A DNA stretch of 63,838 nt, the filler included, from Parasitella parasitica NRRL 2501 (Eukaryota; Fungi; Mucoromycota): assembly GCA_025201805.1 (NCBI GenBank). It is 8 parts of 8 records of this genome, joined end to end, with 100 filler letters (N's around TTAATTAATTAA, not from the genome) between each part and the next. Parts side by side here need not be neighbours in the genome. Positions count along the whole stretch, not along the records: positions 42,107 to 44,658 come from MU619326.1; positions 44,759 to 52,031 come from MU619242.1; 6 more parts are not named here. The stretch is one strand, 5' to 3'. Both the position numbers and the translations under genes were made by a program. This document shows, one piece after another, positions 1 through 63,838 of the stretch (positions within the stretch are counted from its first letter, which is position 1; each line of letters opens with the position of its first letter). Under the pieces are notes generated by a model. The model saw only the letters and a list, made by a program, of their open reading frames with translations. It was not told where the DNA came from and did no database searches.

Positions 1-290
1 AAAACTGAAACACTTTCGACCAGGATTACCGATGCATGCAATGATGTATTGTACAGTGATCTTGAAGGTTCTGCTCGCTACTCTGTTAAGAAATTCGATG
101 TTTTTTTAGTGAAAGAGCCTTTGTAGTAAATGAATTTTACTTGCTCTGAAAATGTCTCAACGTTTTTTCCAAAAGTGTCCCAATATTTATTAGGCTAATG
201 TCCCAAATCATTTCTAGATTTGTCCCAATAGTTGTTCAGAATTGGTACCAAATTTTTTTCAAAATGTCTCAATAATTTCTGAAAAAAGTG
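1..290 (+). mobile_element. 3' end of a Tc1/IS630-family DNA transposon (transposase C-terminus plus subterminal repeats)
   Basis: Frame 1 reads KTETLSTRITDACNDVLYSDLEGSARYSVKKFDVFLVKEPL* (1-126), alignable by eye to TEENLSSRIADACNDIRFSDLYGFCDHS of the Tc1 transposases at 14.5-15.1 kb. It is followed by about six TGTCYCAA-like repeats (150-275). Confidence 0.7.
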
Positions 291-1074
291 TAATCTAAAG
301 ATAAAATGCTCCATCTCTGCTGGTTCAACTTTATTTGAGCTCCCGTAGTCGCTCAAAACTTGTTAGTTGGTAAAGTCGAAGTTAAACACTGTTTTCTCAA
401 TGAAAAATGTAATGAATTTAGCACCTTTTTAGGCCAAAACTCTTTATTTTCAGCCTCATTTTGCAGATTATTCATGTAATAGAAGTCTTTGCATTCAGTA
501 ACCCGACTTACTGAAGGGTTGTTTGAGACTTGATAGATGACCACTTTACTATAACGGTAGTCAATATTCTGAACTAAAATTTTTGCAGTTGAACCAAGGC
601 CATATTTGGTGCGATGAAATTTCGCCTTATCGCTGCATTTACCTCCTTTTCCATGAAAGAACCCAATTAATAGACCAGTCGAAATCTCATGTATATTACA
701 AGCCCTCCAATCTGCAATTCTGGTCTGGAGAGAGTAGATTCATTCAGATGCTGTATATACCATAAGCTTCCGCTTATCTCTCAGACCTTTGAAAAATACC
801 AAAATGAAACTAGCAATAAGTTTATAAGTAAAAACAGCCATGAACGTTTACAAATAGCAGGCCTTTCCTGATTCTTAATGATCGTTCACAACTGGACACA
901 AGAACACATGAGTTGGCAAAACTCAGATTACCTTTTTGTAGGATGATTCCACTCAGAGGACGTCATTCCCCTTTATTGGATAATTAACAACGTTTTCTTT
1001 TTCTCTCGTTCTTCTTTTCTCTTTTTCTATTCTTTTTTTACTATATAGTATTTGCAATAAATATAACAGCGTAG

Positions 1075-2337
1075 ATGACTACACAACAAGGAAAAACCTA
1101 TCAATTCAAGCTTGTACTTTTGGGTAAGTCTTGTACATTTTATATAGCCAAGGAAATGCATGTTCAATGTTTTATTGTCTTTAGGCGAGTCTGCTGTTGG
1201 AAAGTCAAGGTAAATGAAAGCAAATAATGATAATCTACTGCTTGTGGGAAAAATAAATGACTAACATGTCGTGGCTCATAGTTTAGTAATGCGTTTTGTT
1301 AAAGATCACTTTGATGAATATAGAGAAAGTACTATTGGTGGTAAGTGTGAATTCTGATAGCATTGAATGTTATTCTCTGTCTCGCTCTCTTTTTATTTTC
1401 GTTTTGTTTCTATCCCTTTCCGCTTATATATCAGATGAATATAAAGGGGGCAAAGGATAAACAAAATCCAAGTGGAAAAGGAGGGATAAAGAGGCAGAAA
1501 TTTTTTCACAAGGGATGCCCACCATTTTGCTCAATTTGTTTAATGACTTCCCTCCATGTAGCTGCTTTCTTGGCACAGACGATATCATTAGATGATAACA
1601 CTACAGTGAAATTTGAAATTTGGTAGGTTGTAAGAGTATTACACTAATACGAATGACTCATGCATAACACATTTAGGGACACAGCAGGCCAAGAGAGATA
1701 CAAGGTAACTTTTTTTCCCCTCTTTATCAATCGGATGATTTAAACTAAACGTTACTATTGTAAAGAGTTTGGCACCCATGTACTATCGTAATGCTAACTG
1801 TGCTGTGGTTGTGTATGATATCACCCAAGCTGTAAGTCGTCCTCGCTTGGTAATTGCCACGATTATCTAACTCGACTCTAGGCATCTTTGGATAAGGCTA
1901 AAGCCTGGGTCAACGAATTACAACGTCAAGCAGATCCCAACATTGTCATTGCATTAGCCGGTAACAAGTGTGACCTTGAAGGTAGAAGAGCCATTGAGAC
2001 CAAGGTAAGAAAGACTACTTGTCCCAGTTGCAGATCATCGATTAAATAACGGATTTGCTTAGACTGCTCAAGAATATGCTGATGAATCTGGTTTGTTGTT
2101 TTTCGAAACTTCTGCCAAAACTGCCAACAATGTAAATGAATTATTTCATGCGATAGCCAAACGCATGCCGCTTGATCAACTTGCGGATAGCTCGCGTAGC
2201 GGTAGAAATAGAGCAGGATTAAACTCTCGTGGTGGTGTAGATTTAGAAAACTCAGGAAACTCTTCTGCTGGTGGATGTGCCTGTAAGTTAATTTAGGATA
2301 CCTGTATCGTGTATAACTGACACTTTTTATAGGTTAG
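1075..2337 (+). CDS. RAB5: Rab5/Ypt51-family small GTPase (multi-exon)
   Basis: Spliced reading: [17 protein letters not shown]|ESAVGKSS|[19 protein letters not shown]|AAFLAQT...FEIW|DTAGQERYK|[10 protein letters not shown]...LAGNKCDL...FFETSAKT...GGCAC*. GT-AG introns; Rab5 signatures IGAAFL and SLAPMYYR. Confidence 0.95.
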
Positions 2338-3359
2338 GTTAATTTCCATATTGCTGATCTCTTTCACCCCTTCTCTTTCTTCTCTCTATCTTTTCTCTTC
2401 ATTAATGTATTGCTACCCTAATTATATTCTTTCTATATGAATCCTATACAACGCACGTTTTCAGATACTACACACCTTCAATAAATTCCTTTTTTATTAA
2501 ACGTTTGGTTTGTAGTTCGAGAATGAGCATTTAAGGTTCCGTCAAACCAATCAATATTGTTGCATAACGGTATTAGCTTAACAAGAGTAGATAAATGGCC
2601 ATGGACACGGTCAATATAAGATTCGATTGCATTGACTGGAGCCAAATGGAAATAGTGATTGCGTAAAAAGATTAATGTACACATTGTTTATTGGCAATAC
2701 TGGCCAATTTACTATGGATTCAGAATAAGGCATACATCATTTAGGGTAGGTATGATTACACTGAGTGGGCCTAGTATCAAGGTATTATCAGCACGTTTCA
2801 AATAAGTTTCATAAAGCAAAAATTAACAGCTAGAGTTGATCAATTTTTCGTTTGTATCAAACATAGGGGGGCACACCAATTTAACTTTATGACATCCGAG
2901 GCTTGGTTCAAACCCACACTGACATGCCACAGAAAAAGTAGCACTAGGGCGCCTCTCCCGCTTTCGTCAGATAACATTTGACCTTCGCAACAACATTTTT
3001 TGATAAAATCAAAAGAGAAGGGGGGGGGGCAATATGGGATCAAAATACATGATGAAGGGTTTACAGTTGTTAATGGATTTTTACACTTAGTGGGTTCCGG
3101 GTCAAATTTTCTGCAAAAGCATATTCCCCACCACCGTACTATCCGCAGTGAGTTACCTAGTTCCAATGCCCTGTACCAAGATCATACTCAACGGAGATCA
3201 GGCTATCTTCGAATATTTTATAAACCAAAAAAAAAAATATCAGAATTTATTTGCTTGATTATTTAGTTCAAGTATTGCTACTTGCTTGAGTTTTGTCGCA
3301 AAAAGATGTGCATGTTAATCAAATGTTTTGCGCGTAGTGCTTTATTTATCATACATAAA

Positions 3360-6300
3360 TCATCTCTGTCTAGATGCTGAACCGTCTCTTGTCATTGGAG
3401 CATTGTTATAAAATTGATTATAATCCAAACGAACAACCAGGCACAAATATTGCACAGTTTCCTGTGCCGAGTAGAAATTAAGAGCATCGATCAACAGTTT
3501 CATATGGTACAAGAATGAGTCTTCAATTTTAGAAAGGGCGCGGTTGATGTTTTCAAAAGATGCCCACGTAGTATCATGTACTCCAGCAATGGGCACGCCA
3601 AATCTATCTATAGTCTGTCCATCTTGCAGAATAGCCAAGATGTTGGTGTATTTTTCTGCTTGTGTCGTGAAACTCATGCAAGATCCGATCAATTTGTTGA
3701 AAATCTAACGTCAATGGCACGTCAATACAGCATATTTATATATTTAAATACATAAAAAGACTCACACGTAATAGCTTAGAGTGTGTCAGCATACATTCTT
3801 TCAAGCAAGTATCTAGAAAGTCGGAATGATACTGCAGCACTTGATCAACGGTGGTTATGTTCTTCAAATTTGCTTCTAATCGACGCCAGTTTGGCTCTAG
3901 CACCTCATTTGTCACATAGTACGCAAACTGTTGTATGAATGTAAGCATACGGTTTCTCAGCGAAAATATTCTAAATTTCCAATGCTCAATATTTGCATCT
4001 GCTGATTTTCGTTTCCATAAAGAGTTCTTTTGATCCATCCATGCGCTGCATAGTAAATCCTCTACGTGTTTCATATTGAGAATATGGCGAAATAAGAGCT
4101 GATACTTGGTAAGAGCTTTGCGAGATATTACTAGTGAGAGTGGAAATGTCACCGTATAATCTAAGACCAACGCTTCATAGCCTGAAAGTGGCTCCTTGCT
4201 GGCTGCTAACGCATTTGACATGAGGCTGCTAGATAAACTTTGGCCTCTTTCTCGTCCGCCATTAGTGCCTACTAACCCTCCTGTATTGAATGTCGATAAT
4301 CGAGAGTTTGCTGGTGCCGACTCCACGCCAGACACACTAATAATACGCAATAGCTGGTCGATGAGACGCAAGTGGCTCATAGACACCTTTACGTCTTCTT
4401 TGAATGGATCATAGGCTGCTACCGAGGATGGATTTCTTAATACCAAATCCATCAATGACTGTAGCCTAGTTTGAGAAATATCTGAAGACGCACGCTTCAA
4501 TTCGTCTTTGGCCAAATCTAGAAAAGATGTCAAAAAGTCGGATTGATCCAAGAAAAAGTAGTGCTTCAAAGAACTAAGGCGTCAAAAAAAGTTATTATAA
4601 ATAAAGACATGCATTACAATAGCACGCCTACTCACCGTAAACGTGGAATTAATTGTTGGTCCTTGAGTAGCAGATTCAGTAGTGTTTGATTTGCATACTT
4701 GTAGGCAATATCTAGACTCTTTACAAATCTAAAGACATACTCATCAGCATGCTATTGCCATTTATCTGCATAGAATCCTTACCGACTCCCGTCCACAGCG
4801 GCCCAAACTTCACTTCTTGTTGGCATAAATGTTGAATGCGGCGCTCGCTGGTGACGAGGAGGAGTCAAAGATGGGATACTCGTATTTTCACTCTGTCCCA
4901 AGACGTCGCTTTGCATCTCCTGGGAATTTGCAATCCTGACACCACATTCTCGCACCACATTCAAGAATTTACCTGCCAACAAGATTTGGTTCTTCATAGG
5001 TTCGAGAAATCCAGGCACGCTTCCCTCACGGATGGTATATCGAGTTTCCCAGTAAGTATCGTTATAATCTTCTTTTAGATTCTCTTTTTTGACACTCTTT
5101 CTCTCTAACACCATAAACTCGTTGTACGAATCCTTGATTTCTCCGTGGTAAATCCAAAAATTCAAAATTTCAAAATAGGGTACAGACGCCTTTGAAAGAA
5201 GATTTGTATAGATTTTTTTGCACTTGGGGTCACTGTTTAAGTGTTTTAGCGACAAAAGCAAACAAGCAGAACTCCTCATTACTCACCCACTGAGGCCTAT
5301 TAATCTCTCTGCTAAAATGTTGAGAATAGCACCGCCTTTTTGGTTTTCTGGTATTTGTACTTCTCCGTTTGCCTCTTCTTGCTGCAGACCTTCTATGACA
5401 ACTTCGATATTATCTTCTTCATCGTCCACGATCTTTGAAGACTTAATTGATCGTATAGTCATGGCGAGATTATGCAGGATTTTCATGCTTTGCAGGAGTT
5501 CTTGCGCATGGAACCAGAGTCTCTGTAATGTGAATGAGGTTGACGTTTGAAATTCATGTTCCAATTGAGCAATAAATGTCATATATTCCTTCACAAAGAC
5601 TCGCATACCAGCACAAAGTGCATGGTTGACTGTCCCGTATTCAAAACGAGAGAACTGATCGATGAATGCGTTGGTGGACATGTAATATGTTGCTAATGGC
5701 AGGATTTTCTCTGCTAGATGATTTAAGCTAGGATCTACAACTATAGTTGAGTGTCTTTCTGTCCTTCAAGCCTCCTCACCCCTCCCACTCCTCAAGAAGT
5801 TTTTAGGATATTACCTAGTGTTGGGTCAATGGTGTACGTTATTAAATTCCAGGTATTCTCGTCTTGTTTCTGTTGCAAATACTGTGGACCGACATCTTCC
5901 ATAATATCTTCGTCATCCAGTAACGCTCTTGGATAGTTGCATTTGATGTACTGGCCATCGATGCCCTGGAAAGGATATGCAGACTCAGTTAGTTTCGCCA
6001 GATGGTGACAAAGTCGGACGGTTTGCTTACAATCAGTACGTATAACAAGTCTTCTATAACCGCATATTCTTGGATCTGAACTGAATAATCACCCACATTA
6101 TTTTGATGGACTGTAGTAGTGCTTTGTTGGCCTGTATAAACTTAGCCTTGCTTCAATCTACAATATGATCTACTGTTACTTTACCTGACGGAATATTTAT
6201 GGAAGCAAGGCCTGATTGAAAGGATGGCTCTGTATCGTCAAGCATGCTCGTATTCAAAGACGGCACCGACCCACTTCTAATATTGGCAAGATTTCTGCTA

Positions 6301-6546
6301 ATCTAATAAAAAAACGTACAATTCAGAATGGCCTATTCTTCACAACGGTTGGAATCTTACTTTGCTAAGCTGATTTTCTGATAGCAAAACACTTTTTCTG
6401 GCAGCACTGGAGGTGTTATTCGTAATAGTATTTTTTGAATCAGCGTGGGCAGGCGCGCTTGATGAAGATGATGTCAAAGCCGTTCTAAAGGGTCTCTCTG
6501 TCCTAAATGAAGGCGATTGAGTGGGTGATCTAGCTATTCGTGACAT
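3360..6546 (-). CDS. TUBGCP2: gamma-tubulin complex component 2 (Spc97/Alp4/GCP2), multi-exon
   Basis: Exons encode EYGTVNHALCAGMR, YTNLLSKASVPYFEIL..WIYHGEIKDSYNEFMV, KHYFFLDQSDFLTSFLDLAKDEL, LDYTVTFPLSLVISRKALTKYQLLFRH and FLDTCLKECMLT, characteristic of GCP2 GRIP domains. Confidence 0.9.
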
Positions 6547-6838
6547 ATTTCTTGGATGAATAATAACAAAATAGTTTAAGTTGTACGTGAATGTTTTTCA
6601 GAGAAAAACCCACTTCATTTGAACACCCGGTCAGGGTGCCCAAGGAGGAGGCACTCAAATACAACACATAAATCACTGATTGTAATGTAGCGAATAGAAA
6701 AATAATTGGTGAGTTTATTATGATCAAAAAATATACAATGTTGAATTAGGTTTAATATATTTACAATAAAGAAAATGATATATATTTGTGTATGTGTGTT
6801 GAACAAGTTGATAGCAAAATCACTACCTCATTAGAACT

Positions 6839-8376
6839 TCAGACATCCTCATCGATGCCGCACAACTCATCTTGAGTCTTCTCTTTAGATTCTTGCATTG
6901 CGTCTGTATTTACAGCTAAAAAGCCAACTACAACAAGCAAAGCACCAATTGAATATCTGACACCAGGTATAAATCCTTTGAAGACGATATCTCCGATCAA
7001 AGCAAGAGGAATCTATATAATATGCATGTTTAATATATGGACAACAAAACTTGAGACTAAACTTACAGTCAAGGAAATACCCAATGTTACTACAAGAGGG
7101 GAAGTCATGAGCATTGATAACAACCACAGATAGTCGGATCTGCATACAAATCCGGTTAAAGATATACAAACAAAGATTTACGAATGATAAGCAAACTCAC
7201 AAAAAGGTGCCGATGAAAGCATTCAATAAGATAACAACCCACAAGGTAGGGTTCAAGGGCATCTGGAATGTCTCGAGGCCAAAGTGATCAAGGATGAGTA
7301 TCATGGGCCATAATAACAAGACATTGAAGGCACCAACAAAACCAAAAAATAACGACATGTCAATACGGTCTTCGCTGCCGATTCTCACCTTTAGCACCGT
7401 CGTGTAACAGCCATAGAAGACAGCGCCTAACAGCGCAAGAATATCCCCAACGAGAGGTAAATGACCTTGATGAGCCAAAAGAGGATCTTTATCAATAATA
7501 TCGCCTCCTCCACTCAACTGATCAGAATAAGAAACGAGTGATACCCCCATTAGACTACAGCCGATAACATCAGTACCAGCCAAGAAGTAACTACATAAGA
7601 CAAGTAATGTGACATACCTCACAATGACCGCAATAATCTTGATCAGATTCATCTTCTCGACCTTGAACATGGCGCCGATACCCAAAGTAAACAAACCAGA
7701 CATGGATGATAGTATAGTGCTGCTTCCCACTGTGGTGTATGCTAAGCTAGCATTGGTTGTATAGTTCGCAATAAACCATAGGATGCAAAACTCTAAACTT
7801 AATCTGATGGTATCGTAGGTCGATAGTTTGTGGCTATTGGCTGTCACTACATCAGTTGACTCCGAAACTGCAGCATAGGTCGTTGTATGCTGATTAGATG
7901 ATCAGTTTTAATATCAATGCAAAAAAAAGGGGGAGAACGAGGAAATGCATACCTCTAAACATCTGTTGCTATGGTTATCGAGTAATCTAAACAAAGAAGA
8001 AATCAATGAACACATGTAATAAAGTGTATGCTTGGATATTCAGCTAATTAATCAAGACATTTACTTTTGGCTTTCGTCTGCTGGAGAAATTGGCAATGGA
8101 TTCGAATGTTTCTGACGCCATTTCTTGAATAAAAGTGGTATAAGATAGAACGAAAATGTCGCTGTATTCAAGTATGTGACAAGAAAAGGCTTGTTGTATT
8201 CCATGTCACCAAATATGCTCTGTAAATTTAAATGAGATTTACAGAAAAAGGTATATGACTGATTACACATTTACGTTCATTGCAAATGAAGATGCAACCC
8301 ATATGAAGACAACAGCAGCAAGAGCGAGAATACCTCCCCAATATCTCTTCTGTGATGGATCTTTCAAGTCTGACAT
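6839..8376 (-). CDS. EamA/SLC35F-type drug/metabolite transporter (Thi74/YML018C-like), multi-exon
   Basis: MSDLKDPSQKRYWGGILALAAVVFIWVASSF..., YNKPFLVTYLNTATFSFYL, FCILWFIANYTTNASLAYTTVGSSTILSSMSGLFTL, GDILALLGAVFYGCY, IPLALIGD...DEDV*. Confidence 0.88.
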
Positions 8377-9634
8377 GGCTATTTTCGAGGTATATTATGG
8401 TGAAAAGAAGGTTGATGCTTGCTTAACTTGCAAAAAAGATTTTATATGCTTACAAGGTGACTTTAATTGCTCATTAATGGCAGGGTTGATTGGATAAAAA
8501 TGATAAATACACCAATACCCAATGAAATTAACATTGCAACAAATCGAAATCTTCTAATCTAAAACCAAGGAATGCTTTGCAGAAACCGAAAGTATTTGAT
8601 AGTATACCAAAATCAGTTGCATCATTGCAATTTACGACAGGATATGATTTGAGCATGTATATAACCTCGTTCTTCCAAATAGATGAACTGTCTCTAACAT
8701 GTCAAATTTGTATTACATTTTTTGCAAGCTTAATGTTGTCAGCTAAAATTTGAATTAATGACATGGGCTTAAATTGCACGCCACTGATTAATTTAGTTGT
8801 TCTAGTCAGGCAGTATTTAGCTCATATGTCCAAGACTAATCGCTGGTGCTTTTGTTGTTTGATCCTGGTATATTCCAAGAGTTAAATGAAGTACCAAAAA
8901 CCACAGCGGATAGCCATTTTTCGCCAAATAAACTATCTTATTGATACTTTGCTCATTGTCGCTAAACTAAAAGTAGCTTATGCTTTGAGACAAATAAGGC
9001 GGTTCAGTTAGGAATAACCCTTACTGAGGAATTTGCTGGCGTATCAATTTTCTTATTAGTTACCCCTCACATCAATATGAATACGATGATAGCTAATTGC
9101 AGTGCAAGCATCAACATTTAACCTATTGGCTTTTCTTTCTCAGATTGCCAAAACGATTTAGCCACAAGGTCAACAGAGTCAGAGAGACATTGTGCAATTT
9201 GTTGCCAATTTTAACTACTATAGCTCACAGAAGAGATTAGCATTAGTTGTTTCTTAGTTATGCGATGCTAGCAATTACGACAATGTTTAGCTCAATTAAT
9301 GTCTACATATTAATTTATTTGTATTTGTTGTACATACTTATGGGAGCGCATAATGGTAACATACAGAGCCATTCTAGGCTTTAATGACTGTTTTTAATCT
9401 CTATCCATTGAAGGTGAAAAGGATCCTCCCCCTTCTTTCTCTTTCCTCCTACCAGCCATCTTCTTGGTATAATCCTTACCATTTAGTTTATGAACTGTAC
9501 TAGTGTATAGCAAACTAATAATAATTACAGAAAGTAAAAATAACAAAAACTTACCAAGTCCTTATAACCTTAATTTTTTTTTTGTTGTTACTTAATGTTA
9601 TTAAATTAGGGAGACCATCAACCAAAATTACAGT

Positions 9635-12200
9635 ATGTCTTTGAGCCAAGTTTCAACTGGTTGGGAAGAGAATAGAAAATATGGCGTTATTATAGATGCT
9701 GGTTCCTCCGGATCTAGAGTGTATGTCTACTCCTGGAAGGATCATGAATTTGCCAAAAGTTCATTTACGATAGAAGAATTGAAAGGGAAAATTCCTATTG
9801 TCGAAAGAGGCGATAAAGATGGCCTAAAATGGACGAGCAGAGAAGAACCAGGTCAGTGGATTATCGTTGTGTGTATAAAGATTGGAGTGTATTCATAATC
9901 AGAAATCAGGAATATCGACTTTCGGCTCAAAACCAAATGAAGTGGGTGAACATCTCGATACGTTACTTGATTTCTCTAAAGAAGTCGTACCAGAAGATAT
10001 CCACACTTCAACACCTATCTTTTTAATGGCAACAGCTGGCATGCGCCTACTACCAGAAGAACAACAAACCCAACTATTGCGTACAACATGCAACTATATG
10101 CGTGAAAAAACATCATTTTTTATTAGCGATTGCGATAATCATGTTCGAATTATTCCTGGAGAATTAGAAGGAGTTTATGGTTGGGTTGCCGTCAATTATC
10201 TAATGGGTGGATTCGATAATAGTATAAAAGCTTACACAGAGAAGAATACCAACGATCAGATAGAACAACACCATACATTTGGATTTTTAGACATGGGAGG
10301 CGCGTCTGCTCAGATTGCGTTTGAACCAGAACATCACCAACGACAAGAACACATGCATGATTTGACACGCATAACTCTCCACACATTAGACGGGAGAACA
10401 GTGGATTATGATGTATTTGTAACTACATTTCTGGGCTATGGAAGTAACGAAGCCAGAAGACGATATCTCGAAGACCGTGTCAAGAGTTTATTTGCCACCT
10501 CTAATGGTAAAAATCTATTGGATGAGCATCGGATGCTACAGCTTGATGATCCATGTCTTCCTTTGAATTTGAATATGACAGATACAAGCTCAACAAGCGT
10601 TGCGTTATCGCTTCATGGCACTGGTGATTTTGACAAGTGTATCGAGTACACTGTACCGTTGCTGAACAAAGATGCCGACTGCCCGACAAAGCCATGTTTA
10701 TTTAACGGTGTTCATACTCCCGACATCGACTGGTCCGTTAATAAGTTTGTGGGCATTTCCGAGTACTGGTATGCATCACATGATCTCCTTGGTTTAGGTG
10801 GTGTATACGATTTCATCGAATATGAAAAAAAGGCGAGCGATTTTTGTGGTAGGGATTGGTCTCGAGTGTTGGAAGAAAACCAAGAACTCGGTACTGCCGA
10901 AGTGCATCGTTATCAGATGCAATGCTTTAAATCAGCTTGGATTGTGAATGTGCTGCATGAAGGTATTGAAATCCCAAGGATCAAAAATCCAAGTGGACAT
11001 CACAATTTGACAGAGGATCAAGAGATTTTGGAACAAACAATCGAAAGTGTAGACGCTAAAAACTGGAACCCCCCTTTTCAAAGTATTGACACGATCAACG
11101 ACATTCAAGTATCTTGGACTTTGGGCGCCATGTTACTACATGTTGCAAGCAAAATCCCTCTTGTTGACCATCAAGATGGATTTTTAGGACACAGTACAGA
11201 TGATGAGGGACCACATGAAATTGCCGATGGAGTTACACAGAATCCTAATCCCTCCGTTTCGCATGACAATGAAAACATGAGCTTTTTAGAAGATGTTCGG
11301 AATAGATCAAGGCCAACAACATTGACTATCGTGTCTTTTATATTCACGACAATAATTGTTGTCTGGCTTCTGATGAAATACTTGCAAAAGAGACGAAATT
11401 GCATCAACCGGAACAATGTTGGAGCGAACGGGGGTATTCTTGGCAGCGACACTGTAATTACTGGAGCAGGGTCGGCATGGCATTTTGTGAACCCAGTGAC
11501 ATATCTAAGCTCAATCGCAAACTCAATTTCACGATCAACAATATCGATGAGGCATTGGGCATCTAAATTATTACTTGGGAGAAGTAACCAGCAATATTCA
11601 AGTGTGAGTAACGTTATACCGGTGGATATGGACACATTTGATGATGGAAGTGGTAATGTCGTGAATGGCACAACCGACAACAATGTATCAATTAATATAC
11701 CAAATAATGATCGAGTTCTTGGAGTGCACAACAAAGCACCAAGTGTCATCTCCAAGCAATACTGGAGCAAGAAGCGTTATAGTGGCGACAGTCATAGTGG
11801 CATATTTCACATGAATGATGTAGTAGAAGGCTCAAGCGTGCTGCCTTTTAGAACTTCCTCTGCCATGGGTTTAGCAAATCGAAATAGCAGTGCATCTAAT
11901 TTGACAGCTCGTACGGGCAGCTCTCCTAATCTGAATGGCTTGGTAAATGGTTTAACGGCTATGGACCGATCACCGTCACCCCTTACTGCCGAACTCAATC
12001 TAACCAGATCAAGATCACGAGTTGGATTCATAATTCATGAACAATCTGATGAGGAGGATTACGTTATGAGCGATGGACCTTTACCATCAGATACTCCAGC
12101 TGCTGCATGGCTTCAGAATGCCACTCGACTCGCAAGCCCTAGAGTGAGTCCGCGAGGCAGTTTAGATGAGCGTAGAAAGAAGAAGGAAGAAACAGATTAA
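9635..12200 (+). CDS. YND1: GDA1/CD39-family nucleoside phosphatase (Ynd1-like Golgi apyrase), one intron ~9852-9903
   Basis: Apyrase conserved regions IIDAGSSGSRVYVY, LMATAGMRLL, EGVYGWVAVNY, LDMGGASAQIAF and SWTLGAM. A single C-proximal TM helix followed by a Ser-rich tail, as in Ynd1. Confidence 0.9.
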
Positions 12201-12393
12201 TAATATAACATTCCCTAATTTAATAGATATCAACTTAATAAACTCACTGACATTACCTCGTAAAGATGTTTCGGACTGCTTAGGATATACGGTACTTAGA
12301 GAAGTGGCTTTTTTTTGCTAAAAGCAGCTTTTTTTTTTTTTCCAAGTTGACTTTCTTGAAAAACTGCTTTACACATTTATATCTTTAATAACC

Positions 12394-13386
12394 ATGTCTA
12401 CTTTGTATAAAGCTGCTGAATTGATCAAGACCAAGACCAATGATCGCAAATCAAAGGATAAAAGAGTAAACAAGCAAAGAGTAATGATGCTCTCTTCTCG
12501 TGGTGTGACTTTTCGGTAATTTCATATTTGACACATTTTGATAATCCAAATGCTAACTAGCTATAACTAGCTATCGCCACTTGCTCACTGATCTCGAAGC
12601 CTTATTACCTCATTCCAAAAAAGATGCCAAACTTGACACAAAAAACAACCTTTATATTTTGAATGAATTGGCGGATCTCAACAACTGTAATAATGCAGTG
12701 TTTTTCGAAGTTAGAAAGAAGCAGGATTTGTATGTTTGGATGGCCAAGACCCCTAATGGACCTTCTGTAAAGTTTCATCTTCAAAATTTACATACCATGG
12801 ATGAATTGAAGATGACGGGTAATTGCTTGAAGGGTTCTAGACATATTCTGTCATTTGATAAGACATTTGACTCTGCCCCTCATTGGGGTCTTTTGAAAGA
12901 ATTATTGGGTCAAGTATTCAATGTACCCAAGGGCTCTAGACGGTCCAAACCTTTCATTGATCACGTTTTATCTTTCTCCATCGTCGATAATCGTGTTTGG
13001 TTTAGAAACTATCAAGTAAGTTAGGAAAAAAATGTCAAAATTGAATCGAATCTGCGAGTTAACTATTTTGTAAATAGATTGTTGAAAAGAATGCCACAAA
13101 CACTCCTGGTTTCGATCCTTTGGACAAGGAAGACATTTCGTTAGTTGAAATTGGTCCTCGTTTCTGTCTCACTCCCATTCGTATCTTTGAAGGTTCATTT
13201 GGTGGCCCAACAGTGTTTGAAAATCCTGAATTTGTTCATCCCAACTTTGTTCGTTCAGCTATTCGTAAAGATAAACTTCAAAAATATAGTAATAGACAAA
13301 AGAATCAAAGCGAGCGTGAAGCTAGAATCAAGATTGCAGAAGAAAGCAGAGAAACAGATTCTAGTGATAAGCGTGTTTTTAAGTAA
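12394..13386 (+). CDS. BRX1: ribosome biogenesis protein Brx1 (Brix domain), three exons
   Basis: NKQRVMMLSSRGVTFR|YRHLLTDLEALLPHSKKDAKLD...NLHTMDELKMTGNCLKGSR...WFRNYQ|I...LVEIGPRFCLTPIRIFEGSFGG. Confidence 0.96.
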
Positions 13387-13674
13387 TAATAAATCAACTG
13401 TGTGTAGACTCAGTAGAATCAATATCAGGCGCACAGTGTATGATTCTGATTCCAAGCATTTAGTTGGTTTGCAAAAAATAAATGTCGTTTAGCCAAAAAT
13501 GATTGTCGGTTATTAAAAATGTATTTGTTGGCTTGTGCTTTAGTAATTGTCGTTTTGAGTTAGGGGAATTGTCGGATTTGGTTAAGTCAAATTGGCGAAA
13601 TACTGTATAAGGCTAGTCGCCATATGTGTCCCTGAAGCTTTCCCTTTTCTTTTGCCTTTATATCAAATTTTGCA

Positions 13675-37300: not shown

Positions 37301-39365
37301 TTAAAAAGCTTTTTCTTGGTGCAATGCATCTTTTTTGTCCTCTTTGATAGCGACAACATTATCAAGATGAGATTCTTCGTCACTTTTATAAAGTAAACCA
37401 GCCTTCTCTTGCTCATCGAGCCACTTTTTGTAGCGACGCTCCTCTTCCTCTTCACGCCATTCCTCACCGCGGAAAGATCCCTCCACACGAGCCATGACAC
37501 AGCACCCGAGGCAATTACCAAGGACATTTATAGAAGTACGAGCCATATCCATGATGGCGTCGACACCCATGATCATCAAGACGGCCTCAAAAGGGATATC
37601 ATATTGAGCCAATGTACCTGACAAAACGACCAATGAAGCACGAGGGATAGCGGCAACACCCTTTGAAGACAGCATAAGTGTCCCCATTATAGAGAGCTGG
37701 GTACTGATGGGTAGATTTAAACCAGAGGCCTGAGCACAGAAAATGGTAGCCAAGGATAGATAAAGTGTAGTGCCATCAAGGTTGAAAGAATAGCCGCTGT
37801 TTCAAAAGATGAATATATAATATATGAGGAAAAAAGAAAGTTCGAAAATGACGGTGCAATAGTGCTGCTTCTTACCAAGGAATAACGAAACCAGTAAGAG
37901 CATTTGTACAACCAAATTCACGCATTCTCTCAAAGGCCAATGGAAGTGCAGATTCGCTTGAGGCCGAACTGAATGCGAGTAACCAAGGCTGTGCCATGGC
38001 TTTAAAGAACCCTATCACGGGAATCTTTGCAATCAACATGATGGGCAGCAGGACAATAATCAAGAAGATGACCAGAGAAGCATACACGCAACCAATCAGT
38101 TTACCAAGGTTAGCCAAAACACTAATGCCGTTTGCGCCAACGGTGGCAGCCAAAGCAGCACCAATGCCAATGGGAGCATCTACATGTATGAAATTTTGAC
38201 TATGTAAGTATAAATGCAATGAAATTAAATGTGTGTGTGTGTGTTTTTTTACAATTCATGACCAAGCCAACAAATTTGAACATGACCTATGGTATTGGAG
38301 AGTTAGCCGTTTGTATTATGCAGAGATATGCACGGTGTCATGTACCTGGGAGAGCGCCTCGTTAATTTTCAACATGACTCTTTTGCTTTCTTTATCAGCT
38401 TTCATCATGGAACAAGCAAACATAACGGCACAAAACACAATCGCCAGCACTTTGTTGTCAACAGCAGCTTTAAAGAAGCTTTCTGGAATGATCAAGAACA
38501 TTTCGTTTGCCCATGTAATCGACGTATTTTCTTTGTCAGCCAGTTCCTTTACAGAAGACGTGTCTTGACCCACAGGCAGGACAACGCCATTACCTGGCTT
38601 CACCAGATTTGCCATAATGAGGCCAATAGCAAGCGCTAGTGTTGTAACCACTTCGAAATACTAGTGAAAAATACCAGGTNNNNNNNNNNNNNNNNNNNNN
38701 NNNNNNNNNNNNNNNNNNNNNNNNNNNNNNNNNNNNNNNNNNNNNNNNNNNNNNNNNNNNNNNNNNNNNNNNNNNNNNNNNNNNNNNNNNNNNNNNNNNA
38801 AAAAAAAAAAAAAAAAAAAAACTTGATTTTTTGCACTTACAATTATGGTCTTGATGGCCAGTTTACCAACCTTTCCGATATCGTCGCCATGACCTGCAAT
38901 ACCAATTACAAGAACACTGAACACCAGAGGTACAATGATGATTTTGATCATCATGATGAAAGCATCTCCGAGAGGCTTGATCTCTTTGCCAGCCGCAGGA
39001 GCGAATTGACCAATTAACACTCCAACGATCATGGCAGTAATAATCCAGAAAGTCAAATTAGTTCTGCGTTGCAAGAAACGGATGGCTAGGACGATGGGAG
39101 AAATGGCAATCTGGAAAGCTGAGCCGATACTTTGGCCCGCATTGGCTAAACGAGGACTATAGCCCACATTATCGACGACAGGGATACGCAAATGTTCAGG
39201 CATTTTTCTTTCACGCTCATCACGCTCGCGCTGGCGGTGTATGGAAGAAGTATCATCTCGAAAGGGCGGCTGGACATTTTCAGTAAAAGAACCGGCTACA
39301 ATCTTGTCATCAGAGCAAGTGTCGTGATTGTGAGGAGCACGCTTGTGAGCAGTGATTTCGTCCAT
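37301..39365 (-). CDS. dicarboxylate/amino acid:cation symporter (SDF/DAACS, GltP/DctA-like), multi-exon
   Basis: PLGDAFIMMIKIIIVPLVFSVLVIGIA, YFEVVTTLAL, AFSSASSESALP, GYSFNLDGTTLY, MLSSKGVAAIPRASLVVL, GVDAIMDMARTSINVLGN. Confidence 0.92.
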
Positions 39366-39881
39366 GTTGTTTTTTTTTGGGAGAGTTATGAAAGAGGGAG
39401 GTGAAGGATAGTCGTTGTGCTGATTTGTTTCGTTTTTATATTCTGACCCTTTGTTCTGTGCAGTTTTTCTCAGGATTGTCGTTTAGTGTTACGTAGATCC
39501 GAAAGTACAAATCTAAAATGTTATCTTTGGTTGGCACCATTATCTCTTGTGTAAAATAGACTCGAACGAACCAAGCGGGTATACAATATATAAGGCGTCT
39601 TCGTACATCTGCATTGAAATTAATTTGGGATATATTGAAATATGCCATTTACTCGTTTTTTTTTTCTTTTGAATGCATACCAAAATATGCTGGCATGTTT
39701 TGGCTCTCACAAAATCATCTTCAAGGGCAGAAAACAGCAAACCCGCATCACCTGTTATAGACGAACCCGTAACAAAATTCCGTTGTTGAACAATGCTATA
39801 CAACTTAACGAACCAGGCTCAGTTTTTCGTTCTCACATGTACATACTTCTTGATCTGTCATAGTCCCATTTTTTAAGTTGT

Positions 39882-41399
39882 GTGATACAAAGATGCTATG
39901 CTATATTTTCAGATAAATACGATGGGATAATGGCTCTTTCCGACAAACAAACATTGACTACAGGAAGGAATCTCATTGGTGGAAACACTGGAGATTCTCG
40001 CCATAACCCAAACAAACAAAAAGACCCAATGCGCTCATACGCACAGGTAATCAAGTCTAATCAAGCAAGGGATTGCTTTGATTTAGGACGCAGGACAGCA
40101 GCTGAAATAGGAGAACTGTCTGAGGGTGGAAAACTGTACATCCACGCCAAGGATAAAAACTCCATAGTAATTGACGGTGCTCAGTTTACTGAGGCAAATG
40201 TCAATTTTAAGGAACTCGGCGTTCTACTTCGGGAGCAATACCCGGAAGCACTTGGACTTCGCATTCGTAATGCAACCAAAGGCACTCACTACTTCGAAAT
40301 CAATTTTCGTACAGCAGCAGCCAGGGAAGAGGCCCTGAAGAAAGATTTTGCCTACAAAGACAAGAAGGTGACTGTCAGTCGAACCTTCCCCAAGGATGCT
40401 ACTATCATTCGAGTTAGTATCAGTGATCTACCCTTTGAGGACGAGGCCATCCTCAAGGAACATATGAGCGATATCTTTAAATACCATGGTGAAATTCTGG
40501 AAATGGGTCTACTGTACACTGTACATGGTCACTGGTTCACCGGTCGAGGCTTTGTTACTTTGAACAGACTGCCGGGAAAGGACTATAAGGATTTGACACC
40601 TCAAATGGAATCTTGGGACGATAATGAAAATCTAACGCTCACGTACACTAACATGAAGCCTAGTTGTAGTCGCTGTCATGTCACCGATCATGTCTTCGGT
40701 AACTGCCCCACAATGATACGTAAGATGAAGAAATGTTACATTTGTGGTCACTCTGATCATTTGCAAGCTGGCTGCCCAGAGGCTTGGTGGAACCTCAACA
40801 AGATGGCTAAAAAGATTGCCAAACGTAATGCAGCCCATAAGTCGCCCAATCAGCCAAGTACTCCTGATGACACCACGATTATCAAGGAATCTGCCAATTC
40901 TGCTGCTCCCTCTCAGATAGCCGCTAAAGACGACTCGCCAACTATCGTCCAGCAGATTGAGGGGTCTACCTCAGAGCATGAAGGACCGTCGAAGGTTGCT
41001 GACGGTACGACTTCTACCCAGGCCGATCTGGTGGTAGATCACCATGATGCCCTGGGAGCCCCCGACCAAATTGACCCGGCTCTCCCGGAGAGTAGCAATG
41101 ATGCCCACCATCAGGAGGAAAGAGAAGATATGTCTGATGCCGACATGGGCTCTGATGTTGATGATAGCGACTTGGACATGTTTGAAGCTGCCAAGGAAGC
41201 TGAAGAGACCAATGTCTCTATTGAACAAGTTCTGGCCAAACAACGTCTGCTGCTCAAGAAGGCCAAAAACAAGAAGCAGAAAACGATCAAACAGATGAAA
41301 GGTAACAAGGCGTTGGGCCATTCCAGTTTTGGGGCTCGCGTAAGTGGTGGGGTTGCTAAGGGGCAGAAGCAATCCACCAACACTTCTTTAACGTTATAA
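39882..41399 (+). CDS. LINE (L1/Tx1-like) ORF1 gag-like protein with two CCHC knuckles
   Basis: CSRCHVTDHVFGNC and CYICGHSDHLQAGC after an RRM-like region. The true start is probably a downstream ATG. Confidence 0.85.
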   Translation: MIQRCYAIFSDKYDGIMALSDKQTLTTGRNLIGGNTGDSRHNPNKQKDPMRSYAQVIKSNQARDCFDLGRRTAAEIGELSEGGKLYIHAKDKNSIVIDGAQFTEANVNFKELGVLLREQYPEALGLRIRNATKGTHYFEINFRTAAAREEALKKDFAYKDKKVTVSRTFPKDATIIRVSISDLPFEDEAILKEHMSDIFKYHGEILEMGLLYTVHGHWFTGRGFVTLNRLPGKDYKDLTPQMESWDDNENLTLTYTNMKPSCSRCHVTDHVFGNCPTMIRKMKKCYICGHSDHLQAGCPEAWWNLNKMAKKIAKRNAAHKSPNQPSTPDDTTIIKESANSAAPSQIAAKDDSPTIVQQIEGSTSEHEGPSKVADGTTSTQADLVVDHHDALGAPDQIDPALPESSNDAHHQEEREDMSDADMGSDVDDSDLDMFEAAKEAEETNVSIEQVLAKQRLLLKKAKNKKQKTIKQMKGNKALGHSSFGARVSGGVAKGQKQSTNTSLTL

Positions 41400-41405
41400 T
41401 TATTA

Positions 41406-42006
41406 TGAGTAATCATAATAATTATAGCCAAACCTAGAATATCAAATTTGGATCACTTAATTGTAGATATCTACTCAAAGTCAACAATCCCCAATTATCT
41501 GATTCTTTTATTCGGTATTTGAGGTTGCAAAAATTTGACATTTTTGCCTGCCAAGAAACCCATATACCCTCACTACACTTTGAAGATCGGACAGCCATGC
41601 TCAACATGAAATTCCAATCTTATCAAAGCTTATGGACATCCCAATGTGGATTATTGAATTTTAACAAGAATATCAACATGGAAAAAATACACTCCTCCAA
41701 TGATGGTAGATTTATATTGGCGAAATTATCGGTACCTGCAGAGCCAAACTTTTTGCCTATATACGTACTCAACGTATATGCACCTGCGGATACTATACAA
41801 AACAAAACCGTTTTTTACAACAATTTGATAGCATATCTCAAATCGCTAGATAATTATGGTGATATACTGGAACGTATGATTCTTGCTGGTGATTTCAATT
41901 TTCAGTATGATTTACGATTGCCTGGCAACACACCTAGCAAGCAACCAACAGCATTTGTGAACTTTACAGATTCATTTCTGCATGACTGCAACAACAATTA
42001 CAGCGA
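41406..42006 (+). pseudogene. LINE ORF2 5' part (APE endonuclease), early stop, cut by gap
   Basis: MSNHNNYSQT*NIKFGSLNCRYL...DIFACQETH...GRFI...LNVYAPA...ILAGDFN. Confidence 0.85.
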
Positions 42007-42106
42007 NNNNNNNNNNNNNNNNNNNNNNNNNNNNNNNNNNNNNNNNNNNNTTAATTAATTAANNNNNNNNNNNNNNNNNNNNNNNNNNNNNNNNNNNNNN
42101 NNNNNN

Positions 42107-42400
42107 CTCTGTTTGTCCCTCCTCTGCTACAATCTTTTTTCTATGCACGATGCGAGGGCATCCATGTTGTCATTGATCTTCCTTAATAGCCATATGCATC
42201 CCCTCCACCACCCTGACCATCCTAGATGTCATCGTTGGTCTGAGATATCTTTTGCTTCCTTTTTTTCTTTTCGGACATAGTTCCTGATCCCAACCTTTTT
42301 GTTTCCCAATGCTTGCAATAATGATCAAAAGATCGAATGCAATATAGCATTTGTTTTATTAATTCTTTACTTCATATTAATAAACATCCTAAATTTTCGC
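42107..42400 (+). mobile_element. 3' end of an upstream retroelement copy in the tRNA-Ala-type tandem array
   Basis: Pyrimidine-rich segment ending TGATCA..GAT..AATGCA...AATAAA, then the CTGAGCTACATCCCC junction. Same layout as 44280-44352. Confidence 0.5.
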
Positions 42401-42415
42401 CTGAGCTACATCCCC

Positions 42416-44338
42416 ATCTTTCTTTCGTCTAAACAATTTTTTGTCTAAATTTTAAAACTTTGAAAATTTTTTCATCAAGTTGAATAGCCCATTCTCTACT
42501 TTTTTCTTGATTCAAGCTTACCATCATTGCCTCCATCGAGAAAATTTCTTCTTCTACTACGGCTTCTCCTGGTCTGAAACGACCTGTATCCTCACTCTCT
42601 CCTCCGCTTTTTGCTTTCGATCTATCTCAACAGATCAAATCTAAACGTTCTTCTCTCTCTCCTAGAGAATCCCTATTTGCGTCCATGGTCAATACTTTCG
42701 ACTCACCCCCGGATTTGTTTGACTTTGGACCTACCCAACCGCCTTCTGCCTCGTCTGAGGGCGATTTGAACATTGCTTCCTTTGTTATCGAGGTTCGCAA
42801 TCGTTTGAGTCGTCTAGAGGCTGCTCACGCTGAGATTTCTCGGCTCCGAGCAGCTCTAGCAGAATCAGAGTCTGATAGAAAGGCTCTTCAAGCCCAACTG
42901 TCTCGTCTGTCTGTTTCTTCTGTTTCTCGTTCTGCTGCTGCTCCTCCAGCCCCACTAAAAGCTGCCTCTTTTGCTTCGGTTACTGCTGCTGCTGCTGCTA
43001 CTGCTACTCCTACTTCTTCTGCTTCCGCTTCCGCTGTTTCTGCTGTCTCTGTTTCTTCTGTTTCTGTCCCCTCTGCTGCCTCTGGTAACAAAAGAAAGAA
43101 AAAACCTGCTGCTCCTCCTCCCTCCATCAAAAAGGCTGCTGCCACAGTCACTCGTTTGTTTGGAAAGCAATCTGATATCCCCTCAGGATATCAGTTTGTA
43201 TATTATGCTATCTCTCGTCGCCGGCCTCTGCAAGAGATGCGCCGAATTCTCCAGGGTATCAAACTGAACAATTCCCGCATCTTGGATATTCAGTATCCCA
43301 CGCCACATGTCATCTCCTACCTCGTCCACAATGACTATGCTCTCACTTTCACCAGTGGGATGCATTTGAATGGTCGTGGCTGCTCCCCCCTCTCCGACTT
43401 CGATCCATGCGATCCAAAAAATCTGCTGGATCCAAAGTATGCCTCTCTGTCTCCTTCTCTTCGTGCTGAAAAAGCAGTAGAGGTTGAAAATCTTCGTTGT
43501 CTTCGTGCTCTGTCGTTTGTTCGTCGTTCGGTTCGTCTCTCTGTTGCTCGCTCGTTTCTGTATTACGAACGTATTACACAGAAACGGTACGATGCTATTC
43601 TTGCTGAGGAATTGTCTGCTCGTGCTGCTGCCGCCCCTGCCAAAACTCTGTCTCCCTCCGATGCCCAGGATCGCCTGGCAAAGAAACAGCGTCTCAGTTA
43701 TCTCCATAACTTGCTTTTCTTTGACCCTGCCACTGCCAAAACATTGGCATATACTGCGTCCCCGGTTCTCTCTGCTTCTTCTCCTGCTGCAGACACGGTA
43801 ATGCCAGAAATCTCTGGTGTTTGATCGTGTTTGGTAGGTTAAGTATTGTCTCTTTGTCTCCCTCCTTGTTTCTGCCCGCCCGTCTGCTCTCTTTGTTCTT
43901 TTCTTTTTCTTATCCTACCTGGTCTTTGCTTTCTCGTCTCCTTCTTTCTTTACACTACAGGTGTATAGAATCTGCCTCTCCTTTTTTCTCGTCTTTTTGT
44001 GTTTTCCCTGGTTGCGTCTGTTGGTTTTGTTTGTGCTGCTGTATGCCGGTCGAGGTCTCCTCTATTGCACCGTGCTCATACACCACAGCTTCTCTCTCAG
44101 CCTTCCTTCTTCCCTGCCGCCCGACCCCTCTCTCCTGAAATTACAAGTTTTTCCAGTTTCTTGACTTACGATTGGCCTCGCATTTCCTTTTCAGGTAACA
44201 TTCCGATGTTACCTGACTGGATCTGTCATCTTAAGTTTTAAACTTTTTTATTGTAATAGATTCTCTTAGTATAGCAAATTTATGATCATACCGATTAATG
44301 CAGAAAATACTAATGTAAATAAAAACCAAACCTTTCAA
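42416..44338 (+). mobile_element. ORF1-only non-autonomous non-LTR retroelement (~1.9 kb) bounded by CTGAGCTACATCCC direct repeats
   Basis: Single ORF 42685-43824 (frame open from 42511), homologous to the ORF1 C-terminal domain of the LINE at 47099-49270. No RT. 3' UTR has a hairpin and AATAAAAA. Direct repeats at 42401-42414 and 44339-44352. Confidence 0.8.
42685..43824 (+). CDS. LINE ORF1-like protein (coiled coil plus conserved C-terminal RRM-like domain)
   Basis: GYQFVYY...NSRILDIQYPTPHVISYLVHNDY...DFDPCDPKNLLDPKYASL...LRALSFVRRSVRLSVARS, matching 49744-51309 and 47099-49270. Confidence 0.8.
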   Translation: MVNTFDSPPDLFDFGPTQPPSASSEGDLNIASFVIEVRNRLSRLEAAHAEISRLRAALAESESDRKALQAQLSRLSVSSVSRSAAAPPAPLKAASFASVTAAAAATATPTSSASASAVSAVSVSSVSVPSAASGNKRKKKPAAPPPSIKKAAATVTRLFGKQSDIPSGYQFVYYAISRRRPLQEMRRILQGIKLNNSRILDIQYPTPHVISYLVHNDYALTFTSGMHLNGRGCSPLSDFDPCDPKNLLDPKYASLSPSLRAEKAVEVENLRCLRALSFVRRSVRLSVARSFLYYERITQKRYDAILAEELSARAAAAPAKTLSPSDAQDRLAKKQRLSYLHNLLFFDPATAKTLAYTASPVLSASSPAADTVMPEISGV

Positions 44339-44352
44339 CTGAGCTACATCCC

Positions 44353-44658
44353 CACCTTTCTTTCCCCTAACCAATTTTTTACCTAATTTGGAACCTCCAC
44401 TTTTTGTAAGAAATTGTATAACACTTCATCCATCCATCTTGATAAAAGCTTCATCATTGCATCCTTCGAGAAAATTAACTCATCTACCTCGTTGCCTTCA
44501 GATTCTCATTTTTCTGTTGCGTTTGATCTCGTACAACAAATAAAGTCCAAACGATCCTCAACAACATTTGGAGATCCCAAGCCCGCTCCTCCTGCCCAAA
44601 TGAATCTATCAACACCAGATATGATTGATTTCGGTGTCACTGCCCTCCCGTCTGCCTC
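44353..44658 (+). mobile_element. 5' end of a further, diverged ORF1-only-type element (cut by gap)
   Basis: Starts ACCTTTCTTTCC like 42416 and encodes IIASFEKI...AFDLVQQIKSKRS...PDMIDFG, paralogous to IIASIEKI...AFDLSQQIKSKRS...PDLFDFG. Confidence 0.75.
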
Positions 44659-44758
44659 NNNNNNNNNNNNNNNNNNNNNNNNNNNNNNNNNNNNNNNNNN
44701 NNTTAATTAATTAANNNNNNNNNNNNNNNNNNNNNNNNNNNNNNNNNNNNNNNNNNNN

Positions 44759-47102
44759 TGGCGGATTTGAGAGGATTCCATCTATAGCCCAGAGAAATTG
44801 AATGTTGCTCAGCTATATTAAGAAGTGCCTGTGTATTACGTGCATTTCCTAATATAACAACATCATCTGCAAAGAAAAGTGAGTTCAAAAGGAGTGGAGA
44901 GGGGGTATTACCGCGAGAAATTGGCTGTGGTGGTGGCATACGAATTGTTGAATATATAGCGCTATTGGCTGATGTCGGCTCAGCACGAAGAGCTTGAGCG
45001 AGCGAATTGATATAGATCAAATACAAGTGTGGAGATAGGGTAGAGCCCTGCAGAACACCTGTAATCGGATTGAAAGGAGTGGTGGAGACGTGGCCATTGA
45101 GGAGGACCTCAATTTGCACGTTATTGAACAGTAGTTGAAGTGTGGTCAGGAATGGAATATCAATGTTGACATTCTGCAATGCCTTCCATATAATATTCCT
45201 ATCGGTTGTGTCGTATGCAGATTTGATGTCTAAAAATAATAGAGTAGGAAATTCTTTGTGTTTTTGTTTATACCTGATTATTAGTTCCTGTAGGCATAGA
45301 GCCTGATCCAATGTACTTCGTTGGTGTCGAAAGCCGCCCTGTACTGGGTCTAGTGGTACGGAGCGAGGTAAGAGAACGTTGTAAAGACAGATTTCGTAAA
45401 TCTTGCGAAATGTGCAAATCAGGCTGATAGGGCGATGGTTTTTGGGATCATGCACGGGTCCTTTTTTGTAGATGGGGATAACTTGTGCATGGTTGTAGTC
45501 GGTGGGGATGATGGCAAACTTCCAACAGAGAGAGAAGAAATGGTGTAATACAGGTGAGATAAGATCAGTTATTGGTTTGAGCATCTCTGACTTGATATGA
45601 TCAAATCCAGGAGCTTTGTTGGTGGGTAGGCATTTGATAGCGTACGCCACGTCGTCAGAATCAAACAAGATGGGCAGATCAAAGCCCTCGTCAGACAATG
45701 GGAACTGAGTCGGCACCTGTTCGACCGCTGGATTGATATACTTACCATCGTAAGTGTCTTGCCAAGAGGTAGTGATTGTGTCGACAGCCGTTTGGGGACC
45801 ATCTACATGTTGGAATACGCTGCTAGCTAAACGGCTTTTGCTGCGTTTAATGTGCTTGATCTTGTTGGCTGCCTTACTGAATTCAGAGGTGGATAACTTG
45901 TCACAGAATTGTTTGAAATAAAAGCGCTTAGTTTTATCGATGATGGAGCGAACAATATCTGCTGCTTCTTGAAACTGTTTCCAAAATAAAATTTTGTTGA
46001 ATCGGTTAGCATATTTCCATTTTTTGTACAAACGCTCTCGTCGATGGCAAGCATCTGCTAGTTCTTGTGTATAAAACCATTTCCAGGTTTTTGGGCGCGG
46101 TGAGTGTCGCTGTATTGTTGCATCTAAAGAGCTATGGATTATGTCAATCAGGTTAGTATTTAAACGATCAATATGTTCTTGTTTCTGTTGATGACCCGGC
46201 ATATAGGACAAAATGGTTGGATCCACAAGCTGTAAAAATTCATCCAGACGTGAACGAATATGGTTACGGTATTGACGAATGTGGTCAAGATGGCGATTAG
46301 GGTGCTCTTGCGATGGCTTGAACTTGTTTAGGTTCCATAAGAAACGTGGATGGACATTTGTGATAGGCGGTGGATCGAAATCATGAGGTAATTCAAAATG
46401 AACCATCTTATGATCTGATCCTAAATAGACGTCAGTTGTGATAGACATAGAGATACCCTCCATATCAAACGGATGTGTGCTCATAAAAAAGTCGATAATG
46501 CTGGTTTTGTCAATAGGATTTGCTTCAGTGCCCTTGATGTACGTAGGCACACCAAAAGCATGGTCAACATTGTGCAAAGTAAGGCAATGAGTGTGAAGAA
46601 AATCTAAGAACGGTTGATTTCGACCATTTTGACGCTTATCGCCAATATAGTCGCCAAGGCGCGTATTGAAATCGCCACAAAGTAAGACATGTTCAAATTC
46701 ATAGTTGGCGGCATAATGTTCTAATGAATCACTTAGTAGATCAAAACAGGCTTGATCGTCTAGGGAAGGAGGTAAGTATGTACATAGGATGAGATAATTT
46801 TGGCATTGACAGGGGAGGATGAACTTGGACTCTTGATAGATGGGTAGAGGAAGGACTGTATATTGGAAAGAAGGGTTGATGAGTAGCGAGATACCAAATT
46901 GTCCTCGGCGAGCCCTGTCAACGCCAATGCCAAAATTGTGGATTTGGGTCCATGTCGTAGGTAAAGAGCGTTGTGGTAAAAGCCATGTTTCAGTAATAAA
47001 AAAAAGATTAGTTTGCATAGGTAAATTGTCAAAAATAAAATCCATAGTTTCGCTTGTGATGCCCTGGGCATTCCACAAGGTAATGCCTAAAGATTTACTC
47101 AT
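44759..47102 (-). CDS. LINE ORF2: APE endonuclease plus reverse transcriptase (3' end in gap)
   Basis: WNAQG, ITETWL, LCGDFNTR, IIDFF and SDHKMV (APE). KAPGFD, NHRPISL, QGGFR, FLDIKSAYD, GVLQGSTLSP and FFADDVV (RT). Uninterrupted up to the gap. Confidence 0.95.
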
Positions 47103-49270
47103 AGTGGCATATTGGTGTCACTTGCCGCGGGTGGTGACTGGGGAGCCTCGTGGGGAATAGAAGCAGGATTTGATGGTGTTGCTGTGGTGTTAATATTGGA
47201 TGGAAATACCTGTGCAATTTGTTGTTGTTTTTTGTTCTGAAGGAAAGCATTGAGTTCGGGTGTAGTCAAAATTTCTTTGCGGTGAAAATATTTTGCCACC
47301 GAGTGGCATGTGGGATAACGCATAAAGGAAAGTGAGCGCATCAAGTTATTTTTGAATATGGTTTGTAATTTGATTACCTTTTCGCTATCTGGCAAGGCAG
47401 AATAGCGTTGATCTCGAAGATGGATAGGATCAAAATAATCATAAGAGATTGGATTAACTTTGGCGGCTGTAAATCTGGAGAGAAGCTCTGCTTCATAATT
47501 GGTGTGGATCAGTAGCCCGATCACATTCCAATCAGGACAGTGAGCATCTAGAATACGGACGTTGTCGATGCCTAGAAGTGTCAATTTGGATCGAATGATG
47601 CTTGGCTTCATTCGTTTGTTACTAGGGAAATAAATGTATTTGTATTCAGCAGTAGGTGGTTTTTGTGTTGCGTTGAATATCGTGAAGGCAAGCTCCAAGT
47701 TGGCAGCAGTTGGCTGATGGGATCTAAATTGACCGGGTGCATATTTGATTTTAATGAATCCAGGCTTTCGGGCCTGTTCAGCATAACTGGGAATAGCTGG
47801 GACTAATGGGGGGAAGGAGGGGTTAGTAGTATCAGCGTCCATATTATCTAGGGTGGTTTCCGTATTTTGTGGCGTATTGGTATTAGCTTGTTCCCTGGCT
47901 TGTGTGCTATTGTGGTCAAGATGCATGTCAGTAGTATTCATATTATTGTTGGTATTCATAATTGTATTTTTTTGTCTTTTTTGTTCTTTCATCATGTTTT
48001 TTAACTGTTCAATTTCTTTTTTTTGCATTTCATTTTCTTTTTTCTGTTCGTTTAGTTCTTTTTTAAGCTGTTCATTTTGTTCAATCAAAGTATTAATGTA
48101 GTCAAATTTTTGTTGGTTGTCATTAGCTTGTTCCGTAAGCTTTTTAACACTGTCAAGTAAAAAATTAATCACTTGAAAGTTGTTTGATGCTGTTGGATTA
48201 GTATTGTCGTTTTCAAGCCAAATTGGCAACATGTCATCCTGACTGTCGTGGATAGAGGAGATTGAGGCAGTTGGTTGAGCATCTGTAATCATAATATTTT
48301 CCTCTACAGTGGGAGGGGAGAGGCTGGATTCAGAATGTTGGTGGTTGAGGTGGGACATCATATCCACAATGTTGGAGATATTAAAAATTCGCTTGCAATG
48401 GTTACATTGGAAGCGAGGCCTAGGGGGTGAAGATTTGGTAAATCCAAATTTGACCAAGGTGCCAATGGTTGTGCACTCAATGCAGCTGATTTGCTGTTTC
48501 AGTTTCTGGTACTGCTCAGAAGAAGCAATATCCTCGGCAGAGATCAGGGATGCAGGAGTTCCAGGAAGAGGCGTGAAGTGGGCTGGTGAGGCTGTTGTAA
48601 GATCAGTGTTTTTTGGTTTTTTTGAAATGATTCCAAGGGCCTGATTCATATGAGCCATAGATTGTTCGCGATGACAAACAATACATTGGAACTCCAATGG
48701 TGGTGAATTTCTGTTCATGTCGTCGTCCTCGTCCGAATCAGAGTCGTGTCTCAGGGATGTAATGCTAATGCAACCAATGTTAGTGCAGTGTTCACATGAC
48801 AATTCGCTTTTTGATTTCCCAAATTTGGATACTAGTTCATTCTGTAAGCCAGAGAGCGCACCCGAAAGGCGACTCAGAATGGATGGGGTAACTGGTGTTT
48901 CCGTAAGCTTTCGTTTGTTACTGGTAGAAATTGACTGTAACATGGAGTTGGATGTGTTAATTGAGATAGGTAACTTTCGCATACGCTGTTTGGGAGGCAT
49001 CTGATGGTGGAGTATTTGTGCTGCTTCAGGAGGCGGAGATGATGAATCCGACGCATGAACTATTGCTTTTTTTATTGTTTGTTTTTCTTTGTTTTCTGTA
49101 TTTTTTTCTGATTCTTTTTTATTATTGTTTTCTTTTTTTTCAATGTTTTTTTCTTCTTTTTTGTCATTTGTTTTTTCATTTTTTTGTATTGTTGCAATTT
49201 GCTGGATTTCATCAGACGAGCTCGCACCCGGCCGATTAGTACCTGGTGGAATAATAGGAACACCACGCAT
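47099..49270 (-). CDS. LINE ORF1 (two C4 Zn-ribbon-like motifs, coiled coil, RRM-like C-terminal domain)
   Basis: CEHC...CIVC and CIEC...CNHC, then YKYIYF...NVRILDAHCPDWNVIGLLIHTNY...YDYFDPIHLRD. The stop overlaps the ORF2 start as ATGA. Confidence 0.88.
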   Translation of the reverse strand: MRGVPIIPPGTNRPGASSSDEIQQIATIQKNEKTNDKKEEKNIEKKENNNKKESEKNTENKEKQTIKKAIVHASDSSSPPPEAAQILHHQMPPKQRMRKLPISINTSNSMLQSISTSNKRKLTETPVTPSILSRLSGALSGLQNELVSKFGKSKSELSCEHCTNIGCISITSLRHDSDSDEDDDMNRNSPPLEFQCIVCHREQSMAHMNQALGIISKKPKNTDLTTASPAHFTPLPGTPASLISAEDIASSEQYQKLKQQISCIECTTIGTLVKFGFTKSSPPRPRFQCNHCKRIFNISNIVDMMSHLNHQHSESSLSPPTVEENIMITDAQPTASISSIHDSQDDMLPIWLENDNTNPTASNNFQVINFLLDSVKKLTEQANDNQQKFDYINTLIEQNEQLKKELNEQKKENEMQKKEIEQLKNMMKEQKRQKNTIMNTNNNMNTTDMHLDHNSTQAREQANTNTPQNTETTLDNMDADTTNPSFPPLVPAIPSYAEQARKPGFIKIKYAPGQFRSHQPTAANLELAFTIFNATQKPPTAEYKYIYFPSNKRMKPSIIRSKLTLLGIDNVRILDAHCPDWNVIGLLIHTNYEAELLSRFTAAKVNPISYDYFDPIHLRDQRYSALPDSEKVIKLQTIFKNNLMRSLSFMRYPTCHSVAKYFHRKEILTTPELNAFLQNKKQQQIAQVFPSNINTTATPSNPASIPHEAPQSPPAASDTNMPL

Positions 49271-49406
49271 GTGAATGTTCTTGATAGGAGACGATGTTAG
49301 GAGGTTTGATGATCCCGTAGTAAGGAGTTGGAGATATCACGTGTGGTGGATCAGAAAAGTATAAATATGTTGATGTTTTCAACGCGCGAGAAAACTACCT
49401 ATACTT

Positions 49407-49421
49407 CTCTTCGGTAGTATA
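49407..49421 (+). repeat. 15-bp duplication of the tRNA-Asp 5' end (putative target-site duplication)
   Basis: CTCTTCGGTAGTATA is identical to 51362-51376 (tRNA positions -1 to +14). Confidence 0.9.
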
Positions 49422-51361
49422 AACTAAACTTTTTATTATAGAATGACTTCAAATAGACTGCGTCCCATTCGGGCAAGGTGTCTCATCGGGGCAGGTTGGC
49501 GATTGTTATATATGGATCGAAAAACTTGACATGTCAAGAAAAAAAAGCGGGGAAATCGAATTTACAAAATGTGGGGAAAAGGAGACTACACTAAGATGGG
49601 AGTAAATTATTATAAGCTGCATAAAAAAATGAAAAATTATAAAAAATAAAATATTATGGGCGTCAAATATAAACCAAAAGTAGAAGTGAAAAGAGTTGTC
49701 AGATGGAAAGGGAGCGGCGAGAGAGAGAGAAGAAAAAAATATATTATACCTCCATGGCATTCAAGGCAGCAGCAGGAGCATTAGCATTGGTACCAGTGGA
49801 TGGTTCAGAGGGCGGAGGAGAAGAAGCAAGAGCGAGGGCGGAGACAGGATCGAGATATTTCAAGTTGAAATAATATTCAACTCGAATTCTCTTTTTCTCT
49901 TTTCTCTCGGCAGCAGAGACAGTGATATTAGTGGCAGGTTTCTGTGCAGCACGAGCTGCCAGTGTATCAGCCAAAATGGCATCAAACTGAGCTTGAGTAA
50001 TGAAGTCTTGCAACAACATAGATCGCGCAACAGAAACACGGACCGAGAGACGAACAAAGGTGATGGCACGGAGCACACGTATATTTTGCAAATCCATCAA
50101 TTTTTGCAAACGAGTGGCAGGGTTAGCGGCAGAGAGGGCAGGGTCATGAAGATTGGCATCTTCAAGCGGATCAAAGTCCAGCAAAGGATCAGTATTCAAT
50201 TTTTTGTGCATTGTGGAGGTAAACTCCAAGACGAAATCAGCATGCACCAAGAAACAGACAACACGGTGAGTGGGGAAATGAATGTCAATAACTCGCGAGT
50301 TACTGACACCAATTAGAGGGAGGATCTTTTCACGGTACCAAGATAATAGAGGATGTTTCTGGGCTTTATAGTAAATAAAGCGATAGCCATCACTCGAGGA
50401 AGGCTCAGATTTTGGACTGAATTTTCTAGAAAAAGCAGCCAGAACGGCAGGAGAAGGAGGAGCAGGTTTTTTTGCCTTTCGTTTTCTTTTGACAACAGTG
50501 AAATTGTTATTGGATTGAGTGTTGGCAACAGCAGACGCCGCAACAGCAGCAAAAGTAGGAGTTGTAGTAGTGGTAGCAGCAGAGGAAGGACCTTTGGAGG
50601 TAGAGGTGGCAGGATTTGGAGCAGCAGCTTTATTAGCAGCGGCTTTAGAGGCTGGCCTCGAGGTAGAAGAAAGTACAGGTAAAGATACTTGCGCTTTCAG
50701 CAAATTTTGAGCATCTGTCAATGCAGTTTTTACTACATTGAGTTCAGCTCGTAATTTGGCATTTTCAATGGCTAAGCTTTCAACACTTGCCAGACGAGAT
50801 TCTTGATACGCAAGTTTTTGTGTTAGATCACGAATTTGTGATTGGAAGCGGAGTGCCCACGAAGGGGTTTCGTTATCCAGATCGACAGAAAAAGGAGTAG
50901 CAGGAGAGAAATTGGGGATTGTGGTGGTACCTGAATTCGTGAATTCAGTATCTATTTTATTAGATACCTTGGTCATTTGGGGTAAAGAAGCACGACTGGG
51001 GTTGGTTTTAGTACGAGAGTGTTTTTTGAGAACTTTTTGTGAATCAACACCAAAAAGTGGAGGAGACAAAGAGGAAAAAGGTCGTTTAGATTTGTCTGAA
51101 GAAACTTCAGCAAATGTTTTGTTGGGTTGAGAAGAAGATGCTTGAGAAGTCGATGATTTTGAAGAGTGATTAAAACTTTTTGAGTCCTTAGTAGAGGGAG
51201 ATGCCGTTGTTACTGTTGGTACAGTACGAGATCTAAGTTGCCGTGGCAAAGGAATTTTAGAGTGGTTTGCTTTCTTGGTAGACAGTTTCAATGATTGTTG
51301 CTTTTTCAAAAATATTGCGGGTGTTGAACCTATATGTTATGATGAGAAAGCGAAAGAAAGG
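49422..51361 (-). mobile_element. ORF1-only non-autonomous non-LTR retroelement inserted at the tRNA-Asp 5' end
   Basis: 1940 bp between the two 15-bp repeats, one ORF (49744-51309), 5' end CCTTTCTTTCG, 3' end AATAAAAAGTTTAGTT, no RT. Confidence 0.85.
49744..51309 (-). CDS. LINE ORF1-like protein
   Basis: KRPFSSLSPPLF, coiled coil, GYRFIYY...NSRVIDIHFPTHRVVCFLVHADF...DFDPLEDANLHDP...LRAITFVRLSVRVSVARS. Confidence 0.8.
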   Translation of the reverse strand: MKKQQSLKLSTKKANHSKIPLPRQLRSRTVPTVTTASPSTKDSKSFNHSSKSSTSQASSSQPNKTFAEVSSDKSKRPFSSLSPPLFGVDSQKVLKKHSRTKTNPSRASLPQMTKVSNKIDTEFTNSGTTTIPNFSPATPFSVDLDNETPSWALRFQSQIRDLTQKLAYQESRLASVESLAIENAKLRAELNVVKTALTDAQNLLKAQVSLPVLSSTSRPASKAAANKAAAPNPATSTSKGPSSAATTTTTPTFAAVAASAVANTQSNNNFTVVKRKRKAKKPAPPSPAVLAAFSRKFSPKSEPSSSDGYRFIYYKAQKHPLLSWYREKILPLIGVSNSRVIDIHFPTHRVVCFLVHADFVLEFTSTMHKKLNTDPLLDFDPLEDANLHDPALSAANPATRLQKLMDLQNIRVLRAITFVRLSVRVSVARSMLLQDFITQAQFDAILADTLAARAAQKPATNITVSAAERKEKKRIRVEYYFNLKYLDPVSALALASSPPPSEPSTGTNANAPAAALNAMEV

Positions 51362-51362
51362 C

Positions 51363-51434
51363 TCTTCGGTAGTATAGTGGTGAGTATCCCCGCCTGTCAC
51401 GCGGGAGACCGGGGTTCAATTCCCCGCCGGAGAG
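51363..51434 (+). tRNA. tRNA-Asp (GTC)
   Basis: 72-nt cloverleaf TCTTCGG...CCGGAGA-G, anticodon arm CCCGC-CTGTCAC-GCGGG, B box GGTTCAATTCC, followed by a T-run Pol III terminator. Confidence 0.97.
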
Positions 51435-51550
51435 TTTTTTTTTCATTTTTTTAGGAGGTGTACATAGACGTCGATTGAAGATTGGAAATGTTAAAAAACG
51501 TTATGAAATTACAATTATAATCAAGTGTGGTGTGCTTCATTATAAAATTA

Positions 51551-52031
51551 CAGTAGGTGGATTAATAGTCCGGATGTTTTGCAAAATTCGCTAAAACAAG
51601 ATGTAGATCCTGAACAAATTGTCCAATCATTACGAAATGAACGTCATTCAAGAGAAAAAATAGTCTTTAATATACTATAAAGATTTTATTTTGGTTGGTC
51701 AACGGAGATCGAAATAATTCGGAACTAAAATTCATGTGTGCATCCGGACCATTTTTCAGGGTACTCAAACGAATATGGAAGCTCATCGAATTTCATGCAG
51801 TTTTATATCAAACAGTCACGACTGATTAGTTATCAGTCATAAAATATAAAAACTGTTTTAGTTTATTTTTGGTCTTTTCTTTCTTTCTTTTATATATCAA
51901 ACTCGCATCTCATTGATAATATATAAAATGGTACGCTCTTTGCCTATGGACACTCAAAATAGTATCAAGAATTTATTGCAATCTGGTTATTCTTATTCAC
52001 AAATTATGAAACGCGTTCCTGGAGTCAAAAA
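51551..52031 (+). mobile_element. 5' end of a Tc1-like transposon (cut by gap)
   Basis: TA|CAGTAGGTGG terminus and an internal inverted GTCCGGATG/CATCCGGAC pair. The ORF from 51928, MVRSLPMDTQNSIKNLLQSGYSYSQIMKRVPGVK, resembles a Tc1 N-terminal HTH. Confidence 0.65.
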
Positions 52032-52131
52032 NNNNNNNNNNNNNNNNNNNNNNNNNNNNNNNNNNNNNNNNNNNNTTAATTAATTAANNNNNNNNNNNNN
52101 NNNNNNNNNNNNNNNNNNNNNNNNNNNNNNN

Positions 52132-55092
52132 ATTTTATGATGGGAATCTAGTCTTGTTCACTTCATGCCCCCCTGCTAAACGCAAAAAAATTTGCGTTGA
52201 CCCAGTATGCGGCAAATTTAGATGACTAGGGAACGAAATGGAATCGGTAGACTTTTATAAATATATTCTTTATTTTACGCATAAATTGGAATGCGCCGTA
52301 ATATGGGTTACTTGCCGTTACATTGGATTTAATTAAGTTAGAGTATTTGATTTTCGTTGGCATGTTCGGTGCGCTCGATAAGAAAATCAAAGGGTAACAT
52401 GAGTAGTAATTTATCGGCAAGCTTAAGGTATTTTGGTTTGTGGTGAGCTTTGGCTCTTATATTTGTTTTATTTATATGTTTGTCAATAGAGATGGTGATT
52501 TTTTTTTTTTTTTTTTCAAAATTTGTTTGCACGTTTGTGGAGACGACGAGTTTGCTTTGATAGATTTTTTCGTTTGATAGAGGGGTTCATATGTTTTGTA
52601 TCTCCGGGTGAAGTGTCATTGTTTTCATTTTGTAATGCTTCTCGTCGTTGTAGTTCTTTCACTTTGTCCCAATAATTGGCAATGGGAATAGGCGAGGAAA
52701 ACAGGTCAGGGGTAAGCCAATCATTCTCTCTTTCTCCGTAACCGCACCATTTTGTCAGATATTCGGTGGTACCATCTGGTAGTACACGATGATCACGTAT
52801 TGCTTCGACTTCATATACTTTTTCTTCAAGAGCTGTTTCATCTAAAGATACTACTTTTAGCTCTGAAGGTGTATATTCACGGTGCAACAATTCATTTGTA
52901 TCGTCTTTAAGTACGTAGGTGCCGGCCTGAGTACGTCTGACGACAATGTATGGTCCTGAATAGAGAGGTGCTAATTTATTCTTTCGACCTTCAGCAAAAC
53001 GTATCATTACAGGCGTTCCTGTTGGAATCTGTTCTATTATGTAATGTTTTTTGTTGAATTTTTCGCGATGTAATTTGGCTAATTCATCTGTTCTTTGTTG
53101 GATAGCGGGAAAGACGATGTCATTCATAATTTCTGTTCTTTTTTGAAGTTCTTCAAGTGTCAACGTCTTTCTGCTATTCCTGTTAATTTGTTTAGGTTTT
53201 AAATTTACTTGTCTAGCAAACATCAGGCTAAAAGGGGTACTTGCAGTACGATCTCGTACTTTCATATTAATGGCTAATTGAATTATAGGCAGACGATTAT
53301 CCCAGTTTCGTGTGTCGTTTCCACACATCTTTCTTAAGGTCGAGGAAACTATTTTCACAGCATTTTCGCTATGACCATTTCCTTGTGCATAGTAAGGGGT
53401 GCTGTGGATCATGCCAATGTTTAGTGATTTGTATATGTATTCAGAGAGATTTGATTTGAACTCGCGTCCATTATCAGATAAGGTAACATTTACTGCTAAT
53501 CCATAATCTCCATAAATTGATACTAATAGATTGGCAATAGTATCACTTTGCTTGTTTGGGGCTGCTCGGGCAATGATGTACTTCGTACAGATGTCTACAA
53601 CAACAAGAATATAACAGTTTCCCCGCTCAGTTACAGGTAAGGGTCCGATCATATCCATGCTGATGAAATCAAATGGTTCATACGATACAACACTTTTCGC
53701 CGGGTTAAACCCTTTTTTTGCAACATTATGCAATTGGCACTCCTTACAGGACATCAAAATTTCCTTGACATCATTATAAATGTTCTTCCAATGAAGGCCA
53801 TGATAGGTGTGGATATGCTTTACGACAGCTGCCATACCAAAATGACCAATTTTATGGGCATCCTGAATTATTTGTTTTCGATCACTTTTGGGCGGGCAAA
53901 CATAGTCAGTTGGGGCCTCCTTGAATTCTTTATCAATGATTTTGACAGCAAGTACGTTTAGATTTGGATCTTTCGAATAAATTTTCCTTTGTTTTATAAT
54001 TTGGTTTCCTTTTACTCTTCGTTGTAAAATCAATTTTTCTAATTTCTTGATTTGTTGAGCATATTCATCCGCAAGCTCCTCATCTTCAGTTATAGAAGGG
54101 TACAATCTTGATAGACGATCAGCAAGAATGTTTTCCATTCCTTTTATATGTGCTACCGAGAAATTATATTCTCCCAAAATTTCCAGATAACCTTGGAGAG
54201 TGCTATTTAATGTGGAGGATGTGAACAAATATGTAAGAGCGATATGATCACACAATACAGTTATATTGTTATGACCCCACAAAAGTGGTTTGTATTTTTG
54301 AAAACCATATACTATGGCTGCAGTTTCTCTTCGATTTGTGGACCAATTTCTTTCGGCACTGTTCAAAGATCTGCTTACGAATGCGACATGTTTGATGCGA
54401 CCATAATCATCTTTTTGAAATAGACATGCTGATATTCCTAAAACGCTAGCATCTGTTTGCATATAATATGGCTGTGATGGATCAGGTGCGTAAAGGATTT
54501 GGCTAGACATGAGTATTTGCTTAATTCGTTGTAGTCTATCCGTATGTAATTGATTCCATTTTCCCTTGATGTTTTTCTCATTTCTGAGTGCGTCAATAGG
54601 GGCGGAAATTTTGGATAGCATCGGACAGTAGCTTCTAAGATGGCTGATAACTCCCATAAGGCTACGTACTTGTTTTGTTGTTTTTGGTATTTCCCAGGAA
54701 TCGATATTTGACAATCTTTTTGTATCAATTTTTGTTATATCTTTACTGATAATGAAACCTAACAAATGTACACTTGTTTTGAAAAAAGAACATTTATCAA
54801 TGTTGATTCTTAAGTTTACACTAGTTAAGCGGTTGATTACTAATTGAAGCATCAACGAACTTGAAGTTGCGTCTATTCCCCAAACAACAATATCGTCCAA
54901 ATAATGACAAATTCCAGCTTGGAAATTATCATCAATGCGACTAATGTCTTTATTTTGTTGAAGATACAACTTCTTTAATTCGTTTTTTAGTTCTTGTTCG
55001 ATACCATCAAACAAAACGCTCATTGTATAAACAAATTGGCTAACAAGGAATTTTAAACCAAAGGGGGCTCTACTCCATTGGTAGCTCTGATT
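52132..55092 (-). mobile_element. Ty3/gypsy chromovirus, pol 3' part (RT-RNase H-integrase-chromodomain), PPT and start of the 3' LTR
   Basis: ORF 52516-55023 and upstream: APFGL, HYLDD, QTDAS, ADRLSR, HHCC (H..GHFG...CKEC), SMDM, SDNGREF, GPY motif, YEVEAIRDHR..YLTKWCGY chromodomain. PPT AGCAGGGGGG followed by TG at 52165. Confidence 0.95.
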
Positions 55093-55779
55093 NNNNNNNN
55101 NNNNNNNNNNNNNNNNNNNNNNNNNNNNNNNNNNNNTTAATTAATTAANNNNNNNNNNNNNNNNNNNNNNNNNNNNNNNNNNNNNNNNNNNNAGGCTTTG
55201 CACTCATTACATTTATTATGTCCATCCAATAACAATAAAAAATTTATTGATATATAAAAGCAACTTTTCAAAAACATCACAATAAGATTTCAGAAGAGTG
55301 CCTCTTGTGCAATGATTGCTTTTTAGAAGACTGCAGCATACGTTGAAGCCAAAAGTCTCCTATATTTAATTTAAGCAATCAAGCCAATCTCGTTGTTTTG
55401 ACCAGCTATATAAACACATTTTTCTTTGCCATTTCTGGCAGTAAATTGAATTACAAAATAAAAAGAACAAATTTTTGCTCTCGCATGAACATTTGCGTGA
55501 TCGTGCGAACAAAAATAACTTTTACCAAAAACAGATGCAATCTTTGGAATGCGATATCTCAACGAATACTTAGTATTGAAAGTTACTACAAGTACAAAAA
55601 ATAACCCAAACTATCTCACAAAAAATATTGTTTAATTAAAAACGAGTTATCTCGACTTTTTTTATAAATGTACATTTGGGCCAAATTCATTTATGGTCTC
55701 ACAAGAGCATTAATGCTCCCATGACCTTTAAAATGTTCCCATTTGAGCACATTTATGTTCACCGAGAACATTCAGGACG

Positions 55780-56230
55780 CCATAGTGTTGATTTCTGCCA
55801 GTTGGGAGGCATGAGTAAGCAAACTCTTGTCATGTTGAGCAAGTTTGGCATAAACGTCAGAGATCTACGTAAGTATCCCTGGGTGAGGTTGAACAGCCTC
55901 TGGACGAGGGGCGGTCAAGGTGGGAGTGATAACTGGGGGAGTTACGTTGGTGTCAGGAATGGTGGCTGTTGAGTCCATGGTAATGGAAGAATCAACATCG
56001 TTGTCAGCTGTAAATTGTTTCTTGAGTCGAGAAGATGTTCTGGTAGGTACCGTGGTAGCTTTGAACGTAGACAAACGTCGCTTCTGCGCTAAAGGGAGTT
56101 TGGAGATGTGTTTAGTAGGAGCGCTCTGTCTTGTAGTAGTGAGACGGGAAGACGAGGAAACTGTATTGGTGTTTGCAGGTGATGTGCCTGTCTGAGGGAT
56201 GGTGTTTGTGGTTGGTTTTGTTTGTTCTGG
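55780..56230 (-). pseudogene. possible degenerate retroelement ORF1 N-terminal fragment
   Basis: A Thr/Pro-rich stretch followed by a coiled-coil-like ISDVYAKLAQHDKSLLTHASQLAEIN with stops. Layout like LINE ORF1 N-termini, but no diagnostic motif. Confidence 0.3.
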
Positions 56231-56315
56231 AAATGCTGTGATTTAATAAGTTTTGACCCGTCTTGTCAAACATCAGATGCTATTGTTGAGGATACAGATC
56301 AAATCTAAGCGATAA

Positions 56316-56633
56316 TGTATTATACTCTGTATAATATGTACATCACAAAACGGGCATGAGTAGAAGTGCGTAGCAGAAGGGGATGACTTTATTTAGACAT
56401 GCGTGGTGCCATTGAATGGCGGTGTTATATCAATAACACGGCAAGGTCTCACATCAGAATCTCAGATTAGTCCCAGGGTCTTACAGTAAATCATGGGTAG
56501 GCATGATTTACATTATGCAGCTAGACAATAGAACCCTAGTGTAATGAATGTGTATATAATACATCGAGAGATGTATTATGAATAAAAGTGTAAATCTATG
56601 GCAGATTTATCTTATCAGACTTTTGACATAACA
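56316..56633 (+). repeat. LTR-like sequence (family B)
   Basis: TG...CA-bounded with TATA- and AATAAA-like signals. The 3' ~65 bp recur at 62860-62921. No clear TSD and the left boundary is approximate. Confidence 0.5.
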
Positions 56634-57094
56634 GGCGGATCTTTATCCCAGTACAAAGTGGTGATATCCTATGACATTTGGCTCCTGAGGTCGGTGTTAA
56701 ATCCTGATGAATGTTCTTCCATCAAGCTACAAGGAACAATATTCTATCCCTCATACGTATCTATGCTCTTGTCTTACTAGTAACCACCAAGTTCTGAGGA
56801 ATTGGTTCAAGTCGTACCCAATTATTCCTCATTCTAGATCATGGTCCTATGTTTGCGGCACTGTTAAATAAGTATAAATACCTTCAAAATATACACTAGT
56901 GAAAATCCTCATTCAAGCTTGGTATAGCGAAATAAATATATTCAGTTCTAATTGTATTTTCCTGTCTATTTTGCTATTCGAAACAGCTATGTGTGTTTAG
57001 GATGTAAAGGCTAAGCGAGGTGTTGTGCCTGAGATCAAACTTGGGTATTCCCACAATTATGCAAAAGTATTATACCGTAGTTACACTCATTAGC

Positions 57095-57820
57095 TTTTTT
57101 TTTTTGTTTAAAAGTGTATCTTTATTAAAATTTCATAACAAAATTATAGATTAGGTACAGGCAAGGTCAAGGTGCCAGCTTGAACACTTGTCAAAGACGA
57201 AACGGAAGAAAATAGTAAGCCATGTTTAAACATGCCGAAGCAATCCAGGGCTCCGTGTCTATGACACATTGCCAATGATATTTCCAAAGTGTACTGTACG
57301 CAGTACCAAGACCCACCAGAACCTCTTCATCGAGCATTGACCCGATAGTCATGACAGTTGGGAGGAGATCCTGCAGATACAGCAAGAATACACCATCTCG
57401 CTAATACCGGGCTTTGAAGAAGCAGCCAACAACAAAATGAAACAAGTATTCTGGAGCAAGACCACACAGAGCACAAAGAGGAGACGGAACTTTAGCTGAA
57501 ACTACACAATAGCACCAAGACCAGTGAGCCACACGATCATGCAACAATCGCCACCGAGGTGTTAATGCTTTTGTTGGCAGATTAAGGGACCAAAAAAGAC
57601 GCTAAGAAGGAGGAGGTAGTCGCAAATGGATAGGCAGACAAAGTGGAGGACCCATACGAGAGGTAATGATATCCTTTGCAGGATGCCAATACCTTCGCAA
57701 GGTGTTCAAAGACAAGCGAGCCACAGGGACAGAAGAACGAGAGGAATTGGAAATTGTCCAGTGTGAGCAATCTGGCATCCAAGAAGAAGCACCATCAGAA
57801 CGGGGCATAGTCTGATAGTC
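57095..57820 (-). mobile_element. 5'-truncated L1/Tx1-like LINE 3' end (zf-RVT region plus poly(A))
   Basis: RWRLLHDRVAH...SPLCALCGLAPEYLFHFVVGCFFKARY, LWKYHWQCVID, then AATAAA and an A-tail at ~57095-57105. Frameshifted. Confidence 0.8.
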
Positions 57821-60165
57821 TTTTTTTTTTTTTGTGTATTAAAGTGTACCTTTATTAACTAAATGCAACTAATAGCTATGGAAAAAATGTACTAACACTA
57901 CTTATTTAAGGTCGCTTTACGAGTGGAAATAGCTTTGCCCGTAGTGCCCTTGCTATTGCTTTTGTTACCTTTATTGCTTGTAACAGAGGTGTTGATTTTC
58001 GCCTATTAATTGAAGGTTGAATCTCATCTCAATTCCAATATTGACACCGACATTCAAATGGAATTGTATAAAGACTTTTAGAAACCAGGACCAGAGCAAT
58101 CCGGGCTTCCTTTTCAATCTTTAATAAAGACCCTACGTTCTCCGTGATATAATCGCTTGTAGTCTCTTTATTTAATTGTCTTTGGAAATAATCGTTATTC
58201 ATATAACTCTCAAGAGGTACTTCCATAAAGCTTGGGTTGGGATTCAGCTTGCTTTTTCTTGGCTGTACCTGACGTAAAGCTGCGTCAGTCGACAGTTCTG
58301 CAGGCATGTCCAACTTCATATTCATAGCCACTGTATCTGAAGCATACTTGGAATACGCAGAGCTTCTATCTGCGGATGCTTTCTGATCACCTGCCAAAAC
58401 CACCTTGTCATTATCATCTACATCTTCGTGCATGTTGTCAACCAAAGATTTATCATCATTTTCAGCTTCAATAGCTATAGATTCAGCATTATCCAATTCT
58501 TCTTCATCTTCAAAATCTTCTGACTCCTCATTGTCAACACATTCTTCTTCACTATCCCTGAATTTTTCCTTGTCTACAAAACCGGATAAAGTAGCAGGCG
58601 AATTGACAGAGGCTGCAAAGTTGGCTTGCTGTTTTTGCTTATCAAACTCGGAACAAAACCGGATCATATGGCCTGGCTTATGGCACCCAAAGCACATACG
58701 TTTGGCCAACTCTGGACATTTAGCACGAATATGACCACTATGACGACAGAAATGACAAACAGGAGGAGCACCCTTGAATGTCGCTGCCACAAAGCAATCA
58801 AGTTCGCAGAGATAGAGCATTCTATCTAGAGGATTTGCTGGCCTGTGCTCACCCTCCACTAGCGTACCAATAGAATTGTCAATTAGAGCCGAGAAATTGC
58901 CCTCGAAAAAACCACCACGAGTGTACTGCCTCAGCTGGAGAACTCTATCATAATACGAGAGGGATGCAATCAAGTCATCTAGAAGAAGCGGGTCTGTGAC
59001 AATTCGCACTAAAGTGAACTGCACAAGCTTCATCTTGCTGTAATCTTTGGGCTCCTGAGGGAGTACGGCCTTGTAAACGATCCCATCAACAGTGACACCA
59101 GTCTGTATAGCCTTTTTCGCATTGTCTGCCTCCTCAAGTTTGGCTTCAATAAATAAGGAACCATCATCCTTGGAGTCATAAATGTTGAGAGGACGAAATT
59201 CAACCAAGGGAGAAACCTGAGCCTGGATTGCCTTGTAGGCATCGACGCGATCACCAAATAAACCTTTTCGAAATGTAAACAGAACAGAGCCAGGAGTAAG
59301 CGACTGTTGCAAAATTACCATTGCTTTAGTAGCTAGGATTCCTCCAGTAAAATCCTCATCTTCATAAATTACTGATCCTACTAATTGATAAGACGACGCT
59401 GTAGCCGTGGCTGAACGTCTTTTGTTGTGTTCGTAGTGTCGAATACCAGCACCACGAGCAGCTAGTTTTGCCCAAGTGCTGCCAGCCCAAGTTGCTTCAG
59501 GAATAGTAGGCATTATACGTTGTTAAGCTGTTATCGTAAAACAGTGGCGTAGTGTATGTAGCACGTATCGAGTGTTACTATTGCTATTTGTTCGAAAATT
59601 CAGAATATGTCGAAACGAAGGTTAATCGTTCTGAAATTTAGATATGTTGTAAAGCTGAGATGGATGTATTTAAAAGTAGTTGGTTGCGAGATGGATGTAT
59701 ACTGGTTGTCGAGATATCGTGCTTCAAAGTTGAACTTTTTAAAAAAAGTGATGTATACGCGTATAGTATGATAGTCTGCATGACACAAGGCTATCTTACT
59801 ATCCATGACAGGCGGGAAAACCAGAGAGACAGGACCAAGGTCTTTGTTCACATCCAAATATACACGACGGACTTTTTTAGGTTACGCCACATGACGAGTA
59901 ACGCCCTCGACAATGCCAAGATCAGGCTGCCAAAAGCAAATGCCAGACACCAAGTAGCGAGAATCCAAAGTAGCAGGATCAGCTATCGAAAAAACTGACG
60001 ACACAGTACTGAGTACATAACACAATGGAAAATCAAGAAACCACCTAGCCGACCGACTAGAGGAAGGAACAAGAGACCATTATAGCCCACGTTTCTGTAT
60101 GAGTGATTATCGTGGAGTGTAACTTCTGTAGTGTGTGTAGTTGTGTTGTCGAGAAACCTGCAAAA
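57821..60165 (-). mobile_element. L1/Tx1-type ORF1-only element with its own poly(A) tail
   Basis: ORF 58029-59513 with CHFCRHSGHIRAKC and CFGCHKPGHMIRFC knuckles. AATAAAGGTACACTTTAATACAC(A)13 follows within ~200 bp, with no ORF2. The 5' boundary is approximate. Confidence 0.72.
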
Positions 60166-60166
60166 A

Positions 60167-60230
<64 letters not shown>

Positions 60231-60330
60231 NNNNNNNNNNNNNNNNNNNNNNNNNNNNNNNNNNNNNNNNNNNNTTAATTAATTAANNNNNNNNNNNNNN
60301 NNNNNNNNNNNNNNNNNNNNNNNNNNNNNN

Positions 60331-60469
60331 AGTGCAAGCCTCTACCAACACTTGTTAATGTTTACTTGTGCTTTTCATGTATTTCTTTCTTGGATGGATC
60401 AGCCATGATCCATCTGGATTTTATTTTAATGTAATTGTGGTGCTATATAATAGGTGCCATTTCATTACA
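60331..60469 (-). repeat. LTR end (family A), partial
   Basis: Near-identical to 62720-62859 and terminates ...CATTACA (TGTAATG on the minus strand). Confidence 0.7.
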
Positions 60470-62681
60470 ATTTTTATCATACACCTGCAAAAAAATGGAA
60501 TCTAATAGATGCCATTTTCTATTATGATTCATGCTTATCTTTTGGCTCTTTTTTTGAACTTTTAACATACAGAAAAAAAGATATAGTCACTGTTGGCCAA
60601 ACACAAACATCAATGAGGAAGCATCATCAGACAGCACCTCTCAATGATATCAATGTAGTAAATTTATTTTTGGCTTGATAAAGTTCTTCTCTTACTATAG
60701 TTTATTTTTCAATTAAAAACTCCTGAATCTAAGTTTTTATAAACATTATGTTGAACGACAATCTTGTTGTGCCAGGTCTTGAAAATGAGCACAGCAGGTG
60801 ATTGTATGTGATATAAAAATATAAGAATGTAATAAAGACTTAGTTTACCAGATACAAAACTATTGATTTATTGATTGACAAGAAGCTGTCTATTTATATT
60901 AGAATAAACCTATCTAAATCAATCTATAAAATACAATCAGGTCATGTTTGACATTTAATTGTCAAACAAGATTATAACACAGTAGTAGTCAGAGCAAGAC
61001 CTATTTCTATATTTAATCAGCTAATCGCGATGAATGTGGATCATTCATCGATAAGTTGAGCTTCGCAATTTAGAATAAGTAGAACCCAAATAGATGGTTT
61101 CTTATATACAAGACATTCTATTGAATACTTCTATTTACTAGATAGAATAATCGATGCCATTTAACTTTAGATCCGATTAGGAACGGTTGCCATGACAACT
61201 GAGTTGAAATAGTGGTAACCATGGTATTCTATGGATACAACAAATCTGACGGTGATGCTGAGGAACAAAAGTAGAAAGTGAAAATCATGAGTATACCGCA
61301 GAGACACATAATAATACCCAAAAAAAATCAAAAAGATAATGGTTCAAATGTTGCATCTGCGTCCGCGTCTACGCCTGATCCTGCCTCTGTCTCTGCTTCC
61401 AACAAGCTAACTGGTTTCATTAAGGTTTCCGATACATTTAACAACAATGGATTAGTAAATTTTTCGACTTCAAGCATTTCTGTTGTCGACAGTAGTATGG
61501 TAAGTATATAAGAGCAGAAATACAAGCGATTTTTTTGTTCAATTTTTTTTTTAGCCAGGAAAAAAACGAAAATCAGACGATGTTGACACTTCTGATTCGG
61601 TAAGGCTTTTTTATATTACAAATGATTGATGATAAGCCTAAATCTTAGTGTCTTTAGACAAACACTGAACGCGACATTCCTGTTATAGACGCTTTATTAG
61701 CAGCTTTTGCAAACAATTTAAATGACAATGTTAGTTGGCAAGTTATTCCATATCATTTCTTTTTTTCATTTGCCCTTTCAAATATATAAAGTAGTGTGAG
61801 CTACGTGCAACTGAAGGCAAGAACCAATACCGCTTCGCTACACCGTCTAGTAAAACCGAGAGTCCGCACAAGCCTAAATTACGAAAAGCCCACCTTGACG
61901 CATTGAAAAATGTATTTCACTTTGGTACTTCTTTTTCCTCCACCAATCCTTTGACTAAAAGTGAATACCAAGCATGCGAAAACGAACAAAAGTCAAACAA
62001 ATCACTCCGATCGCTAAATTTGGTTGACTGCTTGGTCTCTTTGTTGGGCGATGAGCCTTTTGATACATATAACCAAATGCTTTGTGTTATGCGCAGAGGA
62101 TATATAAATATGATCTGCTCAAAAAAATGTATAACTTTATAAAAATAAAATCAGACACAAAAACTAATGACTTTATTGATAAGAAAATGCCATCTTTTTA
62201 TACTAGACTATATCTATTGTAACACTATTTGTCATTGCAATGGAATGGTATAACTAAAAGCAAGTAACTAAAAAAAATAAGACTCAAATGTCACGCATAG
62301 TCAATTCATGCCATTCGAGTTCGCATAACATATTAAGTCATATAAATCAAATCGAATTACAAATACAATTTAAGACCTTATCAATAAATGTCGTGTGAAG
62401 GAAAACACTCCGGATCAAAGTGCTTTCCCTTACACAATAGACATTCAGAATAAGAATAATAATGACAAAGATATCAATTATGGCAGCTCGTCATTCAATG
62501 AGTTTTTCCCATCATTCTAGATAAGGATATCTCTTACAGAATAACTAAAGTATGACGATAGCCATCCTAACACGGCCAACCNNNNNNNNNNNNNNNNNNN
62601 NNNNNNNNNNNNNNNNNNNNNNNNNTTAATTAATTAANNNNNNNNNNNNNNNNNNNNNNNNNNNNNNNNNNNNNNNNNNNN

Positions 62682-62921
62682 CATGTGCCAGGGTTGTAGG
62701 AGATTGTACTTTGATCAGGAGTGCAAGTCTCTACCAACACTTGTTAATGTTTACTTGTGCTTTACATGTATTTCTTTCTTGGATGGATCAGCCATGATCC
62801 ATCTGGATTTTATTTTAATGTAATTGTGGTGCCATATAATAGGTGCCATTTCATTACAAGATGTATTATGAATAAAGGTGTAATTCTTTGGCAGATTTAT
62901 TTTATCAGACTTTTGACAACA
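62682..62921. repeat. nested LTR junction: family A end joined directly to the 3' part of a family B LTR
   Basis: 62720-62859 matches 60331-60469, and 62860-62921 matches ~56568-56633. Confidence 0.7.
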
Positions 62922-63310
62922 CTTTTTTAAATCTATCGCCTTAAAATTTTTACACTTTACATTTTAAACAAATCAATAACAATGTCTTCAAACATCAACA
63001 ATAACGAAATTAACAGCAAGACCACTTATGCTGAAATGGCAAGTCGTCCTGCGGGATCTCTTCAGAGTTCCAACTCTACGGGATTGTGATGGAGTACAAT
63101 TATCTACTAGTAGTAAGGGTAGAACGATGTACTATGTTAATGGACTATTGGTGTATCTAATTGTTGACATTTCTATCAGGGTTATTACTTACTATATAAT
63201 ATATGTAGATATTATTGGTCAAGAAGTAATTGACAGCAATGCGGCGATGTTTATATGAACTATAAACTTATATGTAAACAACGATCGGTAGTGACAGATC
63301 AGGTTTGCAA

Positions 63311-63838
63311 TGATAAGGATGATTTATAGATAATAGATTTGCTAGTACATGAGAAATATTTATGGTAATAAACTATAGTAAATATTACAGATATTTTCAC
63401 TAGCGTTCCATTATCTGGTAAAGGTTGAACCCATTTATAACAATTGGATGTTTCATGTAAAATGAGACATCATGTAATGTGAATCATTACATTACTCCCT
63501 CCTTAAGCGCGAGTACGGTTTGTTGGGGAAATTATTGTGGAATTCTTGAATGGCGAGTGTAGCGTTCTGCAAATTTTTCTCCGGTTCCCATGTGTCTTCT
63601 GAAGGATCTTCATATCCTTTCCACTTAACCTTATATTGTAGCTTGTTCCTATGAATTCTACTATCTAGTACTTTATCAACTTCATATTCTTCACTGCTAT
63701 TCACAATCATTAGAGGTGGCGGCTCTACCATTCTGTTATCGATGTCTTTTAAGCCTTTGACTGTTCTAGGCGTCAATTTGCAAATGTGAAAGGTGGGGTG
63801 GATTTTCATTGATGCCGGCAGTTCGAGCTTGTAAACAT
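63311..63838 (-). mobile_element. Ty3/gypsy chromovirus 3' end (integrase tail, chromodomain, PPT, ~180-bp LTR)
   Basis: [16 protein letters not shown]...[11 protein letters not shown]...YKVKWKGY...DTWEP. PPT AAGGAGGGAG-TAA abuts TGTAATG (63491). Probable LTR end ...CTTATCA at 63311. Confidence 0.88.

Follow-up and report, generated by a model that had tools for sequence, protein, structure and literature searches.

The segment at 42107–44658 (Parasitella parasitica NRRL 2501, record MU619326.1) was analysed within a window of 63,838 nucleotides, the whole stretch of DNA under study. It holds a head-to-tail stack of two related ORF1-only elements and what is likely the tail of a third, separated by two short spacers that resemble the 5' end of a tRNA, and both ends of the stack fall in gaps. 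To the right of the second gap lies an oppositely oriented mirror stack, made up of a tRNA-Asp, an ORF1-only element, a repeat of the tRNA nucleotides from −1 to +14 and a two-ORF LINE. The features are as follows.

39864–42006, plus strand: 5' half of an L1-like element, a neighbour outside the stack, with a zinc-knuckle ORF1 and the start of an APE ORF2; runs into the gap
42007–42106, no strand: assembly gap (N runs with linker, a placeholder length); on our model the remainder of the L1-like element, a tRNA on the minus strand and the beginning of element 1 would lie here
42107–42401, plus strand: element 1, 3' end only, non-coding, 295 nt; AATAAA 17 nt upstream of the junction; poly(A) absent
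42402–42415, minus strand: spacer 1, tRNA nucleotides +1 to +14, Ala-type, with the 5' half of the A box; putative target-site duplication
42416–44339, plus strand: element 2, a complete ORF1-only unit of 1.92 kb; 5' motif ATCTTTCTTTC; 515-nt 3' UTR; AATAAA 16 nt upstream of the junction; poly(A) absent
42511–43824, plus strand: ORF1 of element 2, 437 aa stop to stop; first ATG at 42685
44340–44353, minus strand: spacer 2, the identical tRNA nucleotides +1 to +14; putative target-site duplication
44354–44658, plus strand: element 3, 5' 305 nt, with motif ACCTTTCTTTC and the beginning of an ORF1 frame; ended by the next gap
44759–49406, minus strand: two-ORF LINE; ORF1 at 47099–49336; ORF2 with APE endonuclease and RT, ended by the gap; 5' end abuts the outer tRNA-Asp copy
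49407–49421, plus strand: outer copy of tRNA-Asp positions −1 to +14, a 15-nt target-site duplication; inner copy at 51362–51376
49422–51361, minus strand: ORF1-only element at tRNA-Asp, 1.94 kb; ORF at 49744–51336; 5' motif GCCTTTCTTTC; AATAAA 10 nt before the junction
51363–51434, plus strand: tRNA-Asp(GTC), intact (ARAGORN; Rfam RF00005, 60.2 bits), head to head with the element

The 14-mer CTGAGCTACATCCC occurs exactly twice in the whole window, at 42401–42414 and 44339–44352, and exact identity at the two junctions extends to 16 nt (CTGAGCTACATCCCCA, 42401–42416 and 44339–44354), bearing out the perfect repeat described in the first-pass annotation. Repeats of 16 nt are expected by chance 0.003 times in a 2552-nt stretch, an incomplete control because homologous element 5' ends (70% over 140 nt) follow both junctions. 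The tails preceding the two junctions gave no blastn match to each other at E<0.01, in agreement with the earlier description of the adjoining element sequences as diverged. A metagenome scan gave four loci, L001 to L004. Judged from sequence, the first C of CTGAGCTACATCCC probably still belongs to the element, as its final base, and not to the spacer; the duplicated core is placed at +14 to +1 because the L001 element also ends in C although its tRNA-Lys has A at +15. Reverse-read, 42402–42415 gives GGGGATGTAGCTCA, of which 13 of 14 letters match the start of the Rfam tRNA consensus. Among 80 listed loci (of at least 122) at which the 15-mer occurs in viral contigs, 56 begin a tRNA there, 30 of them Ala and 26 of other types. 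The 15-mer reads as a tRNA 5' end, most likely that of a tRNA-Ala, and the "Ala" identity proposed earlier stands as the commonest one among these viral-contig tRNAs, but not as the only one.

The spacer joined to the motif YCTTTCTTTC has three sites in the window on both strands, every one at an element junction. CTTTCTTTC directly follows the spacer in four of five element heads, L001 being the exception. Its absence from the outer tRNA-Asp copy indicates that the motif is borne by the element, while the spacer varies with the tRNA. The geometry from which the first-pass annotation had argued is indeed present at tRNA-Asp(GTC), where a 15-nt repeat of positions −1 to +14 surrounds a minus-strand element.

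Over 88 nt, the tail of element 1 shares 77% identity with the tail found ahead of that 15-mer at L002, and element 1 can be assigned to a subfamily distinct from element 2. It gave no tblastn match to stored proteins, which rules out RT coding sequence, and it is unlikely to be the end of the L1-like element at 39864–42006, since L1-type ends elsewhere in the window (57.1, 57.8 and 60.2 kb) carry A tails and element 1 does not. Neither a tRNA nor a spacer was found at the 5' end of that L1-like element. Element 2 shares 74% nucleotide identity with the L001 element over 1806 columns. Element 3, which lacks 39 nt that related contigs have, is 70% identical to element 2 and 68% to L001. No second ORF was found in element 2, the L001 element or the tRNA-Asp element. 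Depth of the sequencing-run contigs is uneven across the stretch, depth here not being a copy number, and one mixed loose contig end lies before 44353.

That the stack is a local tandem duplication, a recombination product or a repeat misassembly beside gaps might be suggested by its two ends, which both lie at gaps, and by the run contigs, none of which crosses a junction with 31 letters on either side among the matches listed for four runs. The adjacent units, however, are about 70% alike or unrelated, and the arrangement at junction 1 recurs in other DNA, at L002. Moreover, contigs from three of the four runs match 42390–42971 without difference and those of one run reproduce 44252–44366 (these runs may be of the source strain). 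We consider an origin by duplication or misassembly very improbable.

The 3' end of every element for which it is visible (five of five) falls at tRNA nucleotide 14, within the A box, with AATAAA 10–17 nt upstream of the junction, and a poly(A) tail or terminal A is seen at none of the five. Target-site duplications vary in length, from 15 nt at tRNA-Asp to 23 nt at L001, with 14–16 nt around element 2. Self-comparison of 39000–52100 by blastn revealed neither LTRs nor terminal inverted repeats, and no shared 3' RNA fold scored better than shuffles, except in element 1 (z −2.1). The units are likely non-autonomous ORF1-only non-LTR retrotransposons that would be mobilised in trans through RNA; they are placed with LINEs because their ORF1 is related to the ORF1s of EN-RT LINEs, they lack an RT of their own, their duplications are variable and they have no LTRs or terminal inverted repeats. 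Primer-binding sites of LTR elements match tRNA 3' ends. Such a site was rejected here, since the spacers match tRNA 5' ends and no LTRs are present; a SINE head was likewise rejected, being on the wrong strand and only 14 nt long.

The model of the element 2 ORF1 protein comprises a coiled coil (85–135), a disordered linker, a ferredoxin/RRM-like domain (228–295) and a helical C-terminal part (pLDDT 62.8). A coiled coil followed by a small RRM-like domain and a helical tail is the layout of LINE ORF1 proteins. The best fold matches of the model reached Z 6.3–6.6, under the confident level, and Foldseek returned no match at E≤0.001. The relationship is visible in sequence comparison: the ORF1s of element 2, the tRNA-Asp element and the two-ORF LINE all align, element 2 being 44% identical in amino acids to the tRNA-Asp element in the conserved domain, 28.7% identical to the ORF1 of the LINE (47099–49336, E 3e-12) and 38% identical to those of L003 and L004. 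In the last three cases the ORF1 homolog lies directly upstream of an EN-RT ORF. Element 2 ORF1 has 47 homologs, the named ones all from Mucorales (Mucor, Parasitella, Benjaminiella, Pilaira), of which the closest reach 81–82% identity in the conserved domain. Its Atlas clusters are of Mucoromycota and carry no Pfam family, and databases list the protein family under unrelated host-gene names. No ORF1 relative was present among 133 candidates in a viral collection or 32 in a prokaryote collection; the viral contigs yielded neither the junction motif nor, in an RT scan, a relative, and the RT scan of prokaryote assemblies gave 80 distant LINE contaminants, none informative.

A quick tree built from 49 conserved-domain rows (five partial sequences among the 47 database matches were omitted; supports below 95) places element 2 and the L001 element in one clade (SH-aLRT 85) and L002 in another (SH-aLRT 91), with the tRNA-Asp element on a long branch outside both. 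L001, a contig unrelated to the window, has an intact minus-strand tRNA-Lys(CTT) (109–183) next to an ORF1-only element. The element is flanked by a 23-nt duplication of tRNA-Lys positions +14 to −9 (169–191 and 2149–2171) with unique flank beyond. The 5' motif CTTTCTTTC is missing from the L001 element, whose 5' junction carries 39 unrelated bases, so either the element starts irregularly or two tRNA-Lys loci have been joined in the contig. At L002, an element-1-type tail is followed by the same Ala-type 15-mer and then by an ORF1-only element that shares 66% identity with element 2. L003 and L004 hold distant relatives with two ORFs and showed no tRNA junction, L004 having a tRNA-Gly 1.7 kb away; tRNA targeting is therefore not general across the wider family.

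A tRNA together with a complete duplication is visible at two loci only, tRNA-Asp and L001. Because the spacer matches the adjacent intact tRNA at both, it is read as a target-site duplication and not as a fixed element end, and the earlier reading of the spacers as duplications of a tRNA 5' end between stacked elements is matched by the same arrangement at these two intact tRNAs. If the 15-mer were instead a fixed, tRNA-derived terminus that the element had captured as a head or tail, the stack would have formed by head-to-tail self-insertion without a tRNA at its end. The 15-mer does stand ahead of three diverged elements (element 2, element 3 and L002), in two sources an element-1-type tail comes before it, and neither ARAGORN nor Rfam found a tRNA-Ala, or any tRNA other than tRNA-Asp, in the window. 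A fixed terminus would not follow the neighbouring tRNA, however, and L001 is the decisive result, where the spacer tracks the tRNA rather than the element. The first-pass annotation had allowed that the 14-mer might be a fixed part of the element; the L001 element, of the same clade as element 2, has a tRNA-Lys spacer on both sides that matches its adjacent tRNA, and the tRNA-Asp element has an Asp spacer. Self-insertion through a fixed terminus is, in our judgement, improbable.

Movement as DNA was also weighed, either by a Dada-like transposon or by a recombinase whose attachment site would be the tRNA 5' end. Dada DNA transposons of fish and Perkinsus target the A box (TAGCTC, nucleotides 8–13) of several isoacceptors and form tandems with a single duplication between units, as described in the available text of PMC3706591 and PMC8869645. 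The elements studied here share that A-box target, the use of several isoacceptors and the tandem arrangement, and they have no poly(A) tail. By the same accounts, Dada elements encode a DDE transposase and make a 6–7-bp duplication that splits the tRNA, whereas the duplications of the Mucorales elements span 14–23 nt and reach +1 and beyond. The element ORFs gave no Pfam match to a DDE transposase and contain no transposase or recombinase family, no terminal repeats appeared in the self-comparison, and ORF1 is homologous to LINE ORF1s. In addition, the duplication is 15 nt in one case and 23 nt in another with only the 3' junction fixed, as target-primed insertion predicts. The chance that these elements moved as DNA is very small.

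The preferred reading, that the spacers are target-site duplications left by LINE-type insertion, implies a tRNA at the head of the stack. The first-pass annotation placed it in or beyond the gap at 42007–42106. No tRNA lies to the left of 42007 in the window, where the gap is bordered by the L1-like element, interrupted after its 5' half, so the second of these positions was not borne out. A minus-strand tRNA starting GGGGATGTAGCTCA, probably Ala, is expected with reasonable confidence inside the gap itself, although the L1 insertion could have displaced or eliminated it. No tRNA-joined contig end was seen among 24 loose ends listed (84 more exist).

The first-pass annotation left a choice between relaxed A-box-based specificity and subfamilies specific to one isoacceptor. 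A single ORF1 clade, that of element 2 and L001, is found at both Ala-type and Lys targets, and Ala-type spacers adjoin elements of two different clades; for these reasons relaxed A-box targeting is favoured, within a small sample of four loci compared by sequence. The Ala-type and Lys targets have TAGCTCA in common at nucleotides 8–14, and the Asp target reads TAGTATA. Some lineage preference may still exist, given that an element-1-type tail occurs twice at an Ala-type spacer and a separate lineage occurs at Asp.

We propose that target-primed insertion of non-autonomous LINE-type retrotransposons, repeated at one tRNA gene of a Mucor-like fungus, very probably gave rise to the stack. An APE endonuclease and RT would be supplied in trans by a two-ORF relative. 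First, the strand that reads like the tRNA would be nicked immediately after A14, within the A box (TAG-C/T-T/A-C/T-A across the three targets), and the element RNA would be copied from the nicked 3' end at +14. Cutting of the other strand at about −1, and once at −9, would leave the element antisense and head to head with the tRNA, with nucleotides 1–14 duplicated; the tRNA would remain whole, and the element 5' end would become its new upstream flank. The same tRNA could then be targeted again, newcomers probably pushing older elements outward and leaving one spacer per junction, and the order of insertion is not fixed if the spacers can themselves be re-targeted. Such a scheme accounts for the arrangement observed: an antisense element, a fixed 3' junction, a variable 5' junction, an intact tRNA and head-to-tail stacks. 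What is recognised is most likely the A-box site rather than one isoacceptor.

With AATAAA so close to the junction, the element RNA probably extends a few bases into the old duplication. R1Bm and SART1Bm are likewise site-specific APE LINEs, directed at other targets (28S rDNA and telomere repeats, respectively); according to the available text of PMC7265360, target-like RNA downstream of these elements may base-pair with the nicked DNA, so that copying begins precisely. By analogy with R1Bm, base-pairing of the RNA trailer with the nicked DNA may set the start of copying exactly at the end of the element, a tentative suggestion to which we give somewhat less than even weight; such pairing would explain why the ends are exact without poly(A) and why tRNAs that share the A box would be preferred. 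More tentatively, by analogy with TRE5-A, whose ORF1 protein binds TFIIIB, ORF1 and Pol III factors may provide additional tethering, and the retention of ORF1 would fit a role in cis, possibly tethering.

The candidates for the autonomous partner are the two-ORF LINE that abuts the outer Asp copy and a group of EN-RTs of about 1120 aa. The former (44759–49406) is a candidate tRNA-targeted autonomous element by its adjacency only. For the latter, the longest contigs of element-2-type ORF1s and of the ~1120-aa EN-RTs have the same size three times (7314, 6729 and 11920), which suggests, from matching sizes only, that the two lie together. Related two-ORF elements, as candidate partners only, carry an N-terminal APE domain, and no RNase H family match was obtained in any of four full-length related RTs of these candidates. 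In its most specific form, an as yet undescribed Mucorales LINE lineage would nick at one A-box nucleotide and prime with read-through of the previous target; it would thereby insert precisely, restore the tRNA, do without a poly(A) tail and step between isoacceptors with a common A-box sequence, accompanied by long-lived ORF1-only passengers with a likely non-AUG start; taken as a whole, this is doubtful.

Transposons targeted to tRNA genes are already known. TRE5-A of Dictyostelium discoideum, of the L1 clade, inserts about 47 bp upstream of tRNA genes and has an oligo(A) end; as the available text describes, TRE5-A.1 and TRE5-A.2 resemble the present elements in being APE-type, in facing the tRNA 5' end with their own 5' end, in forming tandems, in using many isoacceptors and in having an ORF1-only derivative mobilised in trans (PMC5391098). 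In contrast to TRE5-A, the 3' junction here lies at +14, inside the coding sequence, with the 5' junction at −1 (Asp) or −9 (Lys), the tRNA is rebuilt by duplication, and an oligo(A) tail is absent from all five ends. NLTR-A of Dictyostelium purpureum inserts 2–6 bp upstream of tRNA genes (PMC5006619, PMC5911963, available text); it has an RNase H domain after the RT and an amoeba host, and the accessible portion of PMC5006619 reports no duplication of tRNA nucleotides 1–14. NeSL-1_TV, LIN15_SM and LIN25_SM are similarly non-LTR elements inside tRNA genes; they use a restriction-like endonuclease and one isoacceptor each, as far as the available text of PMC4640811 describes them.

In the same fungal group, Mucor GremLINE1 is L1-like, centromeric and A-tailed with AT-rich target sites, and 79 further copies are classed as "other LINE" (PMC9963178, available text). 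The CCHC ORF1, A-rich tail and AT-rich target site of GremLINE1 are absent here. The "other LINE" copies counted in that text may include the two-ORF partner; domain-based curation probably overlooks ORF1-only units. The available text of PMC9963178 reports no tRNA association, and six junction motifs were not found in the accessible content of two of its supplements. The literature covered, including the available portions of PMC9963178, PMC7928374 and PMC7011435, describes neither LINEs targeted to tRNA genes in Mucorales nor a nick at +14 after which the tRNA is restored, a scope that leaves aside Repbase and the TE dataset of PMC9963178.

If this interpretation is correct, a site-specific LINE lineage would be added for the early-diverging fungi, with a safe-harbour strategy, absent from the literature covered, in which the tRNA promoter is cut internally and the gene is rebuilt through the target duplication. 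A retrotransposon and the Dada DNA transposons would have converged on the same A-box bases, and the use of one nick position at several tRNAs would provide a natural test of sequence against Pol III-factor targeting. The lineage could also be a source of a compact endonuclease/RT able to insert precisely at tRNA genes, which are multicopy. Finally, it would explain why Mucor assemblies have gaps at tRNA genes, and also a protein family listed under unrelated host-gene names.

The ORF1 frame of the ORF1-only elements, LINE-type units of about 1.9 kb lying between duplications of tRNA 5' ends, extends upstream of its first ATG. In all five such elements the frame is open and conserved over the 58–120 codons that precede this ATG. 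Two of the five lie in the metagenome loci L001, at tRNA-Lys(CTT), and L002, at an Ala-type 15-mer, and three in the window at:

42511-42684 (+), ORF1 frame upstream of the first ATG, element 2
44387-44600 (+), the same in element 3
50977-51336 (−), the same in the Asp element

Comparison of this portion between element 2 and L001 revealed 11, 6, and 26 differences at the first, second, and third codon positions, a pattern like that of coding DNA. Together with the open and conserved frame, this suggests that ORF1 is translated from a non-AUG start. At 44516/44517, element 3 is missing 39 nt (13 codons, the frame being kept) that are present in related contigs of sequencing runs X1 and X3. The proteins P0009, P0010, P0016, and P0038, which belong to this transposon ORF1 family, are entered in databases under names like "white collar 2", "thymidylate synthase", or "heat shock transcription factor"; these host-gene names look like mis-annotations.

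At the L001 5' junction, 39 bases (192-230 of the locus), unrelated to other element heads and weakly similar to the tRNA-Lys upstream flank at the opposite end, separate the 5' duplication from the element body. They could stem from a template switch, from sequence captured at a paralogous tRNA-Lys gene, or from a chimeric contig. In L004, a distant two-ORF relative, a 5'-truncated Mucorales-type LINE, 77% identical to that of L003, is joined to yeast-like genes and a tRNA-Gly (6200-12268), reflecting either a chimeric contig or transfer between fungi.

Other repeats were also observed in the window:

13475-18598, inverted pair of Tc1/mariner-like transposase copies, ~99% identical, enclosing an ORF with ACCGAT/ACCGCT repeats on its flanks
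52516-55092, fragment of a chromodomain-type Gypsy pol, on the right-hand side of tRNA-Asp
57090-60230, several L1-type fragments that have A tails and AATAAA, at 57.1, 57.8, and 60.2 kb

At the gap 44659-44758 the plus-strand Ala-type stack meets the minus-strand Asp stack tail to tail, and this convergence on one gap suggests that two neighbouring divergent tRNA genes were both targeted.

Follow-up and report, generated by a model that had tools for sequence, protein, structure and literature searches.

In Mucorales we found non-LTR elements, namely an APE-RT LINE and elements carrying ORF1 only, which lie antisense to tRNA genes and between duplicated tRNA 5' ends. Target-primed reverse transcription from a nick in the A box is their likely mode of insertion, with the tRNA gene rebuilt and possibly hit again, a reading to which we give a probability of roughly 80%. 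The duplications, the orientation, the intact tRNA genes (Asp and Lys), the stacks and a 3' junction fixed after A14 are directly observed.

Results

Scaffolds of the window

The window, the whole stretch of DNA analysed (63,838 nucleotides, Parasitella parasitica NRRL 2501), contains seven identical artificial linkers of 100 nt, each an N-run with a fixed 12-mer. The linker at 44659-44758 makes 42107-44658 and 44759-52031 separate, unlinked scaffolds, and a single locus across them is ruled out. The initial annotation had described one system across 42401..51434; both element sets are real, but their physical linkage is not. Both scaffolds are short and their ends fall inside elements.

Element W at a tRNA-Asp gene

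On the second scaffold, two exact copies of a 15-bp direct repeat begin at 49407 and 51362. An intact tRNA-Asp(GTC) gene was located at 51363..51434 on the plus strand (ARAGORN; Rfam RF00005, 60.2 bits, E 5e-11, full length), with a T9 run 3' of it as terminator, so the 15-mer at 51362 is nt -1..+14 of this tRNA and the copy at 49407..49421 (plus strand) is its duplicate, the target-site duplication that bounds element W on its 3' side. Element W (49422..51361, minus strand, 1940 bp) contains a single long ORF (51336-49744 stop to stop, 530 aa; 410 aa from the first Met) and a 3' UTR of 322 nt lacking poly(A), and no ORF2 remnant was found within its 1940 bp. The repeat search, ARAGORN and Rfam thus bore out the proposed 1.94-kb ORF1-only element between exact 15-bp copies of nt -1..+14 beside an intact tRNA-Asp. 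From nt -2, the new 5' flank of the gene is element W. Since 45 of 1000 simulated 7.3-kb scaffolds held some exact 15-bp repeat, a bare repeat is not rare; the chance expectation of that particular tRNA 15-mer is 1.7e-5 occurrences.

Contigs of public runs were compared, and the figures are those among the matches listed (134 loose ends and 391 pieces lie further). In run X4 a copy of W, 18 nt shorter at its 5' end, is joined at -1 of a tRNA-Asp differing by one D-loop base, and a contig of run X1 matches this copy in its coordinates; both runs may be of the window's own strain. Runs X10 and X12 yielded nothing closer than relatives that diverge at many positions (about 13-15% in the long pieces), and these were left out of the junction support. 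Behind the Asp repeat, two other sequences were joined among the matches listed. No single contig among them bridged LINE, repeat and element with 31 letters per side, so assembly may have collapsed several copies into the LINE-repeat-W order of this scaffold. An empty-site allele was not encountered in this contig comparison, the tRNA body being outside its coverage.

The neighbouring APE-RT LINE

Directly beyond 49407, a LINE lies on the minus strand (RVT_1 4e-20, Exo_endo_phos_2 2e-11, Pfam). Its 5' UTR (49271..49406, 136 nt) abuts the tRNA-Asp duplicate. ORF1 (47099..49270, 723 aa) has, in this order, CxxC zinc motifs, a likely coiled coil and a conserved RRM-like plus helical domain, and its stop is overlapped by the ATG of ORF2 (44760..47102), which encodes APE and then RT (Pfam) with intact catalytic motifs and stays open for 781 aa before being cut by the scaffold end; full-length ORF2 relatives have 1100-1200 aa. 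The best PDB match of ORF2 was human L1 ORF2p (E 5e-25), and R2 matched at 1e-14. RNase H gave no match up to E 1 in all three full-length ORF2 relatives (P0002, P0005 and P0145), the ORF2 in the window being truncated. LINE ORF1 was 23-26% identical to ORF1-only proteins (E 1e-17 and 5e-12), and Pfam and the ORF1 comparison together upheld the earlier description of an APE-RT LINE with a homologous ORF1 directly beyond the first repeat copy, in the same orientation as W. The last 30-50 nt of the LINE 5' UTR are common to several otherwise different contigs; at least three other contigs per run, among the matches listed, match this part and diverge further in. The LINE is cut off at 44759 and its 3' end lies beyond the scaffold, so its own duplication and its helper role are presumed. 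Both W and the LINE were seen at Asp only.

Stacked elements between Ala-type 5' ends

On the first scaffold, an exact 16-bp repeat starts at 42401 and 44339, and 1 of 1000 simulations of a 2.55-kb scaffold gave a repeat of this length. The copies (42401..42416 and 44339..44354, both minus strand) correspond by tRNA comparison to nt -1..+15 of a tRNA 5' end that is likely Ala; the +15 base may belong to the element, making the duplication -1..+14. Among the matches listed, 56 of 80 viral loci had the Ala-type 15-mer as a tRNA 5' end, and in 30 of these 56 the tRNA was Ala. ARAGORN found no tRNA-Ala gene in the window. The earlier claim of plus-strand elements separated by a tRNA-Ala 5' end therefore stands for the tRNA 5'-end repeat, while the Ala label is likely only.

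Three elements are stacked here on the plus strand. Element X is represented by its 3' end (42107..42400, cut by the scaffold start; 77% identity over 87 nt to its counterpart in locus L003), which has no poly(A) tail and an ATAAA motif 16-17 nt ahead of the junction. The ORF1-only element Y (42417..44338, about 1.92 kb) has an ORF at 42511-43824 stop to stop, of 379 aa from the first Met at 42685, and is closed by the second 16-mer. The 5' end of a third related element, Z (44355..44658, cut by the scaffold end), is 70% identical to the 5' end of Y over 140 nt and 68% identical to locus L002 over 317 nt.

Independent loci and junction geometry

Loci L002-L004 came from a metagenome scan with a protein query, which is blind to tRNAs; two broad ORF1 alignments were too divergent for larger collections, so this single scan favoured the ORF1-only clade. 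L002, on a low-coverage contig (cov 2.2), is an ORF1-only relative of Y between copies of nt -9..+14 of an intact tRNA-Lys, a 23-bp duplication. Y and L002 share 74% DNA identity over 1806 nt and are sisters in the tree (100/97), yet they are flanked by Ala-type and Lys ends, respectively, which argues that the repeats derive from the target and not from the element. The caveat that the 15-mer might be an internal terminus regardless of locus was thus answered: on either side, L002 carries the 5' end of another tRNA together with 9 nt from upstream of it, which rules out a fixed element terminus. The L002/Lys case likewise supports the tRNA-derived duplication, antisense insertion, gene regeneration and head-to-tail stacking first proposed from the window.

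Two cases are complete on both sides and have intact tRNAs, W/Asp and L002/Lys, which differ in isotype. In the protein-query scan, a small sample, a tRNA 5' end stood at the junction in 2 of 3 loci, and in 2 of 2 within the ORF1-only clade. The Ala-type junction is nearly identical in the window and L003; L003 and 42401 may descend from one ancestral junction and not from two separate events. No tRNA 5' end was present in the 249 nt before ORF1 of L004, which is autonomous, distant and of another subclade. The ORF2 scan of viral contigs gave one distant match, L001 (24%), without tRNA, and that of prokaryote genomes gave L005, distant and without a tRNA 5' end, and L006, an internal fragment with no ends and also without tRNA. 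ORF1 relatives were found in 0/61 and 0/17 candidate stretches of viral contigs, and the ORF1 scan of prokaryote genomes gave 0/9.

Each of the five visible 3' junctions immediately follows tRNA A14 (+14; +15 in the Ala-type), and six of seven 5' junctions lie at -1, the other at -9. Of the two cuts proposed before, at about +14/+15 and near -1, the first is best placed at +14|+15 and the second varies, -1 or -9. The 3' ends lack poly(A) in 5/5 and carry an ATAAA motif 10-17 nt before each junction. W, Y and L002 share a target-site duplication, a fixed 3' end, a variable 5' end and the lack of LTR or TIR. Y-type elements were seen at Ala-type and Lys ends only, both of which share the A-box heptamer.

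ORF1 phylogeny and domain

In the ORF1 tree, LINE and ORF1-only elements formed separate clades, each with 100/100 (17 and 14 of 50 rows). ORF1-only elements as HAL1-like deletion products of the neighbouring LINE were rejected on these clades and the 23% identity. Given the 23-26% identity and the separate clades, this LINE may not be the helper. The view of an autonomous LINE with ORF1-only partners was thus confirmed for both element types and their homologous ORF1, but their pairing was not, in view of the 100/100 clades and the unseen LINE 3' end.

ORF1 is conserved in elements without ORF2 and is under purifying selection (Y vs L002, dN/dS 0.135 over 228 C-terminal codons). The ORF1 domain model of W (pLDDT 93) predicts an RRM/ferredoxin-like core with many RRM matches, the best with Z of only 8.0 (rmsd 2.2, 71 aligned), and Foldseek returned nothing at E<=0.001 with this model; the LINE ORF1 would adopt the same fold, judging from the homologous domain of W. 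The 3' UTRs of W, X and Y gave no mutual BLASTN match at E<=1e-3, and outside their last bases the alignment had little in common; a shared RNA recognition element was therefore not found among them. ORF1 relatives occur in Mucor lusitanicus.

Discussion

In the proposed mechanism, an ORF2 protein would place a nick between A14 and nt 15 on the sense strand of the tRNA, most likely through recognition of the A-box sequence T8-A9-G10...A14, and the nicked 3' end would prime cDNA on element RNA at its precise non-poly(A) end. Cleavage of the other strand would follow near -1 or, in some cases, further upstream, and nt -1..+14 would be duplicated by fill-in. The full tRNA would then adjoin the element 5' end and the next insertion would fall between them, so that the tRNA-proximal element would be the youngest. 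ORF1-only elements would borrow ORF2p in trans, like TRE5-A.2, and would retain ORF1 because their own RNA requires it.

The same insertion event could instead be steered by tethering, which we consider unlikely: ORF1p would bind TFIIIB/TFIIIC as in TRE5-A, and a non-specific APE would cut at a fixed distance that happens to lie in the A box. The head-to-head orientation and the ORF1-only partner are as in TRE5-A, whose ORF1p is described to bind TBP (PMC5391098; PMC5911963), and the conservation of ORF1 without ORF2 and the three isotypes hit also fit. However, in 5/5 the 3' junction falls on one fixed base, whereas TRE5-A spreads over several bases, with 80% of insertions reported within 47+/-3 bp (PMC5391098), and this precision favours sequence reading. 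The restriction of Y-type elements to Ala-type and Lys ends, with the same A-box heptamer, and of W and the LINE to Asp also hints at a sequence preference.

Assistance by RNA is likewise doubtful. The end of a read-through transcript, complementary to tRNA nt +14..+1, would pair with the nicked strand and fix the priming point, and copies would tend to return to the last isotype. The lack of poly(A) at all five 3' ends agrees with this, and with ATAAA 10-17 nt before each junction, RNA cleavage would fall at or inside the duplicate. A read-through role is reportedly known for R1Bm. Annealing of target-like RNA has been proposed for SART1Bm (PMC7265360). Nevertheless, Y and L002 differ by a switch between Ala-type and Lys ends, whose match is limited to nt 8-14, and a nick would still be needed first. 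Also improbable in our estimate is a self-healing RNA-steered system, in which the tRNA-derived duplicate would be a short transcribed guide that pairs with the A-box nick, an old ORF1-only clade (Mucor, Rhizopus) would use it to stack on Asp, Ala and Lys, and the conserved element 5' end would be a replacement leader keeping the tRNA expressed; if so, a changed 3' flank would retarget insertion.

A further rival takes the tRNA-like 15/16-mers as termini belonging to the elements themselves, or as remnants of an old tRNA capture, with tRNA adjacency produced by recombination or assembly collapse through such short matches; we hold it very improbable. In its favour, the Ala-type junction is nearly alike in the window and L003, neither an intact tRNA-Ala nor an empty site was seen and the short scaffolds end inside elements, but close relatives have different tRNA ends and L002 also duplicates 9 nt of upstream flank, which largely refutes it, the 5'-shortened W copy joins the same -1 base, and the junction types recur in separately assembled contigs.

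Insertion from an A-box nick with the gene rebuilt, the reading we prefer, would be TRE5-A-like in geometry, shifted so that the priming nick falls inside the A box. TRE5-A.1/TRE5-A.2 of Dictyostelium discoideum are described as a two-ORF APE-RT element with its 5' end facing the tRNA 5' end, an active ORF1-only partner and tandems at one tRNA gene (PMC5391098; PMC5911963); the likeness is in the described organisation, and the host kingdom is different. TRE5-A inserts about 47 bp upstream, outside the tRNA and with several bases' spread, whereas here the 5' junction is at -1 (6/7) or -9. TRE5-A.2 is reported as a derivative of TRE5-A.1 (PMC5391098; PMC5911963), whereas the ORF1-only partners here are an old clade of their own. 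The nearest precedent is Dictyostelium purpureum NLTR-A (Dp_NLTR-A), which is described with an RNase H domain (PMC5006619), unlike the three full-length ORF2 relatives here. The 5' edge here, 1 bp (6/7) or 9 bp upstream, is near but outside the range given for Dp_NLTR-A (PMC5006619). The text and supplement text of PMC5006619 hold no mention of a TSD or duplication; with an ordinary duplication, Dp_NLTR-A might share the cut-inside geometry.

The planarian LIN15_SM and LIN25_SM and NeSL-1_TV are also non-LTR elements at fixed bases inside tRNA genes, four Arg isoacceptors being hit by LIN15_SM (PMC4640811), but they are NeSL-related with a restriction-like endonuclease, in contrast to the N-terminal APE here. 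In the S6 Fig alignment, LIN15 and NeSL-1_TV split the tRNA gene, the 3' flank of LIN25 starts from about +5 with its 5' side outside the alignment, and none of the three shows a whole gene restored (PMC4640811). Dada DNA transposons reportedly also hit this part of the A box (tRNA nt 8-13) across many isotypes, but with a DDE transposase, a 6-7-bp duplication and disruption of the gene (PMC3706591; PMC8869645). The half-L1 HAL1 is non-autonomous and encodes ORF1p alone, but is a mammalian L1 derivative, described there without tRNA targeting (PMC5753468). In the same host group, GremLINE1 of Mucor lusitanicus is described as pericentromeric, with A/T-rich duplications and A-rich priming (PMC9963178), whereas the duplications here are tRNA 5' ends and poly(A) is lacking in 5/5. 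Because ORF1 relatives occur in this species, the present family may be among its 79 'other LINE' copies (PMC9963178); the main text of that paper reports no tRNA association of GremLINE1 or 'other LINE', its sole tRNA mention being in the methods.

In the literature searched, we found no precise landing at tRNA genes that cuts inside yet preserves the gene. Among known tRNA-seeking retroelements, TRE5, TRE3, Ty1 and Ty3 insert outside the gene, and LIN15, NeSL-1_TV and Dada split it. In the present case, single-base precision appears to come from a conserved sequence within the gene, which is restored; this would unite specificity and harmlessness, and it suggests a re-look at Dp_NLTR-A for the same geometry. 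If confirmed, the Asp, Ala and Lys sites would form a natural series in which to study target reading and target switching by an APE endonuclease, and the reason why ORF1-only elements keep ORF1 could be put to the test. The system would be a candidate safe-harbour inserter as well, non-destructive and in a genetically tractable fungus, and transposons would have supplied the 5' flanks of some Mucorales tRNA genes.

Results

ORF1-only elements between copies of tRNA 5' ends

The analyzed DNA is a chain of scaffolds with seven identical 100-nt linkers between them, and the single span 42401..51434 of the initial annotation is divided over two unlinked scaffolds (A, 42107-44658; B, 44759-52031). 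On scaffold B, an exact 15-bp direct repeat (starts 49407 and 51362) brackets the ORF1-only element W, which is 1940 bp long with one long ORF on the minus strand. The right copy coincides with the 5' end (nt -1..+14) of a complete tRNA-Asp(GTC) gene with a T-run terminator (51363-51434; +1, first tRNA base), as had been annotated. A LINE on the minus strand adjoins the left copy, its ORF1 start codon being within 136 nt. LINE ORF1 is 723 aa, and ORF2 is open for 781 aa up to the scaffold end with APE and RT motifs intact. The previous description of an APE-RT LINE with a homologous ORF1 was thus confirmed, the identity being 23–26% to the ORF1 of either W or Y, the latter an ORF1-only element of scaffold A. 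The bare exact 15-bp repeat arose in 45 of 1000 simulations and is not rare; the expected count of that specific tRNA 15-mer was 1.7e-5.

On scaffold A, an exact 16-bp repeat (starts 42401 and 44339) separates the plus-strand elements X, Y and Z, and arose in 1/1000 simulations. Of the 80 viral loci listed for its reverse complement, 56 were tRNA 5' ends, and 30 of those 56 belonged to Ala; no matching tRNA-Ala gene was present in the window. The canonical tRNA-Ala 5' end proposed before therefore holds as a tRNA 5' end and, as Ala, is likely.

Independent loci and junctions

One metagenome scan using the ORF1 alignment as query, blind to tRNAs, gave three loci (L002, L003 and L004). At L002, an ORF1-only element is present in full, with 74% identity to Y across 1806 nt; it lies head-to-head with an intact tRNA-Lys(CTT) gene, whose nt -9..+14 flank it on both sides as a 23-bp duplication. 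Since this sister of the Ala-flanked Y has Lys flanks and upstream sequence, the repeats derive from the target and are not a fixed element terminus, in agreement with the earlier proposal. The 3' copy of L002 mismatches the tRNA-Lys gene at +15, so the 3' junction lies after A14, as at Asp. L003 showed the same X-repeat-Y layout with the Ala-type 16-mer and may be orthologous to that of scaffold A. In L004, which is autonomous and belongs to a different subclade, no tRNA end was found in the 249 nt preceding ORF1, and no tRNA was present at the distant L005 or the fragment L006; the evidence for targeting thus extends to only part of the family. The first 39 nt of L002 (192-230) lack the pyrimidine-rich 5' terminus common to W, Y, Z and L003 and are loosely similar to the tRNA-Lys upstream flank, perhaps by template switch or flank capture. 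L005 (1-7585), a distant relative, is an APE-RT LINE present in full, and short telomere-like repeats occur close to each of its ends; its contig is deposited as part of a bacterial MAG, where it is likely eukaryotic contamination.

All five 3' junctions (W, Y, X, L002 and the upstream element of L003) were located after +14, those of the Ala type at +14 or +15 with numbering that assumes the 15-mer begins at +1. ATAAA was found 10–17 nt before the junction in 5/5 3' ends, and poly(A) in 0/5. The 5' junctions were at -1 in six of seven cases (W, a shortened W copy from public contigs, LINE, Y, Z and L003) and at -9 in L002. The annotated nick at about +14/+15 thus agreed with every 3' junction, and the cut near -1 with all 5' junctions except that of L002.

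ORF1 family

Named homologs of ORF2 and of both ORF1 types were found in Parasitella, Mucor and Rhizopus, making a Mucoraceae fungus the very likely host. The ORF1 profile matched 829 clusters at 50% identity, showing the family to be large. The ORF1s of W and Y are 43% identical over 244 aa, and Pfam gave no meaningful domain in either. The AlphaFold2 model of the conserved domain was confident (pLDDT 93); structural alignment matched its core to numerous RRM domains with intermediate scores (best Z 8.0, rmsd 2.2, 71 aligned), and Foldseek returned nothing significant with this model. A tree was built from 50 rows, comprising 7 translated loci and 43 proteins picked from about 190. In it, W, Y, L002 and L003 were in one clade (17 rows, 100/100) that extends to Rhizopus delemar (P0036), and LINE ORF1 was in another (14 rows, 100/100). 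Judging from these separate clades and the extension to Rhizopus delemar, the ORF1-only elements W, Y and L002 are an old lineage, and their origin as deletions of the neighbouring LINE was ruled out. By tblastn with 10 ORF2 relatives as queries, no trace of ORF2 was detected in W, L002, L003 or scaffold A. A dN/dS of 0.135 (Y vs L002, 228 C-terminal codons) indicated purifying selection on ORF1.

The reading frames of Y (42511-42684) and W (50977-51336) continue well upstream of the first AUG and there encode a conserved SLSPPL motif, hinting at non-AUG initiation. The Parasitella protein P0145 (1443 aa), annotated as an ORF1-ORF2 fusion of the W/Y/LINE family, may be a gene-model artefact.

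Public contigs across scaffold B

The stretch 44759-51361, which ends before the tRNA-Asp body, was compared with the best rows of 4 of 15 listed runs. In X1 and X4, possibly from the window's own strain, a single contig of 5199 nt carried the LINE, and one or two contigs covered W, with few differences. These contigs chain by overlap through the 15-bp repeat; because none has 31 letters on each side of it, the order LINE-repeat-W is consistent with the data and not proven. One short contig stops exactly at 49421, as a branch point would. In X4, a W copy ends 18 nt early and continues at -1 into a tRNA-Asp whose D loop has a single difference, and an X1 contig has the same shape; we read this as a second insertion, a later deletion being possible. 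Among the best rows listed, other sequences carried the LINE's last 30–50 nt (loose ends, where contigs diverge, at 49355 and 49376), two such contigs continuing into the repeat, and others were attached behind the repeat (49432 and 49437). No empty tRNA-Asp allele was seen among these rows of the four runs.

Runs X10 and X12, under the same species label, had many diverged relatives in place of these exact copies, and coverage was deep near the repeat and the LINE 5' end; this may reflect fast turnover or different species under one label.

Other elements

A TA-flanked, terminal-inverted-repeat-like end (51549-51573; one window copy) lies ~115 bp downstream of tRNA-Asp, and at a TA in the LINE 5' terminus another contig carries an inverted, nearly identical copy (X1, loose end 49400). 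We take this repeat end near tRNA genes to be possibly a Tc1/mariner-type MITE. Two unrelated LINE-like ORF1s with CCHC knuckles (39864-42006 and 58029-59522) are possibly GremLINE1-like; the former is followed by an APE start interrupted by the scaffold end. A Ty3/gypsy pol fragment (RT, RNase H, integrase and chromodomain) is located at 52516-55092.

Discussion

Under the established scheme of target-primed reverse transcription, the position of the first nick is read from a fixed 3' junction. With the element antisense, this nick would fall between +14 and +15 of the tRNA sense strand; cutting once more, at -1 or farther upstream, would duplicate the tRNA 5' end and thereby restore the whole gene behind the element. 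Repeated insertion would build stacks with the youngest element beside the tRNA; W would therefore postdate the LINE. We assign a probability of about 0.8 to this target-primed insertion through an in-tRNA nick, with gene restoration and stacking. The scaffold-B LINE, with its 3' end missing, is a putative helper of the ORF1-only elements, and the rebuilt tRNA gene is putatively expressed.

For site choice, an APE reading the A box is favoured at roughly even odds, because the junction is fixed to one base, compared with the 47 ± 3 bp spread of tethered TRE5-A insertions (PMC5391098, consulted in part), and because Y-type targets have nt 8-14 in common. Selection of the site by TFIIIB tethering, or by pairing of read-through RNA, is improbable for each taken singly; the two could act together.

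In the portions of the cited papers available, the elements resemble TRE5-A with TRE5-A.2 in orientation, ORF1-only partner and tandems (PMC5391098), and differ from TRE5 by the TRE5 position test of the W/Y/LINE junctions. The nearest precedent there is Dp_NLTR-A, which inserts 2–6 bp upstream and has RNase H; the text and supplement text, figures aside, report no duplication (PMC5006619). LIN15_SM, LIN25_SM and NeSL-1_TV insert within tRNAs and leave fragments (PMC4640811), Dada targets nt 8-13 and disrupts the tRNA gene (PMC3706591, PMC8869645), and GremLINE1 of Mucor differs in target (PMC9963178). The literature compared, likewise in part, also included PMC4494074, PMC5911963, PMC5753468, PMC12019607, PMC7265360 and bioRxiv 10.64898/2026.10.23.761428.

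Neither a Mucorales tRNA-targeting LINE nor the restore-the-gene insertion geometry was found described in the searched literature, which holds few subscription papers. Kojima and Fujiwara 2004, reportedly including the tRNA-array family Dewa, could contain a closer precedent, as could the R1Bm read-through work and Repbase. The interest of the finding is tempered by the precedents named, by the few loci sampled and by the absence of the LINE 3' end. The observation itself is real and is, within the searched literature, a previously undescribed variation among tRNA-targeting non-LTR retrotransposons.

What the first reader, a model, noticed from the sequence alone, without database searches (positions are those of the whole stretch)
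49407..51434. Directly visible insertion into tRNA-Asp that leaves the tRNA gene intact
Within a single contig there is a perfect 15-bp direct repeat, an intact cloverleaf with A/B boxes and a T-run terminator, and an element 5' end only 2 bp from tRNA +1. Only the upstream TFIIIB-binding flank is replaced. Inference: this is a safe-harbour insertion, and the element may use the open chromatin of the tRNA gene for divergent transcription.
Basis: seen in the sequence. Interest (0 to 1): 0.8.

Follow-up and report, generated by a model that had tools for sequence, protein, structure and literature searches.

The report
Retrotransposon family landing inside tRNA genes
In a Mucor-type fungus, a 1.9-kb jumping gene with only one of the two usual proteins sits inside the start of a transfer-RNA gene yet leaves a complete copy of that gene, and its relatives sit at the same spot in other tRNA genes, so the family likely aims at tRNA genes; whether the rebuilt gene still works is untested.

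Summary
In detail: an intact tRNA-Asp(GTC) (51363-51434) and an exact 15-bp repeat covering tRNA positions -1 to +14 (49407-49421, 51362-51376). Between the copies lies a 1,940-bp antisense element with only a LINE ORF1-type frame and no reverse transcriptase, in a Mucoraceae fungus. It is one of a family. All 3 loci fetched by protein similarity alone, and two more elements in the window, start at a tRNA gene or a tRNA 5' stub (Lys, Ala-type). The 3' junction is at +14 in both cases that have an intact tRNA to compare, and at +14/+15 in four stub-only cases. Five of six 5' ends start with the same 10-nt motif right after base -1, including a two-ORF relative with an endonuclease-RT-type ORF2. 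Most likely a helper LINE nicks the tRNA A box after +14 and copies the RNA in antisense. The duplication spans the gene's 5' part, so the coding sequence is rebuilt and copies stack upstream. 'Safe harbour' is plausible but unproven: a conserved TATA-bearing flank is displaced and tRNA activity is untested. No such Mucorales family turned up in nine literature searches. New variant of a known kind; interest 0.72.

The parts
51363..51434 (+). tRNA-Asp(GTC), intact coding sequence with A and B boxes
51435..51443 (+). T9 run, Pol III terminator-like
51362..51376 (+). Repeat copy 2 (tRNA -1..+14), part of the intact gene
49407..49421 (+). Repeat copy 1, tRNA-Asp 5' stub (-1..+14); inferred target-site duplication ending at the inferred first nick
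49422..51361 (-). Element A: 1,940-bp ORF1-only non-LTR retrotransposon, antisense to the tRNA
51352..51361 (-). 5' terminal motif YCTTTCTTTC, shared with C1, C2, L002 and the two-ORF element L003
49744..51336 (-). ORF1 frame (P0001, 530 aa stop to stop): predicted coiled coil 159-217, RRM-like fold 317-388, helical C-terminal part; first ATG at codon 121, after a conserved motif at codon 84
49432..49437 (-). AATAAA 10 nt before the 3' junction; no poly(A) tract
49355..49406 (+). Displaced upstream flank, shared with other contigs (likely other tRNA-Asp loci); TATAAA at 49360-49365
44760..49354 (-). Element B: two-ORF APE-RT LINE, head-to-head, 5' end about 54 bp upstream of the stub's +1 (boundary inferred); cut by the contig end
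47099..49336 (-). B ORF1 (P0002), homologous to A's ORF1 (BLASTP E 1e-17)
44760..47102 (-). B ORF2 (APE endonuclease PF14529 + RT PF00078), 3' part missing
42402..42416 (-). tRNA 5' stub (Ala-type, -1..+14) after the 3' end of an element C0; separate contig
42417..44339 (+). Element C1: 1,923-bp ORF1-only relative (ORF 42511-43824, P0004)
44340..44354 (-). Second Ala-type tRNA 5' stub, between C1 and C2
44355..44658 (+). Element C2, 5' end only (contig ends)

Best explanation
Element A is an ORF1-only non-LTR retrotransposon lying antisense in the 5' end of an intact tRNA-Asp gene between two copies of tRNA bases -1 to +14, and it likely got there by target-primed reverse transcription by a helper LINE whose endonuclease likely nicks tRNA genes just after base +14 of the A box. 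Steps: (1, inferred) the helper's APE endonuclease nicks the non-template strand between +14 and +15, most likely by reading the A-box bases T8-R9-G10-Y11-T12-N13-A14 that all targets seen share (about 55%; tethering by TFIIIB/C about 35%). (2, inferred) The freed 3' end primes cDNA synthesis from the element RNA's 3' end, 10-17 nt past an AATAAA, without a poly(A) tract. (3, inferred) The other strand is cut at about -1/-2, so -1..+14 is duplicated. (4, shown) The coding sequence, both boxes and the terminator are whole on the far side; a 14-nt stub and the old flank end up 1.9 kb away. (5, inferred from stacks seen) Each new insertion at the rebuilt gene pushes older copies upstream, giving element-stub-element arrays. 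The ORF1-only lineage keeps its own ORF1p under selection and would borrow ORF2p in trans, as HAL1 does. Whether the rebuilt tRNA gene is transcribed is untested (about 55%).
For: Loci were fetched by protein similarity only, and 3 of 3 have a tRNA or stub at the element's 5' end. L001: intact tRNA-Lys(CTT), 23-bp repeat = +14..-9. L002: Ala-type stub. L003: two-ORF element, ORF2 36% identical to the B family, stub then the same 5' start as A. In the window C1 and C2 follow the same Ala-type stub; a generic stub pattern hit 2 places in the window, both these junctions. That 14-mer is the exact start of an ARAGORN tRNA in 79 of 121 viral-contig matches, 52 of them Ala. 5 of 6 5' ends begin YCTTTCTTTC after base -1; 6 of 6 3' ends have AATAAA 10-17 nt from the junction. 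Contigs of 4 of 4 runs from four studies cover A and B with 2-4 differences in A. They also hold a second 5' junction of A, 18 nt shorter, at the same -1 boundary of a variant tRNA-Asp (loose end listed for 3 of 4 runs, the same 80-bp contig in all 4), and two further sequences that diverge 11 and 16 nt into A's 3' end. No ORF2 remnant in A: five ORF2 queries gave no tblastn hit at E<=1. ORF1 dN/dS 0.22-0.53 in 6 of 6 pairs. A's ORF1 is homologous to ORF1 of B (E 1e-17) and of L003 (E 3e-15).
Against: No empty allele of this exact locus was seen, and no whole genome was held, so off-target copies could not be counted; the sample is 7 element 5' ends. Element B, an APE-RT LINE of the same superfamily, is about 54 bp off and lacks the 5' motif. 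L001 has a 23-bp repeat and a different first ~39 nt. In the four stub-only junctions the boundary may be +15, since the next base also fits a tRNA. L003's stub starts a tRNA in only 6 of 120 viral-contig matches, and L003 ends before an RT domain. The helper of A is not identified: in a quick tree the ORF1s of B and L003 fall outside the ORF1-only group. No contig has 31 letters on both sides of the 49421 junction. dS against A is near saturation (1.35-1.61).
Confidence: 0.8

Rival explanations
1. Same retrotransposition, but the site is set by binding of ORF1p or ORF2p to the Pol III factors TFIIIB/TFIIIC, as in Dictyostelium TRE5-A, not by reading A-box bases; B at about -54 would be the TRE5-like member of the same system.
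For: Three tRNA types with different sequence are hit at one position; B is head-to-head at a TRE5-like distance (40-54 bp in PMC5911963, passage); the ORF1-only group has its own C-terminal extension in 20 of 132 proteins.
Against: TRE5 uses a window of tens of bases (37-90 bp, PMC5006619 table passage), whereas the 3' junction here is fixed to one base in both loci with an intact tRNA; the cut lies inside the stretch that TFIIIC binds.
Confidence: 0.33
2. The precision comes from the RNA: transcripts read through the element's 3' end into the stub, and this tail base-pairs with the nicked target strand to prime reverse transcription, which would explain the missing poly(A).
For: 6 of 6 3' junctions lack poly(A); every copy is followed by a stub complementary to the primer strand.
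Against: AATAAA 10-17 nt before each junction points to RNA cleavage at the junction; related elements sit in different tRNA types; a nick must still be placed. It is an add-on to, not a replacement for, the main model.
Confidence: 0.2
3. The 15-mer is an att-like core duplicated by a site-specific recombinase, as for islands at bacterial tRNA genes, or by a Dada-type DNA transposon.
For: Exact direct repeat overlapping a tRNA end; Dada DNA transposons target tRNA nucleotides 8-13 (PMC8869645, passages).
Against: No recombinase or transposase frame; the only protein is a LINE ORF1 homologue; repeat length varies (15, 23) with one fixed end; a 5'-shortened junction exists; Dada duplicates 6-7 bp.
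Confidence: 0.04
4. Assembly artefact or chance repeat.
For: The window is a chain of short contigs joined by linkers; tRNA genes are repeats that can misjoin.
Against: Chance expectation 1.7e-4; overlapping contigs from four studies follow the same path from B through the stub and A; independent loci show the same layout.
Confidence: 0.02

Closest known systems
Dp_NLTR-A of Dictyostelium purpureum (PMC5006619, PMC5911963; passages read)
   Same: Non-LTR retrotransposon found 2-6 bp upstream of the mature tRNA sequence, the same 5'-end distance as here.
   Different: It has an RNase H domain; none was found in the full-length B-family ORF2 P0018. The passages give no duplication reaching into the tRNA (0 hits for 'TSD'). 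No ORF1-only partner is described; amoeba, not fungus.
TRE5-A/B/C of Dictyostelium discoideum and Pp_NLTR-B (same papers)
   Same: Two-ORF APE-RT elements upstream of tRNA genes, with further insertions at occupied genes; element B sits at their distance.
   Different: They use a window ~40-54 bp upstream, outside the gene, and end in poly(A); A, C1 and L001 have their 3' junction inside the gene and no poly(A).
HAL1 (half-L1) non-autonomous elements (definition from PMC5753468, passage; Bao and Jurka 2010 not held)
   Same: Non-autonomous LINE derivative that encodes only ORF1p.
   Different: HAL1 derives from mammalian L1; no tRNA targeting in the passage read; parent clade here unresolved.
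Dada DNA transposons (PMC8869645, PMC3706591; passages)
   Same: Insert at a fixed site in the tRNA A box (nucleotides 8-13) of several tRNA types.
   Different: DDE transposase, 6-7 bp duplication, gene is split; here a retrotransposon whose duplication spans -1..+14, so the gene is rebuilt.
Utopia, Keno, NeSL-1_TV, LIN15/LIN25, Dewa (PMC4640811, PMC3706591, PMC4494074; passages)
   Same: Sequence-specific non-LTR elements in small RNA genes, with a precise 3' and a variable 5' boundary.
   Different: Utopia uses a restriction-like endonuclease and leaves disrupted U2 genes; Dewa targets the tRNA-Leu spacer. None of the passages describes Mucorales or a rebuilt gene.
Grem-LINE1 of Mucorales (10.1101/706580; passages)
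   Same: Two-ORF APE-RT LINE of the same fungi.
   Different: Grem-LINE1 ORF1 has CCHC fingers and ORF2 a zf-RVT domain, and it is centromeric; A, B, C1 and L003 ORF1 have 0 CCHC knuckles and P0018 has no PF13966; that paper has 0 hits for 'tRNA'.

Membership tests
Non-LTR retrotransposon inserted by TPRT | Target-site duplication with one fixed and one variable boundary | tested here: met
   15 bp (A), 23 bp (L001), both ending at +14
Non-LTR retrotransposon inserted by TPRT | 5'-shortened copies | tested here: inconclusive
   One junction 18 nt shorter; second insertion or diverged allele not told apart
Non-LTR retrotransposon inserted by TPRT | Poly(A) or simple-repeat 3' tail | tested here: not met
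   0 of 6 3' junctions have a tail; 6 of 6 have AATAAA 10-17 nt before
HAL1-like ORF1-only element | Encodes only a LINE ORF1p, no ORF2 remnant | tested here: met
HAL1-like ORF1-only element | ORF1 kept by purifying selection across copies | tested here: met
   dN/dS 0.22-0.53 in 6 of 6 pairs
HAL1-like ORF1-only element | ORF1p of coiled coil-RRM-CTD type (architecture of L1 ORF1p recalled) | tested here: inconclusive
   Model pLDDT >90 over 198 residues; best match 4n0t_A, Z 7.8, rmsd 2.3, 71 aligned; middling Z
HAL1 proper (L1-derived) | Parent in the L1 clade | not tested
   No reference RT set was at hand; L1 ORF2p is the best PDB hit (E 1e-15) but PDB holds only L1 and R2
TRE5 | Insertion ~40-54 bp upstream, outside the tRNA | tested here: not met
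   A, C1, C2, L001, L002, L003 start at -2 to -10; only B fits the distance
TRE5 | ORF1p binds TFIIIB; B box needed | not testable with these tools
   Needs binding and mutant assays
Dp_NLTR-A | 5' end 2-6 bp upstream of the tRNA | tested here: met
   2 bp in 5 of 6 elements
Dp_NLTR-A | RNase H after RT | tested here: not met
   P0018 has only PF00078, PF14529, PF03372 at E<=0.05; tested on the B family, whose role as helper is inferred
Grem-LINE1 | CCHC zinc fingers in ORF1, zf-RVT in ORF2 | tested here: not met
Dada | DDE transposase and 6-7 bp duplication | tested here: not met
Functional Pol III tRNA gene | Complete cloverleaf, A/B boxes, T-run | tested here: met
Functional Pol III tRNA gene | This copy is transcribed | not testable with these tools
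   Needs pre-tRNA leader reads or Pol III ChIP

The most novel reading that the evidence does not exclude
Mucorales harbour an old, undescribed clade of APE-type LINEs and ORF1-only satellites that cut every kind of tRNA gene at one base of the A box, choose the second cut so that the gene is rebuilt, bring a conserved 5' end that serves as the gene's new leader and upstream flank, end without poly(A), and start ORF1 at a non-AUG codon: a damage-free, base-precise retrotransposon whose target regenerates after every insertion.
Probability: 0.4. Interest if true: 0.85.

Novelty: new variant of a known kind. Interest (0 to 1): 0.72.

Why it matters
Known tRNA-targeting retrotransposons land beside the gene, and known elements that land inside small RNA genes break them. 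It gives a direct test of whether an APE endonuclease can read the A box across tRNA types, and whether tRNA targeting in gene-dense genomes lowers host cost. It would also explain repeat stacks and assembly breaks at tRNA genes in Mucorales, and a base-precise element at a redundant locus is of interest as a site-specific gene-insertion model.

Tried and rejected
No whole genome was held, so no genome-wide count and no empty allele. Sequencing-run search: no RNA holder listed. Reads were laid on 44760-51355 only, so the tRNA body and downstream flank were not compared across isolates. Contig depths were not used as copy numbers. ORF1 and ORF2 scans of viral contigs, and the ORF1 scan of prokaryote genomes, found nothing. 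Pfam found no family for P0001 and only coiled-coil look-alikes among 129 relatives. Profile search of PDB sequences gave only coiled coils (best E 0.008; L1 ORF1p at E 0.066). Foldseek gave no match at E<=0.001, and L1 ORF1p was not among the 50 VIA-align rows, which does not exclude it. The protein atlas did not answer. MFE folding of the tRNA alone was not significant (z -1.34) and was not used. An old long duplication in L001 was rejected: flanks beyond -9 align no better than shuffles (482 of 1000). A replacement TATA box in the elements' 5' ends was looked for by eye: a TATA-like word near -30 in A, L001 and L002, unclear in C1, C2 and L003, no control run, not counted. The careful tree did not finish; the quick tree used 128 of 132 rows and the ORF1-only group has SH-aLRT 94, shuffle control 24 of 500. 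Loose ends at 49147 (low complexity) and 49691 (one run, 27 letters) were set aside. No complex prediction was run. Earlier-findings look-ups by sequence, place and two word sets were empty.

Full report
OBSERVATION. The window holds one tRNA gene, tRNA-Asp(GTC), at 51363-51434 on the + strand (ARAGORN; Rfam 60.2 bits, whole model), followed by nine T. Bases -1 to +14 of it recur exactly at 49407-49421 and nowhere else in the window at up to 3 mismatches; chance expectation is 1.7e-4. Both copies are in one 7.3-kb contig.

HOST. Named homologues of the proteins here come from Mucor, Parasitella and Rhizopus (ORF1: 6 named rows of 12 hits; ORF2: best named hits 78-80% Parasitella and 72% Mucor), so this is a Mucoraceae fungus. 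No whole genome was held.

ELEMENT A. The 1,940 bp between the repeats (49422-51361) carry one long frame on the - strand (P0001). It has no Pfam family but is homologous to ORF1 of the neighbouring two-ORF LINE (E 1e-17). Five ORF2 queries found no remnant in A at E<=1. The AlphaFold model has a 59-residue helix, a small alpha/beta domain and a helical C-terminal part; the best structural match of the small domain is an RRM-containing chain, 4n0t_A, Z 7.8, rmsd 2.3, 71 aligned, which is middling. That order is the one I recall for L1 ORF1p. A is therefore an ORF1-only element, like HAL1 as defined in PMC5753468 (passage). Its ORF1 and those of three relatives show dN/dS 0.22-0.53 in 6 of 6 pairs (dS near saturation for pairs with A). 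In a quick tree of 128 of 132 ORF1 cores, A, C1, L001 and L002 fall in one 22-row group with Mucor and Rhizopus proteins (SH-aLRT 94), which holds all 18 tree rows with a C-terminal extension. The family at large has 734 clusters at E<=0.001.

IT IS A FAMILY HABIT. Three loci came back from scans by protein alone, and 3 of 3 have a tRNA or tRNA stub at the element's 5' end. L001 is an ORF1-only relative, 37% identical to A, head-to-head with an intact tRNA-Lys(CTT) and flanked by a 23-bp repeat equal to tRNA +14..-9. In A and in L001 the base after the stub differs from tRNA base 15, so the junction is exactly +14 in both. L002 and the window's own tandem elements C1 and C2 (42417-44339, 44355 on; separate contig) each follow a 14-nt stub plus base -1; this 14-mer is the exact start of an ARAGORN tRNA in 79 of 121 viral-contig matches, 52 of them Ala. 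A generic stub pattern hit 2 places in the window, both these junctions, and none near the two CCHC-type ORF1 frames. L003 is a two-ORF element, ORF2 36% identical to the B family over its endonuclease part, whose first 12 bases equal A's and follow a similar stub; that stub is less well supported (6 of 120 matches start a tRNA), and the contig ends before an RT domain. Of six 5' ends, five begin YCTTTCTTTC right after base -1; L001 is the exception. Six of six 3' ends have AATAAA 10-17 nt before the junction and no poly(A). In the four stub-only cases the junction could be +15.

OTHER ISOLATES. Contigs of four runs from four studies were laid on 44760-51355. All 4 cover B and A throughout, with 2-4 differences in A and an in-frame 3-base gap, so the layout is not peculiar to one assembly, although no single contig has 31 letters on both sides of the 49421 junction. 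They also show a second 5' junction of A, 18 nt shorter, joined at the same -1 boundary to a tRNA-Asp that differs by one base (loose end listed for 3 of 4 runs; the 80-bp contig in all 4). This is a second insertion or a diverged allele. Two more sequences share the first 11 and 16 nt of A's 3' end and then diverge; I infer that they include the stub, since their records were among those not shown. The -1 boundary therefore does not depend on a complete 5' end, which fits a preferred second cut.

THE LEFT FLANK. 49355-49402 and 49376-49420 are shared with other contigs that diverge further left, and their loose ends carry the same AAAAGTATAAA in register in 2 of the 4 printed consensus lines (X1, X2), an A-rich variant in the others. 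I read this as a conserved native tRNA-Asp flank with a TATA box at -48; a shared 5' end of B-like elements is the alternative. Beyond it starts element B, an APE-RT LINE, head-to-head at about -54, a TRE5-like distance. One locus cannot show whether B is targeted.

MECHANISM. Shown: position, orientation, duplication, intact coding sequence, recurrence at three tRNA types, stacking. Inferred: a helper ORF2p nicks the non-template strand after +14, primes cDNA there, and the second cut falls near -1, so the gene's whole 5' part is duplicated and the gene is rebuilt on the far side with the element's 5' end as its new upstream region. The targets share T8-R9-G10-Y11-T12-N13-A14 and the junction is base-precise, so I favour direct A-box reading (about 55%) over TFIIIB/C tethering (about 35%). 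The helper is not identified; L003-type elements share A's 5' end and are the best lead. Harmlessness is open: upstream TATA-like elements are key for a subset of tRNA genes in fission yeast, plants and insects (PMC11346459 and PMC2040200, passages), and this insertion moves a TATA-bearing flank 1.9 kb away.

COMPARISON AND NOVELTY. TRE5 lands ~40-54 bp upstream and Dp_NLTR-A 2-6 bp upstream (PMC5006619, PMC5911963, passages). Dada DNA transposons split tRNA genes at nucleotides 8-13 (PMC8869645, PMC3706591, passages). Utopia leaves disrupted U2 genes; NeSL-1_TV and LIN15/25 are tRNA-specific (PMC4640811, passages); Keno and other Tx1 targets are in PMC4494074 (passages). Grem-LINE1 differs in domain content and place (10.1101/706580, passages). 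Two later Mucor papers mention 'other LINE' or repeats without tRNA targeting in the passages read (10.1101/2022.12.01.518749; 10.64898/2026.10.23.761428); their supplements were closed and may list these elements. Nine searches (listings seen) showed no tRNA-targeting LINE or ORF1-only element in Mucorales; Repbase and most subscription journals were not searchable. Unchecked notes of this scan report LINEs 17 and 59 bp upstream of tRNA genes in other fungi, so fungal tRNA targeting as such may be common; insertion inside the A box with rebuilding of the gene was not among the 8 of 16 shown.

VERDICT. Real, and more general than first reported. New variant of a known kind: tRNA-targeting non-LTR retrotransposons with a HAL1-like satellite. 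Confidence 0.8 in the mechanism, interest 0.72.

Noticed in passing
window 51336-50976 (-), 42511-42685 (+), L001, L002: In 4 of 4 ORF1-only elements the conserved K-R-P-x-S-S-L-S-P-P motif lies upstream of the first in-frame ATG, and its codons vary synonymously; A has no ATG in its first 385 nt. A non-AUG start is likely.
   Followed up: partly
window 44760-49354: Element B lies head-to-head about 54 bp upstream of the tRNA-Asp stub, lacks the family's 5' motif, and has an ORF1 with extra cysteine/histidine clusters (weak zf-BED hit). A TRE5-like mode or a long duplication are both possible.
   Followed up: partly
window 51551-52031: A Tc1/mariner-like end after a TA 116 bp downstream of the tRNA, with a short HTH-like frame from 51928 (HTH_7 E 0.002, below cut-off). 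In run X1 a 23-of-24 matching end (compared by eye) is joined at the TA at 49400, 8 bp upstream of a tRNA-Asp start.
   Followed up: partly
L001 192-230: About 39 nt at the element's 5' end unlike other family members, after a 23-bp repeat; source unknown.
   Followed up: partly
L003: A fungal-type LINE contig of 2,184 bp inside a bacterial genome bin; likely contamination of that bin.
   Followed up: no
window 39864-42004 (+) and 58029-59522 (-): Two ORF1-like frames with two CCHC knuckles each, the first followed by an endonuclease-like frame; Grem-LINE1-like, no tRNA stub found by the pattern used.
   Followed up: partly
window 52516-55140 (-): Ty3/gypsy chromovirus pol fragment (RT, RNase H, integrase, chromodomain).
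   Followed up: no
window 38661-39482 (-): Frame with a sodium:dicarboxylate symporter hit (PF00375, E 1e-14).
   Followed up: no
window 60340-60443 and 62729-62832: A repeat of about 100 bp at the starts of two small contigs, with a short internal palindrome; possibly a solo LTR or MITE.
   Followed up: no
window gaps at 19519, 42007, 44659, 52032, 55093, 60231, 62582: 100-base gaps, those read holding a stop-in-all-frames linker: contigs are concatenated, so order across gaps means nothing.
   Followed up: yes
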